Source: Sphingobacteriales bacterium (GTDB taxonomy: Bacteria; Bacteroidota; Bacteroidia; Chitinophagales; Chitinophagaceae). From it: 64,000 nucleotides of DNA. Location: positions 3,136-67,135 of the forward strand of contig JAHEEX010000001.1 of the NCBI GenBank assembly GCA_024640465.1. The letters run 5' to 3'. The notes under the pieces were generated by a model, which was not told the DNA's origin, did no database searches, and worked only from the letters and a program-made list of their open reading frames with translations. The translations under genes and the position numbers were made by a program. Positions 1 through 64,000 of the stretch are shown one piece after another. Numbering within the stretch: position 1 is the stretch's first letter; each line of letters opens with the position of its first letter.

Positions 1-873
1 TTCTATTACATTGATCTCGTCATCTGTCCTCGGCCCATGTTCACTGTTAAATAGTATTCCTCCCGGAGCAGGGGTGGGAAATACCAACCCGTTAGTAGGC
101 GATTTTTGTGTAACCAGCCCCTGAGCATTTCTATGACCTATTGTATAAATATGGCTACGAACACCAGCGAACACCGGATTAGTTGCAGGAATGCTTCCGT
201 CTGTATTGATTCTTAGTGTCTTCCCGGCATACAGGCCATAATTACCTGCAGTTACCTGTGCCGCAGTTGGAACTTTCTGAGAACGGATTTCATTACACCT
301 GTTTCCAAATTGATTATATCCCAGGTCACCGCAGGTATAATAGAGCAGGTTATCAGCGCCAAATATGAGGCGGCCCGAACTATGATCGTTGTTTGCCGGA
401 ATACCCTCGATCAGCACAACTTCATTATTTAATACCGGTACAGGAGTGGAAACGAAATTAAAACGGGATATCCGCAAATTACCTGCACTATATGTATAGG
501 CGATATATATATAATCCTGGCCAGATCCAAATTGCGGGTGTAAAGCCATGCCCATCATTCCATCCTGACCTACACTTGTTGCAACACCACTGCCATTTCT
601 TGCTATAGTCAGATAGGTACCCGATACATGATCTAAAATCAATTGCCGCACACCAGTAGATATATTCACCCGGTAAACCCTGCCAACTTTTTCTGTAACA
701 TATAAAAAATCATCCGGGCCATACAGGATTTCAAATGGATGTGCCAGCCTGAATTTATTGGCCGGAGCGGCAGGCTTCTGGTTTAATTCCATCATTAAAA
801 ATGACTCACCCTGCGACCGGAGCAACTGGGAAAACATGAAAAATGTTGAAATAAGGAGAGCAGTTTTAAACAT
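1..873 (-). CDS. PQQ-dependent sugar dehydrogenase (glucose/sorbosone dehydrogenase family), secreted; 3' end runs off the window
   Basis: Not in the ORF track. Manual translation from ATG 873 is open to position 1: MFKTALLISTFFMFSQLLRSQGE (signal peptide), HPFEILYGPD, GMMGMALHPQF, DHSSGRLIFGADNLLYYTCGD, GHRNAQGL, EHGPRTDDEINV. These are typical GSDH beta-propeller motifs. Confidence 0.85.
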   Translation of the reverse strand, partial: MFKTALLISTFFMFSQLLRSQGESFLMMELNQKPAAPANKFRLAHPFEILYGPDDFLYVTEKVGRVYRVNISTGVRQLILDHVSGTYLTIARNGSGVATSVGQDGMMGMALHPQFGSGQDYIYIAYTYSAGNLRISRFNFVSTPVPVLNNEVVLIEGIPANNDHSSGRLIFGADNLLYYTCGDLGYNQFGNRCNEIRSQKVPTAAQVTAGNYGLYAGKTLRINTDGSIPATNPVFAGVRSHIYTIGHRNAQGLVTQKSPTNGLVFPTPAPGGILFNSEHGPRTDDEINVIE

Positions 874-1246
874 CACAGGCTTATTGAAATGGATGCTTTT
901 TAAAACGAATTAATATTAATGAAAGTATTACCCCGACAATTGATTTATCCGGATTTACAGAAAAATATGCAGGCATTATGTAAACAGAAACTCAACTTAC
1001 CGGCTCCCTCATTGATTACCATGTATCTATAAAATAGTGCGGACATAGCCACTAACAATGAACCGGAAAAATGTATAAAAATATTTCTTCGCATTAAATG
1101 GAAATGACACTAAAAAAGGGAGGTTCCTCAGTGTTTTTACGGCAACGATACGTAGTTTATTTTGTACAAATACGATTGCATAAACCCGCCACCAGTCTTA
1201 TTTTTAACCCATAATCCTATCCATTGAAAAACATATCCGATACTAT

Positions 1247-3529
1247 ATGAAAAAACATTTACCCATTAAACTTTACTGGTGTTTTTGGGTAGCCATGTTG
1301 TATAACGTAAACGGTTATGCGCAAAACATCGACTTTGGGAAAAGCTATGTCAACATCACCAAAGGACTTAATGGTGGAACTATCGAACCTGGTGATACAC
1401 TGGAGATACGATCGGTATTTGTTGTCAGGTCAGGAGTGTATGACAGTTGCTCATATAATGATGTGATCCCCGCCGGCACATCTTTTATCCCTGGAACAAT
1501 AAGAGTACTTACCAATGAAGGAAAGATCTACAAACAATTTACTGATGCGGTCTTTGATGATGAAGGCTGGATCAATGGCGGCAATATCCGCATAAACCTT
1601 GGATTTAACCAGGCAGATGCGCCGGCACGTTCATACCGCAGAGGTCGAATCAGCAACACACACAAGCCCTCATTCTATGGCAGTTCCTGCATCATGGTTG
1701 CTTCTTTCAGGGTGAGGGTTACAGCTCCTTTAGGGAGTATAATCAATACAGGTGGGGGAAATATGACTTACAAAAGTGGCGCAAGTCCGGTGATCTTTTT
1801 TACTTTTCCATTGAACGCCCTTTCTGTTTACACCAACATTGGCATGTGTCCAAACCTCGTTGGTGCAAATGCGATTGGAACTGAATTCAATGGAACTTTC
1901 GGCAGCGGCAAACCCAGAAACCGGGTGGCATCTGCTAATGTACCGCCCAGTTATACTTATCAGATTTTTAATACCGGGACGCCAAATGATTATACCTATG
2001 GTATTGCCAATAATACTTCCACAAGGGTTAATTATACAACACTAAACACCTGGGCAAAGCCAGACAATACATCTCCAACACACCGGGTATTTAATGTGTG
2101 GGATATTATAGGTGATCATACTGGTGCTGTATCTCCAACACTGGGTAATCCGGCTGCCGATACGGTGATCAATAACAATGGCGGATATACGCTGGTGGTT
2201 AACGCCAGTTACAGGATCGACTCTGCCTTTCAACAAACCATTTCCGGTTTATGTCCCAATACGTATTATGAGATTTCCTGCTGGGTAAGAAATATATGTT
2301 CCAAATGCGGATGCGATTCAAATGGAAAAGGCGCAACCAATACGAGTGCAGTTCCGGTACCTTATATACCAACTGTTGCAGGAGCTCCGGGCACTGCTGA
2401 TTCTTCAGGGGTATATCCAAACCTGACTTTTGAAGTTGATGGCCTTGATTATTACACAACCGGAAATATACTTTATTCAGGGCAGTGGGTTAAAAAAGGA
2501 TTTACCTTTCGCACCGGTCCTACGCAGACAAGCTTTGTATTGAAATTCTTTAATAACGCCCCGGGTGGTGGTGGAAACGACTGGGCACTGGATGATATCT
2601 CTGTGGCAACCTGTTACCCGAATCTAACGGTAAACCCTACCCCTTTTTATACTGTTTGCGAAGGAAATGTGGTTGATTTTGGGGCAACTGTCCGATCCTA
2701 TTTTAGCAATTATAACCAGTATAAATGGCAAAGAAGTACCAATGGCGGAGTAAGCTGGAATGATGTAGGAATAAGCGGAACGGGATCACCTGTTGTTGTG
2801 GGCGGTCAATATGAATATTCAGTTTCTTACCCTACATTTATTGCCACCCAGGCTGATAGTGGCCACAGATATAGAATTGTAGTAGCTACTACAATTCCAA
2901 ATCTTAGTGATCCCAATTGTTCTTCGGTAAGTGCTACTGATTTTACGATGATAAATGTTATTAACTGTACTATTTTACCGGTCAAACTGGTTTCATGGAC
3001 CGGGCAGGCAGAAAAAAACCAGGCAAGATTAAGATGGGTAACAGAAGAAGAAGACAACCCCGTTACCTATACTGTGGAAAGAAGTGAGGACGGCATTCAT
3101 TTTTCTGCTTCCGGCATAGTTAAAGGAAGATATGACATGGGAAATTCGAATACCTATTTATATAAAGACCCGGTAGAAATTCAAAAACCTACTTTTTACC
3201 GGCTTATCATCAGTCCGGAACTGGGTCAATCATCTTATAGCAAGGTTATATTATTACAGCCCCAGATAAAAAATTTCCATGCCCAGGTTATTCAAAACCC
3301 TTTCCGGGATAAGCTTCATGTAAATCTGCAAATACCGGTAAAAGGGAAACTTGAAATGAAACTGATAGATATTTCAGGCAGGGTAATTCAGTCAAGGATT
3401 GAGGATATGGAACAAGGTCAGCGGGTGTTGGAATGGAAAATCACGGACAGGATTACGAGTGGTTTATATATCCTGCAGGTAAATTATGGTAACGAACAAA
3501 CAAATATCAAATTGATAAAAGACAAATAA
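1247..3529 (+). CDS. T9SS type A sorting-domain secreted protein, function unknown (DUF11-like N-terminus)
   Basis: Signal peptide; KS...GGTIEPGDTLEI and YNDVIPAGTSFIPGT segments; ILPVKLVSW motif before an Ig-like module; C-terminal QNPF...G+Y.L.V...K..K typical of T9SS CTDs. Confidence 0.8.
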   Translation: MKKHLPIKLYWCFWVAMLYNVNGYAQNIDFGKSYVNITKGLNGGTIEPGDTLEIRSVFVVRSGVYDSCSYNDVIPAGTSFIPGTIRVLTNEGKIYKQFTDAVFDDEGWINGGNIRINLGFNQADAPARSYRRGRISNTHKPSFYGSSCIMVASFRVRVTAPLGSIINTGGGNMTYKSGASPVIFFTFPLNALSVYTNIGMCPNLVGANAIGTEFNGTFGSGKPRNRVASANVPPSYTYQIFNTGTPNDYTYGIANNTSTRVNYTTLNTWAKPDNTSPTHRVFNVWDIIGDHTGAVSPTLGNPAADTVINNNGGYTLVVNASYRIDSAFQQTISGLCPNTYYEISCWVRNICSKCGCDSNGKGATNTSAVPVPYIPTVAGAPGTADSSGVYPNLTFEVDGLDYYTTGNILYSGQWVKKGFTFRTGPTQTSFVLKFFNNAPGGGGNDWALDDISVATCYPNLTVNPTPFYTVCEGNVVDFGATVRSYFSNYNQYKWQRSTNGGVSWNDVGISGTGSPVVVGGQYEYSVSYPTFIATQADSGHRYRIVVATTIPNLSDPNCSSVSATDFTMINVINCTILPVKLVSWTGQAEKNQARLRWVTEEEDNPVTYTVERSEDGIHFSASGIVKGRYDMGNSNTYLYKDPVEIQKPTFYRLIISPELGQSSYSKVILLQPQIKNFHAQVIQNPFRDKLHVNLQIPVKGKLEMKLIDISGRVIQSRIEDMEQGQRVLEWKITDRITSGLYILQVNYGNEQTNIKLIKDK

Positions 3530-3540
3530 ATATACAAACG

Positions 3541-3630
3541 ATGTACCTGCCGGTCACGCAGTATAGTGGCCATTTAATCCGTACCCCGGATAGCAAAGTT
3601 CGAAAGTGCTTATACCTCGCAACTTTGTAA
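3541..3630 (+). ncRNA. candidate structured small RNA or 3' UTR element (three hairpins before a terminator)
   Basis: Stems ggtcac/gtggcc (3552-3571), atccg/cggat (3577-3591) and caaagtt-cga/tcg-c-aactttg (3594-3627), immediately followed by an intrinsic terminator. Confidence 0.4.
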
Positions 3631-3668
3631 AAAGAAAAGCCCCTGGTAGATTGGGGGCTTTCTTTTTA
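3631..3668. terminator. bidirectional rho-independent terminator
   Basis: aaagaaaagcccc-tggtagattg-ggggctttctttt: GC stem with A and T tracts, between convergent genes. Confidence 0.8.
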
Positions 3669-3737
3669 TAATGATGGTAAGTGAAAAATTGGAACTCGTA
3701 TGTAAATCTCCAGAATGCTTATAGTTATTGAATATTA

Positions 3738-4142
3738 TCAGTATTTAAAAAAATGAAAAGGCGAAGGACTGAGTTCATATCCTGTTTCTTCCATTTCAAT
3801 GTTTAATTGAACAGCATTATCAGACTTGACAATGATCTTATCTTTCACCACTTTTTTGTATCCGTCTTTTTGAAAAACCAGTTTGTAAGTGCCGGGACGC
3901 AGGTCATCAATACCAAACTCACCATGAATGTCTGTCTGTAATGTTTTCTCCCTGTAATTATTCTGTAGTATAACAGTGATGGTTACGTCTTTTAGCGGTC
4001 TGTCTGAATTAGCCTGCCGCACACCACCATAAATCATTTCCGGGTCAATGGGTGATATTGGTTTTGCAAATGAACCTGATGCACGGGCAGAACTTATGCC
4101 AAGGAAAAACATTGAACTGTAAAGGAAAATTGACTTTATCAT
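3738..4142 (-). CDS. carboxypeptidase regulatory-like domain protein (secreted)
   Basis: Start moved to ATG 4142 (MIKSIFLYSS, signal peptide), which removes the overlap with the upstream gene. IYGGVRQANSDRPLKDVTIT...TDIHGEFGIDDLRPGTYKLVFQKDGYK matches the CarboxypepD_reg-like pattern. Confidence 0.75.
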   Translation of the reverse strand: MIKSIFLYSSMFFLGISSARASGSFAKPISPIDPEMIYGGVRQANSDRPLKDVTITVILQNNYREKTLQTDIHGEFGIDDLRPGTYKLVFQKDGYKKVVKDKIIVKSDNAVQLNIEMEETGYELSPSPFHFFKY

Positions 4143-4152
4143 ATTCCTGTAT

Positions 4153-5100
4153 TTAAGAATGGGCCAAAGGGTTTTGTAATGCTTCTTCAAATTCTTTCCA
4201 GAGATTACGGATAATAGTTTCTGCGGGTAGTATATCCCTGATCAGGGAACTCACCTGACCAATTTCCAGTTCTCCTTCATCGAGGTTCCCTTCAAACATA
4301 CCTGACTTAGCCCTGCCCCGGCCTAAAATTTGTTGCAATTCTTCTTTGGAAGCACCGCGCATTTCGGCCTCATTAACCAACTCAAAAAATGCATTTTTCA
4401 GCAGTCGAACAGGTACTACTTTCTTTAAGGACAACTGAGTACTCCCCTCTGTTGCATGGATAACAGCATTTTTAAAATTTTGATGTGCACTGGCCTCCTC
4501 ACTGGCAACAAAACGGCTGCCCACCTGAACGCCATCAGCACCCAGGGACATTACAGCAAACATTTGTCGTCCCGTTGCAATTCCACCTGCAGCCAGAATG
4601 GGTATCTTAACCGCATTTCTTACAAGAGGGATCAGCACCAAACTTGTTGTTTCTTCCCTTCCATTATGCCCACCTGCTTCAAAACCCTCAGCTACAACGG
4701 CATCACATCCTGCAGCCTCGGCTTTTTGGGCAAAGACACTGCTGCTCACCACATGAACAACCAAAATACCTTTGTCTTTAAGATGGGATGTCCATGTCTT
4801 AGGATTGCCTGCAGATGTAAAAACGATCTTTACCCCTTCCTCTGTGATCACTTTCATATGCTGGTCGATATCGGGATATAGCAATGGAACATTTACGGCA
4901 AAAGGTTTATCCGTCGCCTGTTTACATTGCCTGATCTGTTCCTTTAATATATGGGGATACATGCTGCCGCTTCCAATGATGCCAAGCCCGCCTGCATTAC
5001 TTACGGCACTGGCCAGCTCCCAGCCGCTTGTCCAGACCATACCAGCCTGAACAATCGGGTATGAAATATTGAATAATTGCGTTATGCGATTCGAAAACAT
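4153..5100 (-). CDS. nitronate monooxygenase / FabK-like flavin oxidoreductase
   Basis: PIVQAGMVW, AVSNAGGLG, AEGFEAGGH, AAGGIATGR and GADGVQVGSRF motifs. Confidence 0.9.
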   Translation of the reverse strand: MFSNRITQLFNISYPIVQAGMVWTSGWELASAVSNAGGLGIIGSGSMYPHILKEQIRQCKQATDKPFAVNVPLLYPDIDQHMKVITEEGVKIVFTSAGNPKTWTSHLKDKGILVVHVVSSSVFAQKAEAAGCDAVVAEGFEAGGHNGREETTSLVLIPLVRNAVKIPILAAGGIATGRQMFAVMSLGADGVQVGSRFVASEEASAHQNFKNAVIHATEGSTQLSLKKVVPVRLLKNAFFELVNEAEMRGASKEELQQILGRGRAKSGMFEGNLDEGELEIGQVSSLIRDILPAETIIRNLWKEFEEALQNPLAHS

Positions 5101-5133
5101 GAGAAAAGTATTGCGTATTGGTTTTTAAATATT

Positions 5134-5209
5134 AGAATGTCGCTCCTCCGGAGCTCAAACACAATAACTCCAAATTTGCTACAAGAATGTCGCTCCTCTG
5201 GAGCTCAAA
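5134..5209. repeat. REP-like doublet (AGAATGTCGCTCCTCYGGAGCTCAAA x2)
   Basis: 26-bp direct copies at 5134-5159 and 5184-5209 (period 50), each containing a GCTCC/GGAGC mini-hairpin. Confidence 0.8.
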
Positions 5210-5353
5210 GGCAAGGAGAAAATAGTACCTCAATAATGCCGGCTCAGAGATGAATACATTAGCTATAAATTTGCTCTCACACCAGGATACGTATCTGACT
5301 TAATTTTCTATACGCTTAACCAACTTGGAAAATATAAAAAAGAATTGAGTATC

Positions 5354-5683
5354 GTTTCCTGGCAGTTTTGTATTTGCCTTCACTTTCGATTTTCGATTTT
5401 CAACTTTCCATTTTTCTTTACCCTAAATCAATCTCCATATATTCCACAATATTCAACGTCTTCGTTCCCTGGCAGTTTTGCATTTGCCTTCACTTTCGAT
5501 TTTCGATTTTCAACTTTCCATTTTTCTTTACCCTAAATCTATCTCCATATATTCCGCAATATTCAACGTCTTCGTGCCCTGACTGTTTTGTATTTGCCTT
5601 CACTTTCGATTTTCGATTTTCAACTTTCCATTTTTCTTTACCCTAAATCAATCTCCGTATTATCTCCAATATTCAATGTCCTC
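5354..5683. repeat. 110-bp tandem repeat x3, including the 3' end of the neighbouring gene
   Basis: Units aligned at 5354, 5464 and 5574, running into the CDS. Each holds a 64-bp heptamer-rich spacer plus a 46-bp copy of the gene tail with its stop codon. Confidence 0.95.
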
Positions 5684-6630
5684 GTTTCCCCTTTTATTTC
5701 CGTATCACTTCCAATTAATGAATCGTGTAATACAACATCATATAGTTTAGAGAAAGATCCAATAATTGAATCTTTAACAATGGAATAATTGATAAAAGTC
5801 TGTTCCCCTATGGCCACATTTGGCCCAATGATGGAGTTTTGAATTTCGCATCCGGGGGCAATACTAACCGGCGGAATGATGATGGTATTTTCAAACTGGT
5901 GATCTTCCGAAATTTCTCCGCCAAATTTTTTGAGCAGGGTTGCATTGCTTTCGAGGAGGCTTTCTTTTTTCCCGCAATCGAACCAGTTTTTTATTTTATA
6001 GGAAGTGAAAGCTGCACCTTCTTTAATCATACACTCCAATGCATCAGTGAGGCTGTATTCATCATAGCTTTTTACACCTTCACGCAAATTATTTTCGAGG
6101 CATTTAAAAAGCATTTGCGTTTCCCTGATTTTATAAATTCCCACCAGGGCCATATTGGATTTTGGAATTTGCGGTTTCTCCACTACCCTCGTAATCTTTG
6201 ATTCTTCATCTATTTCCGCTACACCAAAATTCCTGGGATCATCCACTTTTTTCACACCCAGTACTGAACCCGGTTGAGAAACAAAATCCTGGACATCGTA
6301 TTCACAAATCGTATCACCAAGAACAATAAATACTTCATCATCACCGGCCATTTCCCGGGTCAGAAAAATGGCATGGCCCAGGCCATGTCGATCATTCTGG
6401 TGAACAAAGTGAAAATGAAGGTCGGGATATTTTATTTGTACATAATCCTTGATCTTATCTCCCAGGTATCCAACAATAAGGATGAACTCACTTATACCAC
6501 CTTCCTTAAGCTGATCAATAATGATACTGAGTATGGTTTTCCCTGCCAATGGAATAAGGGCTTTAGGCTGGGTATATGTATGCGGCCTGAGTTTTGTTCC
6601 GGCACCTGCAACAGGAATGATAGCTTTCAT
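5638..6630 (-). CDS. sugar-phosphate nucleotidyltransferase (long-form glucose-1-phosphate thymidylyltransferase-like)
   Basis: MKAIIPVAGAGTKLRPHTYTQPKAL signature, GLGHAI, VVEKP, WFDCG, and a C-terminal hexapeptide-repeat region. Start set at ATG 6630. Confidence 0.9.
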   Translation of the reverse strand: MKAIIPVAGAGTKLRPHTYTQPKALIPLAGKTILSIIIDQLKEGGISEFILIVGYLGDKIKDYVQIKYPDLHFHFVHQNDRHGLGHAIFLTREMAGDDEVFIVLGDTICEYDVQDFVSQPGSVLGVKKVDDPRNFGVAEIDEESKITRVVEKPQIPKSNMALVGIYKIRETQMLFKCLENNLREGVKSYDEYSLTDALECMIKEGAAFTSYKIKNWFDCGKKESLLESNATLLKKFGGEISEDHQFENTIIIPPVSIAPGCEIQNSIIGPNVAIGEQTFINYSIVKDSIIGSFSKLYDVVLHDSLIGSDTEIKGETRTLNIGDNTEIDLG

Positions 6631-6725
6631 CGTGGCAATTGTGTTAATTGAACACATGAAATTAGGTAAAAAAATTATGAACCGGTTACCAACATAAGCC
6701 ACATATCATCTAAGGATCGTTATCC

Positions 6726-6733
6726 TATTTTTG
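6726..6733 (+). promoter_or_regulatory. Bacteroidota primary-sigma -7 box upstream of glyA
   Basis: TATTTTTG matches TAnnTTTG, about 47 nt before the ATG. Confidence 0.55.
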
Positions 6734-6779
6734 GCTTTCCCCCCCGGACAGGTTATTTTTACCAAAATTTTTACCATAC

Positions 6780-8060
6780 ATGCAAAGAGATACATTGATT
6801 TTCAACCTTATCAGGAAGGAACTCGAGCGCCAGCGCAATGGCATTGAACTGATAGCCTCTGAAAACTTTACCTCGGTTCAGGTGATGGAGGCTATGGGTA
6901 CTGTTCCTACCAATAAATATGCAGAAGGATATCCGGGTAAACGATATTATGGCGGCTGTGAAGTAGTGGATGAGATTGAAAATATTGCTATCGACAGGCT
7001 TAAACAGATTTTCCGTGCCAGCTGGGCCAATGTGCAACCGCATAGCGGTGCCCAGGCCAATACTGCGGTTTTCCTGGCCTGTTTGAAACCCGGCGACAAG
7101 ATCCTGGGACTGGATCTTAGCATGGGTGGGCATTTAACGCATGGCAGTCCGGCTAATTTTAGTGGGAAATACTACCAGGCATTATTTTATGGTGTTGACA
7201 GGGAAACCGGCCTGGTTGATTATGAACAACTGGAGAGAACCGCGAGGGCTGAAAAACCCAAAATGATTATTTGCGGAGCTTCAGCGTATAGTCGCGATTG
7301 GGATTATAAGCGGATTCGTGCCGTGGCAGATGAAATTGGTGCCCTGGTGCTGGCAGATATTGCTCATCCGGCTGGTTTAATAGCCAAAGGCGTATTAAAC
7401 GACCCATTTGATCATTGCCATATTGTTACCTCCACAACCCATAAAACACTTCGCGGGCCAAGGGGTGGTGTGATCATGCTGCGTAACGACTTTGAAAATC
7501 CATTTGGCATAAAAGATCCAAAAGGTAATACCCGTCTTATGAGTTCATTACTCGACCTTGCGGTATTTCCCGGTATGCAGGGTGGACCATTGGAACATGT
7601 AATTGCTGCGAAGGCAGTATCCTTTGGAGAAATACTGACAGACGAATTTCTCCAGTACCAGAAACAGGTTCAATTAAATGCCCAGGCCATGGCCAAAGCA
7701 TTTGTAGCCCGCGGATATAATCTCATCAGTGGTGGTACAGATAACCACCTTATGCTGATCGACCTTCGTAATAAAAATATCACCGGGAAAAAAGCCCAGG
7801 AATCACTCGACAAGGCGCATATCACCCTGAATAAAAATTCGGTACCCTTTGACGACAAGAGTCCCTTTATTACTTCGGGTATACGTGTAGGTGTTCCCGC
7901 CATCACTACAAGGGGATTAAAGGAAGCCAATATGGAACCGGTGGTTGACTTAATTGATAAAGTGCTGATGAATGCAGAAGATGAAAATATGATCAGCTCG
8001 GTAAAACAGGAAGTGAAGACTTTAATGGATTTGTTTCCATTGTATCCGGAGTTGGGATAA
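6780..8060 (+). CDS. glyA: serine hydroxymethyltransferase
   Basis: [47 protein letters not shown] (PLP lysine), SGGTDNHL. Confidence 0.98.
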
Positions 8061-8100
8061 AAGAAAATCGAAAGCCGAAAATCGAAAGTTGAAAATAAAA
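8061..8100 (+). repeat. GAAAATC/GAAAGTT heptamer array directly after the glyA stop
   Basis: aagaaaatcgaaagccgaaaatcgaaagttgaaaat; the same family follows the stops at 5638, 19298 and 25259. Confidence 0.8.
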
Positions 8101-8123
8101 TATAAAATAAAAAACCAACAAGT

Positions 8124-8549
8124 ATGATACAGCGCATTCAATCTATTTGGCTTTTGCTGGCTGGTGTGGCCGGTTTGCTTACATACAAATTACCCCTATG
8201 GCATGGGAAGCTTCAGGATGGTTCGGTTAAAAAATTTATGGGACCAGAGAGCCTGATATTATTCACTTTGATCGTAGTAACATCCATACTGGCTTTTGTA
8301 ACCATTTTTTTATTTAAAAACAGGAGCCAGCAAAAGGGGCTTGCGCTAATTGGCGCATTATTATCAATTGCCATAGTGGGATTGGAATTCTTTTTTGTAG
8401 AAGACTACAAGAAAGGATTAAACCTGGTTGAAAATTCATGGCAGTTGGGTGCAATTCTTCCTGTGCTGATGATCATCCTTTTTTTTATGGCCCGTGCGGG
8501 AATTGTCAAGGATGAGAAATTGGTAAAAAGCCTTGACAGGTTAAGGTAA
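8124..8549 (+). CDS. DUF4293 family membrane protein
   Basis: MIQRIQSIWLLLA start, FLFKNRSQQ, and C-terminal I.KDEKLVKSLDRLR characteristic of this Bacteroidota family. Confidence 0.85.
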   Translation: MIQRIQSIWLLLAGVAGLLTYKLPLWHGKLQDGSVKKFMGPESLILFTLIVVTSILAFVTIFLFKNRSQQKGLALIGALLSIAIVGLEFFFVEDYKKGLNLVENSWQLGAILPVLMIILFFMARAGIVKDEKLVKSLDRLR

Positions 8550-8610
8550 AAATCATACGCTTTTACCCGGTTATCCCTTGCAGTTAGTTTTTATTGAATA
8601 GATTGAGATA

Positions 8611-8651
8611 AATAAAAAGCCGTCGCAGTTTGAATTGCGACGGCTTTATTT
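8611..8651. terminator. bidirectional rho-independent terminator
   Basis: aaagccgtcgca-gtttgaat-tgcgacggcttt, a 12-bp perfect stem between convergent genes. Confidence 0.85.
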
Positions 8652-8670
8652 ATTTTTTTATTTGATTCAA

Positions 8671-9951
8671 TTACTTCTTGACAAACTTGGAAACCATTTG
8701 CTCTCCGTTTCCATAATCGTAAATAAGATTGTAGATACCGGCTGGAAGCTTTTGAATATCCAGTATTGTTTGTGTTGTATTTTCTGCGATACGTGTGTTT
8801 TGCATCAAACGGCCTTCCATACTGATCACTTTAATCTGGGCACCTGAACTTGCTTGTGTATGCTGCACATAAACACGGTCGCTTGCGGGGTTCGGGAATA
8901 CTTTAACAAAGGAACCCGCCCTGTTATTGATGCTTATAATATAGCTGTAAGCATACTTACCGTCGATATCCACTGTTTTCAACCGATAGAAATTTACACC
9001 GGATAAAATGTTAACATCAGTGAAACTGTAACTGCTTGCACCCGTAGCCTCTACAAAACCTATGCGGGTAAAGTTTACACCATTACCACTTCTTTCAATT
9101 TCATATCCCTTCACATTGTCTTCTGTACCTACTTTCCAGTCAAGTTTTGATTTACTGCCATCTTTTATTGCTTTAAAGCTTTCAAGTGTTACCGGTAAAG
9201 TTCCATTGGCGTCAAACAGGATGTTATCAAATTCAGCAGATTGCCTGGTTGCAGCTGCTCCACAGGTAGCTTCGACACCCATATATGCTGTTCCGAGGGG
9301 AGCAATAGTTAAAGGTGCAGCATCGGTAGCACTTCCCTGAAGTGTATTCACAAAAAACGGTACTGCGAAAGGGAAATCTCCGCCACCAACAATTAATGTA
9401 TTTAGATCCGGACCGGTATACAAGGTCCAAACATTTGCCGCAGAACGAGTAACCCTGACCAGGAATCCATAATCATCAAGTCCATTTGGGACAGCGGAAC
9501 TTGAAGTAATTATGGTAGTGGCTGCTCCGGCATTTATTCTTTCCAACCTGATCTCATCCGGCCCTGCAGTGTTATCCAAAGTAATTCTATACCCATTAAT
9601 TGTCGGACTGGTCAAATCTGCCTGATCGGCCCACAACCAGAAATGTTGGTTGTTATTGGCACCAACAGAAGTTACCCTTCCCATCCAAAATCCCCAGGCC
9701 TGAAAATCACCCCAGTTACTTATTGGGGTGCTCAAATAAAAGGTTCCGGCTGTAGCGGCATTTAATTTTAAGGAATTACTTGGTATTGTATTTGGACCAG
9801 CAACAGCTGTGGCTATATTCCATGAACCAGAGGTTCCCGACCATGTATATGGTGGAGCAGTAAAATTACCATCGTCAAAAGATTCAAAAAAAGATTGCGC
9901 CTGACTACATAGGTTAAACCCTAATCCGAGAATTAGTAAAAATTTTTTCAT
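8671..9951 (-). CDS. T9SS type A sorting-domain secreted protein (beta-rich N-terminal domain)
   Basis: Signal peptide; TLPVTLESFKA motif; FYRLKTVDIDGK..YS; VFPNPA...LPAGIYNL...KFVKK C-terminal domain. Confidence 0.85.
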   Translation of the reverse strand: MKKFLLILGLGFNLCSQAQSFFESFDDGNFTAPPYTWSGTSGSWNIATAVAGPNTIPSNSLKLNAATAGTFYLSTPISNWGDFQAWGFWMGRVTSVGANNNQHFWLWADQADLTSPTINGYRITLDNTAGPDEIRLERINAGAATTIITSSSAVPNGLDDYGFLVRVTRSAANVWTLYTGPDLNTLIVGGGDFPFAVPFFVNTLQGSATDAAPLTIAPLGTAYMGVEATCGAAATRQSAEFDNILFDANGTLPVTLESFKAIKDGSKSKLDWKVGTEDNVKGYEIERSGNGVNFTRIGFVEATGASSYSFTDVNILSGVNFYRLKTVDIDGKYAYSYIISINNRAGSFVKVFPNPASDRVYVQHTQASSGAQIKVISMEGRLMQNTRIAENTTQTILDIQKLPAGIYNLIYDYGNGEQMVSKFVKK

Positions 9952-10081
9952 TTCCGTGTTTTTTAAAATGTCTTTTAGGGCACGGAGCTATTACAAGTGG
10001 ATTATGGTTTTAATGAGGATTGGACAGGAAGATTGAGTTGTAAAGCTAAGTTAATCTGGCTTTTCACACAAAAAAAAACGT

Positions 10082-12907
10082 TTAATTAATCGTTTTATCC
10101 AGGAAAATCCCGGTTTGATTATGTTTTTCCCGTGAAAGGTCAAGGGGCAAGCCGGAAAAGACAATTTCCCCGCCCTTGTCACCAGCCTCCGGTCCCAGGT
10201 CAATCACCCAGTCGGCACTTCGGATCACATCCAGGTTATGCTCTATAACGATCACGGAATGTCCCTGGTTAATCAGGGCATTAAATGAAGCCAGCAGTTT
10301 TTTAATATCATGAAAATGCAGTCCTGTAGTGGGTTCGTCAAAAATAAACAGGATATTCCCCTGACCCTTGCCTTTACCAAGGAAAGATGCCAACTTCACC
10401 CGCTGCGCCTCTCCCCCGGATAAGGTATCACTCGACTGGCCCAGCTTTACATAACCCAGGCCAACATCAGCCAAAGCCTTCAGTTTTTGGACGATTGTAT
10501 CCTCTTCTTTGAAAAAAGCAAGTGCATCATCCACGCTCAATTCGAGGATTTCATGGATATTCTTTTCTTTATAGCGTACCTCCAGCACTTCATCTTTGAA
10601 CCTTTTCCCCCCGCAAACTTCACAGGTAAGGTGTACATCAGCCAGAAACTGCATTTCCACCACCTGTTCTCCTTCCCCTTTACAGGTATCGCAGCGGCCA
10701 CCATCCACATTAAAGGAAAAATGCTTGGGTTGATAACCCCGTATTTTACTTAAAGCTTGTTTTGAAAAAAGATCCCTCACTTCATCCCATGCCTTAATAT
10801 AGGTAACCGGGTTGCTCCGGGATGATTTTCCAATGGGGTTCTGATCAACCATTTCCACCTGGCTGATCGATTCCACATCACCTGAAATTGATTTATGGAT
10901 ACCTACCTTATCTGCAAACTCCCCTTTCAATTTTTGTAGTGCGGGATATAGAACCTGTTTGATCAGTGTTGTTTTTCCACTTCCACTCACACCGCTGATC
11001 ACACAAAGTACCTGTAGCGGAAACTCGGCCCGGATATTTTTAAGGTTGTTCTGCCTGACCCCATCTACTACTATTGATTTTTTCCATTTCCTAATGGATG
11101 CCGGCGGATCAATTTTCAATTCACCCCGCAGATATTTTGCCGTCAGACTGCTTTTATGTTTGATCAGGGTTTCATAATTGCCGGCAGCTACCACTTCACC
11201 ACCCAGGTGACTGGCCAATGGACCCATGTCAATGATATGGTCTGCTTCACGCATCATCATTTCATCGTGCTCCACAACAACAACTGTATTTCCAAGGTCC
11301 CGAAGGTTTTTCAATACACGGATCAGCCGTTCAGTATCACGCGGGTGTAATCCTATGGATGGTTCATCTAATATATACAGAGAATTAGTGAGGTTGCTCC
11401 CCAGGCTCCGGGTCAATTGAATTCTCTGGCTTTCTCCTCCGCTCAGGCTATTGGCCAGTCGGTTGAGCGTCAGGTACCCAAGCCCAACATCCAACAAGGT
11501 CTTGATCCGCTGCCTAATCTCCAGCAGTATCCTTTTAGCAACCTGCTGATCATGAGGGGATAATTCCAGCGCGTCAAACCATCTGTCCAGGTCATTTACC
11601 TGCATCTCGCATAATTCGCCGATATGTTTTCCGCCAACCTGAACATAGAGGGCCTCCTTTCGTAAACGATAACCCATACACGAAGTGCATGTGGTACGGC
11701 CCCGGTATCTCGATAACAATACCCTGTACTGTACTTTGTATAAGTTCTGCTCTACTTCCTTAAAAAAAGCATCTATACCATCAACATGTTCATTGCCTTT
11801 CCACAAAACAGTATACTCCTCTTCCGTTAAGTCAATAATGGGCCTGTGTACCGGGAAATTGAATTTTTTGGCAGCCTTTATGAAAGCGTCTTTCCATTGG
11901 CCAAGCTTCTCCCCTTTCCAGGGGGCAACAGCACCTTCAAATAAACTCAGGCGTGGATCGGGGATAACCAAGGCAGAATCAATACCAAGGATCTGTGAGA
12001 AGCCTTCGCAAACCGGGCAAGCACCAAAAGGGTTGTTAAAAGAAAACAGGTTTGGTACAGGTTCTTCAAAACGTATACCATCCAGTTCAAACCGGTTGGA
12101 GAAATGCAACATGGAAGTTTCATTCCTTTCTATGAAAATTTCACCTTCTCCTTCATAAAAAGCTGTACTAACGGAGTCGGATATCCGATGCTTGTCATCT
12201 TCATCGAAATCTTTTACAACAAGCCGGTCGATAAGAATATATGTATCCCTCGACGGCTTCCACTTATCCAGTTCCAATAGTTCTTCTATGCGGGACAAAC
12301 CTTTCGCATGCATATCATACAAGCGCGAAAAACCTTTTTGCAGGAGAATGTTCAACTCTTCTTTTGCATCTCTTTTACCCTGGAACTGAAATGGAACAAG
12401 TATATAAACTTTATCACCTTTATCAAATCCTGCAATTGCATTCACCACATCATGTACATCATCTTTTTTTACCTGGCGTCCGGAAACAGGTGAAATGGTT
12501 TTACCCGTACGTGCAAACAACAGGCGCATATAATCATAAATTTCCGTCATGCTGCCTACTGTTGAACGTGGTGTTCTCGTAATAACTTTTTGTTCTATTG
12601 CAATAGCAGGACATAAACCGCGAATAAAATCAACATCAGGTTTATTCATACGCATCAGAAACTGTCGTGCATACGCACTTAAACTTTCTGCATACCTTCT
12701 TTGTCCTTCTGCATACAGTGTATCTATTGTTAATGAAGATTTTCCTGAACCGGAAACTCCCGTAACAACGATGAGATTATTACGTGGTATTTCTACGATA
12801 ACGTTACGTAGATTATGCACACGCGCACCATGAATGAGTATGTTGGAATTGTTTTCTACACTTTTAACTGATCGCTTCTGTTGCTTGCTGGATGCGGCTT
12901 TCGGCAT
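10082..12907 (-). CDS. uvrA: excinuclease ABC subunit A
   Basis: Two Walker A motifs ([18 protein letters not shown]), two LSGGE signatures, zinc-finger CxxC pairs, FSFN motifs. Start set at ATG 12907. Confidence 0.97.
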
Positions 12908-13199
12908 AATGTGGAAGATAAAATTTATTGTTAAAGTTACGGATGTTTGCAATGCGGTTTATACGTATCATTTATCTTTATTGTGCAGTATAAAAATCAT
13001 TCACCGAAAATTTCTGGTTGTTGGTCGAAAATTTTTTAACTAAAATTTGCATATTATAAAATATGTTCTATTTTAGTTGTTCCAATATCCAGAAGAACAA
13101 AAAGAAATTACTATTCCCGCCTATTGAATAGACTTCTACTTGTAAACTGGTTTATTGGAATATCCCAAAATCCCAAACCAATTAAAAACCGTAGAAGTT

Positions 13200-13781
13200 A
13201 TGCGATCCCTGACCAACCTAACCGACCAGCAATTGATTCATCTTTTCATGGATGGAGATTCCGAAGCCCTTGAGACATTAATCGTTCGTCACAAAGACAA
13301 AATTTACACATCCATTTTTCTGCTTGTTAAAGACAAGTATCTTGCAGAAGATATTTTCCAGGATGTATTCATCCGTGTTATCGACACCGTTCGTAGCGGC
13401 CGTTACACAGAAGAAGGAAAATTCCTCCCATGGGCAATGCGTATCGCCCATAACCTTTGCGTGGACCATTTCCGTAAAGTAAAAAGAACACCAACTATCC
13501 GCAACAGCGAAGATCGCGACATTTTTGAAGTACTTAACATCACTGAAGATGGTGTTGACCGTAAGATGATGCAGCGCCAGAGCCACGACAGGGTTCGCCA
13601 GATGCTTGACCTGCTTCCTTCAGATCAGCGCGAAGTGATCATCCTCCGTCATTATGCAGAAATGAGTTTTAAAGAAATCGCTTCAATGACAAACTGCAGC
13701 ATCAATACAGCCCTTGGCCGTATGCGCTATGGTCTGATAAACCTGCGTAAGATGATGACTGAAAAACAGATTGCACTATAA
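13200..13781 (+). CDS. ECF-type RNA polymerase sigma-70 factor
   Basis: AEDIFQDVF, FLPWAMRIAHNLCVDHFRK (region 2); LP.DQREVIILRHY...SFKEIA...SINTALGRMRY (region 4). Start at ATG 13200. Confidence 0.93.
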   Translation: MRSLTNLTDQQLIHLFMDGDSEALETLIVRHKDKIYTSIFLLVKDKYLAEDIFQDVFIRVIDTVRSGRYTEEGKFLPWAMRIAHNLCVDHFRKVKRTPTIRNSEDRDIFEVLNITEDGVDRKMMQRQSHDRVRQMLDLLPSDQREVIILRHYAEMSFKEIASMTNCSINTALGRMRYGLINLRKMMTEKQIAL

Positions 13782-13786
13782 ATACA

Positions 13787-13833
13787 ATTAACCGCTAAGG
13801 AGCTAGGCCAGGCTTAGCACCTTAGCGGTTAAT
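13787..13833. repeat. AACCGC(A/T)AAG-family palindrome overlapping the purQ 3' end
   Basis: attaaccgctaagg (13787-13800) / ccttagcggttaat (13820-13833), a perfect 14-bp inverted repeat. Confidence 0.85.
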
Positions 13834-14477
13834 GTTTTTAATATTTCCCGACCGTCAATATTACCAAGCAATGCATTACTTGCCCTCTCAGGGTGAGGCA
13901 TCATACCAAATACATTGCGCGATTCATTGCAGATACCGGCAATATTTCGGGTGGAGCCATTAGGATTGGCTGCATCAGTGATCAATCCGTTTTCATCGCA
14001 ATAACGATAGATCACCTGGTTGTTATTTTCCAATTTATCCAGTGTTGCCGCATCTGCATAATAACGCCCTTCTCCATGTGCAATGGGTATTTTTAATGCA
14101 CGACCTTCCTCCCCGGTAATATATACATTCTGGCAAATGAACTGCATATTCGCGTTTCTCAATAATACACCGGGTAAAAGGTGAGATTCACATAAAATCT
14201 GAAATCCATTACATACACCCAGTACTTTTCCTCCCTGGCCGGCAAACTGAATGACGGATTGCATCATTGGGCTGAAACGGGCAATTGCCCCGCAACGCAG
14301 GTAATCACCAAAGGAAAATCCACCCGGCAATACAATACAATCTTCAGTGGAGAATTTACTCAGGTCGCGATCCTTATGCCAAAGCGGGATCACTTCCTGG
14401 CCCAGGTCATCTCGCAGGGCATCCATCATATCTCTGTCGCAATTAGATCCCGGAAAAACAACCACACCAAATTTCAT
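13803..14477 (-). CDS. purQ: phosphoribosylformylglycinamidine synthase subunit PurQ
   Basis: [35 protein letters not shown] (catalytic Cys), [14 protein letters not shown]. Start at ATG 14477. Confidence 0.97.
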
Positions 14478-14504
14478 GTGCTGAACTTTTTTATTGATTG
14501 ATGG

Positions 14505-14536
14505 CAAAGGTACATTCTTTGATTAAAGGAATCAAA
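14505..14536 (-). promoter_or_regulatory. Bacteroidota -33/-7 promoter for purQ
   Basis: Minus-strand TTTG (14536-14533), 20-nt spacer, TACCTTTG (14512-14505). Confidence 0.65.
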
Positions 14537-14557
14537 GCAGAAAATCAACATGGAACA

Positions 14558-15547
14558 TCACTGCCTGAGAACCGCGATATTCAGGGCAATGATAAAAATA
14601 ACCATTATCCAGTGCAGAATAAGTGGGAAGTTCCTTTTATTGGAATGAAAAAAAGTATAGGCATGGAATGCGGCAAAGGGTGGTGCACAAAGTATCCAGT
14701 ATTCAAATGTTGAGCTTGAATTAATAAATGGCACCAGCAGGGCAGTGAGCAGGTATAGCAACAGCAGGCTCCAGCTTTTTCTCACCTGGATGAGCATTTT
14801 AAGGATATTACCCTGAATATAAAAACCGCTGATCAGGAATGGAACGATCAACAGGATCATACCGCCCCAGGCCCAGATATTCTGCAGAAATGCCGGATAA
14901 CTCAGGCTTAAGGAAGGGATGAACCGCGCAGGGTCCCATTGCGATGTAAGGTATAAATACGCAAATAAAAAATAATAAGGGGTTGTAATCCCTAATAACC
15001 CAACCAGCCATTCGGCAAGGTTAAAAGGCCGCATGATGATCAGGGCAAAAATCATGAGTACCACTAAGGCAATGGAAGGAAAATAAAAAAAGGAGCAAAA
15101 GCCCAAAACCATGCCGATATTAAAAAGTACCAATTTTGCCCTGTTATTATTATATAGACCACTCATTCTGGCCCAAACCCATACAAGCAGTGAATTCACC
15201 AGTAATGTGGATGAAAACTGCCACCATTCAGGAAACAGGGAGGTTATCAACAAATATGCCATGGCAGGCAGGAAACTGGCTTTGGGGAGCAACTTGTGGT
15301 TGTTTACCAGGCTGTTCAGGGTCATGGCCTGGATAAAAATCAGCATATAAGCCAATATCGGGTAGATCACAGGGGTAATCTTCCCTATTCCAGACATTGT
15401 TCTTAACAGACCATGGTATAAAAAGCCATCTGTTTCCTGGGCAATGGGAATGTGGGGATCAATAAAAGAAGCAAAACGGAGAATAAGTCCGTAAAAAAAG
15501 AGAAAAATGATCCCAAAAGGGTTGTAATTCCTGAATATTCCTACCAC
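14558..15547 (-). CDS. conserved polytopic membrane protein (DUF6427-like)
   Basis: About 9-10 hydrophobic segments; F..Y.P N-terminus; E W..GLLG...PYYF motif. Confidence 0.7.
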   Translation of the reverse strand: MVGIFRNYNPFGIIFLFFYGLILRFASFIDPHIPIAQETDGFLYHGLLRTMSGIGKITPVIYPILAYMLIFIQAMTLNSLVNNHKLLPKASFLPAMAYLLITSLFPEWWQFSSTLLVNSLLVWVWARMSGLYNNNRAKLVLFNIGMVLGFCSFFYFPSIALVVLMIFALIIMRPFNLAEWLVGLLGITTPYYFLFAYLYLTSQWDPARFIPSLSLSYPAFLQNIWAWGGMILLIVPFLISGFYIQGNILKMLIQVRKSWSLLLLYLLTALLVPFINSSSTFEYWILCAPPFAAFHAYTFFHSNKRNFPLILHWIMVIFIIALNIAVLRQ

Positions 15548-15557
15548 ATAGGCATTT

Positions 15558-17087
15558 TTAGAAGTCTAATTTAGCAAAACAGATAAAGTTTCGGTTCATA
15601 CAAGGTAAAACAATCTCCCTTAGCCCAACCTGTTTTCCAAATCGCGGCATAAAAGTATAACCCTGATCCAGGCCTTTTAGTGTGGGATCCCTTTTCAAGG
15701 TTCCGGCTGCATTAACTGTTACACTGGTTAGTAAAAGTTCACGCCGCTCCAGCTGATTAAACAAAAAGCGTACCTCATTGCCAGTATTGAATATCTGATA
15801 AGACAGATTCATATCAGAATTATCATCAAACTGGCGTTTTTGGATGGTATTGCTCCATTGCAGGTTACCATCCTTCTTAAAGAAAAAGATCATGATATTC
15901 TCTGAAAAATGCCTGACCATGGTATTACCCCATCGGTTCATGGGATCACCTGATCGCCAGGGGTTTGTGTTGGAATAGGGCGAAAAATAGGAATAATCAG
16001 TTCCCCCAAATCCGCCATTCCCACCATACAAATAATCATACCGGTTCCAGCCGGAAGACCGGGAATTGGTATAATACAGCTCAGCTACAACAGCAAACCC
16101 ACCATCCTTTGTTGGGATCAGGTTTTTAATAAAATAATCATTGAACGCCATTTTGGGTGATGAATTATCTGAGCGGGCGTCCATGCGTAGCGTATCATTA
16201 AATTTAAACTTGTAAACGGCCTGCCGCTCCCCTGCCTCCTTATCCCAAATCAAGCTAATTAGTCCATCAATATTTGTTTTGTTTTGTTCGTAATAAAATG
16301 ATGTAATCAAAAAACGTTTATTAAAATTATCGGCCCTGATCTTCACTTCATCAAGCAAATAATTCTTAATCGGAATCTGGGTTATTTGCAAACTGTCTTC
16401 CTGGGCTTTCTTTATGATAAAATTGAATTTATTGATAAAATCCCTGCTGCCCGAATGGTTACTCCGGCCAAAGGCCAGGTCTCCATCATTATCAAGTACA
16501 AAATCATTAAAGACGCCTTCCTTTTCCCTAATAGCTTCTGTTATTACACTCTTTTTCTGGAGAACCAGGTTTTTATCATACAACAACGTTGTAAAGACAT
16601 AGTAGCGATCATTCTTTTGGTTGATTTTAAATAGCATGATCTTCTGTTTATCCTCACTTATGATCATCGTGTACACTTTTATGTCATCGCTACCTTCGAT
16701 GTGGGAAGTATCCAGCACTGCGGGATCTGATAATAGCTTTGCATCCCCGTTGAGTTTGACACTGGCGCAATAAATTACATTTTTACGCTGGTACTGATAT
16801 ATCATATGATAGTAGTCCTGATATGCTACAAAATCAACATTCGATATCCTGTCTGGCAGCATATCAAGTCTTACCTTACTTTTCAACTTCATTTCATTGT
16901 CGTAAACCGAAATGTCGTTCTTGCTTTTAAAATTCTTATATACATTGATGTTTCCACCCACTTTCCCGATGATCTCAAAATTCATCTGGCGGTAATCGTC
17001 TCTTTCAATTTCAGAATAGAATACCTTCTGGGCCTGGGCCTGGTTGGTAAAAATGATTAAGAGGGCAGCAAAATATAAGGTTTTCAT
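15558..17087 (-). CDS. exported conserved hypothetical protein
   Basis: Signal peptide (AQA/QK), 509-aa beta-rich ORF in an apparent operon with the membrane protein. Confidence 0.75.
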   Translation of the reverse strand: MKTLYFAALLIIFTNQAQAQKVFYSEIERDDYRQMNFEIIGKVGGNINVYKNFKSKNDISVYDNEMKLKSKVRLDMLPDRISNVDFVAYQDYYHMIYQYQRKNVIYCASVKLNGDAKLLSDPAVLDTSHIEGSDDIKVYTMIISEDKQKIMLFKINQKNDRYYVFTTLLYDKNLVLQKKSVITEAIREKEGVFNDFVLDNDGDLAFGRSNHSGSRDFINKFNFIIKKAQEDSLQITQIPIKNYLLDEVKIRADNFNKRFLITSFYYEQNKTNIDGLISLIWDKEAGERQAVYKFKFNDTLRMDARSDNSSPKMAFNDYFIKNLIPTKDGGFAVVAELYYTNSRSSGWNRYDYLYGGNGGFGGTDYSYFSPYSNTNPWRSGDPMNRWGNTMVRHFSENIMIFFFKKDGNLQWSNTIQKRQFDDNSDMNLSYQIFNTGNEVRFLFNQLERRELLLTSVTVNAAGTLKRDPTLKGLDQGYTFMPRFGKQVGLREIVLPCMNRNFICFAKLDF

Positions 17088-17227
17088 GTCAACGGTTTTC
17101 CTTTGATAAAATTACGTTTTGTGTAGCAAAAACAGGCTGAATGGTTATTTGAATAGCCCTGAACAGGTAATTTTAACTAAAATAACAAGAGATTCTGATA
17201 CATGTTATACAGAAATTGAAATTCCTA

Positions 17228-17235
17228 TACCTTTG
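17228..17235 (+). promoter_or_regulatory. -7 promoter box for kup
   Basis: TACCTTTG, about 40 nt before the GTG start. Confidence 0.55.
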
Positions 17236-17276
17236 ACGCCAATTAATTACTCCAAAACGTATAACCCGCTAATACT

Positions 17277-19298
17277 GTGTCAAAAAATCTGAATAAGGTA
17301 ACTGGTGCCGGTCTCCTGATTGCCTTAGGAATTATCTATGGAGATATTGGAACCTCACCACTCTATGTTTTCAGTGCGATCATTAATGGAAAAGTCATCA
17401 GTGAAGAATTAATTCTGGGCGGATTGTCTTGTATTATCTGGACACTTACATTACAAACTACGGTAAAATATGTTATCCTCACACTTCAGGCTGATAACCG
17501 GGGTGAAGGAGGGATTTTTTCGTTATACACCCTTGTCCGGCGTAGAAAAAAATGGCTGGTGGCCCCTGCTATGATTGGTGGTGCGGCTTTGCTTGCAGAT
17601 GGTATGATTACCCCGCCCATTTCAGTAGCTTCTGCAGTGGAAGGTTTGAAACAAATATCCCGTTTCGAAAATATCCAGGAAATGCAGATAGTATATATTG
17701 TCCTGGGCATTTTAGCTGTACTCTTTTTTGTTCAACAATTTGGCACAGCATCCATCGGAAAACTCTTTGGTCCCATCATGATGACTTGGTTTTCCATGCT
17801 GGCAATCCTCGGGCTCATTCATATATCAGACGACTTCAGTGTATTAAAAGCATTTAACCCGATTTATGCATTTAACCTGCTGGTGAAATATCCGGAAGGG
17901 TTTTGGATTCTCGGTGCTGTTTTCCTGTGTACTACGGGAGCTGAAGCTCTTTATTCAGATCTGGGGCATTGCGGAAAACATAATATCAGGGTTTCATGGA
18001 TTTTTGTAAAAACATCCCTGATCATCAATTACCTTGGACAAGGTGCATGGCTATTAACAAATTCGGGTAAAGTATACGCTAACAGCACACTGATTGTTGA
18101 TAAAGAATTTTTAAGTCAGTTTCCATCGGCATTGCCACTGGAGAACCCGTTCTATGCCGTAATGCCTGAATGGTTCAAAATTTTCGGAATAATCATTGCT
18201 ACCGCTGCCGCCATCATAGCAAGCCAGGCTTTAATCAGCGGATCATTCACTCTAATCAGTGAAGCTATGCGACTAAACCTTTGGCCCAGGTTCAAAATTA
18301 ATTACCCATCAGAAGAAAGGGGTCAGTTGTTCATTCCGGCTATTAATAACCTGCTATTTGTGGGCTGTTGCGGTATTGTTCTTTATTTCAGAAATTCAGG
18401 CAATATGGAAGGTGCTTATGGTTTGGCCATTACGCTATGCATGATTGCAACTTCTATCTTATTTGCCAATTATCTTGTTTTACACAGGGTTAATGCTGCA
18501 TGGATCTATTTATACCTTATTGTATATTTTGCCATCGAATTCAGTTTTCTAATTGCCAACCTGCTGGAAAAATTTCCCCATGGTGGTTATGTAACACTTT
18601 TTGTTGGTGGTTTTTTATTCCTCATCATGTATGTATGGTACCGTTCCCGCAAGATCAAAAACCGTTATGTGGAATTTGTTCGGTTGGATCATTACCTGCC
18701 TTTATTGCAGGAACTGAGTAACGATACCACCATCAATAAATATGCAACCCATCTTATTTATTTAAGCAGCGCCAATAATCCCAAGGAAATCGAACATAAG
18801 ATCATGCACTCGATCTTAAATAAAAAGCCAAAACGTGCAGATATTTATTGGTTTGTGCATGTAGATACACTTGACGATCCGTATACCTGCGAATATGAAG
18901 TACAAACAATCATTCCTAATGAAGTCATCCGTGTTGAGTTCCGGCTCGGATTCCGCATGGAACCCAAAATCAACCTGATGTTCCGTAAAGTAGTGGAAGA
19001 TATGGTGGCCAATAAAGAAGTAAATATCGTAAGTCGCTATGAAAGCCTGCAGCGCAATAATATCGTAGGCGACTTTGAATTTATTGTTATGGAGAAATTC
19101 CTAAGCCAGGATAATGAATTGCCATTCTGGGAAAGGGTTGTCATGAAACTGTATTTCTGGTTAAAAGAAATAGGCCTTTCAGAAGAACGTGGCTTTGGGC
19201 TGGATCCCAGTAATGTGAAAGTGGAAAAATTCCCGCTCATTGTTGCTCCTGTTACAAAACTCAATCTTAAAAGGATAAGCCCGGAGGAGGAAGAATAA
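17277..19298 (+). CDS. kup: KUP/HAK/KT potassium transporter
   Basis: GIIYGDIGTSPLY, ADNRGEGG, DGMITPPISV, TGAEALYSDLGH, ASQALISGSF. Confidence 0.96.
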   Translation: MSKNLNKVTGAGLLIALGIIYGDIGTSPLYVFSAIINGKVISEELILGGLSCIIWTLTLQTTVKYVILTLQADNRGEGGIFSLYTLVRRRKKWLVAPAMIGGAALLADGMITPPISVASAVEGLKQISRFENIQEMQIVYIVLGILAVLFFVQQFGTASIGKLFGPIMMTWFSMLAILGLIHISDDFSVLKAFNPIYAFNLLVKYPEGFWILGAVFLCTTGAEALYSDLGHCGKHNIRVSWIFVKTSLIINYLGQGAWLLTNSGKVYANSTLIVDKEFLSQFPSALPLENPFYAVMPEWFKIFGIIIATAAAIIASQALISGSFTLISEAMRLNLWPRFKINYPSEERGQLFIPAINNLLFVGCCGIVLYFRNSGNMEGAYGLAITLCMIATSILFANYLVLHRVNAAWIYLYLIVYFAIEFSFLIANLLEKFPHGGYVTLFVGGFLFLIMYVWYRSRKIKNRYVEFVRLDHYLPLLQELSNDTTINKYATHLIYLSSANNPKEIEHKIMHSILNKKPKRADIYWFVHVDTLDDPYTCEYEVQTIIPNEVIRVEFRLGFRMEPKINLMFRKVVEDMVANKEVNIVSRYESLQRNNIVGDFEFIVMEKFLSQDNELPFWERVVMKLYFWLKEIGLSEERGFGLDPSNVKVEKFPLIVAPVTKLNLKRISPEEEE

Positions 19299-19299
19299 T

Positions 19300-19600
19300 T
19301 GAAAATCGAAAAGGGAAAATCGAAAATCGAAAATAACAGCCGGTACAACTTTGCAGAAGGAAAGAATTTCAATAAGATGGCCTGCATTCATTGAAATAAA
19401 CAACCCTTGATTTGCTTTCTTTTGATATCAATCAAATCCCATGGGGAAAAGCGAAAATCTAAAATAACAGCCGGTACAACTTTGCAGAAGGAAAGAATTT
19501 CAATGAAATGCTCTGCATTCATTGAAACAAACAACGCTTGATTTGCTTTCTTTCGATATCAATCAAATCCCATGGGAAAATCGAAAATAAAAGCCAGTAC
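19300..19600. repeat. heptamer array plus ~131-bp tandem duplication (2.2 copies)
   Basis: aataacagccggtacaactttgcagaagg... at 19332 and 19463, with a partial third copy at 19586; each copy is preceded by GAAAATC units. Confidence 0.9.
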
Positions 19601-19660
19601 TAATATCCGGCTAAGGAGAATTAACTCGAAATAATATATATTCATTAAAAGAATACTCCT

Positions 19661-20473
19661 TTGCCTTCCCTTTTACTTGTATTACTTACAATTCCCTGGT
19701 GGTGGATTGGCGGTGGCTATCTCCTGGCCATGGTAATTGTTTATTTCATACAGGAACGACTGATATTTAAGCCCGAAAAATTATCAGCTGATTTTCAATT
19801 CCAATACGATGCACCTTTCCGTGAATTGTTTTTTGATGTGGAAAAAGGGGTGCGTATCAATGGCCTCCATTTTTATCGGGAAAATGCTGCCGGGCTGATC
19901 CTTTATTTTCACGGCAATACCCGAAGCATTAAAGGCTGGGCCAAATACGCAAAAGATTTTTACCGGTATAATTATGATGTGGTACTGGTAGATTACCGGG
20001 GTTTTGGAAAAAGTACCGGGAAAAGAAGCGAATCAGCCATGCTTAAAGACATGCAGTTTGTGTACGACACACTTATGGTAGAATATCCTGAAAGCCACCT
20101 GGTACTCTATGGAAGAAGTATGGGCAGCGGCTTTGCCACCAAACTTGCTTCGGATAACCATCCGCGTTATCTTATACTGGATGCACCGTATTACAGTTTT
20201 TCCAAAGCAGTTGAGCGGTTTCTGCCATTTATGCCCCTAAAATTTGTGTTGCGGTTCAAACTGCGTTCAGACTTGTGGATAACAAAAGTAACCTGCCCTG
20301 TGTATATTATCCATGGCACCAGGGACAGGTTGCTTCCAATACGGAACAGCATCCGTTTGCAGGAACTTAATCCACAGCATACCACACTCATCCGGATACA
20401 TGGTGGCGGGCATAACAACCTTCCCGACTTCCCGGAATATCATAATTTTTTAAGGAATATACTGCAGTATTAA
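19661..20473 (+). CDS. alpha/beta hydrolase (ABHD13/Bem46-like), N-terminal membrane anchor
   Basis: LYFHGN, DYRGFGKS, GRSMG nucleophile elbow, IIHGTRD, GGGHNNL. Confidence 0.9.
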   Translation: MPSLLLVLLTIPWWWIGGGYLLAMVIVYFIQERLIFKPEKLSADFQFQYDAPFRELFFDVEKGVRINGLHFYRENAAGLILYFHGNTRSIKGWAKYAKDFYRYNYDVVLVDYRGFGKSTGKRSESAMLKDMQFVYDTLMVEYPESHLVLYGRSMGSGFATKLASDNHPRYLILDAPYYSFSKAVERFLPFMPLKFVLRFKLRSDLWITKVTCPVYIIHGTRDRLLPIRNSIRLQELNPQHTTLIRIHGGGHNNLPDFPEYHNFLRNILQY

Positions 20474-20480
20474 ATAAAAT

Positions 20481-20525
20481 TGTCTGAACCATGATTTGGG
20501 GGGATTATTATGATTAAAGGGATTT
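20481..20525. repeat. TGTCTGAACCATGATT-family repeat, single copy
   Basis: Near-identical to the reverse complement of 22521-22564. Confidence 0.85.
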
Positions 20526-20544
20526 ATCGTCAATAGCCTTTCGG

Positions 20545-20623
20545 ATGCCCCGGTTCGTGTCTTCACGAACCGGAAAACGAAAATTTTTCGATGTTGGTTC
20601 GTGAAGACACGAACCATGGCACC
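20545..20623. repeat. REPIN/MITE-like element, copy 1 (two inverted GGTTCGTGTCTTCACGAACC palindromes)
   Basis: Same ~78-bp unit with a conserved central spacer at 25333 and 36899; this copy is in the opposite orientation. Confidence 0.9.
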
Positions 20624-20662
20624 TAAATAAAACCTCTTTTCAATTCGTATATACAGCGGAAA

Positions 20663-21526
20663 CTAAGAAAGTTCCCCGACCGTTCTTCCGGCAGGTACCG
20701 CAAGGATATCAAAATGATCATGCTTCATCATATCTGATTTTTTAAGCGGCAGCTTCTTAACAGACCTGAAATCAGAGGCCCTTCTTTGATCGAGGCCTAC
20801 CTGGTAAAGGGTATTTCCGCCGGCACTCATCACTTCAAACAGTTCTTCCCTTTCTGCTTTCACCAGGTAATGGTTACATTCCGATAAAAGGAAAGGGTGA
20901 AATTCATTTATAATCCCCGACAAATTTTTAATGATCTCTTTATCATAGCCTTCGGCATCCACTTTAATAAAAGAAAGCTTTGGCAGGTATCCTGCATATT
21001 CAGTTCTTAGTAAATGTTCCAGGTTACGGCCCTGGATCTCGAGGGTATATTTATGGTATGGATCAGTGACTTTTCTTTCCGACAAAAAACCACCGTTACA
21101 AAAGGAGGCATCAGAATAATTAAAACTAAAAACCCCATCATCAGCTGTAGCAGCAATGCAAATAGGAAGAATATTGGTCTTATCTGTATTCAGCGCTGCA
21201 TTTTCCTCTAAAATGCGGTATACATACCTGTTAGGCTCCAGCGCTAATATAGCACCCTTTTTCCCGGCTGCAAGCGCCATTGGTATAGTGGTATCGCCAG
21301 CATGTGCGCCTATGTCAATCGCAAAATCGCCTGGCCGAATAAATTGCCTGTAAAAGGAAACCAGCCCTTCATCCAGTTTCAATGGATGATAATACGGATG
21401 CTTCCATTGTGCAACCTGTATTGGACCATCTGAGCCTACCTGGAAGGTCTCTATAACAGAACCATACTCACGAAACTCCTTTTTTAGTTTCTTTCTTCGC
21501 AAGCCAAGTAATAGAGATTTGAACAT
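20663..21526 (-). CDS. FkbM family methyltransferase
   Basis: IDIGAHAG, ALEPN, FIKVDAEGYD motifs. Confidence 0.9.
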   Translation of the reverse strand: MFKSLLLGLRRKKLKKEFREYGSVIETFQVGSDGPIQVAQWKHPYYHPLKLDEGLVSFYRQFIRPGDFAIDIGAHAGDTTIPMALAAGKKGAILALEPNRYVYRILEENAALNTDKTNILPICIAATADDGVFSFNYSDASFCNGGFLSERKVTDPYHKYTLEIQGRNLEHLLRTEYAGYLPKLSFIKVDAEGYDKEIIKNLSGIINEFHPFLLSECNHYLVKAEREELFEVMSAGGNTLYQVGLDQRRASDFRSVKKLPLKKSDMMKHDHFDILAVPAGRTVGELS

Positions 21527-21559
21527 AGGTTAATAATATGGGCAGGTAATGGAAAGCTT

Positions 21560-21578
21560 CAAAGATACTGTATTTTTG
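21560..21578. promoter_or_regulatory. back-to-back divergent -7 boxes
   Basis: Minus-strand TATCTTTG (21567-21560) toward the FkbM gene; plus-strand TATTTTTG (21571-21578) toward the hydrolase. Confidence 0.55.
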
Positions 21579-21611
21579 AGGTAAGATTTGATTCAAAATC
21601 AGCCCTGTAAC

Positions 21612-22421
21612 ATGCAGAAAAAAAGCATCAAACGCTGGATTCAGTGGGGACTCATACTGTATGGGTTAACAGGCATTGCCATTTTTTATCTGCAGGATTA
21701 TTTTTTTTTCCAGCGGGTCCCACTAACCACGGAGTATAGATATGAATTTGGCGTCCCGTACAATGAGGTTAACCTGACATTCAATAAACTTTCCAATATC
21801 AATATCATCCAGTTCCCATCTACCGGAAGCACCGATCGGGGAGTTGTATTATATTTTCATGGTAACCGTAAAAATATAAGCTGGTATGCCCGGCACGCAC
21901 CGGCTATGACAAAAGCAGGTTTTGAAGTTTGGATGATTGATTATCCGGGCTACGGTAAAAGTACCGGAAAACTGGAAGAAGAAGTGCTCTATGCATATGC
22001 ATTGCAGATGTACAAACTGGCCCGGAAAAAATTCGCTCCAGACTCGATCATACTGTATGGAAGATCAATGGGAACGGGCATTGCGGCTCATTTGGCAAGC
22101 CACCAACCAGCAAAGCGCCTGATCCTTGAAACGCCCTATTATAGTTTTGCATCGGTGGGTGCTCATTTTTTTCCCATCTACCCTATGGAACGGATGATCA
22201 ACATCAAACTGTCTACTTACGAATACCTTCCCGATGTGCATATGCCTGTATCCATTTTTCATGGAACCAACGACTGGATCATTCCTTACAATAACTCAAA
22301 ACGGCTGCAACCTTTGTTGAAAAAAAACGATGAATTTATTACCATAAAAGGCGCGGGACATAATAACCTGAACGAATACCCGCTTTTTCAAAGAAAGCTG
22401 GATTCATTGCTGAGGTTATGA
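21612..22421 (+). CDS. alpha/beta hydrolase, paralogue of 19661-20473
   Basis: VLYFHGN, DYPGYGKS, GRSMG, IFHGTND, GAGHNNL. Confidence 0.9.
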   Translation: MQKKSIKRWIQWGLILYGLTGIAIFYLQDYFFFQRVPLTTEYRYEFGVPYNEVNLTFNKLSNINIIQFPSTGSTDRGVVLYFHGNRKNISWYARHAPAMTKAGFEVWMIDYPGYGKSTGKLEEEVLYAYALQMYKLARKKFAPDSIILYGRSMGTGIAAHLASHQPAKRLILETPYYSFASVGAHFFPIYPMERMINIKLSTYEYLPDVHMPVSIFHGTNDWIIPYNNSKRLQPLLKKNDEFITIKGAGHNNLNEYPLFQRKLDSLLRL

Positions 22422-22427
22422 GTTGTT

Positions 22428-22564
22428 TTTCTGAACCATGATTTGGGGGGATTTTTGGGATTTATATGATGAACAGCCAATACATTTAAACGCTTAGACG
22501 GCGAGAAGATGTTGGCTGTTAATCCCATTAATCATAATAATCCCCCAAAATCATGGTTCAGACA
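22428..22564. repeat. inverted pair of TCTGAACCATGATT-family repeats forming a long hairpin
   Basis: Left arm tctgaaccatgatttggggggatt, right arm aatcccccaaaatcatggttcaga; inner aacagccaa/ttggctgtt stem. Confidence 0.85.
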
Positions 22565-22570
22565 AAAGTG

Positions 22571-23497
22571 TTAAATTGTTTCTTTCAACTTCACGCTATT
22601 CCTATTAACACTCAAAGTAAAAGTACCCCCCACCTTTAACGCATAATTTTCCTTTTCATGGCTCACCGGAAAACCATAACAAACCGGATATGTATACTCC
22701 TTCACCAGGTCGTGTATTATTTCATAGGCCGTTTTCCCAAAAGGCCTGTCTGTGTCTTTACAATCTGTAAACCCGCCAACGACCAGCCCCGCCAGCTTAT
22801 CCAGTTTTCCACTTCGCTTTAACTGGTAAAACATACGGTCAATATTATAGAGTTGTTCGCCAACATCTTCCAGAAAAAGGATCTTGCCTTTTGTATTGAT
22901 GTCAGATGCAGTACCCACCAGGTGGGAGATCAGGGCCAGGTTTCCACCCGCTAATATCCCCTCCGCTTTACCGGGATGATTGAAAGGATGAACAGAAGTT
23001 TCATAGTGTGCTTTCTTTCCGGATAAAGCTTTCCGAAGCGATTGTACATATTCATTTTTGAATCCGCCGTTTTGAAATGCGCCGGCCATGGGAGCGTGCA
23101 GGGTGGCAATATGGTAACGGGTATGTATATGCGCATGTAAAACGGTTATATCACTAAAACCAATAAGCCACTTGGGATGCTTACGGAAATTTGTAAAATC
23201 GATGCGATCAACGATCCGGCCTACACCATAGCCACCCCTTGCGCATAACACCGCTTTTACTGCTGGGTCGTCAAACATTTCCTGCAGGTCGTCCAGCCTT
23301 TCGTCATCGGTTCCTGAAAAATAATTTTCCCCATGGCCGAGGGTCTTTCCTTCCTTAACTGTAAAACCCCAGTCGCTCTGCAAAACCTGTATACAGGTCT
23401 TCATTTTCTCTTTAGGCATATAACCTGCCGGGCAAACCAAACCTATGGTATCGCCCTTTTTCAGGTAAGGTGGGATGATGATCTTTTTGGCCGACAT
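22571..23497 (-). CDS. ldcA: LD-carboxypeptidase (S66, LdcA family), cytoplasmic
   Basis: RGGYG, GFSDIT (Ser), GGNL, FLEDVGE (Glu), FPVSH (His). Confidence 0.9.
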   Translation of the reverse strand: MSAKKIIIPPYLKKGDTIGLVCPAGYMPKEKMKTCIQVLQSDWGFTVKEGKTLGHGENYFSGTDDERLDDLQEMFDDPAVKAVLCARGGYGVGRIVDRIDFTNFRKHPKWLIGFSDITVLHAHIHTRYHIATLHAPMAGAFQNGGFKNEYVQSLRKALSGKKAHYETSVHPFNHPGKAEGILAGGNLALISHLVGTASDINTKGKILFLEDVGEQLYNIDRMFYQLKRSGKLDKLAGLVVGGFTDCKDTDRPFGKTAYEIIHDLVKEYTYPVCYGFPVSHEKENYALKVGGTFTLSVNRNSVKLKETI

Positions 23498-23615
23498 GGA
23501 TTATATCTCTTTAAACAGCAAGATAAGGATATGACCTCAATCATTTACAAAGGCGATACAAGTCAATATAAGCAATGACCTTACCTATTATTTTTACCCT
23601 TTATTGTATTGCCAT

Positions 23616-25259
23616 ATGACAACGAGCCATATTCAACCAATTACCCGACTGGCAGATCAGCTGGGTATTGCAGCAGACCAACTCATTACTTACGGGAAAT
23701 ATAAAGCCAAAATTCAACTTCCCGGATTTAATGAAGAAAAGATCAGGCAGAGTAAACTCATTTTAGTGACTTCCATTACGCCTACCCGTGCGGGCAATGG
23801 GAAAACCACTTCTTCCATTGGATTAGCTGACGGACTTCGCAGGCTTGGAAAAAAATCGATCCTGGCTTTGCGCGAACCTTCACTTGGACCTTGTTTTGGT
23901 ATGAAAGGCGGAGCTACAGGAGGCGGGGCGTCACAATTGGTACCAGCCGATGAAATTAACCTCCACTTTACCGGAGATTTCCATGCCATCAGTTCCGCTA
24001 ACAACATGCTGGCTGCATTGCTCGACAACTACAACTATTTCAGCCAGGGCAAACCTGAAGAACTAAAAGATATTTTCTGGCGCAGGGTATTGGATGTTAA
24101 CGACCGCTCCTTGAGATATATCATCACAGGTTTGCATGGAGGGAAGAACGGATTGCCAGCTGAAACCGGTTTCGACATAACACCTGCTTCTGAACTGATG
24201 GCCATTTTATGTTTATCCCAAAACCTGGACGACTTACGGCAACGAATAGATGATATTATGCTTGGCACTACAGCCGCCGGATTACCATTCAGGACCAGTG
24301 ATCTTCAAACAAGCGGTGCTATAACAGCTTTGCTCAAAGATGCCATGCTGCCAAACCTAGTTCAAACTCTCGAGGGTACGCCCGCCCTGGTACATGGAGG
24401 CCCCTTTGCCAATATTGCCCACGGATGTAATTCGGTGATTGCCACCAAAACAGCCATGGAACTGGGGGATTATGTGCTCACTGAGGCCGGCTTTGGCAGC
24501 GATCTCGGCGCTGAGAAATTCATGAACATCAAATGCCGGAAAGCCGGGCTCAATCCCGCACTTAGCGTATTGGTTGTTACCACACAATCGCTGAAACTGC
24601 ACGGTAATGTACCTTATGGTCAAATTAAATTGCCCAACCCGGAAGGAATTTCTACAGGTATGCGTAACCTTCAGCGCCACCTCGATATCCTTCATTCATT
24701 TGGTCAACAGGTTTTGGTTGTGCTTAACCAATATCATACAGACACACCTGATGAAATCAATATTATCCGCAACTGGTGCGAACAAAAGTATATTGCATTT
24801 GCCGTAAACAATGCGTTTGCCCTGGGCGGCGAAGGTGCGTTAGAAGCTGCTGAAAAAATTATCAGCCTTACCAGTGAAGCATCTGAGCCGGTAACATTCA
24901 CTTACCAGGATAAGGATAGCGTTGAGGAAAAAATAAAACAGGTAGCTACAAAGATTTATAAAGCAGATGGCATTATACTGGAGAAAAAGGCAAAGCAAAA
25001 ATTGAAATTTATTGAGGCAGGAGGATGGCAGCACTTGCCGATATGCATTGCTAAAACACAATATTCATTTACAGATACTCCGGAAGCAATACATACTTAT
25101 GATCATTTTACCATAACCGTTGATGACCTCATCGTTAATACCGGCGCAGGTTTTATTGTGGCTGTTTGTGGCGAGATGATGCGCATGCCAGGGCTACCGG
25201 AGAAACCTGCGGCATTGCAGATAGATATGGTGAAGGGGAAGATCACTGGACTGAGTTAG
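23616..25259 (+). CDS. fhs: formate--tetrahydrofolate ligase
   Basis: ITPTRAGNGKTT P-loop, REPSLGPCFGMKGGATGGG, INLHFTGDFHAI, HGGPFANIAHGCNS, TEAGFGSDLGAEKF, MPGLP. Confidence 0.96.
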   Translation: MTTSHIQPITRLADQLGIAADQLITYGKYKAKIQLPGFNEEKIRQSKLILVTSITPTRAGNGKTTSSIGLADGLRRLGKKSILALREPSLGPCFGMKGGATGGGASQLVPADEINLHFTGDFHAISSANNMLAALLDNYNYFSQGKPEELKDIFWRRVLDVNDRSLRYIITGLHGGKNGLPAETGFDITPASELMAILCLSQNLDDLRQRIDDIMLGTTAAGLPFRTSDLQTSGAITALLKDAMLPNLVQTLEGTPALVHGGPFANIAHGCNSVIATKTAMELGDYVLTEAGFGSDLGAEKFMNIKCRKAGLNPALSVLVVTTQSLKLHGNVPYGQIKLPNPEGISTGMRNLQRHLDILHSFGQQVLVVLNQYHTDTPDEINIIRNWCEQKYIAFAVNNAFALGGEGALEAAEKIISLTSEASEPVTFTYQDKDSVEEKIKQVATKIYKADGIILEKKAKQKLKFIEAGGWQHLPICIAKTQYSFTDTPEAIHTYDHFTITVDDLIVNTGAGFIVAVCGEMMRMPGLPEKPAALQIDMVKGKITGLS

Positions 25260-25306
25260 GGAAATCGAAAGTTGAAAATCGAAAGTCGAAAGTAAAGGCA
25301 AATACA
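25260..25306 (+). repeat. GAAAATC heptamer element after the fhs stop
   Basis: gaaagttgaaaatcgaaagtcgaaagtaaaggcaaataca is nearly identical to the reverse complement of the spacer in the 5354-5683 repeat. Confidence 0.85.
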
Positions 25307-25332
25307 GGAATCGCAGAGACGGGGAGGTTCGG

Positions 25333-25409
25333 GGCCATGGTTCGTGTCTTCATGAACCATCATCGAAAAATTTCGTTTTCCGGTTCGTGAAGACACGAAC
25401 CGGGGCACC
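25333..25409. repeat. REPIN/MITE-like element, copy 2
   Basis: ccatggttcgtgtcttcatgaacc-atcatcgaaaaatttcgttttcc-ggttcgtgaagacacgaaccggggca. Confidence 0.9.
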
Positions 25410-25451
25410 GGACTAAGCTAGCGCCCTTGTTTCTTTGCGGTTAAAGTATTT

Positions 25452-26477
25452 TTATTTTTCAACCAATTCCACATCATCCTTCCGCACGGTAAGCAAATGC
25501 ATCGCCCCGCATTTCAAGGCAAAATTATTTTTCTGATGGCCCACCGGAAAATTAAAACAAACCGGGTATTTATAAGCAGCCACTTTCTCCATCACTATAT
25601 CATAAACATTCCGGCCAAATTCTTCACCTGGATCGTCCACTTTAATTTTATTGAACCCCCCTATCACCAAACCAGCCAGTTTATCCAGTTTGCCCGCCCT
25701 CTTTAAATTCATAAACATCCTGTCCAGGGAATATAGATACTCCCCTACTTCTTCCAGGAATAATATTTTACCGCTTGTGCTGATCTCAGAATCCGTTCCC
25801 ATCAGGTTTTGAATGATAGACAGGTTTCCTCCAATTAAAACGCCCTGTCCGATTCCGGTGCGGTTATGTTCATCAGGCTCTGCCTTGTATTTCATTTTAG
25901 TACCGGTAAGCGCATCCCTGATAGAAAGGATTGTTTCCTGGACAACAGACTCAGCTGTTTCCCAATTATCGGGGAAACTGTTGCACATTTTTGAATGAAT
26001 GGATACTATGGGAAACTTACGGTTAATATGCAGGTGCAGTGCTGTAATATCACTGAAGCCAATGATCCATTTAGGCCTTTCTTTCAGCCGGGTGAAGCTG
26101 ATCTTATCAATGATGCGGGCAACACCATATCCGCCACGTGCACACATGATGGCTTTAACAGTTGGATCATCCAGCATGATCTGCAGGTCCCTGGCCCTTT
26201 CTTCATCCGTGCCGCCAAAAGTAAAATCCCGTTTGCCAACGGTATTGCCTACCCGCACTTTAAAACCCCAGCTTTCCATTTGTTTAACAGCCGGTTGAAT
26301 ATCTTCAAAACTGATGTATCCTGCAGGGCAGGTAATGGCAATGGTATCCCCTTTTTTAAGATACGCGGGCCGGATAAGTTCGGCATCTGAGTCTTCCGTA
26401 TTGCCAAATGACGTTCCGGGGAATAATGCTGATCCTGCGAGCAAAGCGGCACCGGAAATAAATTCGTTTCGTTTCAT
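25452..26477 (-). CDS. LD-carboxypeptidase (S66) paralogue with a putative Tat-type export signal
   Basis: Same S66 motifs (RGGYG, GFSDIT, FLEEVGE, FPVGH). N-terminus is MKRNEFISGAALLAGSALFPG. Confidence 0.88.
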   Translation of the reverse strand: MKRNEFISGAALLAGSALFPGTSFGNTEDSDAELIRPAYLKKGDTIAITCPAGYISFEDIQPAVKQMESWGFKVRVGNTVGKRDFTFGGTDEERARDLQIMLDDPTVKAIMCARGGYGVARIIDKISFTRLKERPKWIIGFSDITALHLHINRKFPIVSIHSKMCNSFPDNWETAESVVQETILSIRDALTGTKMKYKAEPDEHNRTGIGQGVLIGGNLSIIQNLMGTDSEISTSGKILFLEEVGEYLYSLDRMFMNLKRAGKLDKLAGLVIGGFNKIKVDDPGEEFGRNVYDIVMEKVAAYKYPVCFNFPVGHQKNNFALKCGAMHLLTVRKDDVELVEK

Positions 26478-26492
26478 GTTTGTGGCATGAAA

Positions 26493-27965
26493 TTACTGAT
26501 TCTTATTTTGATTGAATTTGAAAGTATAACTAAGTAATAGCTGCAATCCTCTTGAAGTGATTTTGCCGGTCTTTCTTTCACCCTGGAAAAAATTATCTTC
26601 GGTAGGGTCGGAAAAGCTGAATGGCTGGGGATAATCATTTCGCGAACCCATGTTCAGGCGAAGGCCTATGACCCATTCACTGGCGCCAAAATCACGTTGT
26701 GTACCAAAAGTCAGATGGTAATTATTCCATACTTTTTTGGGGATAGAAAATCCTTTTTCTTCTCTCAGCCTGTTGCTATAATAATTATCATTCCGGAAGG
26801 AAAATAAAAGATGATAATCTGGTCTTACAATCCAGTCGGCCGCAATCGAACCATTGAAAACATTTCGCCTCGATTCCCAAACAGCCAGCAAATCATCAGT
26901 TAAAAGAACATTTTCGCTGCTGGAAGGCTGGATAAAAGAAGCTTCTCCCGGATTAAGCACCGTATATTCTTTAATGGCGCTATACCAGTCCAGGGCACCA
27001 TACATCCTTACATTACCAAACAGGCGGGATGCACCAAAAGATACATTAAGGGGCATCTTATATTTTACTTTCAGTTTTTCAAACCGGCCGTTTGCCAGAA
27101 AATTTTGGCGCGCAATCGTTGGGTCCTGTCCCAAACGCACATTCACCAGGCTCAGATCTGCATTCATTTCACCGGTGCCCATTATCCCCAGGGCAGGGGT
27201 AGTTAAAGTCAGGCCCAGGTCCCATTTTCCAAAATTTCCTGTCAATCCTACTTTAGAATAAGTGACTATCTTATAGAATTTGAAGTAAATATCATAACTG
27301 GTACCTACCCAGTCTACCGTTGCCCCGGTATTCAAATCAGGAATGGCATTTGCGGAAAAATTTTCAATGTATTCCTGGGAACGGTAAGTGAAAGTCTGTG
27401 AAAAACCAAAGGATAGTTTAGGGCTTATTTTCCAGCCTAACCCCGCCACAACGGAAACTTCATCCATTTTGGTATTCAGGTGATATTGCGACAGGTAATT
27501 TTCTTGTCCCGGACTTTCAACCTCACTAATTATATCTTTTTTTGTTTCTGTGCGATCTGTAAAATTGAGGTTATCGGTATTGCTGTGATAGAGGGCATAA
27601 CCCAGGGTCCAGTCTTTTTGTTTTTTCCATGGTTTTAAAACACCGGAAGCCATGGATGGCAGGATCGACAGGTTACTGCTGGAAAGGTCAAACCCTTGCC
27701 CAAGGCCATTTTTAAACTTGATATTGTTAAAACCAACGGCATTGGTATTGAAATTAAAACTGGAACTGGAAGCCGCAGATAAAGTAGCCGGGTTCATAAT
27801 TACGGCTGACTGGTCTTCAAACCTGGCTAACCCGGCATTATATAAAATGGAGTTCCTGGATCCAAACTGCATCCAGCTGTAATGGTTATCCTGGGCTAAA
27901 ATAGCAGTCGGGTATATGAATAGAACAATGGCTACAATATTAACAAAAGATATTAAGCGCTTCAT
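26493..27965 (-). CDS. outer-membrane beta-barrel, FadL/OmpP1-like
   Basis: Signal peptide; G.RNS..YNAG...FEDQSAVIMNPATL plug-like N-terminus; alternating beta strands; terminal SYTF. Confidence 0.6.
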   Translation of the reverse strand: MKRLISFVNIVAIVLFIYPTAILAQDNHYSWMQFGSRNSILYNAGLARFEDQSAVIMNPATLSAASSSSFNFNTNAVGFNNIKFKNGLGQGFDLSSSNLSILPSMASGVLKPWKKQKDWTLGYALYHSNTDNLNFTDRTETKKDIISEVESPGQENYLSQYHLNTKMDEVSVVAGLGWKISPKLSFGFSQTFTYRSQEYIENFSANAIPDLNTGATVDWVGTSYDIYFKFYKIVTYSKVGLTGNFGKWDLGLTLTTPALGIMGTGEMNADLSLVNVRLGQDPTIARQNFLANGRFEKLKVKYKMPLNVSFGASRLFGNVRMYGALDWYSAIKEYTVLNPGEASFIQPSSSENVLLTDDLLAVWESRRNVFNGSIAADWIVRPDYHLLFSFRNDNYYSNRLREEKGFSIPKKVWNNYHLTFGTQRDFGASEWVIGLRLNMGSRNDYPQPFSFSDPTEDNFFQGERKTGKITSRGLQLLLSYTFKFNQNKNQ

Positions 27966-28092
27966 TTTGCCAGTTTTGGTAGACCTAAAGGTACATCATC
28001 AGGAAATCTGAAGCCTAAAACATTGTTTTATTATATAAATCAGGAACAATCCTGGAATGTATAACGATCTCTTTTTTATGGAATCCCACTGA

Positions 28093-28124
28093 TTTGGGGA
28101 TTGCTGCTTATTACGGTATTTTTG
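28093..28124 (+). promoter_or_regulatory. Bacteroidota -33/-7 promoter for metG
   Basis: TTTG (28093-28096), 20-nt spacer, TATTTTTG (28117-28124). Confidence 0.65.
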
Positions 28125-28170
28125 CCCATTCATTTGGATACCGGCACAGCCGGGTAAGACAGGAAAAATT

Positions 28171-30378
28171 ATGAAGAAGGATTTCAGGCGTTTATTGGTT
28201 ACAGCTGCATTACCCTATGCCAATGGCCCGGTTCATATCGGCCACCTGGCTGGATGTTACCTGCCATCGGATATTTATGTGCGATATCAGCGGGCACAAA
28301 AAAGAGATATCAAATTTGTTTGTGGCAGTGATGAGCATGGTGTACCCATCACCATCCGCGCCATGAAAGAAGGGATCACCCCGCAGGAAGTGGTCAATAA
28401 ATACCATGCTATAATTAAAGAAAGCTTTGAAAACATAGGTATTTCATTTGATATCTATTCCCGGACTTCCAACCCTGTTCATCACCAGACCTCAGCCGAT
28501 TTTTTCAGGAACCTGTATGACAAAAGCCTGTTCGAAGAAAAAGAAACCGAGCAATATTATGATGAAAAGGCACAGGTATTCCTGGCAGACAGGTATATAA
28601 CCGGCACCTGCCCGGTTTGTGCCAATCCAAATGCATACGGCGACCAGTGCGAAAAATGCGGAAGTGCTTTATCTCCTGAACAACTGATCAATCCTAAGTC
28701 AACCTTAAGCGATGCCATTCCGGTAAAGAAACTCACCAAACACTGGTATTTCCCCTTACAACAATATGAGGACTGGCTGAAAAAATGGGTACTCGAAGAA
28801 CACAGCGACTGGAAGAATAACGTCCTTGGCCAGTGTAAAAGCTGGCTGGATAGTGGCTTACAGAGTCGTGCCATGACACGAGACAGTCAGTGGGGCGTGA
28901 AAGTACCTATAGAAGGAGCAGAAGGGAAAGTGCTGTATGTATGGTTTGATGCACCTATTGGATATATCAGCGCTACAAAAGAACTGACTGCACAATGGGG
29001 TGATTACTGGTGCTCGGAAGATACCAAGCTGGTACACTTTATTGGCAAGGATAATATCGTTTTCCATTGCATCATTTTCCCGGCGATGCTGAAAGCCCAT
29101 GGCAATTTTGTGCTGCCGGAAAATGTTCCCGCCAATGAATTCCTGAATATTGAAGGCGAAAAAGTATCCACCTCCAGAAACTGGGCAGTATGGGTACATG
29201 AATATATTGCAGATTTTCCCGGATGTGAAGACGTCCTACGTTACGTTCTATGTGCTAATGCCCCGGAAACAAAAGACAATGATTTTACCTGGAAAGATTT
29301 CCAGGACAGGAATAATAGTGAGCTGGTGGCCATTTTTGGAAACTTTGTAAACCGCACCTGGGTACTCATGCACAAACTTTGCATGGGTAAAGTTCCGAAG
29401 CTCCACGAAGAAAAACTGGATGATACGGACCGTCAGATGTTGGCAGAGTTTGCCAATACTAAAGCCAAAGTGGAAGAAAGCATCGAACAATATAAATTCC
29501 GGGAAGCACTTTTTGAGGTGATCGACCTCGCCCGTAAAGGCAATAAATATTTACAGGAAAAAGAACCCTGGATCCTTGCCAAAAACCTGGCATCGAACCC
29601 CGAAAACCAGGAAGGGATTGACAACTGTTTACATATCTGTTTACAGCTTTGCGCCAACCTGTCTATTCTGATCAATCCCTTCCTGCCTTTCACCGCAAAG
29701 AAACTGATCTACATGATGAAGGTGGTGGAGAAAATGCTCGACTGGGAAAATGCGGGAAAGACCAAACTGCTGAGTGTTGGATATAGCTTGCGTGAACCAC
29801 AATTACTGTTTCGCAAAATTGAGGATGAGGAAGTGGCGGCGCAGGTGGAGAAGCTCCAGGCTGGAACAAAGAAGTTGACAGTTGACAGTTCACAGTTGAC
29901 GGGTAACAGCCAGGGAGATACAGTCGGGAGTCAGGAGCCGGGAGTCGATAGTCAACAGCCGGCTGTTTCTGTCAACAGTCAACTGTCAACTGTCAACCTT
30001 CAACCTTCAACCGATTTAAAACCGGACTTGTCCGCCGTAGCTTTAGCGAAGGCGGAGATTGTGTTTGATGATTTTGCAAAGATTGACCTTAAAGTTGGCA
30101 CAATCCTCTCTGCAGAAAAAGTAGCTAAGGCTGATAAATTACTGAAGCTTGACATTGATCTTGGATTTGAAACAAGGACTATAGTTTCAGGCATCGCTTT
30201 ACATTATCAACCTGAGCAGATCATCGGAAAGCAGGTAGTCGTGGTGGTTAATCTGGCACCACGTAAAATGAAAGGAGTGGAAAGCAGGGGAATGATCTTA
30301 ATGGCGGAAGATGCTGCGGGGAAATTACATTTTGTATCACCCGGTGAAATGATAAACCCGGGAGCGGGTGTAAGTTGA
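28171..30378 (+). CDS. metG: methionine--tRNA ligase with C-terminal tRNA-binding domain and a repeat-derived linker insertion
   Basis: [13 protein letters not shown] (HIGH motif), GSDEHG, CPVC/CEKC zinc knuckle, YVWFDA, KVSTS, and a C-terminal Trbp111-like domain ([11 protein letters not shown]...[15 protein letters not shown]). Confidence 0.98.
29872..30057. repeat. in-frame repeat insertion in metG: inverted heptamer arrays plus a CCGCCGTAGCTTTAGCGAAGGCGG palindrome
   Basis: (AGTTGAC)n at 29872-29901, GGGAGTC-like units at ~29925-29947, (GTCAACT)n at 29970-29998, palindrome at 30031-30056. Confidence 0.85.
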
Positions 30379-30474
30379 TTAAGTTCTTCTGTATTTCTTA
30401 GCGTACCTGATTCTTAGCGGTTAAGTCTGCCGCAAAAAAGCCGTATATTTATCCCTAATTCTGTTATTCTATTA

Positions 30475-33400
30475 ATGAAAGCCTGGATAAGCAATAAAAA
30501 ACTCCGTATATCGCTGTATATAACGGCAGGCTTTGTATTCCTGTTAATTCTTCTATACTGGTGGTTCCGGTTACATGTAAAAGACATTATCGAACAACTG
30601 GTAGCTTATGAATCCAAGGGAAAAGTTACCGTAAAAATCGGCCAGATGAATATCCGGTTTTTTCACCCACCTAAGATTGACCTCATAAATACCAGGTTGA
30701 TGGTGATGGATAAGGCTGGCAATAAAGTTGTTTCCGCTGTTTCATTTAAATACCTGGGCCTGGAACTAAAATCATTTCGCAGCCTGGTTTTAGAAAAAAA
30801 ATTACTGGTTGATTATATTGTTGCAGAAGATCCAAGCATTGAGGTTAGCCCGGAGAATAAAGACAAAATGAAAAAAGGAAACGAATCGGTTCCTTTTGAA
30901 ATTGGCAATATATACATTGCCCTGGAAAAAATCACCAAAACCTTACAGGTAAAAAAATTCAGGATATATAATGGAAGCCTGGGCCTCAAAAATCTTCCAC
31001 CAAATAATAAAACAATAAGCATTGGAGGCGTTGAATTTCATGTAGACGACTTTTCCCTGGATCCTACAAAAAATAAAAAGTCCGGAGAAAATCTTTTAAT
31101 CAGGAGCCTCGAATTAAAAACAGGCAAACAGGATATCACTTTTCCGGAAGGGAACTACCGCTTGAAATATTCTTCGCTGGAAATTTCATCTCAGGATAAT
31201 ACAATAACACTCGACAGTCTTTTTATTGAAGGCAAAAGCAATGATACAACCTATGGTGCACTGGAAGCCGGTTTTTCAAGGTTAAAATTAATCAATACAG
31301 ATTTCAAGGCGATATATGAATCCAACAAAATCAAAGTAGATTCTATTTTTTGCCTCGACCCGGTAGTTCGCCTGAAGATTGATATAACTAAAAAAGAAAA
31401 AGATAAGGTTGATGAAGAAAGGTCAATAGAAAAGACCATTGCCGGATTAATCGGCCACCTGGACATCGGTTATATTGGATTGCTGAACAGCGACATAACA
31501 CTCACAACTAAAAATAAGGACAAATACAGGCCTTTTTCCACCAGGGGAAATAATTTTGAAGCATCAGGCATTCAAATCGACAGCTCAAAAGTTAATCCCA
31601 TTGAGATAGGTAAACTCGTATTTGCCATAAAGAATTACAAAGCCTCTTCTGCAGACAGTATGTATGATGTAAGGTTCGACAGTGTCGTATATGATGAACA
31701 TACACTGACCTTGAAAAATTTCAGGCTCGAACCGAGTGAAAAAAATTATCATCAGGATAAAAAATATGTGAGTATCCCGGATTTCGAACTTCGGGAAATT
31801 TCGCTTTCAGAACTGATTTCCAACCAACGGTTACAGGCTAAAGAACTCGTATTAAAAAACTCCAGGACTATTAATTATTATTATCCCAAATCAGACCGGA
31901 TAAAACCCACCCAGCCTATTACTAAAATCATCGACGAGATCGATAAAAAAATTGACCTGGATAAAGTGCGCATTGAAAATGGGTATCTCCTGAACCAGTC
32001 TGTTTCAGATAAAACGCAGAAAGTGGAAGTTACAGGGATTAATTCCAGTATCTCCACCAATGAATTATTGCGGGCCCCTACCTATGAAATTATGGGCTAC
32101 TCTATCGGCAGGCTGGAATTTGAAAAAGCCAGTATCACAACCGGAAAGACGGTATCTGTTTTTGATAAAGGGGAAATATATGGAAAAGAGAAATTGATTC
32201 TTACAGGCGCCGTATCTATTACAAACCTGAAAAATAACTCTACTGTTAAAATCGAGCACATCCGTTTGAACAATTACCATTTTGATGATGAGTTGTCAGA
32301 AATTTTTGTGGATAGTGTTACCTGGAAAAATGCCCGGATTATTTATCGAAAAGACAGCCACGAAACTAAAGGATACGTGGAGAAAGCGATAACAAAAAAG
32401 ATCCTGAACATAGGGCATTTTTCTGTTCGAAATACTTCTATACAATTTTATTCGGGAGACACGGCAAAAGGAATGGCTGACATTAAAGTAATAGAGCTAA
32501 AAGGACTTTCAGCAAACACAGAAGGCAATATGCAAATTGAAGACCTTTTAGCAGAAGGCGACAAAATAGAATTAGAAATGCCTTCGTTCAGTTTGCGCAC
32601 AGGCAATTTTTCATTTCGGGAAAACAGGTCTTCCACTTTAAATGATGTAAACCTGGAATATATTACGGAAAAGGATACAGCAAAAGCAAAGATCAGCAGG
32701 ATTACCCTGGTTCCCCTCATTAATAAGTCGCTGAATAAAAAATACCCCGCATTCCAGGAAATCGAACTTCAAAACCCGGTGTTTTATGCTTTCATCAGGC
32801 CGGGAGCCAGGGATGAAATTCCTTCTGACAAAAAGGATGAGAAGAATTTTATGTTTGAAACAGGTCTGTTGCATATAAGTAATGCAAAAGTCAACTTCAA
32901 TCTTTTGAATGGTGCAAAATCCATACATTATAAAACAGAATATCTTGATACAAAAATTAATGACATCAATATAGGAAAGGAAGACATGCGTTTTTCCATG
33001 GGTTCGTTTAATGTAATTTCCAAAACATTTGACCTGAATATTAATGACAGTATTGACCTTTATGCAGAGCCTGGCAAATTTGAAATAGCCGGTTCCGGAT
33101 TAAAAATCGGGCAGGGAGCAAATGCTGGTTTATTTCATGCAGGCATAAAATTGATCCGTATAGACAGCCTGAATACATCTGTGGTTATGAAAAAAGATGG
33201 TAATGTTTTTGAATTGAAAAATATCAGCCTGGGCGGAAACGATTTCATATTCGACAGTTCAGATCGCAGGCATATCATCCGGCAAATCAGGTATAATCCA
33301 TCCCTGTATGTAAAGAATATTAACCTGGGCCGTAAAAATGACCTGTATGAGATGGCTGCTTTTGGTATTGGTTTTGAGAATGCAGGAAGACAACTTTCTC

Positions 33401-34362
33401 TTGACTCATTTTATTACCGGCCACTTATTGACCGCGACTCATTTAACCGGATGAATAAATTTCAGAAAGATTATATACAGGCAAAAACAGGTAGAATAAT
33501 CATACGGGAACTGGATATTGAAAAGTTGCTTGCTGATACCAGTTTTCGGGCATCAGCCATTGAGATCAACGATCCCGATGTATCCATTTTTAAAGACAAA
33601 AGGCTACCTTTTGATTTCAGCACGATCAAACCCTTGCCTGTAGATATGTTAAAAGAGTTGAAGATAAAAATCAATCTTGATTCCGTTTTGCTAAAGAATG
33701 GATTCATTCAATACAGTGAACACAATCCTAAGACCGATAAAATTGCTGTTATTGACCTTCCCCATACGCATGCGGAACTGACCAATATTAAAAATTATGA
33801 TCTTAGTCCAACAGACAGCCTCAGGCTAAGGGCTACAACCCGGCTCCTGGATTCTGTAAGGATCAGTGTACATCACCGTGAATCTTATACAGATACACTT
33901 TCCGGTTTCCTTTTTTCTGTAAGGGTGAGTCCATTCAACCTGCTGGCCTTAAACCAGTTTTTACCGGAAATTGCTTCAGCCAAAATTATCTCTGGAAGAT
34001 TGGACACGCTAAGGCTTCGGGCCATTGCCCGGGAGTACCTGGCTTTAGGTTATATCAATATGCATTACCGTAATTTAAAAATTCAGTACCTCAATAAGGG
34101 AGATATAAAGAAAAAAACCCTTGGTACTAAAATAGTTTCTTTCCTGGCCAATACACTGATCAGTAAAAATAATACTACTAAAACCGGGAGGGTATACACA
34201 GAAAGGGTCCGTGAAAAAGCATTCATTAACTATTGGATTAAGATGCTACTCAGCGGGGCGCTTACCAGTGCAGGTATAAAAGACAATAAAAAGCAATTAA
34301 AAAAATACCATAAAAAAAGGAAAAAGTTATATGTTCCGGAAATTCCGGATGTGGCATTCTAA
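30475..34362 (+). CDS. large AsmA-like / DUF748-related envelope protein
   Basis: Single N-terminal TM anchor followed by ~1250 aa of beta-rich sequence with internal similarity; C-terminal Y..L....L...G.....K...F.AN motif. Confidence 0.65.
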   Translation: MKAWISNKKLRISLYITAGFVFLLILLYWWFRLHVKDIIEQLVAYESKGKVTVKIGQMNIRFFHPPKIDLINTRLMVMDKAGNKVVSAVSFKYLGLELKSFRSLVLEKKLLVDYIVAEDPSIEVSPENKDKMKKGNESVPFEIGNIYIALEKITKTLQVKKFRIYNGSLGLKNLPPNNKTISIGGVEFHVDDFSLDPTKNKKSGENLLIRSLELKTGKQDITFPEGNYRLKYSSLEISSQDNTITLDSLFIEGKSNDTTYGALEAGFSRLKLINTDFKAIYESNKIKVDSIFCLDPVVRLKIDITKKEKDKVDEERSIEKTIAGLIGHLDIGYIGLLNSDITLTTKNKDKYRPFSTRGNNFEASGIQIDSSKVNPIEIGKLVFAIKNYKASSADSMYDVRFDSVVYDEHTLTLKNFRLEPSEKNYHQDKKYVSIPDFELREISLSELISNQRLQAKELVLKNSRTINYYYPKSDRIKPTQPITKIIDEIDKKIDLDKVRIENGYLLNQSVSDKTQKVEVTGINSSISTNELLRAPTYEIMGYSIGRLEFEKASITTGKTVSVFDKGEIYGKEKLILTGAVSITNLKNNSTVKIEHIRLNNYHFDDELSEIFVDSVTWKNARIIYRKDSHETKGYVEKAITKKILNIGHFSVRNTSIQFYSGDTAKGMADIKVIELKGLSANTEGNMQIEDLLAEGDKIELEMPSFSLRTGNFSFRENRSSTLNDVNLEYITEKDTAKAKISRITLVPLINKSLNKKYPAFQEIELQNPVFYAFIRPGARDEIPSDKKDEKNFMFETGLLHISNAKVNFNLLNGAKSIHYKTEYLDTKINDINIGKEDMRFSMGSFNVISKTFDLNINDSIDLYAEPGKFEIAGSGLKIGQGANAGLFHAGIKLIRIDSLNTSVVMKKDGNVFELKNISLGGNDFIFDSSDRRHIIRQIRYNPSLYVKNINLGRKNDLYEMAAFGIGFENAGRQLSLDSFYYRPLIDRDSFNRMNKFQKDYIQAKTGRIIIRELDIEKLLADTSFRASAIEINDPDVSIFKDKRLPFDFSTIKPLPVDMLKELKIKINLDSVLLKNGFIQYSEHNPKTDKIAVIDLPHTHAELTNIKNYDLSPTDSLRLRATTRLLDSVRISVHHRESYTDTLSGFLFSVRVSPFNLLALNQFLPEIASAKIISGRLDTLRLRAIAREYLALGYINMHYRNLKIQYLNKGDIKKKTLGTKIVSFLANTLISKNNTTKTGRVYTERVREKAFINYWIKMLLSGALTSAGIKDNKKQLKKYHKKRKKLYVPEIPDVAF

Positions 34363-34459
34363 ATTAACCGCAAAGAAACGAAGCCACTGAAGAATTTCTT
34401 TGCACGCATTGTTGCATCGTGGTTCTTGTATAACTTTAAATAAATACTGATTCATTTTA

Positions 34460-36820
34460 ATGACAATGAAATCTATCATCAGATACATATCCCACGCTTC
34501 AATAATTTTTTTTTCAATTATTTCTATTGCTGTTGCCAAGCAAAATAATGATACCATAATTGTCGAATCCCCTCAGGAAATAAAGGCTCTAAAACAAAAG
34601 AATCCTTCCGTTTGGTTAGAACAGTCAGAAAACGAATTGATCCTTATCGAAGGTAAACTCCTGCAAGGATACGATTCATCTTTTATGAACGAAGATTACG
34701 ACAGGCTCAATGCAAATTTTGAACTTATCCGGAATGATTTTATTAATCGCGGCGAATTCATGCGGTTAAGGAGCCTGGACGATATTAAAGCAGAATTGAT
34801 ACAACTCAAAAACCAGGTTGAAATCTGGCGGAAGAAAATTACCCGGATCAATGAGGAGGTATCCAGTGAATACAACTCCATTAACAGGATTAAAAAGGAT
34901 TCGATTCAGTACCTTATCCAACAAGACAGTGCCATGTGGCTGATCTATAGCCAGATGTTCAACCAGCAGGAACAGGTATTGGATAAAATTGACACTTTAT
35001 GCGCTACAACACTGCAGAAATTTGTAAGCATAGAAAGGAAACTAAATGTATTAACGTATAACATATCCTCCACCATTTCAGCGGTGGATATAAGGATCAA
35101 GGCCACCCAGAACTCATTTCTCAAAAAAACGCACCCGTCGTTATGGGAATTGAATAGCCTGTCTTACCCCAAAAATATTGGTACCGTTATGGTTGAAACG
35201 GCCAAACAGAACCTGGAATCGTTAAAATTCTATGGCAAACAGGCCTATGTCCGCGCTATTATCTTCAGGCTTTTTTTACTGGTTATTACCATGTTGCCCG
35301 TTTTGTTTTTTAAGCGCCAACGGAAAAAAGAAGGATATGACCCCAACAATACGCAATACAGTTTATTGCATAAATATACCGGGAGCGCAGCTGCAAGTTT
35401 TGGTATGGTAATGGCCCCTTTTGTTTTTATCAATGCCCCGCATATAGTCATAGAAGCTATCCTGATTACGCTAGCCATAACCACATCCCATATCTTCCTG
35501 GGAGAAAACCCGGGCATCAATAAAAAAGTTTTTTACTCCATCCTGGTAACTTTTATCATTCTGCGTGTTTTCAACCTCCTGGTATCAGTGACCGTTTTTG
35601 GCAGGATACTGTGGTCTTTTTCCATTCTTGTTTGTATCCCCCTGTACATATTATTTTTTCAGATCGACCGCACAACGATGCGCAATAAAGTATTGAATAA
35701 AATAATCATCATCCTCACCATTTTAATGGTCCTTGCAGGATGGATTTTAAGCATATCCGGGCATTTCCCCTATGGAAGAATCCTGGTACTATCCGGATTG
35801 GACGCTTTTTTCCTGGCCATCGTTTTATTTGTTGCCATCTATGCCTTTATTGATTTTATCAAGATCCTGGCGGATTTATATAACGACCGTAATTATGTAT
35901 CACAGATCAGGGTTGATCTCATTTACCAGAAATTAGTCAACATTGTGACCTTCCTGGCAGTGGTTTACTGGGTTGTAGCATTCCTTAAAAATATCAATAC
36001 CTATGAATTTATAAAGACCGGGATTTCCGATTTATTCAGCCGTTCAACGATCATTGCAGGATACCCGATCAATTTTGGCAGTATCCTCATTTTTATCATC
36101 ATACTGTATTTCTCGATCTATCTTTCCGGGTTATTGAACGGGCTTTTTTACGACGAAAAAAGGTCGGAAGAATCGGAAAATAAAAGCAACCTCGGCAGTT
36201 ATATGCTGCTGTTAAGGTTGTTTGTCATAACAAGCGGATTTATGATTGCCATGATTGCTGCCGGAATTGACCTGACCAAGGTCAACCTGATCATTGGCGC
36301 CCTGGGTGTGGGTATTGGCTTTGGTTTACAGAGCATCATTAATAATGTGGTATCCGGATTAATCCTCGCTTTTGAAAGGCCGATTTATGTAGGTGATATC
36401 ATTGAAATTGAGAATGTTAAAGGTAAAGTAACCGATATCGGCCTCCGGGCCACTACAATCGACACCATGGAAGGGGCAGAATTTATTATTCCAAATGGTG
36501 AGCTGATCAGTAAAAAAATGAAAAACTGGACCCTGACATCCAAAAATTTTAAAATTGAGATCCAGATCATGGTGGGCATTGATAATGATGCGGAGCAGGT
36601 AATTGTCCAATTGAAAAAAGCCATTAAGCAAACAACGGGACTGCAACCTTATCCTCCTGCAAAAGTGACCTTGAGCGAAATCAGGCCCAATGCACTTGAC
36701 TTCTCTATAGATTGCTGGGTAAGTGATATAACCAAATCGGCCCTGACCCGCAATGAATTATTGAAAAATATTCATTTGTCTTTACAGGAAGGAGGCATCA
36801 GCTTTCCGCAAAAACTGTGA
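34460..36820 (+). CDS. mechanosensitive ion channel, MscS family with a large periplasmic N-terminus
   Basis: GALGVGIGFGLQSIINNVVSGLILAFERPIYVGD, IGLRATTI..MEGAEFIIPNG MscS core; N-terminal helical region and multiple TM helices. Confidence 0.92.
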   Translation: MTMKSIIRYISHASIIFFSIISIAVAKQNNDTIIVESPQEIKALKQKNPSVWLEQSENELILIEGKLLQGYDSSFMNEDYDRLNANFELIRNDFINRGEFMRLRSLDDIKAELIQLKNQVEIWRKKITRINEEVSSEYNSINRIKKDSIQYLIQQDSAMWLIYSQMFNQQEQVLDKIDTLCATTLQKFVSIERKLNVLTYNISSTISAVDIRIKATQNSFLKKTHPSLWELNSLSYPKNIGTVMVETAKQNLESLKFYGKQAYVRAIIFRLFLLVITMLPVLFFKRQRKKEGYDPNNTQYSLLHKYTGSAAASFGMVMAPFVFINAPHIVIEAILITLAITTSHIFLGENPGINKKVFYSILVTFIILRVFNLLVSVTVFGRILWSFSILVCIPLYILFFQIDRTTMRNKVLNKIIIILTILMVLAGWILSISGHFPYGRILVLSGLDAFFLAIVLFVAIYAFIDFIKILADLYNDRNYVSQIRVDLIYQKLVNIVTFLAVVYWVVAFLKNINTYEFIKTGISDLFSRSTIIAGYPINFGSILIFIIILYFSIYLSGLLNGLFYDEKRSEESENKSNLGSYMLLLRLFVITSGFMIAMIAAGIDLTKVNLIIGALGVGIGFGLQSIINNVVSGLILAFERPIYVGDIIEIENVKGKVTDIGLRATTIDTMEGAEFIIPNGELISKKMKNWTLTSKNFKIEIQIMVGIDNDAEQVIVQLKKAIKQTTGLQPYPPAKVTLSEIRPNALDFSIDCWVSDITKSALTRNELLKNIHLSLQEGGISFPQKL

Positions 36821-36898
36821 AAAATTAAACCGACATTTCAGTTCTTCGCGTTCATCATTTCTCCTATGTTTACAAATTGAAAACGAGTTTTTTTTGGG

Positions 36899-36977
36899 GC
36901 GCCATGGTTCGTGTCCTCACGAACCATCATCGAAAAAAATTCGTTTTCCGGTTCGTGGAGACACGAACCGGGGCATC
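36899..36977. repeat. REPIN/MITE-like element, copy 3
   Basis: gccatggttcgtgtcctcacgaacc-atcatcgaaaaaaattcgttttcc-ggttcgtggagacacgaaccggggca. Confidence 0.9.
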
Positions 36978-37009
36978 AGGAGAAACAAATCCCTAACCTT
37001 GTTTCGCGG

Positions 37010-37489
37010 TTAAATCTGCCTGGCATTTTCAGCTAAAAATAACCGGAAACTTTCCCTGTAAGAATCACTGATTGGAATTTCGATATTATTGATAAATACG
37101 TTGTATTTATCCAGGGAATCCATATTATAAAAGGAGACGATAAATGACTTATGGACCCGTACAAATTTATATGGCCGCAGGAATGACTCCAGCTTCTTCA
37201 TGGTCTGAAGGGTCAGTATTTTACATTTTGTTGTATAAAGTGATACATAATTGCCTTTACCCTCAATAAAAAGGATATCCTTGACCTGTAATTTGATCAT
37301 TTTATGTTCGTTCTTCACTAAAATATAGTCATTTTGATCATAAACAGGTGCAATCTCACGCTGGCTGTTAAGTCCCAAAACCGAATAGTCGTATTCTCTA
37401 ACCGGCTCCATGGCAGGTTCAAAACCGCCAAATTCCCGGCTTATTGTCCGGGGATTGATATTGCTTTCCAGGGAGATTGCTCGAATCAT
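37010..37489 (-). CDS. LytTR DNA-binding domain protein without a receiver domain
   Basis: DILFIEGKGNYV, TMKKLESFL...FVRVHKSFIV, IPISDSYR. The ~50-aa N-terminus is too short for a receiver domain. Confidence 0.88.
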   Translation of the reverse strand: MIRAISLESNINPRTISREFGGFEPAMEPVREYDYSVLGLNSQREIAPVYDQNDYILVKNEHKMIKLQVKDILFIEGKGNYVSLYTTKCKILTLQTMKKLESFLRPYKFVRVHKSFIVSFYNMDSLDKYNVFINNIEIPISDSYRESFRLFLAENARQI

Positions 37490-37685
37490 ACAACAAAAGA
37501 TTTTTAACTATTTTGAAAATTTCACGTCCCTTAAATTTCCAAAACTTTAAAACAGGCCAATCAGTAAGACCTGAAATTTATATAACAAATTATAAATATT
37601 TTATAAATGATGTAATTTTTATTGTAATATTTAAGCTACTGTATTAAATATCAGCTCTTTTGAATATATTGGATTCAACCTAGCC

Positions 37686-39299
37686 TTATAATTCCTTTTT
37701 CATGAAGCTTGCCGAATAGCCCACTTTTGCCACTACTTCTTCCATGGGAACCTTATTTTTCAATAGTTCCCGGGCATAATTAAGCTTAACGTTCTTCATA
37801 AATTTACCGGGAGTTGTTTCGAAAACCTTGAATTGCCGGTTGAGTTGAACGGTATTGGTATGATAAAATTCTGCCAGTCCCTCAACTGTCATGATATTAT
37901 GCGTCCTGATAGCTTCAGCAATATTTTCCAGGGTTAAGGCAGGGGAAGTTTCCTTTTGGGGGATAATTAGCCCGGCACTTTTCTTATTTAGGACCCGATA
38001 AGCAGCAAAACCCAATCCGGAAACTAAAATAACCAATCCGGCCGCATACAAACCCAATGTTTTCCTTTGCTCCGATTTGTCTGTTTGTATTTTATTCAAA
38101 TACTGAGGCAGGAAATTTTTTACAACGTAATAGCAATCAATAACATAGAGCCCGGAAATGGAACCCGCATAAAGTGAATCATTATACAGGGTTAATGCAC
38201 CCCGGTTGAATTCCACATCTTTTATATAAGGAATAAGTTCTTTTTGTTTATCGGGCAAAACAAACAAACCGTTCTCTGTAGATATCCAGGTATTCCTGAG
38301 GGCATCAATCAATACCATCACGGTAAAAGGCGTTTGTGTAAATTGCTTCAGGGAACTGGAATCCAACCCGTTAATGGTAAATACCCCCTCTTCAGAGGAA
38401 AAGTAAATAGTGTTCTTGAAGGCATAAATATCCCTTATACGGGTATTTAATTTCAGGAGCTGACTCACTTTTTGACCATCATAGACAAAAACCTCCCCTG
38501 TTTGCGTGCAGAAAATAAGCTTGTCGCCTACCACTTCCATATCATAATATTCAAATCCCTGGTGAATGGGCTGCAATTCGAAGTTGCTGTCCAGTCGGTT
38601 GACCGATTTGGTATTCAGAGAATATATACTGTTTCGGTATTCTACCAGCTTACGGGAATAGCCAGCAAAAACGTTATCACCCGATTTAATTATCTGAAAT
38701 TCTCCGGGAGGAATGAATTCATATAGATGATCAGCAGACAAATAGTACTTGTTACGAATTTTACGGAAATACCCGTTTGAATAGCCGGGTTTCATGACTT
38801 TTATCGTATCATTTATATAGATTCCGGAATAACTGCTCACTACTTTTAATCCATCTTCCAGGTAAATATCACGAACAGATATTGTAGCATTAAGATGGTT
38901 ATAATGTTTATTGACTACATATTCAAACAACGATCCTCCTACGGATACAAATAAACGGTCATCAAGATCAACTTTAGATGCATTGGAAATTGAATGCTGC
39001 GGTATCAGGTAAGCCATCGATTCCGCATTAAACTGTTGCCGGTTGGCTAAATAATCACCTTCATAAAATCCCTTTTCATAAAAAACATAAGTTTTTTTAA
39101 ATTTCATCTTTTGCAGCACCCATTTAGAACCCTCTAACTTGTATAAACCGTTTCCTGCTTTTACATAAACTTCATCATTTACAGCAAAGACATTTCTGAC
39201 AGGTGTCGGAAAAACATGTTTAGTAACGAAGTTAGTATCCTGGCTAAATGCAACACAAGGAAACAGAAAAAATAAAAAATATAAGTATATGTTTTTCAA
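37686..39299 (-). CDS. membrane-anchored AraC-type regulator with an extracytoplasmic beta-propeller-like sensor
   Basis: Signal peptide, ~390-aa beta-repeat region (WISTENGL-type blades), one TM helix (LGLYAAGLVILVSGLGFAAY), C-terminal AraC HTH (LNRQFK...TPGKFMKNVKLNYARELL...VGYS). Confidence 0.75.
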   Translation of the reverse strand: MKNIYLYFLFFLFPCVAFSQDTNFVTKHVFPTPVRNVFAVNDEVYVKAGNGLYKLEGSKWVLQKMKFKKTYVFYEKGFYEGDYLANRQQFNAESMAYLIPQHSISNASKVDLDDRLFVSVGGSLFEYVVNKHYNHLNATISVRDIYLEDGLKVVSSYSGIYINDTIKVMKPGYSNGYFRKIRNKYYLSADHLYEFIPPGEFQIIKSGDNVFAGYSRKLVEYRNSIYSLNTKSVNRLDSNFELQPIHQGFEYYDMEVVGDKLIFCTQTGEVFVYDGQKVSQLLKLNTRIRDIYAFKNTIYFSSEEGVFTINGLDSSSLKQFTQTPFTVMVLIDALRNTWISTENGLFVLPDKQKELIPYIKDVEFNRGALTLYNDSLYAGSISGLYVIDCYYVVKNFLPQYLNKIQTDKSEQRKTLGLYAAGLVILVSGLGFAAYRVLNKKSAGLIIPQKETSPALTLENIAEAIRTHNIMTVEGLAEFYHTNTVQLNRQFKVFETTPGKFMKNVKLNYARELLKNKVPMEEVVAKVGYSASFMKKEL

Positions 39300-39442
39300 C
39301 GTTTTACGAAATAATTACATCAAAAATTACAGGCATTATAAAAGAAACATACTTTGTAATTTAATACTTATTATTTAATTTATGGTAACTCTGACTTTTT
39401 AGGAAATTCATGAAATATTTTAATTATTAGATGTCATTTTAA

Positions 39443-39628
39443 ATGACTAAAACCCAAATTGCCACGGTTGTTTTACTAGTTACTTACCTGATCTGGGAAG
39501 TTGTAGTGCAGCTTTGGGCCAGAACAGAAGAAGGCCCGATAATTCGCGTTGATTTGCTGATCATATACCCGGTCCTGGTTATTCTTATCATCATTTCTCT
39601 TTACCAGCGCATCAGAAATAAATTATAA
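39443..39628 (+). CDS. small two-TM membrane protein
   Basis: 61 aa; two hydrophobic helices around a PIIRVDLL loop; A/T-rich leader. Confidence 0.6.
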   Translation: MTKTQIATVVLLVTYLIWEVVVQLWARTEEGPIIRVDLLIIYPVLVILIIISLYQRIRNKL

Positions 39629-39666
39629 GATCAATTTGTAACTACCCATAATGTTAACATTAAAAC

Positions 39667-40317
39667 ATGAAAAAAAATCTCCTGGTTATCGCAACCATCC
39701 TGTTGAGCGGCATCTATGCATGCAATACGACCGAGAAAAAAGAAGAAGCATCTGCTGCTGCAACAACTGAAGCAACCACACCATCTGAACCAACACCGGC
39801 ACCTGAACCTCCTTACGATCCGGACCCTACGGATACCATTCCGGGAAACCTGTATGGCGTAAATTCTTCCTCAAAACAAACGGCAGACTTAGTGAGACTT
39901 ACCTTGCAGGACCTGCATAAGGATGATCTGAAAAATGGCATCATTGATTCTTTCGGCCGGAGGTTTATTTTTTTTGAATATGACCTAAATGATGACGGGA
40001 AAAAAGAAATCTTCGTAGGATTGAGGGGTTCTTATTTCTGCGGATCGGGGGGATGTACCACATACCTGCTGGATAACCAGGGGAATGTGATAACTAAATT
40101 TTCTGTATCAAGAGATGTAGTGATTGATAATAAAGTAACCAATGGATTTAAAGATTTATTCATTTTCAGTGGTGGAAAATTCAGGATCGTGAAATATAAT
40201 GGAAAAACATATCCACCAAACCCATCGACCCTTCCGGCATTGAATGTTGTGCCTGGTGATGATTTACCAAGGGCATTGAACTTTGTACATGAACCATATC
40301 CCTGGTTTACTTTTTGA
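39667..40317 (+). CDS. lipoprotein of unknown function (DLNDDGK.E...CGSGGC family)
   Basis: Lipobox LSGIYAC, Ala/Pro/Thr linker, YDLNDDGKKEIFVGLRGSYFCGSGGCT, YPPNPS. Confidence 0.8.
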   Translation: MKKNLLVIATILLSGIYACNTTEKKEEASAAATTEATTPSEPTPAPEPPYDPDPTDTIPGNLYGVNSSSKQTADLVRLTLQDLHKDDLKNGIIDSFGRRFIFFEYDLNDDGKKEIFVGLRGSYFCGSGGCTTYLLDNQGNVITKFSVSRDVVIDNKVTNGFKDLFIFSGGKFRIVKYNGKTYPPNPSTLPALNVVPGDDLPRALNFVHEPYPWFTF

Positions 40318-40378
40318 GCTTAACCGCGAAGGAACGAAGATTGCTTTTAATTACATTTTCAATCTGTATAATGAGCTT

Positions 40379-40864
40379 ATGAGCGATACAAAAAACTATA
40401 CCCCCATCATAGAAGCCTTGGAGAAAATTTACGGAAAACGAAGCAGCACTGGTTTTGGCAGCGCCGTTTTTTATGATCATTCAAAACAAAATGCCAGTTT
40501 ATCATCTATTGCATTAGATGTTTATAAATTATTCATGGGAGAAAAATGGAAAGCGGAAACCGAATCTACGTGGATGAGTACCTGGAAACTGGTGTATGAG
40601 CGCAGTCCGGGAAAAGCTGCCGATATTTTGAACGAACTAAATAATATACAAGATGCCGATGCCAAAAGATCGGTTCCCTTGCTGACAGAACTTATAGAAA
40701 ATGCAGAACAGGGAAAACTGGCACTGGCAGCTGCCTTCAATCATGCTGACATATCCCAGCTGCAGGTGTATAACGTGGGGGACGGCGAAGCAATGTCCGG
40801 AATTCTGCTCTGCGGATTATTCTCCGATCAAACTGTTTGTTCGGTTATCTGCTTAATGGATTGA
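40379..40864 (+). CDS. cytoplasmic hypothetical protein
   Basis: Start moved to ATG 40379 to avoid overlap; 161 aa with no signal peptide. Confidence 0.7.
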   Translation: MSDTKNYTPIIEALEKIYGKRSSTGFGSAVFYDHSKQNASLSSIALDVYKLFMGEKWKAETESTWMSTWKLVYERSPGKAADILNELNNIQDADAKRSVPLLTELIENAEQGKLALAAAFNHADISQLQVYNVGDGEAMSGILLCGLFSDQTVCSVICLMD

Positions 40865-40873
40865 TCTGTAAAA

Positions 40874-40919
40874 AATTAACCGCAAAGAACAAGTTACCCT
40901 TGAGTCTTTGCGGTTAATT
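40874..40919. repeat. AACCGCAAAG-family palindrome (probable terminator role)
   Basis: aattaaccgcaaaga / tctttgcggttaatt, a perfect 15-bp inverted repeat between convergent genes. Confidence 0.85.
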
Positions 40920-40922
40920 GTA

Positions 40923-42791
40923 TTATCCCTTCAGCCAGGCCTGGTTCAATTTACGCTTAGACTCATCTGTAAACTTATAACCTTGCCCATCTTTATAATT
41001 CAATTTCGCTTTCCCCTTCAATTCTACAATCTGCCCATTTCTTTTTACTTTCATGGTGATAGGCTCATCTTCGTCAATGCCATATCCGGCCATTAAAACA
41101 TTGGTGGGAGTTGAAGCATCTATGGGCGCACCATTGATTTCAATTAATTCATCTCCGTTTTGCACTCCCAATGAACTCAAAAAAACATTAGACGCATCCG
41201 GCATTACGGCAATGGCTTTTTTATTAACGGTATCTATCCCCACATTTATGCCGTTACTGGTCATGAAAACAACCAGGGTTGGTTCTTTAACAACGGCCCT
41301 TGACACACCTACTCTTTTTAAATATGTCTCATAATCTATCGGAGTGCCTTTCACCACATGTTCCTGCAGGAATGCGCCTACTTCAGGATTTGTCATGGCC
41401 GTTATTTCAGGGATCAGGTCTTTATCGTCAAATGGTTTTGTGGGTCCATATTTATTCGACAGCCTGCCCATTAGTTCCAAAAGACCACTTTTGCCACCTG
41501 ATGCATCCCGTAGCATGATATCAATACACATTGCCATCAAGGCACCTTTCTGATATACATTTGGATATTGTGCTTTCATAACAGGATCCAGCACATTTTT
41601 ACTCATTTCTGTAAACGACTGCTTATCGCTATACATTTGCTTTGACAATTTATCTTTCTCGGCCATCTTGGCATAAAACTGGTCTTCAGTCATCAGGCCC
41701 TGGTGCACCTGGAAATGGTTTGCGAAATATTCCGTGAAACCTTCATACATCCAGAGATGTGCAGACATTTTTGGACTGTTGAAATCGAAATCCTGGATCT
41801 CTTTTGAATGCACATTTAATGGTGTGAGGGTATGGAAAAACTCATGTGAGATCACATGGATCAGATCTTTTGCTTTCATATTTTCCATGAATACCGCTGT
41901 AGTGGAGGTATTATGCTCCAGTGCACCGATTCCATGGGCGTCATCTTTTGCATTTGTTGTTATATAAGTGAGTACGGCATATTTTTTAGTGTTATTGATA
42001 TTACCTAAATACGCTTTCTGGGCGCGGATCATTTTTTCCAGGTCGGGCATAAAAGCATTGGCTGTTATGCTTTTATTTCTGGGTGAGTAGACGCTTAACA
42101 ACAAATCCATATTTCCTATCCTGGATGTGGCTATATCCGGTGTGGCATACATGATCGGATGATCAACCAGTTCTGCATACCGTGTAACAGAAAATACATC
42201 CGTTCCTTTAGCAGGGTCAGCATCATCGAGCGAAGAAGATGCCTGCAGGTTTTCCGGATGATTGATGGCAACCTTGTACGTAATATTTGCCTTATCATTG
42301 AAATAACCAACAAACCCGCACATGTTTAACATGAACTGCTTTCCGGCCAGGATATTTGTGCCGGCTGGAGAAAAAATAGTTTTACTGCCTTCCCCAAAAG
42401 CATCGCCGCCTTCTGAATCATAGGTATCGTTCACTTTATAGGTAAGCCGGGCAAGGTTGGAAGCGTTGCTTATCACCCAGGTATTGGAATCTGTCATGGA
42501 TACAGATAGCGAATTGCCTGATTTATCATAGGCCTTAAAATCTTCCACATAGCGGCCATAATCTGCAATGGCATATGTGCCGGGTATGATTTTCGCGAAC
42601 TGGTAAGTAACTGTTGATGTTGAAAAAGAAGGGGCGTTGACTGTTACACTCACCTTGTCGTTCTGCACATTTACAAGGTCAAGTGTGGCGTTTACCATTT
42701 CTGCGCCTGAACTACCCGCAGCCTTACGGGAAGAACTACAGGAGACCAGGAATATTACAGACACCAGGTAAAAAAATAGTTGCTTTCTCAT
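40923..42791 (-). CDS. M61 glycyl aminopeptidase family lipoprotein with PDZ domain
   Basis: Lipobox FLVSC; IIPGTYAIADYG; GALEH; ISHEFFH (HExxH); LWMYEGFTEY; VYQKGAL; G...GDELIEING PDZ. Confidence 0.9.
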   Translation of the reverse strand: MRKQLFFYLVSVIFLVSCSSSRKAAGSSGAEMVNATLDLVNVQNDKVSVTVNAPSFSTSTVTYQFAKIIPGTYAIADYGRYVEDFKAYDKSGNSLSVSMTDSNTWVISNASNLARLTYKVNDTYDSEGGDAFGEGSKTIFSPAGTNILAGKQFMLNMCGFVGYFNDKANITYKVAINHPENLQASSSLDDADPAKGTDVFSVTRYAELVDHPIMYATPDIATSRIGNMDLLLSVYSPRNKSITANAFMPDLEKMIRAQKAYLGNINNTKKYAVLTYITTNAKDDAHGIGALEHNTSTTAVFMENMKAKDLIHVISHEFFHTLTPLNVHSKEIQDFDFNSPKMSAHLWMYEGFTEYFANHFQVHQGLMTEDQFYAKMAEKDKLSKQMYSDKQSFTEMSKNVLDPVMKAQYPNVYQKGALMAMCIDIMLRDASGGKSGLLELMGRLSNKYGPTKPFDDKDLIPEITAMTNPEVGAFLQEHVVKGTPIDYETYLKRVGVSRAVVKEPTLVVFMTSNGINVGIDTVNKKAIAVMPDASNVFLSSLGVQNGDELIEINGAPIDASTPTNVLMAGYGIDEDEPITMKVKRNGQIVELKGKAKLNYKDGQGYKFTDESKRKLNQAWLKG

Positions 42792-42880
42792 AATACCAGT
42801 TGATTAATTTGATTTTAAATTATAAAATACAATTAGCTTATTAATATAAATTTATCCTCTCTGAAAAGTTTAGTCTCTTT

Positions 42881-42913
42881 TATTACATCAAATACCTTTT
42901 TTATTACATCAAA
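42881..42913. promoter_or_regulatory. direct repeat TATTACATCAAA x2 with a 21-bp period, candidate regulator site
   Basis: Exact 12-mers at 42881 and 42902, 90-120 bp upstream of the M61 gene. Confidence 0.5.
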
Positions 42914-43411
42914 CCGAATAATTGTCAGATAAGCCATCGTGTGTCCGGAATAAATGATGATCAAAACTGCCAGCAGGAATGGCTCAAAAATCAGGAAATT
43001 TTTTAGATGAACCAGTAGCAAAATGTTATAATCTAATCACCGATAATGATCTTATTGCATGCTTATTTCCATCTCTTGTAATCTCCCCGAAATCTAATCG
43101 CAAAAAAACACACCATTAATTTTGTTTAATTTTTTGTCATAAAAATGCGCGTATCATAAACAAAAATTAAAAAAATCAATTGACAACTTTGAGAGGTGTA
43201 AGCTTTGAAGGCATTTACCCATGAAAATGGCTGTTTTATCATTATAAATTCAGTCATTCATGGTTTGTAATTAATTTTCAGTGGATATGAATGGTAAAAA
43301 TCTGGTGGACATTTATTAATGATTTAGATATTAAAAAGGCGTTAACCTGGTTTTATAACCCATGAAATTCATGCTCAACCAGCCTGATATATTTTATGGC
43401 TCTGATTTGTA

Positions 43412-43454
43412 AATAAAAGATGTACAATGGACTGGTTTTGTACATCTTTTTATT
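43412..43454. terminator. inverted repeat (terminator or operator) in a long intergenic region
   Basis: aataaaagatgtacaa-tggactggtt-ttgtacatctttttatt. Confidence 0.5.
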
Positions 43455-43581
43455 CAATTTTTTGAATTACTCAGAAGCATTCCTGAGTGTTGGATTACCT
43501 GATAAAATTCAACTTTAGCCCAGGTTTTAAACTGTTTTTTTAATAAATTTTTGATAATTTTTATAACATAAAACATTAAAA

Positions 43582-44100
43582 ATGAAAACCTATAAAATTT
43601 CCTACATTCTGTTTCTCTTTATTTCCTTAACAGGGACATTCGTAAAAGCCCAGGAAGCAGATCCTGCTGTTACAGAAAAGATCAAACAAACCCTTAAAAA
43701 ACTTTATCCTACAACACCGGCCAATGACCGCAATTTCATGTACAATGCTGTAGATCTTAATGACGACGGGAAAAACGAATACCTGGTTGGCCTTACCGGT
43801 AGCACATTTTGCGGATCGGCAGGTTGCAACATGCTTGTTTTAAATAATAAATTTGGGCTCAACACAAAGATGACGATTGTTCAATTTCCGGTTTATGTTG
43901 GACCTCCTGCCAGCAAAGAAGTAACAAAGGGATACAGCAATATTTATGTAAGTACTAAAGGGGTTGGATACGTTAAGATGGCGTGGAATGGCAGTAAATA
44001 CCCGACTAACCCATCTACCGCTCCCAAAATCTCAGAAACTGTTATCAGTGGAAAATATGCTTTTTTGGATGAGAGCAAAAACGCTAAATATACCTTTTAA
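43582..44100 (+). CDS. exported protein, paralogue of 39667-40317
   Basis: Signal peptide (VKA/QE); VDLNDDGKNEYLVGLTGSTFCGSAGCN; YPTNPS. Confidence 0.8.
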   Translation: MKTYKISYILFLFISLTGTFVKAQEADPAVTEKIKQTLKKLYPTTPANDRNFMYNAVDLNDDGKNEYLVGLTGSTFCGSAGCNMLVLNNKFGLNTKMTIVQFPVYVGPPASKEVTKGYSNIYVSTKGVGYVKMAWNGSKYPTNPSTAPKISETVISGKYAFLDESKNAKYTF

Positions 44101-44138
44101 TCAGCGTTATGATTTTTTTTAAAGAAGGGATCATAAAA

Positions 44139-44786
44139 ATGATAATGAAATTGAACATTAGCCTTTTACTGGTGGTTGCCATGATCATATTTTCCTGCAA
44201 TAATGCGAAGCAGGAGGCAGGCAATAAGGAAGAGGAAAAAACTGTGGATATCGTAAGTTCAGTTCCCGCAGTAAATGAAACTGCACCGGTAACAACAACC
44301 ACCCCTTACCAGAATCAGTTGGCATTCGAAAAAATAAAATTCACCATTACATCGCCCCAGTCCGCAACAGCAAATACATTCACTATTGCACCAAGTGGTT
44401 TTACCATATCCAATGATACCCTGACCATGAACTGTGAAGGAATAATCATACAATCAGAAGTGAGCGATATAGATGGAGATAATGCCCCGGAATTGCTGGT
44501 GGTTACACAAAGCGGCCCAGACAAAAAGGGGAAGGCTTATGTGTTTTCGGCTAACAAAAATAAATCCATGAGCATGGTGAGCCTGCCAGATTTCTCCACG
44601 GATGTAAAAAATGCAAAAGGCTATGCCGGTCATGACGAATTTGCTTTTGTAGAAAGTACCTTCTCGCATCGTTTCCCCCTCTATGAAAATGGAAATCCCC
44701 TCAATAAAACCAGGCAGTTCCAGTATAAATTGAAACCGGGTGAAGCGATGAAACAACTCGTTTTGGATAAAACCATTGAGTATTGA
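44139..44786 (+). CDS. pliI: PliI-like lipoprotein (putative i-type lysozyme inhibitor)
   Basis: Lipobox IIFSC; EVSDIDGDNAPEL, SANKNKSMS, KGYAGHDEFAFVE...RFPLY, RQFQYKL.PGEA correspond to the conserved PliI blocks, including GY.GHDEF. Confidence 0.72.
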   Translation: MIMKLNISLLLVVAMIIFSCNNAKQEAGNKEEEKTVDIVSSVPAVNETAPVTTTTPYQNQLAFEKIKFTITSPQSATANTFTIAPSGFTISNDTLTMNCEGIIIQSEVSDIDGDNAPELLVVTQSGPDKKGKAYVFSANKNKSMSMVSLPDFSTDVKNAKGYAGHDEFAFVESTFSHRFPLYENGNPLNKTRQFQYKLKPGEAMKQLVLDKTIEY

Positions 44787-44924
44787 TGTATTTATCGAAA
44801 TGAAAAGGAGATTTGCTGTTCAGCATGGTTAACTAAACTTAGATGAAAAACCATTTTACATTACATTTTGATCATTCTTAGTTAAGCATCATTTTTTTTA
44901 TCAGAAAACAATAAATATCAGGCA

Positions 44925-46193
44925 ATGAAGAAAATTCAATTGTTATTCTTATTCTGGATTACAGCCCTGGCCGGTTTCAGCCAGGGAGCCATAATTTACC
45001 AGGATTGCAATTACCGCGGCAAATCGCAATTACTCAGGCCAGGCCGCTATAACCTCGACCAGATTGGGTTCGGTGCATTCCAGGCATCCTCCATCAAACT
45101 GTATAGTGGTTATAAAGTTGTCATGTACAATAGTAATGAACCCGGGGAAGGTAGCCAGAAAATCAGGCTTACCAATAGTGTTCCGTGCTTTGGATCAGAT
45201 TGGAACGATAAAGTGGGATCCATCGTTGTAGAAGTAGATAATACCGGTGGGGGAAATTATAATCAACCTTCACAACAACCCTCTTATCCGTCTTATGGCA
45301 ACGGTCCACAGGTGATTTTGTATGAAGATTGTAGTCTTCGTGGAAACAACAGGAGCCTTAACCCTGGCAGATATAATAAATGGGAGATGGGTATCAGAAG
45401 CGATGCTTTATCCTCTATCCGTATTCCTTCAGGGTATAGCGTGACAATCTATAAAGATGAAAATTTCCGTGGTGGCTCTCAAACATATTATGGTAATGTA
45501 TACTGCCTTGATGGAGCATGGAATGACCAGGCTACTAGTGTGGTTATCTCAGGACCAGGAAATAATTATAATAATTATAACCCGCCTGTCAACAACAATA
45601 ATAATAACTATACCAGTGCCCGGGATAAAATCCAGGTGTATGATCAATGCGACTATGGAGGTGCCAGCTTTGCATTCAGTCCGGGCAGGTATAACAATAA
45701 CTCTTTGGGTATTGGCAGCGACCGGATATCATCCATCAGGATACCAAGCGGCTTCAGGGTAACTGTTTACCAGAATAAAGACTTTAATGGTTACTCACGT
45801 ACTTTTTATGGTGATGAGTATTGCCTTGACGGACAATGGAACGATCAAATTTCATCCATGATCGTAGACGGACCCGGTACAAATAATTCCAATCCGAATA
45901 ATTCATCCCCAGGTTACAATTATGGTAATAACAATGCCGGGGTAAACGTATATACCGACAGTTATTTTAAAGGAAACCATGCAGTGTATAATGAAGGACG
46001 CCATAACCTGAGAGGTGCTTCAGTAAGTAATAACATTTCTTCAATGAATATTCAGCCGGGATACCGGGTTACCGTTTATGAAGATTTTGATTTCAGGGGA
46101 AGGAGCCAAACCTTTACCTCTTCTGTTGCCAATCTGAATATCTTTGGCTGGAATGATAATATACGTTCAATGGTTGTAACCAGAGATTATTAA
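44925..46193 (+). CDS. secreted protein with four beta/gamma-crystallin domains
   Basis: Signal peptide; four copies of Y.D..Y/F.G ... SS..I..G..V..Y...F.G ... WND...S, separated by N/P/Y/G-rich linkers. Confidence 0.88.
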   Translation: MKKIQLLFLFWITALAGFSQGAIIYQDCNYRGKSQLLRPGRYNLDQIGFGAFQASSIKLYSGYKVVMYNSNEPGEGSQKIRLTNSVPCFGSDWNDKVGSIVVEVDNTGGGNYNQPSQQPSYPSYGNGPQVILYEDCSLRGNNRSLNPGRYNKWEMGIRSDALSSIRIPSGYSVTIYKDENFRGGSQTYYGNVYCLDGAWNDQATSVVISGPGNNYNNYNPPVNNNNNNYTSARDKIQVYDQCDYGGASFAFSPGRYNNNSLGIGSDRISSIRIPSGFRVTVYQNKDFNGYSRTFYGDEYCLDGQWNDQISSMIVDGPGTNNSNPNNSSPGYNYGNNNAGVNVYTDSYFKGNHAVYNEGRHNLRGASVSNNISSMNIQPGYRVTVYEDFDFRGRSQTFTSSVANLNIFGWNDNIRSMVVTRDY

Positions 46194-46211
46194 AATTAAA
46201 ACTAATTAAAC

Positions 46212-46691
46212 ATGCGCGCTTCATATAAAATTATATTCGCTTTTACACTTATCGGGCTATTTGCAGCCTGTAACGGCGGGGAAGAGAAAAAAACGGAAGA
46301 TTCAAAAACACTTGTAGCAGAGAAGAAAAAATTCCCTGAATCAACAGACAGTTTAGCAAATGGCATGCACCCTCTTTATCCAACTGAAGAAAATATCCTG
46401 GGAAAATGGATAATGCCTCATCCAATGGATACAACGGCAAATAAGCACGAGTCGTACATGGAGTTCCTGCCAGACAAATCCGTCAAAGTTGAAGAATACC
46501 CTTATGCAAAACCGGTAAAATGGCAACTGACGGATAATCAATTTATCCTGACACTTGATTTAAATGATCCAAAGGAGCCAGGTAAAACGATGAATGATAC
46601 AATGGTTATTGAAGCTGTTTCAGATACCACCCTTCACTTTTACCATTTACATGAACCGAACTTTTTGATGTACCTGGTGAAGAAAAAATAA
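46212..46691 (+). CDS. lipocalin-like domain lipoprotein
   Basis: Lipobox LFAAC; ILGKW motif followed by a MEF.PD...W.L...L.L pattern. Confidence 0.6.
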   Translation: MRASYKIIFAFTLIGLFAACNGGEEKKTEDSKTLVAEKKKFPESTDSLANGMHPLYPTEENILGKWIMPHPMDTTANKHESYMEFLPDKSVKVEEYPYAKPVKWQLTDNQFILTLDLNDPKEPGKTMNDTMVIEAVSDTTLHFYHLHEPNFLMYLVKKK

Positions 46692-46779
46692 ACATTATTT
46701 TTTACCGCAAAGGAACGAAGAATGCATTGCTGTTCTTCGTTCCTTTGCATTTAAATAAATACCATCTTAATTACCATAT

Positions 46780-47916
46780 ATGAGATTTCTACTTTGGTCA
46801 TGTATATTGTTTATTTCTTTTAGTTTATTATCAGGAATGCCGACAGAAAATTCGGCTGGAATGTATAATTACCCACTGGTTAAATTATTACCAAAAGATT
46901 CAATTGCGGTTCAGACTGATTCCATAATCAAAAAAATAGCACAAACCAACCATTGCCGTGTAATCGGCAAAATTTCAAGACCGGGCCTGTCAATTTTTTA
47001 TAGCGGATATGATGGAAGGAAAGGGGAGAATATAACAAACTTCAATGGACCTATTGAAATTGGTAGTTGTACCAAAATGTTTACTGCCACCTCTATCCTG
47101 CAACTGGTTGAAAAAGGAAATCTTTCTTTACAAACTAAATTGGTGGATGTACTACCAGATATTACTGCATACAGTGGACTTTCCACCATTGATGGAAAAA
47201 ACTATATGGATTCAGTCCGCATTTTCAATTTACTTAATCACTCATCTGGTTTTCCGGATTATTTCATTGATGGAAATAATGATGCTGAAATAGCGTTACA
47301 TGGAGATTCCACCCTCCGTTTTACTTACACTCAACTGCTATCCCTGGCGCAAAAAACCAATAAGCCTTATTTTATCCCTGGTAAAGGGTTTAAATATTCG
47401 AACACTAACTATATTTTGCTGGGTATGATTATTGAAAAAATTACCGGAATGAATTATAGCCAGTACATCCAGCAATACATTTTGAATCCCCTACAAATGA
47501 AACATACTTATTTCGGCTCGAGGAATCCACCCGAAAACGGAACACCAGGTCATTTTAAAGGGAAACTGGTCGTCATGCCCGCTACCCTGGCAGGGCCGGC
47601 GGGTGATATAATTTCCAACCTTGACGATATGCAAACTTTCATTCGGGCCTGGCATAATGGAATATTATTTTCCAGGTCTTCAACCATGTCTGTAGTTAAA
47701 AATGAATACTACCAACCTATGTCCGGCAATTTCATAAAATATGGATTAGGAGTAGTTAACCTTTTAGACCTGAGCCTGGGGCATGCCGGCCAAACATTTG
47801 GCTTTCAGTTTTATGCCGGAAGCACGTCAAATGGTTCCAGCTTTGTTCTTTCTATTGATGATGCTGATGTTTCAATCTGGGATCCGGCTGCATCGATCTC
47901 CGGTTTATTACAATAA
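46780..47916 (+). CDS. serine hydrolase, beta-lactamase / D-Ala-D-Ala peptidase family (S12)
   Basis: GSCTK (SxxK), LLNHSSG, FKYSNTNY (YxN), LGHAG; signal peptide. Confidence 0.9.
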   Translation: MRFLLWSCILFISFSLLSGMPTENSAGMYNYPLVKLLPKDSIAVQTDSIIKKIAQTNHCRVIGKISRPGLSIFYSGYDGRKGENITNFNGPIEIGSCTKMFTATSILQLVEKGNLSLQTKLVDVLPDITAYSGLSTIDGKNYMDSVRIFNLLNHSSGFPDYFIDGNNDAEIALHGDSTLRFTYTQLLSLAQKTNKPYFIPGKGFKYSNTNYILLGMIIEKITGMNYSQYIQQYILNPLQMKHTYFGSRNPPENGTPGHFKGKLVVMPATLAGPAGDIISNLDDMQTFIRAWHNGILFSRSSTMSVVKNEYYQPMSGNFIKYGLGVVNLLDLSLGHAGQTFGFQFYAGSTSNGSSFVLSIDDADVSIWDPAASISGLLQ

Positions 47917-47918
47917 CA

Positions 47919-48041
47919 ATGTCTTTCCTTCCGGATAAAGATGATTTTGGTATTGCCTTTGTACTCTTAAATGTAAAAAAGCATGCAGGTAGCTTTTCAA
48001 TATTACCCTGGATGAATAGTCCGGGTGAGTATCTACGTTGA
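47919..48041 (+). CDS. possible 40-aa small ORF or gene remnant
   Basis: ATG 2 nt after the hydrolase stop: MSFLPDKDDFGIAFVLLNVKKHAGSFSILPWMNSPGEYLR. Confidence 0.25.
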   Translation: MSFLPDKDDFGIAFVLLNVKKHAGSFSILPWMNSPGEYLR

Positions 48042-48263
48042 TCCCTTTGCTGTGGAAAGGAGCAGCTTAACAACGTAATTTTCTGTGCGCAATCAAACAA
48101 TTTCGAAAAAAACCAAAGTTTGAATGTTGAAAAGGGGGAGGGTTAAAAAGCACCTGAAAAATTTCCTTTCGAATAAGAAAAAGCTACATTGTGTCCATAT
48201 ATGGAATAGGCTGTCTCCCTTTATAGAGTCAGCCTATTCCATAAAACGAATAATCAGATTAAC

Positions 48264-48992
48264 TTATCCTCCTGTAATAACTTCATCAGGAATTATGTAA
48301 TGTTCATAATCATTTACGGTAATAATCCATTCACCAGAACTCCTGGTAAATTTAATACTCTTTGCTTCAGGGGCCGTCCACTCGCCATTGTTGAATATCA
48401 GGACGCGTTTCATGGCATTAGGATAAGTAACATGTACTTCTGCCTTTGAACTGGAACTGCGGATTACGCCAAAGTCAGACATGACCGATCCTTTTGGTTC
48501 ATTGCCCATCGAACTCCGAACTTTTCCGGTTGCATGATAAGGTGTACCAGGTACAAGTGCGTCGCCCTGTACGGATCCGTTTGAACCTCCTGTAACACTT
48601 ACAGTCAGCGTAAAAGTGGCTTTTGTATTGTTGCGGGCTGCACTGCGCATCAGGTAAACCCTGATAGTGTATTCTCCGCTTACACCCAGTGTACCGCCAA
48701 AACTATTGGTGCCTTCAGTCTCACCCGCATAGATGGCCTCCCCAGTAGATCCGGGAGCCAACACATTAAAATAGTTCGCGTTAATATTTGATTTCATTTT
48801 CACTTTCAACACCTGGCCTTGCTTTGCATAAACTTTGTAATCGATTGTTTGATCACCCTTTACAGAACTGTTTATGGTTGTTGACGTCTTTCCAGCCGGA
48901 AAGGTAATTTTCCTGGTTTCAATTTGGCCAATAGCCATGATGGGTAAACCAACTAATAAGGCAAGTGAGATTTTACGTACAAAAAGGTTCAT
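48264..48992 (-). CDS. PliG-like secreted protein with an extra C-terminal domain (putative g-type lysozyme inhibitor)
   Basis: Signal peptide from ATG 48992; ITFPAGKTSTTINSSVKGDQTIDY...GQ...V...S...NYFNVLAPG...SGEYTIRVYLMRSAAR is the PliG-type pattern; second domain starts DALVPGTPYHATG. Confidence 0.68.
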   Translation of the reverse strand: MNLFVRKISLALLVGLPIMAIGQIETRKITFPAGKTSTTINSSVKGDQTIDYKVYAKQGQVLKVKMKSNINANYFNVLAPGSTGEAIYAGETEGTNSFGGTLGVSGEYTIRVYLMRSAARNNTKATFTLTVSVTGGSNGSVQGDALVPGTPYHATGKVRSSMGNEPKGSVMSDFGVIRSSSSKAEVHVTYPNAMKRVLIFNNGEWTAPEAKSIKFTRSSGEWIITVNDYEHYIIPDEVITGG

Positions 48993-49157
48993 AATCATAA
49001 CTTTAAAATTGTTAAAATACAGATATTCAATTTCGCTATTCAATACTTAAAATTATAAATTTTACAACTGGCATTTACATTTTAAACATTAATACAAAAT
49101 ATACGACTATTTACATATTAATTTTGGTATTTCGTCAAATATTAAACTAAGAAATCT

Positions 49158-49205
49158 AACCGCAAAGAAGAGAAGAACCATCGTTATCCTTATTTCTTTG
49201 CGGTT
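49158..49205. repeat. AACCGCAAAG-family palindrome
   Basis: aaccgcaaagaa / ttctttgcggtt inverted repeat just upstream of tamB. Confidence 0.8.
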
Positions 49206-49226
49206 TAATCTGTATTTTTGAACCTA

Positions 49227-52200
49227 ATGGCGAACAAGGTTTATTTCACGAAAACTGCAGGTAAAATCCTGCGTTGGCTATTGTGGATATTCCTCTTTTT
49301 TTTACTCCTCATAACTTTCGCTATCCTGCTGCTCCAGACTCAATGGGGCAATAATTTACTCAAAAAAGGAGCTCAATCATACTTGCAGAAGAAATTTAAA
49401 ACCGAATTAACCATTGGAGGATTTGAACTGGATGGATTGCATAAGGTTGGCATCTATCATGTTTTATTGAGAGACCGGAAAAGGGACACGCTGGTTTCAT
49501 TCGATACGATTTCCATTAATGTAAACCTGGCAGAGCTTGCGCTGAAAAAAATTGGTATCAGTTCTGTTAATATTTCAAACCTCACTGCAAATATCTCCCG
49601 AGAACCGCAGGATAGCCTTTTCAATTACCAGTTTATTCTCGATGCTTTTGGTTCAGGCCAAAAAGAAGAAACTCCTTCTTCAGGCAGCCCCTGGGGATTT
49701 GATCTGAAAAAAGCAACATTATCCAACATATCCTTTCTGTGGGACGATAAACATACCGGTGATTATTACAAAGCAGATTTCGCAAAACTACAGCTCGACC
49801 TGAAAAAGACCGACCTGGAAAAGATGCAGTTTGAAGCAACTGCGGTCTGGCTCGATTCACTGGATACAAGAATCCGGTTGGGAGCTGCATCAGAACCTGC
49901 TACAAAAAAGGAAGGACAACCAGGAGAAAGCAGTCCATTGTTGCTCTTTTCTGATAAACTAACGTTAACAAATACACGCTTTAATCTGGATAACCCCTCA
50001 GATAGCTTATCTGTGCAAACTATTGCCGCTAACCTGACACTGACAGCAATAAAATATGATCTTGCCAGATCAATTGCCACTGGCTACCTGCTTACACTCG
50101 AAAACCACCAGACAGCTGTTGCATACCAGACAAAAAAAGAAACATTGTCCATAACAAATGAAGATGACGCTACAAATAACTCATCACCTTTTACATTAAA
50201 GCTTGACTCCATATCCCTGGTCAATAATAACATCAGCGCAAATGATGTATCTTATAAAATCACTTACAAGGATCAGTTCGACCCACGCCATATTAAAGTC
50301 GACAGCTTGCAATTACAAGCTTCGGGCATTATATATGATTCTACCGGATATAAAGCCAATATCCGCAACCTTTCCTTCCTGGAAAAAACATTCCAGGTAA
50401 AAAAATTCCAGTCAAATGCCCGCTACTCAGATACTGCTTTATCACTGGAAAACCTTGTGCTGGTGACCCCTCATAATAATGTACAGGGTTCTGCACGTAT
50501 GCAATACAAGTCGGTAGGTGAAATGATGTCATCGCCTCGTGATACTAAATTACTGGTTGATATAAAGCCATCTAAACTACGAATGGACGACTGGGCTTAT
50601 TTTGTTCCCGAGTTAAAAAAGAACGAAAATGTGAAATCACTGCTGGGAAAGGAAATAGATTTTTCTTTGCAAGCCAGGGGCAACCTTGATCAACTTAACC
50701 TGACTTCATTCCGGATAAAAACAGCAGGAAACCTTTTACAGGGAAGTGCCATGGTTAGTCATCCTACTACACCGGAAAAAATCAATGCGTCGATCAAGTT
50801 GGGCGAACTCACTACTTCCCGCAACGACCTCAAAGCACTGCTGCCACCAGGACTTATTGCAGATTCCCTCTGGCACTATATTCCGGAGAGGCTAACTGTA
50901 AAGGGTACCCTGGATGGATCCATGCAAAGTATCCGGCCAAACCTAAACCTGCAAACAAGTTTCGGCAACCTGGCCATTAAAGGTTTCCTAAACCAGCCAA
51001 CTGATAAAGTAAATGCGAATTACGACCTTAGTTTACATACAACCGGCCTTGCACTTGGACAAATTATGGAAGACAGTTCATTTGGAAATGTGGCAGGTGA
51101 TATTGCAGTTAAAGGAAGGGGATTTAACCCGGAAACGCTGAAGGCAGATATTACAGCAACCCTGCAGGAAGCGGGCATAAAAGGATATGTGTACCAGGAT
51201 ATCAACCTGAAGGGTGCCATGGACCATGGTAATGTAAATGCTACTATCGAATCACACGATCCCAATATTGACCTTGACACAGATCTGTCTTTTCATTATG
51301 TCAAAAAACTCCAGGATATAAAAGTAACATCGGACATCCGGCAGCTTGATCTGCATGCATTAGGGTTTATGGATTCCAGTTTCAGCGCAAAGGGAAAAAT
51401 TGATATTGATTTTCCGGTGTTTGATTCCGCACAGATTGAAGGTAACGGATTGTTGAAAGATATATACCTGACCTTCGGAAACAAAACATATTACCTCGAC
51501 ACATTTGATGTTAATGCTTTTCAGAAACTTGACACACAATATATAAAGCTGAATTCCACACTACTCGATGCAGAATTAAAGGGCCAGTTCAGCCTGCAGG
51601 CCATTCCCAAAACGATACAAACTATTTTTAATAATTGGCTTGTAACAGAGGGTGAGACTAAGCCATTCAGCCAACAGTTATATACAGAATTAAATGCCAG
51701 TGTACATATCCCAGACAGCCTCGCTGCTTTAATTCCCGGATTAAAAAAAGTTTCCCCTTTTGCAATCCAGGGTGGCGTTGATACCCGGACCAATCTTTTG
51801 GTTCTTTTAACCGACATTAAAGAACTGGAATATAAGGATTATCATTTCGACAGTATCCGCATATCCTTGCTGGAATATGCCTCGATGGATAGATTCACCA
51901 AAGCTCAGTTCCAGGTAGAATTTCATGAAATGACCAGCCCTTCAATTTTATTGAATTTGTCTCAACTAAGGGGTCAGATTTATAAAGGGGTAGTAAGTAC
52001 CCGACTGATGCTCTTTGATGAAAAAAATAAACCCAGGTATATTTTACCCTTGACTTATGTCAATGATCCTGAAAAGCCATATATAAGTCTTCAGGATACC
52101 ATTTTGCTCAATAAAACAAACTGGCAGGTAAATGCGGACAACCGAATTTATCTGAATCCAAAAAAACTCCAGGGCAGCCACCTCATCCTCAGACAGGGAT

Positions 52201-54215
52201 CGGAATCTATTTCCATTAATGCCAATGACAGTGATGTATCCGGTTTGCCCCTGACAGCGGAAATGCATGATTTCCACCTGGAAAGCCTGACCGGAATGCT
52301 TTTCGATGGAACTTTTTTAACCGGCATAGTCAATGGAAAATTCAGTCTTGGAAATTTTACCCCAATATCATTTGTAAGCGATCTGCATATCGACACACTA
52401 ACGTTTATGGGCAGCCGACATGGAAATCTGCATGCTGCAGTAAAAACAGGTGTCCAGGGAGAATATGATATTGATGTCAGTCTGCTTGGCGAAGGGAATG
52501 ATTTTACCGGCAAAGGGACCCTCAATACTACTTCAGGGGAAATGGATTTCAGGGTTATTATGAATCCCCTCAACCTGGAACCAATGGCACCTTTCGTATC
52601 CACTTATGTAGATTCCCTGAGTGGAGGACTTCGCGGAGACCTGTCCATAAAGGGGAGTTTCAAAGCACCGCAGATCAACGGGAAACTTCGGCTCGACAGC
52701 AGTTACCTTATCGTCAAACAGAGCGGGACACCCCTTCAAATACCTTCTGCCGGGTTACGTTTTGAAGGGGAGAATATTTTTTTCGAGGGGATGACGTTAT
52801 TGGATAGTGCAGGTCGCCCGGCAAACATAACCGGCCGTGCAAAAGCAGAAAACCTGACAGACATACAATACCAACTGAAATTACAGACAGATAAATTCCT
52901 GGTCTCCGGAAGGAAAAGATATGAGGAACAATTGGTGTCCGGGCCGCTCTATGCCGGAATGGAGCTTAACATCAAAGGAGATTTAACGGAGGCAAAAATT
53001 AATGGCAGTGTAAGTGTCCTGGATAGTTCATTGATTACTTATGTTTATCAACAATCCGATAAAGGTTCCAGGGGCGAAGGTATAATTGAGTTTTTTGATC
53101 CTTCGAAAATGCAAGACCAGGATACCCTGGCCCTTCAGGCCAAAGCAAACCCAAAATCCAAGTTCCAGCTTGACATCAATACCACCATAAACATCACTCC
53201 AAAATCAACCATTATCATTGTACTGGATGAATTAACAGGAGATCAGTTTACCGTTCAGGGAAACGCCAACCTGAATTTCTCCATGGCCCCGGGTGGAGAG
53301 ATGGAACTGGTTGGAAATTATCAGGTGGAAAGCGGAAAGTATAATATGACCCTGGCCGGTTTGATTAAAAAAGATTTTGAGATCAACAAAGGGAGCAATA
53401 TCACCTGGAGCGGAGATCTGCTGGAAGCAACTACCAACCTGACAGCTGTATATAAAGTCAAAACAGATGCGGAGGAATTGATTCAGGATATGCAGTCGGC
53501 ATCAGGTGCAAGCAAACAGAAATTTGATTTTGAAGTGGATATGATGATCAAAGGAGAACTCATGAAACCCGCCATCTCCTTCCAAATTGACATGCCTGAA
53601 AAAGAACAGGGAGCATTTGACGGTATCGTATACACGAGATTGAAGCAGGTCAACTCCATTCCTTCAGAACTCAATAAACAGGTCATGGGCCTGCTCGCAC
53701 TGAATAGTTTTATTGCAGACAATCCATTCAATAGCCTGGTGGGCTCTGGCGGAAATTTTGAAACAGAAGCTTTCAGCACAGCCGGAAGGTTATTAACACA
53801 GGAACTAAATGATTTCATTGGCAGTGTTGTAAAAGACGTAGACATTGATGTAGGACTGGATATCCGGGATGATTACACAACCGGCTCAGCCCAAAGGAAA
53901 TCAGATCTCAAAGTAGGCATCGCCAAATCATTTGCCAACAGCAGGCTGAATGTTTATGTGGGCAACACTTTTGCATTGGAGAACCAAAACCAGGACCAGG
54001 ATTTATTAAGCGGACTGGCAGGTGATGTAACCCTTGAATATATGCTGACATCAGACGGCAAATACCGAATAAAAGGATACAGGGAAACACAGGATGACCT
54101 GACATTTAATGGAACGGTTATTGAAACGGGTGTTTCATTTGTAGTAGTAGTTGAGTTCAATAAATTCAAAAATGCATTCAGGATTAAAAAGAACAAAAAG
54201 AAAACAGGTACTTGA
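49227..54215 (+). CDS. tamB: translocation/assembly module TamB (AsmA-like) protein
   Basis: N-terminal TM (LLQTQWGNN), ~1600 aa beta-taco, C-terminal G.Y....G.Y, I.W.GD, LNKQV..LL DUF490-like region; 4-nt overlap with the downstream Omp85 gene. Confidence 0.85.
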   Translation: MANKVYFTKTAGKILRWLLWIFLFFLLLITFAILLLQTQWGNNLLKKGAQSYLQKKFKTELTIGGFELDGLHKVGIYHVLLRDRKRDTLVSFDTISINVNLAELALKKIGISSVNISNLTANISREPQDSLFNYQFILDAFGSGQKEETPSSGSPWGFDLKKATLSNISFLWDDKHTGDYYKADFAKLQLDLKKTDLEKMQFEATAVWLDSLDTRIRLGAASEPATKKEGQPGESSPLLLFSDKLTLTNTRFNLDNPSDSLSVQTIAANLTLTAIKYDLARSIATGYLLTLENHQTAVAYQTKKETLSITNEDDATNNSSPFTLKLDSISLVNNNISANDVSYKITYKDQFDPRHIKVDSLQLQASGIIYDSTGYKANIRNLSFLEKTFQVKKFQSNARYSDTALSLENLVLVTPHNNVQGSARMQYKSVGEMMSSPRDTKLLVDIKPSKLRMDDWAYFVPELKKNENVKSLLGKEIDFSLQARGNLDQLNLTSFRIKTAGNLLQGSAMVSHPTTPEKINASIKLGELTTSRNDLKALLPPGLIADSLWHYIPERLTVKGTLDGSMQSIRPNLNLQTSFGNLAIKGFLNQPTDKVNANYDLSLHTTGLALGQIMEDSSFGNVAGDIAVKGRGFNPETLKADITATLQEAGIKGYVYQDINLKGAMDHGNVNATIESHDPNIDLDTDLSFHYVKKLQDIKVTSDIRQLDLHALGFMDSSFSAKGKIDIDFPVFDSAQIEGNGLLKDIYLTFGNKTYYLDTFDVNAFQKLDTQYIKLNSTLLDAELKGQFSLQAIPKTIQTIFNNWLVTEGETKPFSQQLYTELNASVHIPDSLAALIPGLKKVSPFAIQGGVDTRTNLLVLLTDIKELEYKDYHFDSIRISLLEYASMDRFTKAQFQVEFHEMTSPSILLNLSQLRGQIYKGVVSTRLMLFDEKNKPRYILPLTYVNDPEKPYISLQDTILLNKTNWQVNADNRIYLNPKKLQGSHLILRQGSESISINANDSDVSGLPLTAEMHDFHLESLTGMLFDGTFLTGIVNGKFSLGNFTPISFVSDLHIDTLTFMGSRHGNLHAAVKTGVQGEYDIDVSLLGEGNDFTGKGTLNTTSGEMDFRVIMNPLNLEPMAPFVSTYVDSLSGGLRGDLSIKGSFKAPQINGKLRLDSSYLIVKQSGTPLQIPSAGLRFEGENIFFEGMTLLDSAGRPANITGRAKAENLTDIQYQLKLQTDKFLVSGRKRYEEQLVSGPLYAGMELNIKGDLTEAKINGSVSVLDSSLITYVYQQSDKGSRGEGIIEFFDPSKMQDQDTLALQAKANPKSKFQLDINTTINITPKSTIIIVLDELTGDQFTVQGNANLNFSMAPGGEMELVGNYQVESGKYNMTLAGLIKKDFEINKGSNITWSGDLLEATTNLTAVYKVKTDAEELIQDMQSASGASKQKFDFEVDMMIKGELMKPAISFQIDMPEKEQGAFDGIVYTRLKQVNSIPSELNKQVMGLLALNSFIADNPFNSLVGSGGNFETEAFSTAGRLLTQELNDFIGSVVKDVDIDVGLDIRDDYTTGSAQRKSDLKVGIAKSFANSRLNVYVGNTFALENQNQDQDLLSGLAGDVTLEYMLTSDGKYRIKGYRETQDDLTFNGTVIETGVSFVVVVEFNKFKNAFRIKKNKKKTGT

Positions 54216-56509
54216 AAAATATAAAATTCCATAATAAATATCTGTCGGTTTATTTCCTGATCATTTCGGTTATTGGTATGAGTTGTAATGCCACTAAAAA
54301 TATCCCGGAGGGTGATTATTTATACAAAGGGGTGAAATGGGAAACAAAGGAAGGTAAGATTGATAAGGATATTAAGTCTGATATGCAAAAAGTTGCCCGC
54401 CCAACACCAAACTCCAATATATTAGGTTTTCCTTATAAATTGATCCTGTATAATATGCTGCCTGAACCTAAAAAGCAAAAGGGTTTATTATACAAGATGA
54501 AATATAAATGGGGAGAAAAACCGGTACTTCTGAGCCAGGTAAAACCATTTATTGTAGAAACCAAACTGGCCGACTACTTATTTAACTTCGGGTACTTCAG
54601 GCCGGAAATTGCACATGAACAGGTGCTGAAAAAAAAGGAGGCCTGGATCAAATATCAAATAAAACCCAATACCCGGTATACGATCAGGGATATCTATTAC
54701 CCGCAGGACAGTGCACATTTATCGGCAAGGATCAGGACGATTGCACCCCAAACTTTATTAAAAAAAGGAGATTATGTAAACCTGGAAACATTGGAAGCGG
54801 AGCGGCACAGGATTGATGAATATGTAAAAAATCGCGGCTACTTTTTTTTCAACCCGGATTTCCTCTTGTATCGGGTGGATACATTGCATACCGGGCAGGC
54901 AGATATATACTATACTGTTAAAGAGGAGACCAGCGAGCGTGCCAGGTCTACATGGCAGATAGGAAAAATATCGGTATATGGAAATTATTCACTTAGCAAG
55001 GATTCCAGTATCATGAAACAAAAGGGTAAAAGGGAAGAAAAATTCACTTTGATTGATAACAGGGACCGCTATAAAGCTGAAGTATATGAACGTGCTTTGC
55101 TGATCAAAGAGAATCAACTATACCGGAAAAACCTGCATTACCTGAGTATTGAAAGATTGATGAATCTCAATACATTTAAGTTTGTAAAAATTGGTTTTAC
55201 GCCTGATACTTCAGACAACAAAAATTTGCTGAATACGAATGTTTATGTAACGCCAATGAAAAAAAATACGCTTCGCCTGGAAGCGGCAGCCAGTGGAAAG
55301 ACGGGCAATTATTTAGGTTCGGAACTCAGTGTGAAACTCCGTAATGTTAATGTGGCAAAAGGGGCTGAAATTTTGGATTTCAAGATCAGTGGAGGTTTTG
55401 ATATCCAGGTTGGCGGAAAACAAACTCAATCGGGTAATGCGTATACATTGCAGGGTGAACTCTCTTATTATTTACCACGAATAATCCCTAAAGTAAAAAT
55501 TAAAACCGGGGTGAATTCTTTTATTCCCCGAACCGGATTTACAATTGGAGGAGAATTTTTACAAAGACCGGAACTCTATACTCAACGAACACTTAAGGCC
55601 AGCATGGAATATGTTTGGAAGTATAGAAAAACAACTGAACATACACTACGGCCTATCCGGGTACAATCCATCGACCCCAGCAATACTACGCCTAAATTCG
55701 ACAGCATCCTGGCCGAAGATATTTCCCTGCGGGCTTCCTTTGAAAAGCAACTAATTCTTGGCAGCCAGTACCAGTATTTCTATACCAACACTTTCAGGGA
55801 GAATAAACGGTTTACATTTTCTGCGAAGTTTAATGTAGGTGCATCCGGAAACATATACAGTCTTCTGGCCAAACCCAATGTAGATACCCCCGGGGCAATA
55901 AAAATATTTAATATTCCCGTTTCACAGTTTGTTCGTTTGGAGGCAGACTTGCGTGGGTATCTAAAGTTATCTGATAAACTAATATTAGCTAACCGGGTAC
56001 TTGCCGGCACCGCTATTGCTTATGGCAACAGTCTGATAGCACCATATGCCGAGCAGTTTTTCATAGGCGGCAGCAGCAGTATCCGCGCATTCAGGATCCG
56101 CACACTTGGACCCGGCAGTTATCATTCAGATGAAAGTGTTTACCAGGCCAATGAATCCGGGGATATCAAATTTGAAGCCAATACAGAACTGAGATATAAC
56201 ATGGGCAAGTACCTGGGATTTGCCGGTTTCATAGATGCAGGGAATATCTGGCTCAGAAAAGAAACCCCGGATAAGCCTGGCAGTGGTTTGCAGGGTAGCG
56301 ACTTTTTCAATGAGATGGCTGTTGGTATGGGCGCCGGCGTAAGGCTTGATTTCTCCGTATTATTAATCCGTTTTGATTTTTCCATCCCGCTGCGCAAACC
56401 CTGGTATCCGGAAGGCAACAGATGGGTCTTAAATGAAATTAATTTCGGTGATAAAGAATGGAGAAAGGATAACCTGATACTGAGTATCGGAATCGGTTAT
56501 CCGTTCTAG
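54212..56509 (+). CDS. Omp85 family outer-membrane protein, lipidated TamA-like (TamL)
   Basis: Lipobox IGMSC; POTRA-like region; FFIGGSSSIRAF (VRGF-like loop), GAGVRLD...IRFD, IGYPF terminus. Confidence 0.88.
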   Translation: MKNIKFHNKYLSVYFLIISVIGMSCNATKNIPEGDYLYKGVKWETKEGKIDKDIKSDMQKVARPTPNSNILGFPYKLILYNMLPEPKKQKGLLYKMKYKWGEKPVLLSQVKPFIVETKLADYLFNFGYFRPEIAHEQVLKKKEAWIKYQIKPNTRYTIRDIYYPQDSAHLSARIRTIAPQTLLKKGDYVNLETLEAERHRIDEYVKNRGYFFFNPDFLLYRVDTLHTGQADIYYTVKEETSERARSTWQIGKISVYGNYSLSKDSSIMKQKGKREEKFTLIDNRDRYKAEVYERALLIKENQLYRKNLHYLSIERLMNLNTFKFVKIGFTPDTSDNKNLLNTNVYVTPMKKNTLRLEAAASGKTGNYLGSELSVKLRNVNVAKGAEILDFKISGGFDIQVGGKQTQSGNAYTLQGELSYYLPRIIPKVKIKTGVNSFIPRTGFTIGGEFLQRPELYTQRTLKASMEYVWKYRKTTEHTLRPIRVQSIDPSNTTPKFDSILAEDISLRASFEKQLILGSQYQYFYTNTFRENKRFTFSAKFNVGASGNIYSLLAKPNVDTPGAIKIFNIPVSQFVRLEADLRGYLKLSDKLILANRVLAGTAIAYGNSLIAPYAEQFFIGGSSSIRAFRIRTLGPGSYHSDESVYQANESGDIKFEANTELRYNMGKYLGFAGFIDAGNIWLRKETPDKPGSGLQGSDFFNEMAVGMGAGVRLDFSVLLIRFDFSIPLRKPWYPEGNRWVLNEINFGDKEWRKDNLILSIGIGYPF

Positions 56510-56560
56510 TTATATCTTTGCATTATTCGTTTCTACCATAATACTTAAATCTCAAAATTT

Positions 56561-56659
56561 ATTTCACGCAAAGGCACAAAGTAAAAGAAAAAAGACGCGA
56601 AAAAATATTTCATATTAAAAACTTTGCGGATTTTTAATCTTTGCGCCTTTGCGTGAAAT
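56561..56659. repeat. CGCAAAGGCGCAAAG-type long palindrome between convergent genes
   Basis: atttcacgcaaaggcacaaag (56561-56581) / ctttgcgcctttgcgtgaaat (56639-56659). Confidence 0.85.
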
Positions 56660-56804
56660 ATTTCTCTTTGAGGCGAGGCATTACTTTGTAAACAAGAAAT
56701 AAAATAAAAAAACCTCGGACTGTTTTTCTGTGTCTATTTTACTCCGTATCAAATAGTTATTTTATTCGAAACATTGAACCCCTATACATCACTTTGCGGT
56801 TAAC

Positions 56805-58433
56805 CTATTCCGTTATCAATTTCAACAACTTTGCATCACGCTCATAAATATCCTTTCGGAAATTCAAATCACCATCTGTTTCAATAAAAGCTGTAAAGTA
56901 CCCAATGACGACCGGGATTTTTTTCTTCAGTGTAACCGTTTTCTCAGTGGTACCGGACATGGCTTCATCGATTTTTGACGGAGGCCAGTTAGGATCGTTA
57001 CGCAAAATCCGAAGGGCCAGGTCCCTTGGCTGCCCTACCCTTACACAACCGTGACTGAACGCACGGTTGTCTTCATTAAACAAATTTTTCGAAGGGGTAT
57101 CGTGCAGGTAAATATTATTCTCATTAGGAAAAATAAATTTTACCCTGCCCAGTGAGTTATGCGGACCAGGGGTTTGCCGCACATTACCGCCATTCCATTC
57201 CATATTATGTGAAGCCAGGTAGTTACTGTTCTTACGCATGCCCGGAACAACTTCTTTTTGTATGATACTCGGTGGCACATACCAGTAAGGGCTCATCACG
57301 ATATACTGCATCATCCCGGAAAAAATGACGGTTTTATTCATGGTCTTCCCAACTACTACATTACAGTCCCAAACCTGTTTGCCCTTTTCGAAATACCGAA
57401 GCCTGTAACCCGGGATATTGACAAAAATAAATTCATCTGATTTCTCATGATTAGGCATCCACCTGAATCTTTCCAGGTTTACAAGAATCTGTTCGATTCT
57501 TTTTTTCACAGGCACAGTCAAAGCGGAAATCATTTCATTGGTAATAATGGAATCCTGTTTAAACCCAACCGACTTTTTATAACGGTTAACAGCACGAATC
57601 AATTGAGCATCATATTGATTGTTACCGTCTGCATTTTCGAGATAGCCAAACAAATGCAGCCTTTGACGAACCAGTGATAAAACAGAAGATGTATCCCCTG
57701 GCTTCAGAGATTTCTTCAATTTTACTATAGAAACAGGGTCACCCGATTTCTTTTCAAGCTCCTTGTATTTTTTTAATGCAGTCCTCAATGCCAGGTATTC
57801 CGGATTGAGAATATCATTTTCAATGGCAGGAAGATTCCTGACATCAGCACTTTTTTCCAGCAAAGCCTCATATGATATTTTTTTTCGAGGGATATTCCAG
57901 CCGATGGTCTCCAGGTTTTTACTATATGCACCCGCCCAGATTTTTTTAGCTAAATACAGGTATTGCCCCGTGAGCATCAACTCACCTTTAACATCAGGCT
58001 TAAGATGCTCCGGCCTTTCTGTAAAATCGCCAAAATGGAACATTTCCTGCAAACTCGCTTTATATGGTGTATTAACCGGTATACCGTCAATACTTTCCTG
58101 GTTAAGCTTGTTCAATAGTATTTGGGAAGGCTCCGTTAAACCACCCTTATCATACCAGGCATAGTTAAACGAACGGTTACGGTAAAACGAAGTTATATCA
58201 GCTGAAAACTCTTTGAACTCCGGGTAAGCTGTCAGAAAACGGGGTATTTCCACGCTATCGAAAACAATACCGGAAAGCGGTTGAGGCATTGAATGGATGA
58301 GGGTATCTGGAGTTTGGGGATTGAAAACAGAGTCCTTTCCTCCATTTGTGCCTGCCGTTCCTGAATTACCCTGGCACTGAACCAAAAACCCGGCAAAAAA
58401 AATCAATGTAATGGACCAACGAAAAATATACAT
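56805..58433 (-). CDS. L,D-transpeptidase (YcbB/LdtD-like) lipoprotein with a peptidoglycan-binding domain
   Basis: Lipobox FLVQC; NLERFRW; VNIPGY; VVVGK; IYLHDTPS...SHGCVRV (catalytic His/Cys). Confidence 0.93.
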   Translation of the reverse strand: MYIFRWSITLIFFAGFLVQCQGNSGTAGTNGGKDSVFNPQTPDTLIHSMPQPLSGIVFDSVEIPRFLTAYPEFKEFSADITSFYRNRSFNYAWYDKGGLTEPSQILLNKLNQESIDGIPVNTPYKASLQEMFHFGDFTERPEHLKPDVKGELMLTGQYLYLAKKIWAGAYSKNLETIGWNIPRKKISYEALLEKSADVRNLPAIENDILNPEYLALRTALKKYKELEKKSGDPVSIVKLKKSLKPGDTSSVLSLVRQRLHLFGYLENADGNNQYDAQLIRAVNRYKKSVGFKQDSIITNEMISALTVPVKKRIEQILVNLERFRWMPNHEKSDEFIFVNIPGYRLRYFEKGKQVWDCNVVVGKTMNKTVIFSGMMQYIVMSPYWYVPPSIIQKEVVPGMRKNSNYLASHNMEWNGGNVRQTPGPHNSLGRVKFIFPNENNIYLHDTPSKNLFNEDNRAFSHGCVRVGQPRDLALRILRNDPNWPPSKIDEAMSGTTEKTVTLKKKIPVVIGYFTAFIETDGDLNFRKDIYERDAKLLKLITE

Positions 58434-58773
58434 AATGATAATTTAACGCAAAAAAATATTTATAAAAAATGACTGCAAGATCGCGTTTTTTTAGAAAAGC
58501 AAAGTATATTTGGCAAATGTTTAATACGTAAGAATTATGTATTAGCTGCTACTTTTGAAACGCAGTCTAATGACTAATTTACACGTATTTTTTTCATCAG
58601 TTCATTCAGTCATTTTGTACCAATAAATGGGCAGTTTGTACAAAAATTGATGATCAATCCTTACCTCTCTGAACTTTTTGTTTTGTTTGCCATTAATGAA
58701 ATATTAGTTTTCAACCTCCATAAACCCTCCTACTTTTTGAAAACATCAATATTTATACTTAAAAAAAACAATT

Positions 58774-60156
58774 ATGAAACATTTCTTAGTGGCTGCGTGC
58801 CTGTTAATCATTCAAAGCGCAGTTGGACAAAAAATCGTTAAGGACCATTACACCGTATCAGCAGGTATCCTTGGTGCTGCTAATTTCACAAACTTCAGTA
58901 TTAAAGACAATAGTAACCTCGATTATTCTACTCAATTTGGCTGGGGTGCTGGTGGTTATATAAATTTCCCCCTGGGTAAAGTAATTTCATTCGAGCCTCA
59001 GTTTATGTATAATCAATATGCATATCAAACAGATGCAACTGCGTTTTTGAATGATGCGAAAGCCGGCTACTTTTCTATTCCTGTTTTGCTGAAATTTCAT
59101 CTGGGTAGCAAATTTGCCATCACTGCAGGTCCTCAGTTCGATTTTTTAACATCAGTGGATGATAATAATAACAATTATACTAAAGATGATGTTACAAAAT
59201 CAAGCGTAGCTATTAATGCAGGTTTTGAGCTTTTCCCGCATGGCCGTGTTGTTCCTTTCGCCCGTTATATTTACGGATTTACCAATATGGATAATACAGG
59301 AAACCCAAATACAGTTGGCGAATACCACAACCAGAATTTCCAGGTTGGTTTGAAATTACGCCTGATCGGAGGAAAGCATATCCTTGCTGATTCTGACGGT
59401 GATGGCGTTGTTGATAAAGACGACAAATGTCCTTCACAGGTTGGTCTGGCACGTTATAACGGTTGCCCGATCCCTGATACAGACGGAGACGGATTCAACG
59501 ACGAAGTGGATAAATGTCCTACTGTTGCCGGTATTGAGAAATATGGCGGATGCCCTATTCCTGATACAGATAAAGATGGTATCAATGATGAGCAGGACAA
59601 GTGCCCAACTGTTGCCGGTTTAGCTAAATACAATGGCTGCCCTATCCCTGATACTGATGGCGATGGCATCAATGATGAACAAGATAAATGTCCAAGCGTA
59701 GCTGGTTTAGCTAAATACAATGGTTGCCCTATCCCTGATACAGATGGTGATGGCATCAATGATGAAGAAGACCGTTGCCCTGATGTTGCCGGTGTTGCTG
59801 AAATGATGGGTTGCCCTAAAATCGACTACCAGGCACATGAAGTACTCTTCCAGTCTGGCAAAGCCACTCTTTTACCTGCAGGTAAAAAAGAACTGGATGT
59901 ACTCACTAATTTCCTGACTAAAAATCCTAATGTTAATATCACCCTTATTGGTTATACAGACAATACAGGAACTGACAAGATCAACGAACCTTTATCTGTT
60001 AAACGTGCAGAATCAGCTAAAGCTTACCTGGTAAGCAAAGGCATTGATGCTGGCAGGATCCAGACTGAAGGTCATGGTTCTCAGGATCCGATTGCAGACA
60101 ATAAAACTGCTGCCGGTAAAGCCAAAAACCGCAGGATTGAACTGAAAGTCAACTAA
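58774..60156 (+). CDS. OmpA-family protein: beta-barrel, five thrombospondin type-3-like repeats, OmpA C-terminal domain
   Basis: Signal peptide; amphipathic barrel; D.DGDG..D..DKCP repeats; GYTDNTG...N..LS..RA peptidoglycan-binding motif; NRRIEL. Confidence 0.93.
   Translation: MKHFLVAACLLIIQSAVGQKIVKDHYTVSAGILGAANFTNFSIKDNSNLDYSTQFGWGAGGYINFPLGKVISFEPQFMYNQYAYQTDATAFLNDAKAGYFSIPVLLKFHLGSKFAITAGPQFDFLTSVDDNNNNYTKDDVTKSSVAINAGFELFPHGRVVPFARYIYGFTNMDNTGNPNTVGEYHNQNFQVGLKLRLIGGKHILADSDGDGVVDKDDKCPSQVGLARYNGCPIPDTDGDGFNDEVDKCPTVAGIEKYGGCPIPDTDKDGINDEQDKCPTVAGLAKYNGCPIPDTDGDGINDEQDKCPSVAGLAKYNGCPIPDTDGDGINDEEDRCPDVAGVAEMMGCPKIDYQAHEVLFQSGKATLLPAGKKELDVLTNFLTKNPNVNITLIGYTDNTGTDKINEPLSVKRAESAKAYLVSKGIDAGRIQTEGHGSQDPIADNKTAAGKAKNRRIELKVN
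59389..59817 (+). repeat. 87-bp (29-aa) coding tandem repeat x5
   Basis: Units of the form DTDGDGINDEQDKCPSVAGLAKYNGCPIP. Confidence 0.9.
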
Positions 60157-60168
60157 TCTGCATTTTAT

Positions 60169-60208
60169 AAAAAAGAGGCTGTTTTCAAATGAAACAGCCT
60201 CTTTTTTT
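60169..60208 (+). terminator. rho-independent terminator
   Basis: aaaaagaggctgttt-tcaaatg-aaacagcctctttttt. Confidence 0.88.
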
Positions 60209-60265
60209 CCCCATATCCCCTCCTGGAAAAACCTGAATTAAATCATCTTTAAAATAAAAAGTAAA

Positions 60266-60712
60266 ATGAAAAAAGTTCTGGTTATGTTCTCCTTATTTAT
60301 TTATCTCTTTGGCGTAACAAGTGCTGAAGCACAGGTGGTGGATATCCCAAATAAATCCAAAGAACATTTTTTTAAGAAATACCCGGAAGCAAAAAATGCG
60401 GACTGGAATAATAACGCAGTAAGCTACGCTGTAAAGTTTAATATGGGCAGCGATACATACCGTGCCTATTACCATATGGACGGCACATGGGATTATACGG
60501 AAAAATATATGGATTTAGCCAACCTGCCTCAAAGCGTAAAAGACTCATACGCTAAAAGCAGGATTGCAGACTGGAAAATGGAAGCAGTTGCCGCAGTAGA
60601 AAATAATAAGGGGAAAAAAATGTACCGTATAGAAGCTAAAAAGGGAATTGAAAAGAAAACCATTTATTACGACAAAAACGGGAAAGAAGTTAAATCATCC
60701 TCTGGCCTATAG
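60266..60712 (+). CDS. PepSY-like (BLIP-like) domain exported protein
   Basis: Signal peptide; P...K..F.KKYP.A....W...Y...F...A.Y...G.W followed by LP..V...Y.IE...YD..G. Confidence 0.75.
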   Translation: MKKVLVMFSLFIYLFGVTSAEAQVVDIPNKSKEHFFKKYPEAKNADWNNNAVSYAVKFNMGSDTYRAYYHMDGTWDYTEKYMDLANLPQSVKDSYAKSRIADWKMEAVAAVENNKGKKMYRIEAKKGIEKKTIYYDKNGKEVKSSSGL

Positions 60713-60752
60713 TAAACCTGAATGATCATTTTCTAAACCAAAATCAACTACT

Positions 60753-61943
60753 ATGTCTTTTAATTTTCTTGATGCCGTCAAGAGTCAATTTACAAATGAA
60801 ATACTTGGCAAGGCAGCCTCTTATTTAGGAGAGTCTGATGCAACAGTAAAAAGTGGCCTTGATACAGTTATTCCTGTTGCTTTAGCCGGTATTGTTAATA
60901 AGGCTGAAGGCGGGAATACAGAAAGCCTTTTAAATTTTGCCAAACAGGCTTTAGACAGCGGAATTCTCAATAACCTGGCCGGATCATTTACTTCTAGTGG
61001 TAGTGGAATTCCCTCAATCGGTCCTTCACTTATCAGCGGTTTATTTGGAGATAAATTTGGTGCCATTGCCAATGCTGTGAGCAGTTTCACCGGAATGAAA
61101 GGTGCATCTACGTCTTCACTTTTCGGCTCTGTTGTACCATTAGCATTAGCTGCACTGGGAAAATTTGCCAAAGATAATAATTCAACTCCCGGCGCCATTG
61201 CTTCATTGCTGGGAAGCCAGAAGAGTTCCATCATGTCGAGCCTGCCATCAGGTTTTGACCTGACTAAATTATTGGGCGTTTCTCCAGCAGCAAAGGCTGC
61301 TGTTCATAGCACTCCTGCTCCGGAAGTAAAAAGCGGCAACAAATGGTTATTGCCTTTGCTTCTTGCCCTTGCCGGCATTGCACTTTTATGGTACTTCCTT
61401 AAAGGCTGTGGCGAAACTAAGCCAGTGGAACCTGTTGTTATAACCGATACAGTAACCAAAACAAATGTTATCGTAGTAACAAAAGAACCGCTCAAGGTAA
61501 CATTACCAAATGGTGTTGTACTTGATGCATATAAAGGTGGTATTGAAGACCTGCTGGTTGCATTCCTGAATGATTCTACAGCACAGGCAGGAAAAGACAA
61601 CTGGTTCGATTTTAATGACCTGAATTTTACTTTTGGTACAGCTGAAATTGTCCCAGAGAGTAAAAAACAGTTAAGTAATATTGTTGAAATCCTTAAGGCA
61701 TATCCAAAAGTAAAAATTAAGCTGGGTGGATACACCGATAAAGTTGGTGATGCCGCTGCTAATAAAAAATTGTCTCAGGATAGGGCTGATGCTGTTATGG
61801 CCGCACTAAAAGAATCTGGTGTAGGTGCACAGGTTGAAGGTGCCGAAGGATATGGTTCTGAATTTGCCAAATACCCCGAAAGCGCACCTGAAGAAGACAG
61901 GCTGAAAGACAGAAGGGTATCCGTTTCCGTTAGAGCCAAATAA
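60753..61943 (+). CDS. OmpA-family protein with an N-terminal DUF937-like helical domain
   Basis: N-terminal LLD.V...F.....AA.YLGE...V...L...P..LAG; TM helix KWLLPLLLALAG..; C-terminal OmpA domain (GGYTD..G...N..LS..RA). Confidence 0.85.
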   Translation: MSFNFLDAVKSQFTNEILGKAASYLGESDATVKSGLDTVIPVALAGIVNKAEGGNTESLLNFAKQALDSGILNNLAGSFTSSGSGIPSIGPSLISGLFGDKFGAIANAVSSFTGMKGASTSSLFGSVVPLALAALGKFAKDNNSTPGAIASLLGSQKSSIMSSLPSGFDLTKLLGVSPAAKAAVHSTPAPEVKSGNKWLLPLLLALAGIALLWYFLKGCGETKPVEPVVITDTVTKTNVIVVTKEPLKVTLPNGVVLDAYKGGIEDLLVAFLNDSTAQAGKDNWFDFNDLNFTFGTAEIVPESKKQLSNIVEILKAYPKVKIKLGGYTDKVGDAAANKKLSQDRADAVMAALKESGVGAQVEGAEGYGSEFAKYPESAPEEDRLKDRRVSVSVRAK

Positions 61944-61969
61944 GTATTCTTTTTCTATTTGTTTTTTTT

Positions 61970-62000
61970 ACCGCCGGATTTAGTTCCGGCGGTTTTTTTT
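61970..62000. terminator. bidirectional rho-independent terminator
   Basis: accgccgga-tttagt-tccggcggt followed by a T8 tract. Confidence 0.85.
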
Positions 62001-62020
62001 GCGCCTTTTTAACTTCGCGG

Positions 62021-63334
62021 TCAATGTATTAAAACAATCACCATATCCATCACATTTGTATAGGTAGGCCCGGTAAATAATTGCGCGTTGGTTTTACTGA
62101 AAAAGCCATAACTGTCATTATTATCCAGGTATTTTTGAGGCTCTTCATGCTGCTCGTAAACCCAATGCAATAACCTGCCATCCACCAGTGCCCCCGCCGC
62201 ATCCACAGGCCCGTCTGTACCATCCGTAGCCGCAGATAATATGACAGGTACATTTAGTGGCTCCTTCCCTGTAGCTTTCCAATAAGCCAGGACTGCCAGT
62301 GCAAATTCCTGGTTACGCCCTCCCCTTCCATTACCCTTTACCGTTACAGTTGTTTCGCCACCAAGCAATATACAGGCCGGCTTTGGACCCCGGTATTGCT
62401 CCAACTGAATCGCTAATTGGACCGCTCTTTCCCTTGCTTCACCGTGCATGGAAACATCTTCGATAAAGACGGTATATCCTTTTCCTTTTGCAGCTTCAGC
62501 CGCCGCCAGCAGGGCCATTTTATTATTGCCAATGATGTTAAACTGGTTTCGTTCGAAAATAATGTCGCCAGGCTTGGGCGTTTCTGGTACATCGCCCCGG
62601 CGGCCAAGCGCAATCCATTCAAGAATACCCTGGCTGATTAATTGAGTCAGCCGGTATTTTTCCAGAATCTGCCAGGCATCTTCAAAAGTGGTGGAATCGG
62701 GCACTGTGGGCCCGCTGGCAATAACTTCCTGCGGATCGCCAATGACATCGCTGAGCGCCAGGCAAACTACCGTGGCCGGGTAAGCGAGGCGGGCCAGTTG
62801 TCCGCCTTTTAACCTGGATATATGTTTTCTAACGGTGTTTATTTCCCGGATATCGGCCCCGCTTTTCAACATCAATGATGACAGCTTCTGCAGTTCTTCC
62901 AGCGAAACACCGGGTACCACATCTGCTACCAATGCGGAACTGCCGCCGCTTAACAATACCAGCACCAGGTCTTGCTCATTTGTATGGTGCAAAATTTGCA
63001 TAACCATCTCCCCGGCTTTAATACCACGCTCATCCGGAACCGGATGTCCAGTCTCCAAAACGGTCATATATTCCATAGGTAGGCCATAGCCTTCTTTGGT
63101 AATGACAATTCCCTCACTGATGGCATCTCCCAGGACCTGCTCCAGCATATCACCCATGGCTGCTGCCGCTTTACCCATTGCTATCACATACAGATGTCTT
63201 AATTCACTCCGTAAAAAAATTCGGTCGCCCAGCATGATCCGATCACCCTCCCGCTTAATCCAACGGCCCACAAGGTTTCCAGGCTGAACGGCCGTTAATG
63301 CCAATGTAAATATTTCCAGAATGTCTTCCCGCAT
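62021..63334 (-). CDS. glycerate kinase type-2 (DUF4147/MOFRL)
   Basis: MGKAAAAM, TGHPVPD, LSGGSSAL, INTVRKHIS.LKGG.LA, SDV.GD...IASGPT, GGETTV...G.GGRNQE, TDGTDG, TGPTYTNVMD. Start at ATG 63334. Confidence 0.93.
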   Translation of the reverse strand: MREDILEIFTLALTAVQPGNLVGRWIKREGDRIMLGDRIFLRSELRHLYVIAMGKAAAAMGDMLEQVLGDAISEGIVITKEGYGLPMEYMTVLETGHPVPDERGIKAGEMVMQILHHTNEQDLVLVLLSGGSSALVADVVPGVSLEELQKLSSLMLKSGADIREINTVRKHISRLKGGQLARLAYPATVVCLALSDVIGDPQEVIASGPTVPDSTTFEDAWQILEKYRLTQLISQGILEWIALGRRGDVPETPKPGDIIFERNQFNIIGNNKMALLAAAEAAKGKGYTVFIEDVSMHGEARERAVQLAIQLEQYRGPKPACILLGGETTVTVKGNGRGGRNQEFALAVLAYWKATGKEPLNVPVILSAATDGTDGPVDAAGALVDGRLLHWVYEQHEEPQKYLDNNDSYGFFSKTNAQLFTGPTYTNVMDMVIVLIH

Positions 63335-63491
63335 AATGTTAATATAAACAATCAATGAGATATTAAGAAGCATCCTTCCGGAATAAATCTTTTTATACTA
63401 ACTTCGACCTATATAGTTGTTTAGCTAACTAATATGAACTTCTTTTCCCTTTTCTTGTCTTTGCGCCTTTGCGAGATATAAATTATTTTTT

Positions 63492-64000
63492 ATGAAACGT
63501 ACTATTAAGAAAGTTGCTGTCCTCGGCAGTGGTGTAATGGGTTCCCGCATTGCCTGCCATTTTGCAGGAATTGGTTTACAGGTTTTACTACTGGATATGG
63601 TTCCAAAAGAAGCCGCAGAATCAACACAAAAAGCAGCCAGGAATAAACTGGTTAACGATGCGCTGCAAGCTGCTATAAAAAGTAACCCCTCCCCCCTGTA
63701 CTCGAAAGAAGCCGTGAAAAGAATCACAACCGGAAATTTTGATGATGATATGGCGCAGATCGCAGGTTACGACTGGATCATTGAAGTGGTGGTTGAAAGG
63801 CTCGATATAAAGCAACTCATTTTTGAAAAAGTGGAGAAGTTCCGCAAACCCGGCACCCTCATAACTTCCAATACTTCCGGTATCCCCATTCACCTGATGG
63901 CCGAAGGCAGGAGTGATGATTTTAAAAAACATTTCTGTGGAACACATTTTTTCAATCCGCCACGATACCTGCGCTTGCTGGAAATAATCCCAACACCCCA
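63492..64000 (+). CDS. 3-hydroxyacyl-CoA dehydrogenase / enoyl-CoA hydratase (FadN-like), 5' part only
   Basis: Not in the ORF track. Manual translation MKRTIKKVAVLGSGVMGSRIA (GxGxxG), DWIIEVVVE, SNTSGIPI, GTHFFNPPRY; open to the window edge. Confidence 0.93.
   Translation, partial: MKRTIKKVAVLGSGVMGSRIACHFAGIGLQVLLLDMVPKEAAESTQKAARNKLVNDALQAAIKSNPSPLYSKEAVKRITTGNFDDDMAQIAGYDWIIEVVVERLDIKQLIFEKVEKFRKPGTLITSNTSGIPIHLMAEGRSDDFKKHFCGTHFFNPPRYLRLLEIIPTP

Follow-up and report, generated by a model that had tools for sequence, protein, structure and literature searches.

A dispersed heptamer-built hairpin in the linker of an essential methionyl-tRNA synthetase gene, and its probable kinship with PF05635 elements

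How does an essential enzyme come to carry, in frame, a stretch of protein written in tandem heptamers and a palindrome? The question is raised by metG of a Chitinophagaceae bacterium from freshwater sediment. In the window analyzed here (the whole stretch of 64,000 nucleotides; all features given below lie on its + strand), metG occupies positions 28171..30378, and its ORF of 735 aa encodes a methionyl-tRNA synthetase (MetRS) with a C-terminal Trbp111-like tRNA-binding domain. The gene is single copy in the assembly, with 1 full-length match in its own genome. The Pfam domains tRNA-synt_1g (9-396), Anticodon_3 (416-562) and tRNA_bind (640-731), as well as PDB matches that include 1rqg, 1pyb and 1mkh and cover aa 6-568 and 626-733, give an architecture of a class I core, an anticodon-binding domain, a variable linker and a C-terminal tRNA_bind domain. 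Residues 569-625 were covered by no solved MetRS structure among the PDB matches, and the AlphaFold pLDDT was below 50, around 30, at aa 573-635, with values above 90 in the two flanking domains. The linker (aa 568-629), within which the heptamer arrays and the palindrome all lie in frame, is predicted to be disordered.

The whole heptamer-built hairpin element spans 29873..30012 (140 nt, aa 568-614, in frame). Its left arm, (AGTTGAC)4 at 29873..29900, was called by TRF as 4.0 units and is followed by an inner-left motif, GGGTAACAGCCAGGGAGATAC, located by sequence comparison at 29901..29921, and by a second module with ~3.7 (AGTCGGG)-type units in tandem and 78% matches (29922..29947, TRF). 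A loop-less centre, the 27-mer AGTCAACAGCC|GGCTGTTTCTGTCAAC at 29950..29976, leads into the right arm (29969..30012), where (CTGTCAA)4 is succeeded by a degenerate (TCAACCT)3; TRF called these as 4.1 copies at 29969-29997 and 2.9 copies at 29993-30012. Read in the (NGTCAAC) phase, the right arm has 4-6 units, inverted relative to (AGTTGAC)4, and the order of the element is (AGTTGAC)n, an inner AACAGCC, (GAGTCGN)n, the centre AACAGCC|GGCTGTT and (NGTCAAC)n. The arms at 29874-29909 and 29969-30004 are 83% complementary over 36 nt, with a core of 27 nt at 93%, and the RNA fold of 29860-30070 reached -80.9 kcal/mol (z = -4.5), a value equalled by 0/200 shuffles. The first-pass annotation had described inverted (AGTTGAC)n and (GTCAACT)n arrays with GGGAGTC-type heptamers between them and a palindrome behind, capable of a long hairpin within a preserved reading frame. 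TRF and arm alignment recovered all of these parts at the same positions, the folding energy supports the hairpin, and metG is open throughout and encodes the peptide that had been quoted.

We compared the linker with those of 37 other Bacteroidota homologues, in which it measures 17-49 aa (median 26) as against 64 aa here. It had been anticipated that the linkers of relatives would be 45-55 aa shorter; they are indeed shorter and non-homologous, but the excess is about 27-47 aa, and no equally long homologous linker was found among them. The heptamer tract is absent, at the protein as well as the DNA level, from metG of the closest congeners (G015, G018 and G022), and a GTCAACN x4 pattern was present in 4 of the 41 relatives searched, the three closest not among them. 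The tract largely substitutes for an ancestral variable linker and is not a simple addition. As that ancestral linker is unconserved, neither a target-site duplication nor clean boundaries of the tract can be defined.

An assembly artefact was rejected, as Logan contigs of several runs and studies cross the metG tract. In run X2, a Logan contig of 539 nt spans 29780-30056 gap-free with 1 difference, and contigs of two further studies (X9; X4 and X5), from strains that are ~94% identical, also contain the tract, which is present in independent contigs from three studies in all. In two runs we found a population variant that lacks 29991-30011, that is, 21 nt, 3 units or 7 aa, in frame; the X1 contig has a 21-nt gap in the right arm, and a loose end of X5 at 29990 continues with CGATTTAAAACCGGACT. 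Furthermore, a related strain has a different stop-free version of a left-arm AGTTGAC unit, and in a strain variant four left-arm bases are changed, uncompensated. A 77-nt "skip" joint in X3 and one of 108 nt in X5 were left unused; with sides of 22-23 nt, they probably represent other copies of the element. Of the sampled words, 9% at most were present in RNA runs, and ~0 in the metatranscriptomes of the same samples.

The building blocks of the tract are common in this genome. Period-7 arrays number 567 genome-wide, compared with 88 arrays of period 6 and 164 of period 8, a strong excess beyond what chance would give, and their units include AGTTGAC, GAGTCGG, AAAATCG, CGCCAGT and ATTCCTT. 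GTCAAC-type arrays occur at ~25 loci, and a search of the own genome with the pattern gave 61 overlapping hits. The exact 27-mer of the metG centre was found at just two other sites, C66:8493 and C156:5011, and the match with C66 extends to 56 nt at 96%; the three-module order AGTTGAC / GAGTCGG / GTCAAC recurs at C234, C202, C66 and C156. Two unrelated repeat families had been proposed to be stacked in the linker. The succession of a hairpin element and a palindrome stands, but the AGTTGAC, GAGTCGG and GTCAAC arrays, given their shared order, are modules of one composite element family and not separate repeats.

At least seven other housekeeping genes contain metG modules in frame in their linkers, namely those for E1 dehydrogenase, IcmF-like mutase, Lhr, UvrD, NadE, LpxB and GcvP, all seven Pfam-verified and with near-identical encoded peptides; the peptide STVNRQ and a 15-residue peptide are found in E1 dehydrogenase, NadE, LpxB and UvrD. 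VNSQLSTVN- and LSAVALAKA-like peptides had been expected to recur, and both motifs are repeated elsewhere in the genome and proteome. In NadE, as in metG, the tract takes the place of most of the ancestral linker; such replacement fits in-place conversion and insertion followed by deletion alike.

Reading these arrays as protein is constrained by stop codons, since (AGTTGAC)n has a TGA in every reading frame. Among the 38 NGTTGAC runs in the genome, 3 are read in sense inside genes, and the in-frame TGA is mutated in every one of them (TCA, TCA and TTA). In metG, this change lies in the third unit of the left arm (29887-29893), which reads AGTTCAC, so that the in-frame TGA has become TCA (Ser). 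The remaining 35 runs, which are non-coding, are closed in all frames in 31 cases and open in 4, all of the latter short or degenerate. The open frame together with the purging of stops suggests that the metG tract is translated into protein.

Behind the hairpin lies the palindrome TCCGCCGTAGCT-TT-AGCGAAGGCGGA (30031..30056, 26 nt), which encodes SAVALAKAE and whose arms, 12 nt each at 30031-30042 and 30045-30056, are 83% complementary. An nhmmer search of the own genome yielded a family of ~15-20 copies, mostly outside long ORFs; the core of the metG copy matches two other loci at 23/24 nt, and the intergenic copies sit within a longer conserved motif (TTGCGNTCTT...TTCTTTGCGGTTAAA). In the own proteome, the LSAxAxAKA peptide is also present in a histidine kinase (C206), where the palindrome occupies a segment equal in length to that of a paralogue. 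In metG, the net gain is 12 nt, about 4 codons, and the right (3') arm aligns with the orthologous codons AAGGACGAG / AAGCCGGAG of a conserved K-x-E, so that an insertion and an in-place replacement are indistinguishable. The label "REP-type", given at first sight, is only a description of a short dispersed palindrome family, for which no link to REP/RAYT systems was found; such membership was rejected, as the only PF01797 (Y1_Tnp) gene of the genome, C323:4930-5268, has no copy of the palindrome within 500 nt. Rfam at E<=1 returned no match for either of two heptamer elements or for any of five palindrome loci.

A gene family turned out to accompany the heptamers. PF05635 comprises the 23S rRNA intervening-sequence proteins, also called S23p or Avd-like, which are relatives of the DGR accessory protein Avd. 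What is new here is that inverted heptamer arrays enclose every PF05635 gene of this genome (7/7), in one case with the units of metG: the element at C134 consists of (G/AGTTGAC)5, the PF05635 gene and (CGTCAAC)8. The (G)GTAAC(A/G)GC motif of the metG inner-left region also occurs inside the left arms of the C134 element and of C202, and the units of the second metG module are those of the PF05635 element at C186. The metG copy itself has neither a loop nor a PF05635 ORF, its centre being CAACAGCC|GGCTGTT. The inner-right motif differs between the C134 element and metG (GGCTAAACC against GGCTGTTTC), and the C134 copy is therefore not the direct parent of the metG copy.

The units of the seven PF05635 elements account for 315 of 419 period-7 arrays (75%, counting the exact unit only) and are the dominant heptamer families of the genome. 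Assignment with up to one mismatch (408/419 arrays) was dropped as uninformative because its neighbourhood spans most of 7-mer space. The C134 element is a 566-nt unit between rnhA and a convergent membrane-protein gene, and in congeners the gap between these two genes is 0-140 nt, which represents the empty site. In other Chitinophagales, ~19-20 of 30 PF05635 loci have a like layout with other units, and related PF05635 proteins go with related heptamer units. Array density correlated with PF05635 gene density over 7 genomes (rho 0.88, p 0.008), whereas in one genome, G003, GTCAAC arrays were present and a PF05635 gene was not detected. Apart from the Coxiella intervening sequence (IVS), our literature search brought up no account of PF05635 elements with heptamer arms.

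From these results, we consider it very probable that the metG linker has been overwritten by a dispersed, genome-specific hairpin element with a small palindrome behind it, the element being an ORF-less miniature of the PF05635 family and a passenger in its host gene. One copy of the hairpin would have overwritten the tether between the anticodon-binding body and the Trbp111-like domain, by transposition or conversion, and one copy of the small dispersed palindrome would have been placed behind it. Full-length members would hold the PF05635 gene in the loop between their inverted arrays, and the miniature in metG would be transcribed and translated as ~47 polar disordered residues, probably neutral to the enzyme. 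Such a passenger would survive because the linker tolerates length changes, because the length of the element is a multiple of three, and because a point change removed the one in-frame TGA of the left arm. Array length would keep drifting by slippage, and the variant seen in a coding copy amounts to three units (21 nt). A broader reading, which we hold to be less likely than not, is that PF05635 proteins may act in trans for a widespread and so far undescribed class of mobile hairpins with heptamer arms. Every paralogue would then specify a heptamer of its own, full-length copies would give rise to ORF-less miniatures in spacers and in-frame linkers, and the classical rRNA IVS would be a special case. 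Speaking for this reading are the inverted arrays around 7/7 PF05635 genes, the 75% of arrays that their units make up, the like layout at ~19-20 of 30 loci in other Chitinophagales, the pairing of related proteins with related units, the correlation over 7 genomes, and the empty site in congeners.

An alternative that deserves consideration is that a trans-acting template-directed or conversion process, possibly linked to PF05635, rewrites weakly constrained DNA such as linkers and gene ends in place, turning it into the heptamers and palindromes of the genome itself. The tracts of metG and NadE fill pre-existing variable linkers and leave almost no ancestral residues, the palindrome amounts to 4 extra codons in metG and is length-neutral in the C206 histidine kinase, arrays directly abut stop codons, and the metG linkers of a Niabella MAG and a Deminuibacter MAG hold heptamer arrays of other kinds, all of which would suit such a process. 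However, the metG linker still exceeds that of any homologue by 15-47 aa, which amounts to a net insertion. A defined sequence seems to have been copied and pasted, to judge by the exact 27-mer and by the 56 nt of identity with C66, the C134 element stands as a clean gain of 566 nt when congeners are compared, and an enzyme for such rewriting is hypothetical. We therefore regard in-place rewriting as unlikely. Quite improbable, in our judgment, is a selected function, by which the mRNA hairpin would be a site of RNase III cleavage or of translational pausing and in this way tune MetRS or uncouple the C-domain, or the longer polar tether would itself be adaptive. The stem is strong (-81 kcal/mol), the hairpins of classical IVSs with a PF05635 gene are cleaved by RNase III (PMC4990558), and the tract is kept across ~6% nucleotide divergence between strains; against this, the four altered left-arm bases of the strain variant lack compensation, the element is present in eight unrelated genes and ~25 intergenic sites, and close congeners lack the metG tract. 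A purely local origin, by slippage of a chance heptamer within metG and without a contribution from other loci, is in keeping with the length changes of such arrays (cf. the 21-nt variant) and with the Mrazek-type models cited in PMC4679880, but it is effectively refuted, as slippage cannot yield an inverted copy of an array or the three-module composite order and the 27-mer and 56-mer common to other loci, and the metG units belong to the dominant families of the genome.

Under the preferred reading of an overwritten linker, metG documents well how selfish repeats have written new sequence, presumably as translated protein, into an essential enzyme encoded by a single gene. Marks of selection are visible in the removal of an in-frame stop codon and in a length variant that comprises exactly three units. 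To our knowledge, PF05635 has had no known function and bacterial heptamer repeats have long been unexplained; the two are now tied to each other, which makes both experimentally approachable. The mobile-hairpin reading of PF05635, if true, would also explain the STRR and TAACTGA heptamer repeats. In practice, assembly from short reads breaks at heptamer tracts, which also inflate or disrupt the gene calls of metagenome-assembled genomes, and recognizing such tracts should lead to better annotation.

Among known systems, the Rickettsia palindromic elements (RPE), reportedly described by Ogata et al. in 2000, had been named as a precedent, and the comparison is apt, since RPE and the metG family are both dispersed palindromic repeats found between genes and in frame inside conserved housekeeping genes, where the extra peptide is placed in a linker or at the surface, presumably leaving the function of the host protein intact. 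On the other hand, RPE are unique-sequence elements of ~100-150 bp in hosts of a different phylum (Rickettsiales), whereas the metG family consists of assemblies of tandem heptamers, with several coexisting unit families and polymorphic array length, in a Chitinophagaceae host. We know of no gene associated with RPE. The metG element is treated here as an apparent analogue of RPE and not as a member.

REP/REPIN elements, which are mobilized by RAYT (Y1) transposases (Bertels & Rainey 2011, PMC3116915), resemble the 26-nt palindrome as short, imperfect, dispersed and mostly extragenic hairpins; unlike them, the palindrome has only ~15-20 copies and does not flank the single Y1_Tnp gene. The S23p-carrying IVS of Coxiella and Leptospira 23S rRNA (Warrier 2016, PMC4990558) is similar to the full-length elements here in that a PF05635 gene occupies the loop of a terminal-inverted-repeat hairpin, and the Coxiella IVS also has tandem heptamers, GACAGAT (PMC4990558). 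Classical IVSs reside in 23S rRNA, at helix 25 or 45, from which RNase III excises them (PMC4990558), whereas the full-length elements here lie between protein genes and ORF-less derivatives lie inside coding genes, where translation is required; the metG copy has the long inverted-repeat stem of an IVS and lacks its PF05635 ORF and 23S rRNA location. Finally, heptanucleotide repeats are represented by the STRR of heterocystous cyanobacteria and by TAACTGA in Beggiatoaceae, Cyanobacteria and five Bacteroidetes (MacGregor 2015, PMC4679880). These share with the metG family tandem 7-nt units of several families per genome, a patchy distribution that includes Bacteroidetes, positions beside start and stop codons, and stops in one orientation that restrict coding use. 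The units differ (AGTTGAC / GAGTCGG here as opposed to TAACTGA (PMC4679880) and STRR1-3), and the published cases are described as direct repeats that lie almost entirely between genes and for which no structure is predicted (PMC4679880), whereas the arrays of the metG family form inverted hairpin arms, are apparently read as protein in at least eight genes, and are linked to genes of the PF05635 family.

metG (28171-30378, + strand) is a 735-aa ORF present in a single copy, with no second metG in the assembly, in a MAG of 3.8 Mb (330 contigs, 41.5% G+C; the window is C149:3136-67135), and the relatives of its MetRS lie in Chitinophagaceae. Pfam assigned a catalytic core (aa 9-396), an anticodon-binding domain (aa 416-562) and a Trbp111-like tRNA_bind domain (aa 640-731), and the tract sits between the latter two. 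Note that a stand-alone Trbp111/CsaA-like protein related to this C-terminal domain (33% identical) is encoded elsewhere in the genome (C5:3618-3944). The tract comprises (AGTTGAC)4 (29873-29900), GGGTAACAGCCAGGGAGATAC (29901-29921), (AGTCGGG)~3.7 (29922-29947), a centre of AGTCAACAGCC joined to GGCTGTTTCTGTCAAC (29950-29976), (CTGTCAA)4 (29969-29997) and (TCAACCT)~3 (29993-30012), and is followed by the palindrome TCCGCCGTAGCT-TT-AGCGAAGGCGGA (30031-30056). The outer arrays are mutually inverted over 36 nt with 83% complementarity, and the region folds as RNA at -80.9 kcal/mol (z = -4.5), a value equalled by 0 of 200 shuffles. The reading frame is open across the entire tract. The in-frame repeats described in the first-pass annotation were thus confirmed.

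The metG region was recovered from runs on freshwater and sediment metagenomes. In run X2, a contig of 539 nt spans 29780-30056 gaplessly with 1 difference, and a 1062-nt contig from run X9, of another study, spans 29602-29990 with 25 differences and likewise without gaps, indicating that a strain ~94% identical also has the tract. In X4 and X5, from a third study, small contigs tile it. The sole length variant observed was 21 nt: one X1 contig has a gap of this size at the tract, and in X5 a read-through joins 29990 straight to CGATTTAAAACC, deleting 29991-30011 (3 units, 7 aa).

As had been expected, the linker is shorter in relatives: here 64 aa separate conserved L562 from conserved K627, versus 17-49 aa (median 26) in 37 other Bacteroidota MetRS. 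In the three closest congeners (78-81% identity) it is 25-35 aa and unrelated in sequence, and DNA alignment with them revealed no counterpart of 29873-30012. An AlphaFold model (38-sequence alignment, mean pLDDT 86) gave pLDDT ~30 at aa 573-635 and >90 in the flanking domains, and aa 569-625 were aligned by no solved MetRS structure. Two other Chitinophagaceae MAGs have different heptamer arrays in this linker, namely (CAGTCAT)13, read as QSSV(I/V)S(D/N) repeats, in Niabella sp. (L034:2711-2815, JAGIAT010000004.1), and an in-frame (CAGCAGT)7 in Deminuibacter (L050:2718-2765). The metG linker has been colonised repeatedly, across genera.

BLAST of the pieces of the tract showed a module order elsewhere in the genome of (AGTTGAC)n, ..AACAGCC.., (GAGTCGN)n, AGTCAACAGCC, an optional AT-rich loop, GGCTGTTTC and (NGTCAAC)n, found on contigs C234 and C202; C66 and C156 have the loopless centre. 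Exact copies of the 27-mer centre are confined to three genome sites (metG, C66:8493 and C156:5011), and the C66 match to metG extends over 56 nt at 96%, indicating that a defined sequence was dispersed. The metG heptamer arrays belong to a single composite element rather than to a stack of three repeats; slippage alone cannot account for the inverted arms or the common centre.

Seven further Pfam-verified housekeeping proteins contain large in-frame tracts of metG-type modules: an E1 dehydrogenase alpha-beta fusion (between its halves), an IcmF-like B12-MeaB-mutase fusion, Lhr helicase (86 aa), UvrD/PcrA, NadE (between the nitrilase and synthetase domains), LpxB (55 aa) and GcvP. A search of the proteome for tract-like peptides, suggested in the first-pass annotation, recovered VDSSQLT in metG, E1 and NadE, NSQLSTVN in metG and LpxB, and STVNRQ in UvrD and NadE; ESGVGSQ is common to Lhr and UvrD. 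Given that NadE relatives have a variable linker (16-30 aa) at the site of the NadE tract, and that the ancestral linker in metG is nearly all gone, the tracts replace linkers as much as they lengthen them.

(AGTTGAC)n brings TGA into every frame within 3 units; the genome has 38 such runs, and in 31 of them no frame is left open. Three of the 38 are genic in sense orientation (metG, E1 and NadE), and in these exactly the in-frame TGA is altered, to TCA, TCA and TTA, respectively; the other four open runs are all intergenic, and each is short or degenerate (hypergeometric estimate from the run counts, n = 38, p ~0.004). The related X9 strain reads GGGGAAC at metG's altered unit, a different stop-free solution. 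The altered TGAs are marks of selection for translation, which itself we infer.

Tandem arrays in the genome number 567 of period 7 versus 88 of period 6 and 164 of period 8, with a handful of dominant period-7 units (AAAATCG, CGCCAGT, ATTCCTT, GACAGTT/GACGGTT and CGGGAGT/AGTCATT). These unit families are also those of the arms around PF05635 (S23p, or 23S rRNA IVS protein) genes. All seven such genes have inverted heptamer arrays on both sides, each with its own unit, and none lies in an rRNA gene. Specifically, the element at C134:1312-1881 consists of (G/AGTTGAC)5-GGTAACGGC, the gene (1455-1772) and (CGTCAAC)8, which are metG units, and that at C186:3044-3660 has GAGTCGG/TTAGTCA units, the metG middle module, and a right end, GGCTGTTGACTAAT..., complementary to the AGTCAACAGCC centre. 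The others carry arms of CGCCAGT type (C314:5981-6657), AAAATCG type (C66:5646-6605), ATTCCTT type (C263:4350-5128 and C260:1935-2692) and GAGGGTA type (C180:21646-22230). The mutually closest paralogues have similar units, and 315 of 419 arrays (>=3 copies per array) have a unit present in one of the seven elements. The C134 element occupies the whole 566-nt spacer from rnhA to a membrane-protein gene convergent with it; five congeners have 0-140 nt between these genes. The PF05635 protein matches 2rld and 2gsc, pentameric four-helix-bundle structures.

In other Chitinophagales, ~19-20 of 30 PF05635 loci have inverted period-7 arrays of other units on both flanks. As counter-examples, about a third of the relatives' loci lack clear arrays, and genome G003 has GTCAAC arrays yet no detected PF05635 gene. 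Per 400-kb sample, period-7 arrays numbered 0-1 in genomes without PF05635 and 6-35 in genomes with 4-9 such genes (rho = 0.88, p = 0.008; n = 7 genomes including this one, a small sample with kinship ignored).

Several further repeats were observed. Left-arm arrays at C134:1305-1325 and C45:5380-5440 provide the upstream gene's stop codon, rnhA ending within its array as ...GAA TCG GTT GAC AGT TGA, and the elements take up the entire spacer between neighbouring genes. In the window, TTTCGAT/GAAAATC/GAAAGTC family arrays lie directly behind genes (5352-5686, 8063-8096, 19297-19588 and 25261-25293) and share their units with the PF05635 element on C66; those at 5352-5686 and 19313-19588 are contained in 110-nt and 131-nt tandem duplications. 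An 87-nt tandem repeat (59464-59793; 3.8 copies, 76% matches) has a coding-like, Asp/Gly/Asn-rich consensus that resembles thrombospondin type 3-like, calcium-binding repeats in a protein of the OmpA family.

The palindrome at 30031-30056 had been called REP-type. A profile search of the genome found ~15-20 copies, mostly intergenic and embedded in a longer motif, TTGCGNTCTT-hairpin-TTCTTTGCGGTTAAA. It was not found flanking the genome's single Y1 transposase gene, and Rfam gave no match; it is a genuine dispersed hairpin but no more than a putative REP. A strong copy in a sensor histidine-kinase gene (C206:5788-5814) follows the N box directly and shares its reading frame with the metG copy (LSAEAIAKAG), and the weak DNA match in its paralogue (C70:5324-5344, LSAKALAKNDG) is a presumably decayed version of it; insertion, conversion or coincidence may account for these kinase copies. 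The 3' arm in metG (AAGGCGGAG, K-A-E) aligns with the orthologues' AAGGACGAG or AAGCCGGAG, and the net gain from the palindrome, which may have been inserted or may have replaced earlier sequence, is four codons.

Taken together, these results support the main reading of the first-pass annotation, that repeats write in-frame sequence into metG; the translation, neutrality and mode of spread of the tract are what we infer. The 23S IVS of Coxiella was reported to contain tandem GACAGAT heptamers alongside its S23p ORF and terminal inverted repeats (PMC4990558). The closest analogue for in-frame palindromic insertion is the Rickettsia palindromic elements, and that for the arrays is the bacterial heptamer repeats (PMC4679880); what is new here is that the arrays are arranged as hairpins, that they are presumably translated, repeatedly, within essential genes in a lineage of Bacteroidota, and that they are consistently associated with PF05635 genes.

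What the first reader, a model, noticed from the sequence alone, without database searches (positions are those of the whole stretch)
37010..48992. Candidate regulated cell-wall protection (enzyme-inhibitor) island
Seen in sequence: a ~12 kb block between MscS and tamB, bounded by repeat elements, encoding two unusual regulators and a run of mostly exported small proteins. By motif these are PliI-like, PliG-like, two CGSxGC paralogues, a four-domain beta/gamma-crystallin, a lipocalin-like lipoprotein, an S12 serine hydrolase and an M61 peptidase. Established: PliI and PliG are periplasmic inhibitors of animal i- and g-type lysozymes, characterised mainly in Proteobacteria, and the beta/gamma-crystallin fold is also used by the Streptomyces metalloprotease inhibitor SMPI. 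Inference: this may be a co-regulated kit that neutralises peptidoglycan-attacking enzymes from grazers, hosts or competitors, with the unnamed genes as new inhibitor families. I know of no described Bacteroidota locus with this combination, but could not search.
Basis: partly seen in the sequence, partly recalled or inferred. Interest (0 to 1): 0.78.

Follow-up and report, generated by a model that had tools for sequence, protein, structure and literature searches.

The report
Conserved cluster of cell-wall-enzyme inhibitor-like genes
A freshwater-sediment Bacteroidota bacterium carries a conserved cluster of exported proteins, two of them relatives of known lysozyme blockers; gene fusions in other bacteria link these to an unstudied family that may be a new kind of cell-wall protector, but nothing has been tested at the bench.

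Summary
Between MscS and tamB lie 12 real genes, nearly all exported, in at least five transcription units.

- **PliG-like:** confirmed. The N-domain matches solved PliG (E 6e-16; family profile 4e-29), with an unknown C-terminal domain added.
- **PliI-like:** a remote but real superfamily member. It is below Pfam threshold, yet PliI is the top PDB profile hit (E 0.003) and the only compact fold match (TM 0.62, rmsd 2.8 Å). Its inhibitory SGxY loop is replaced.
- **CGSxGC pair:** this is Pfam UCP028175, confidently folded with no solved relative.

New here: of 236 sampled relatives of the PliI-like domain, 43 are fused to PliG domains, 7 to MliC, 2 to LprI and 3 to UCP028175. A PliG domain is fused or nearby in 12 of 54 loci from several phyla.

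The core (UCP028175, PliI-like, crystallin, ±M61) recurs in diverged genomes. A Sphingobacteriales MAG has UCP→crystallin→PliI-like→PliG→S12 on one strand. S12, PliG and YkuD vary between close relatives.

The repeats are genome-wide REP-like elements, not borders. A conserved ATTACA-pair motif marks only the left half.

A peptidoglycan-hydrolase inhibitor kit is the best reading (about 0.5). Function and co-regulation are untested.

The parts
34460..36820 (+). Large MscS-family mechanosensitive channel (786 aa), left neighbour of the block
   Evidence: Pfam MS_channel_2nd 80 bits, MS_channel_3rd 31.6 bits. Syntenic in L005/L006. An MscS gene sits between UCP028175 and the PliI-like gene in L022/L023 and next to the cluster in L025.
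37010..37489 (-). LytTR-only DNA-binding protein (159 aa, no receiver domain)
   Evidence: Pfam LytTR 70.2 bits, residues 63-151. Orthologues at the same place in L005, L006.
37593..37628 (-). Conserved cis motif ATTACAATAAAAATTACATCA, about 105-125 bp upstream of the LytTR gene
   Evidence: (I1). The same motif is at the same place in L005 (3523) and L006 (3944).
37686..39299 (-). Membrane-anchored one-component regulator (537 aa): signal peptide, exported propeller-like domain, TM helix, cytoplasmic AraC-type HTH
   Evidence: Pfam HTH_18 28.7 bits at 475-529 (below cutoff 33.6). NCBIfam PorZ-like stretch 213-314, E 3.8e-6. 70-75% identical orthologues in L005, L006, L014. Topology read from the sequence.
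39314..39334 (+). Conserved cis motif ATTACATCAAAAATTACA between the 537-aa regulator gene and the 61-aa/UCP028175 operon
   Evidence: Conserved in L005 (5242), L006 (5661), L014 (19217).
39443..39628 (+). Small two-TM membrane protein (61 aa)
   Evidence: 69-79% identical orthologues at the same position in L005, L006, L014. No Pfam family.
39667..40317 (+). UCP028175 (CGSGGC) lipoprotein paralogue, 216 aa
   Evidence: 38% identical to the 172-aa paralogue. Orthologues marked PF27665. Lipobox IYAC read from the sequence. Orthologue heads the cluster in L025.
40379..40864 (+). Cytoplasmic protein of unknown family (161 aa from Met33 of the ORF), flanked by REP-like palindromes
   Evidence: No Pfam or PDB match. 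67% identical orthologues lie between MscS and LytTR in L005/L006, and after S12 in L025.
40923..42791 (-). M61 metallopeptidase lipoprotein with C-terminal PDZ (622 aa)
   Evidence: Pfam Peptidase_M61_N 128.6 bits, Peptidase_M61 65.2 bits; PDZ_6 19.5 bits, below cutoff 27. HEFFH in the sequence. Kept next to crystallin/UCP028175/PliI-like in L016 and L018.
42882..42911 (+). Direct repeat ATTACATCA-N12-ATTACATCA (21-bp period), 90-120 bp upstream of M61
   Evidence: (D12). It is the only exact repeat pair with a 20-22-bp period in the genome. A related element sits at the same place in L005 (8269) and L014 (16237).
43582..44100 (+). UCP028175 (CGSAGC) secreted paralogue, 172 aa
   Evidence: Homologues all marked PF27665. 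AF2 pLDDT 88.7, no PDB fold match. Adjacent to a PliI-like gene in L019/L020; fused to it in L061, P0308, P0342, P0378.
44145..44786 (+). PliI-superfamily lipoprotein (213 aa from Met13 of the ORF) with a replaced inhibitory loop (SGPDKKGK instead of SGSGSY)
   Evidence: Family profile: top PDB hit is PliI-Ah 3od9, E 0.0034. AF2 pLDDT 85; Foldseek 3od9/4pj2 TM 0.61-0.63, rmsd 2.7-2.8 Å. Pfam PliI only 14.7 bits. Fusions to PliG, MliC, LprI.
44925..46193 (+). Secreted four-domain beta/gamma-crystallin (422 aa)
   Evidence: Pfam Crystall 86.1, Crystall_3 39.7, Inhibitor_I36 32.3 bits. Four aligned domains. Adjacent to the PliI-like gene in L008/L028, L016, L018, L025, L031.
46212..46691 (+). Lipoprotein, weakly lipocalin-like (159 aa)
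   Evidence: Pfam Lipocalin_3 18.1 bits vs cutoff 20.2. Orthologues only in close relatives L005, L006, L007, L014.
46780..47916 (+). Secreted S12 / beta-lactamase-family serine hydrolase (378 aa), variable member
   Evidence: Pfam Beta-lactamase 141.3 bits. SCTK and YSN motifs in the sequence. Present in L014, L025 (E 7e-134), L008 (50% identical); absent in L005-L007, L016, L018.
48264..48998 (-). Two-domain PliG-family secreted protein (244 aa from Met16 of the ORF), variable member
   Evidence: PDB 4dzg E 6.1e-16, E. coli PliG 1.5e-4. Profile 4.4e-29 and 6e-12. SGEY aligns with SGKY of PliG. C-terminal ~100 aa has no known family. More than 1,230 homologues with this architecture.
49218..54215 (+). 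tamB, right neighbour of the block
   Evidence: Orthologues marked PF04357 TamB. A PliG gene or the core cluster abuts tamB in G002, L014, L016, L018.

Best explanation
This is a lineage-conserved cluster of cell-envelope genes next to tamAB. Its exported products most likely form a periplasmic shield against peptidoglycan-cutting enzymes that reach the wall from outside. Such enzymes would be lysozymes of grazers or animals, or muramidase/amidase effectors of competitors.

Shown:
- One product has a genuine PliG domain.
- One is a remote PliI-superfamily lipoprotein.
- The PliI-like domain family is repeatedly fused or adjacent to PliG, MliC, LprI and UCP028175 domains in other bacteria.
- The UCP028175 / PliI-like / crystallin core recurs in diverged genomes.

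Inferred:
- Each protein binds a hydrolase and blocks its active site with an exposed loop, as PliG and PliI do.
- The replaced loop of the PliI-like protein gives it a target other than i-type lysozyme.
- UCP028175 is a further inhibitor module.
- The LytTR protein and the membrane-anchored AraC-type protein control at least the left half, through the conserved ATTACA-pair sites.

The roles of the crystallin, the lipocalin-like protein, S12 and M61 stay open.
For: - PliG domain: E 6.1e-16 to PDB 4dzg, and profile E 4.4e-29. SGEY aligns with the SGKY motif.
- PliI-like family: PliI-Ah is the top PDB profile hit, E 0.0034. It is also the only compact Foldseek match: TM 0.61-0.63 on the target, rmsd 2.7-2.8 Å, prob 1.00.
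- 14 of 34 long family members match Pfam PliI at E<=0.001; one member seen individually (P0279) scored 31.2 bits, above the 27-bit cut-off.
- Fusions among 236 sampled family members: 43 with a PliG domain, 7 with MliC, 2 with LprI, 3 with UCP028175.
- Direct PDB hits of fusion proteins to PliG (3e-15), PliI and MliC.
- Neighbourhoods: a PliG domain is fused or within about 1 kb in 12 of 54 loci from Verrucomicrobiota, Proteobacteria and Bacteroidota.
- UCP028175 is adjacent to the PliI-like gene in L019/L020, is separated from it only by an MscS gene in L022/L023, and is fused to it in L061.
- L025 has UCP→crystallin→PliI-like→PliG→S12 on one strand.
- The whole block is syntenic in L005, L006, L014, and the core in L016, L018.
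- All products except LytTR and the 161-aa protein carry signal peptides or lipoboxes (sequence).
- Published: the PliI loop (S104) inserts into the lysozyme active site. The same fold is used by X-Tfi(XAC2610) and Tsi1 against bacterial PG hydrolases (PMC10933484).
- Conserved ATTACA-pair motifs sit upstream of LytTR, the 61-aa/UCP028175 operon and M61.
Against: - No activity has been measured, and no RNA data exist for this organism.
- The window's PliI-like protein lacks the SGxY loop, with Ser104 replaced by Pro. It also fails the Pfam PliI cutoff.
- UCP028175 has no structural relative, and its profile similarity to the PliI-like family is weak (hhalign E 0.016).
- PliG and S12 are absent from close relatives that keep the rest (L005-L007).
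- The 213-aa orthologue is in only 4 of 61 genomes of the genus, so the kit is dispensable.
- In many distant genomes the PliI-like gene stands alone, with no cluster.
- The cis motif is absent before the CGS172 operon and before PliG.
Confidence: 0.5

Rival explanations
1. The proteins are regulators of the cell's own wall enzymes. The PliG-like, PliI-like and UCP028175 proteins would bind and restrain endogenous peptidoglycan enzymes: the neighbouring S12 DD-peptidase-like hydrolase, YkuD L,D-transpeptidase, M61 peptidase, or lytic transglycosylases. The cluster would then be a wall-remodelling module, not a defence against foreign enzymes.
For: - Wall- or peptide-active enzymes are consistently nearby: S12 in the window, L014, L025, L008; YkuD in L005-L007, L014; M61 in all same-genus versions.
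- The own-genome paralogue of the PliI-like gene (C33:351-983) lies right beside a different beta-lactamase-family gene.
- The cluster lies beside tamAB and MscS, which are envelope-maintenance genes.
- Tsi1, with the PliI-like fold, inhibits a peptidase rather than a glycosidase (PMC10933484).
- From my own knowledge: Ivy and MliC homologues have been reported to inhibit bacterial lytic transglycosylases.
Against: - The strongest links of the PliI-like domain are to PliG, MliC and LprI, families known for blocking foreign lysozymes.
- Beta-lactamase-family genes lie near the PliI-like gene in only 3 of 54 wider loci. That is about the chance rate for such a common family (about 10 copies in this genome).
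- The enzymes vary between close relatives while the inhibitor-like core stays.
Confidence: 0.25
2. The proteins are calcium-binding structural or stress proteins of the envelope. The four-domain crystallin (like Protein S of Myxococcus) and the DxDxDGxxE-motif proteins (UCP028175, PliI-like) would bind Ca2+ and strengthen or coat the envelope under stress. The resemblance to lysozyme inhibitors would then be fold reuse without inhibitor function.
For: - Partial N/D-N/D-x-x-S/T-S motifs are present in two crystallin domains (NDQATS, NDQISS).
- FG-GAP-like motifs occur in both UCP028175 and the PliI-like family (Pfam FG-GAP_3 weak hit; YesW/YesX hits).
- The inhibitory SGxY loop is lost in the window's protein.
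- The crystallin–PliI-like pair is the most conserved adjacency.
Against: - This does not explain the repeated fusion to four lysozyme-inhibitor families or the intact PliG domain.
- Ca2+ binding and inhibition are not exclusive. From my own knowledge, X-Tfi(XAC2610) has a Ca2+ site and is an inhibitor.
Confidence: 0.13
3. There is no shared function. The site upstream of tamB would be a hotspot where unrelated accessory envelope genes accumulate, and the apparent theme would be coincidence.
For: - There are at least five transcription units on both strands.
- Content next to tamB varies between relatives: PliG alone in G002; YkuD, S12 and PliG present or absent.
- The 161-aa gene changes place within the cluster.
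- The distribution is rare and patchy.
Against: - The core genes stay together in genomes where their proteins are only 37-62% identical and the gene order differs (L016, L018, L025).
- In L025 they sit on one strand with short gaps.
- Fusions join three of the families in single proteins.
Confidence: 0.08

Closest known systems
PliG (periplasmic inhibitor of g-type lysozyme; E. coli YcgK, Aeromonas hydrophila PliG; PDB 4dy3, 4g9s, 4dzg)
   Same: The N-terminal 110 residues of the 244-aa protein align over the full PliG domain (E 6e-16; profile 4e-29). This includes the SG-x-Y position (SGEY vs SGKY). The protein has a signal peptide.
   Different: It carries an extra conserved C-terminal domain of about 100 residues with no known family. 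This two-domain form is itself widespread (more than 1,230 homologues). Most of its relatives have DGEY rather than SGxY. The host is a Bacteroidota bacterium rather than a proteobacterium. Inhibition is untested.
PliI (periplasmic inhibitor of i-type lysozyme, Aeromonas hydrophila; PDB 3od9, 4pj2; Pfam PF16743)
   Same: Same fold in the model (TM 0.62 on PliI, rmsd 2.8 Å, about 20% identity). Same DLNGDxxPE strand-loop region in the profile alignment. Exported.
   Different: The domain is larger (about 160 vs 120 residues) and it is a lipoprotein. It is below the Pfam threshold. The inhibitory loop SGSGSY (Ser104) is replaced by SGPDKKGK. A paralogue elsewhere in the genome (C33:351-983) and 19 sampled relatives keep SGxY.
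X-Tfi(XAC2610) of Xanthomonas citri and Tsi1 of Pseudomonas aeruginosa (immunity proteins with the PliI-like topology)
   Same: Lipoprotein or periplasmic proteins with the same sheet topology as PliI and a loop that plugs a peptidoglycan hydrolase (PMC10933484). From my own knowledge, X-Tfi also has an FG-GAP-like Ca2+ motif.
   Different: Those genes sit beside their cognate secreted effector. No effector or secretion-system gene is seen in this block or in the related loci. Neither appeared among the 50 matches listed from the Foldseek search.
MliC/PliC and LprI lysozyme inhibitors
   Same: They occur as domains fused to the PliI-like domain in 7 and 2 of the sampled relatives. One fusion (P0325) keeps the MliC SGSKY and WSKG motifs.
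   Different: No MliC or LprI domain is encoded in the window itself.
SMPI (Streptomyces metalloproteinase inhibitor, Pfam Inhibitor_I36) and microbial beta/gamma-crystallins such as Protein S
   Same: The 422-aa protein matches Crystall (86 bits) and Inhibitor_I36 (32 bits) and lies beside an M61 metallopeptidase in all same-genus versions.
   Different: It has four tandem domains rather than one. The I36 hit overlaps the Crystall hit (the two fold families are related, from my own knowledge) and says nothing about a reactive site. SMPI targets thermolysin-like enzymes, not M61.
LytTR regulatory systems (HdrRM, BrsRM of Streptococcus mutans; from my own knowledge)
   Same: A LytTR-only regulator without a receiver domain is encoded next to a membrane protein. 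Direct-repeat sites lie upstream of its own gene and of target genes.
   Different: The membrane partner here is itself a DNA-binding AraC-type protein with a large exported domain. The repeat spacing is 12 bp at two sites and 21 bp at one. Nothing has been tested.

Membership tests
PliG (g-type lysozyme inhibitor) | Sequence similarity over the whole ~110-residue PliG domain to solved PliG proteins | tested here: met
   phmmer E 6.1e-16 to 4dzg and 1.5e-4 to 4dxz/4dy3. Family profile E 4.4e-29 and 6e-12.
PliG (g-type lysozyme inhibitor) | Conserved SG(x)xY-type motif (recalled from the PliG structure papers; not re-read here) | tested here: met
   SGEY aligns with SGKY of A. hydrophila and E. 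coli PliG. In most two-domain relatives the Ser is Asp.
PliG (g-type lysozyme inhibitor) | Export to the periplasm | tested here: met
   N-terminal hydrophobic signal MNLFVRKISLALLVGLPIMAIGQ read from the sequence. No predictor was run.
PliG (g-type lysozyme inhibitor) | Inhibits g-type lysozyme | not testable with these tools
   Needs purified protein and an enzyme assay.
PliI (Pfam PF16743) | Score above the Pfam gathering threshold | tested here: not met
   14.7 bits vs 27, E 0.026. Fourteen of 34 longer relatives match Pfam PliI at E<=0.001; of those seen individually only P0279 (31.2 bits) clears the 27-bit cut-off, P0325 (26.6) and P0348 (24.7) do not.
PliI (Pfam PF16743) | PliI fold | tested here: met
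   AF2 model pLDDT 85 (core above 93). Foldseek 3od9/4pj2 TM 0.61-0.63 on the target, rmsd 2.7-2.8 Å over about 106 columns, prob 1.00. Foldseek E is only 0.03-0.1. The profile's top PDB hit is 3od9, E 0.0034.
PliI (Pfam PF16743) | SGxY inhibitory loop with the active-site-inserting Ser104 | tested here: not met
   The aligned loop reads SGPDKKGK, with Pro at the Ser104 position. The paralogue on C33 has AGSGSYG.
PliI (Pfam PF16743) | Inhibits i-type lysozyme | not testable with these tools
   Needs an assay.
UCP028175 (Pfam PF27665) | Match to the family model | tested here: inconclusive
   The model is not in the local Pfam copy. All 65 homologues of the 172-aa protein, and the orthologues of both paralogues, carry the precomputed PF27665 mark.
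Beta/gamma-crystallin | Pfam Crystall match and repeated double-Greek-key domains | tested here: met
   86.1 bits vs 25. Four aligned domains with conserved Y/F..G, S and W-N-D positions.
Inhibitor_I36 (SMPI) | Specific match and reactive-site loop | tested here: inconclusive
   32.3 bits vs 21.1, but the hit overlaps the stronger Crystall hit on the same stretch. The reactive site was not examined.
Peptidase M61 | M61 N-terminal and catalytic domains with HExxH | tested here: met
   128.6 and 65.2 bits. HEFFH in the sequence.
Peptidase S12 / beta-lactamase family | Pfam Beta-lactamase match with SxxK and YxN motifs | tested here: met
   141.3 bits. SCTK and YSN read from the sequence.
Genomic island (horizontally acquired block) | Deviant composition, integrase or tRNA at a border, flanking direct repeats specific to the block | tested here: not met
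   GC 38.4% vs 41.5%. No tRNA. No integrase among the ORFs. The flanking palindromes are a genome-wide REP-like family. The block is nevertheless accessory: the 213-aa orthologue is in 4 of 61 genomes of the genus.

The most novel reading that the evidence does not exclude
UCP028175 (the CGSxGC family) is a previously unrecognised family of proteinaceous inhibitors of lysozymes or other peptidoglycan hydrolases. The loop-substituted branch of the PliI superfamily found here has a new target specificity. Together with PliG, MliC and LprI domains, they form a modular toolkit that bacteria of several phyla combine, as neighbouring genes or as single fused proteins, to block several wall-cutting enzymes at once.
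Probability: 0.3. Interest if true: 0.75.

Novelty: new variant of a known kind. Interest (0 to 1): 0.6.

Why it matters
Proteinaceous lysozyme inhibitors are known mainly as single genes in Proteobacteria associated with animals. Three things follow if this cluster works as proposed.

- **Wider use of the defence.** The same defence would be used, in multi-gene and fused forms, by free-living sediment and freshwater bacteria of Bacteroidota, Verrucomicrobiota and others. There the attackers are more likely grazers, invertebrates or rival bacteria.
- **Concrete candidates.** The fusion map gives cheap candidates for new inhibitor families and specificities: UCP028175, the loop-substituted PliI-like branch, and the unknown C-terminal domain of the two-domain PliG proteins. 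Each can be tested with purified protein and commercial lysozymes. Such inhibitors are also useful as affinity reagents for sorting lysozyme types (PMC10609593).
- **Regulator pair.** The LytTR-only protein and the membrane-anchored AraC-type protein, with conserved paired sites, could serve as a small model for envelope-stress sensing in Bacteroidota.

Tried and rejected
- **Island borders.** I rejected the repeats as borders. The same palindrome family occurs inside the block and about 100 times per orientation in the genome.
- **UCP028175 as a diverged PliI fold.** Not supported. hhalign against the PliI-like family gave E 0.016 and 2.8% probability. The profile has no PDB hit. Foldseek finds only partial propeller-blade matches.
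- **Sigma-70 promoter and terminator scan.** Uninformative: 35 promoter-like sites against 42 expected.
- **Transcript evidence.** Only DNA metagenomes from sediment, freshwater and biofilm hold this sequence.
- **Rfam and tRNA scans of the block.** Nothing found.
- **The 161-aa cytoplasmic protein and the PliG C-terminal domain.** No Pfam or PDB relatives.
- **Order-level co-occurrence statistics.** Not useful, because both families are too rare: 9 of 201 and 2 of 201 genomes.
- **MscS linkage.** Tight in L022/L023 and seen in L025, L060 and the window. But 3 of 54 wider loci is near chance for a multi-copy family, so I left it as a side note.
- **S12 as the cognate partner of the PliI-like protein.** The linkage holds only within the Bacteroidota branch.
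- **Literature.** Nothing on UCP028175 or on PliG/PliI/MliC in Bacteroidetes in the held library. That library lacks most subscription journals, so this does not prove novelty.

Full report
**What is there**

The stretch 37010-49043 holds 12 credible genes between a large MscS channel gene (34460-36820) and tamB (49218-54215). In order, they are:
- a LytTR-only protein (−)
- a 537-aa protein with a signal peptide, an exported domain, one TM helix and a C-terminal AraC-type HTH (−)
- a 61-aa two-TM protein (+)
- a 216-aa lipoprotein with CGSGGC (+)
- a 161-aa cytoplasmic protein (+)
- an M61 peptidase with PDZ (−)
- a 172-aa secreted protein with CGSAGC (+)
- a 213-aa lipoprotein (+)
- a 422-aa crystallin (+)
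- a 159-aa lipoprotein (+)
- a 378-aa S12 hydrolase (+)
- a 244-aa PliG-like protein (−)

Pfam confirms LytTR, M61, Beta-lactamase and Crystall well above threshold. HTH_18, Lipocalin_3 and PliI fall below it. The crystallin consists of four homologous ~85-residue domains. The two CGSxGC proteins are 38% identical and are the only copies in the genome. Their orthologues carry the precomputed mark PF27665 UCP028175.

The genome is a 3.8-Mb, 330-contig assembly. The sequence is found only in sediment, freshwater and biofilm DNA metagenomes.

**The repeats are not borders**

The palindromes at both ends belong to a REP-like family (AACCGCAAAG / CTTTGCGGTT). This family also lies inside the block and occurs about 100 times per orientation in the genome. 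Block GC is 38.4% against 41.5% for the genome. There is no tRNA, integrase or Rfam hit. So the block is not an island in the transfer sense. It is accessory, though: the 213-aa orthologue occurs in 4 of 61 genomes of the genus, and the PliG gene in 2 of 25.

**PliG-like**

Residues 41-150 match the solved A. hydrophila PliG (4dzg) at E 6.1e-16 and the E. coli and Salmonella proteins at about 1.5e-4. SGEY aligns with their SGKY. A profile of 29 homologues raises this to 4.4e-29 and 6e-12. The remaining ~100 residues form a conserved domain (GTPYHATG…DFGVIR…NDYEHY.IP) with no Pfam or PDB relative. More than 1,230 proteins share this two-domain form.

**PliI-like**

The single sequence gives only 14.7 bits to Pfam PliI and no PDB hit. 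A profile of 38 homologues puts PliI-Ah (3od9) first in the PDB at E 0.0034. The aligned region runs from the DLNGDxxPE motif through the inhibitory loop.

The AlphaFold model is confident (pLDDT 85, core above 93). In Foldseek, PliI (3od9, 4pj2) is the only compact match: TM 0.61-0.63 on the target, rmsd 2.7-2.8 Å, about 20% identity, probability 1.00. The other hits are propellers at 8-9 Å. The Foldseek E-values themselves are weak (0.03-0.1).

Published work places Ser104 of the SGSY loop in the lysozyme active site (PMC10933484). In the window's protein that loop reads SGPDKKGK, with Pro at the Ser104 position. A paralogue elsewhere in the genome (C33:351-983) keeps AGSGSYG, as do 19 of the 185 sampled relatives in which the preceding DxDGDxxPE motif could be located. 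I therefore call it a remote member of the PliI superfamily, not a PliI.

**Fusions (new here)**

The family has about 1,556 representative clusters. Of 236 sampled members:
- 43 carry a PliG-like domain. The E-value to the window's own PliG domain reaches 1e-27. One fusion hits PDB PliG at 3e-15. One member, P0415, carries the complete two-domain form.
- Among the 34 long members without PliG, 14 match Pfam PliI, 7 match MliC and 2 match LprI.
- P0325 hits both PliI and MliC structures and keeps the MliC motifs.
- Three members, plus the ORF in L061, carry an N-terminal UCP028175 domain.

So the PliI-like domain is joined, in single proteins, to three established lysozyme-inhibitor families. 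UCP028175 takes the same N-terminal place as most PliG-like domains and, where coordinates were seen, MliC.

**Neighbourhoods**

| Locus or set | Arrangement |
|---|---|
| L005, L006, L014 (close relatives, proteins 63-87% identical) | Whole block from MscS to the lipocalin-like gene kept |
| L005-L007 | Right end carries YkuD instead of S12 and PliG |
| L014 | Right end carries YkuD, PliG and S12 |
| L016, L018 (same genus, more diverged) | tamB(−) M61(−) then crystallin→UCP028175→PliI-like |
| G002 | A one-domain PliG directly before tamB |
| L025 (Sphingobacteriales MAG) | MscS(−) then UCP028175→crystallin→PliI-like→two-domain PliG→S12→161-aa protein, one strand, short gaps |
| L008/L028, L031 (two Chitinophagaceae MAGs) | Crystallin→PliI-like; L008/L028 also has the S12 orthologue |
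| L019/L020 (UCP028175 about 50% identical) | PliI-like→UCP028175 |
| L022/L023 (UCP028175 about 50% identical) | UCP028175→MscS→PliI-like |

Across 54 loci from several phyla, a PliG domain is fused or within about 1 kb in 12. This genome has one PliG gene in 3.8 Mb, so that is far above chance. Many distant members stand alone.

**Regulation**

No RNA data exist. Two cis elements stand out:
- The hexamer pair ATTACAnnAAAAATTACA lies at 37593-37628 (−) and at 39314-39334 (+). This places one copy on each side of the 537-aa regulator gene, upstream of the LytTR gene and of the 61-aa/UCP028175 operon respectively.
- A 21-bp-period repeat, ATTACATCA-N12-ATTACATCA, lies 90-120 bp upstream of M61.

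Four of the genome's 101 copies of the 9-mer fall in this 12 kb. The 21-bp pair is unique in the genome. The elements are kept at the same places in L005, L006 and L014. No such site precedes the CGS172 operon or PliG. This fits control of the left half by one of the two regulators, but it is inference.

**Mechanism and rivals**

My best reading (about 0.5) is a periplasmic kit of hydrolase blockers. In this reading:
- The PliG domain acts as in PliG.
- The PliI-like lipoprotein uses the topologically equivalent but chemically different loop against another target.
- UCP028175 is a candidate further inhibitor.

Rivals:
- Control of the cell's own S12, YkuD, M61 or lytic transglycosylases (0.25). 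Enzyme neighbours and a second PliI-like/beta-lactamase-family pair on C33 support this.
- Ca2+-binding structural envelope proteins (0.13).
- An unrelated gene hotspot beside tamB (0.08).

UCP028175 folds confidently (pLDDT 88.7) but has no solved relative. Its similarity to the PliI-like family is weak.

**Comparison and novelty**

The parts belong to, or border on, known kinds: PliG, the PliI superfamily, crystallins, M61 and S12. Four things appear undescribed in the library I could search:
- the loop-substituted PliI-like branch
- its systematic fusion and adjacency with PliG, MliC, LprI and UCP028175
- the conserved multi-gene form in Bacteroidota
- the regulator pair with its paired sites

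I rate this a new variant of a known kind with moderate-to-good interest. The candidates are cheap to test, but nothing here measures function.

Noticed in passing
window 40379-40864 (+); L005 2347-2817; L006 2757-3245; L025 8195-8674: A 161-aa cytoplasmic protein with no known family. It ends ...CSVICLMD and is flanked here by REP-like palindromes. It travels with the cluster but sits at different places: after UCP028175 here, between MscS and LytTR in close relatives, and after S12 in a Sphingobacteriales MAG.
   Followed up: partly
L022 5892-9630; L023 233-3971: In a distant Bacteroidota metagenome contig, a large MscS-type channel gene sits between UCP028175 and the PliI-like gene, and its end overlaps the start of the latter. 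MscS genes also adjoin the cluster in the window, L025 and L060. A link between osmotic release valves and wall protection is conceivable, but the wider count (3 of 54 loci) is near chance.
   Followed up: partly
genome contig C33:351-2179 (−): A second PliI-like lipoprotein (210 aa, 33% identical) keeps the canonical AGSGSYG loop. It lies directly downstream of a 378-aa beta-lactamase-family gene unrelated to the window's S12.
   Followed up: partly
window 42792-43581: An unusually long (790 bp), AT-rich (about 30% GC) intergenic region lies between M61 and the CGS172 operon. Relatives also keep it long (830-1,250 bp). It holds the 21-bp-period repeat and a hairpin at 43415-43450. No Rfam match.
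   Followed up: partly
window 36901-36974, 40320-40347, 40869-40925, 46700-46755, 49148-49214: A genome-wide REP-like palindrome family (AACCGCAAAG…CTTTGCGGTT, about 100 copies per orientation) sits at gene ends. The copy at 46700-46755 may act as a terminator between the lipocalin-like gene and S12.
   Followed up: partly
L005 3609-5227, 6334-8174 and 13756-18746; L006 13765-19072: In these metagenome contigs the regulator and M61 genes (L005) and tamB (L005 and L006) are split into several ORFs. This is probably frameshift noise in the assemblies rather than pseudogenes.
   Followed up: no
window 48264-48560 (C-terminal half of the PliG-like gene): A conserved ~100-residue domain (GTPYHATG, DFGVIR, NDYEHY.IP..VI.GG) of unknown fold follows the PliG domain in more than 1,000 proteins from many phyla. 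NCBI names some of them 'PPC domain-containing protein'.
   Followed up: partly
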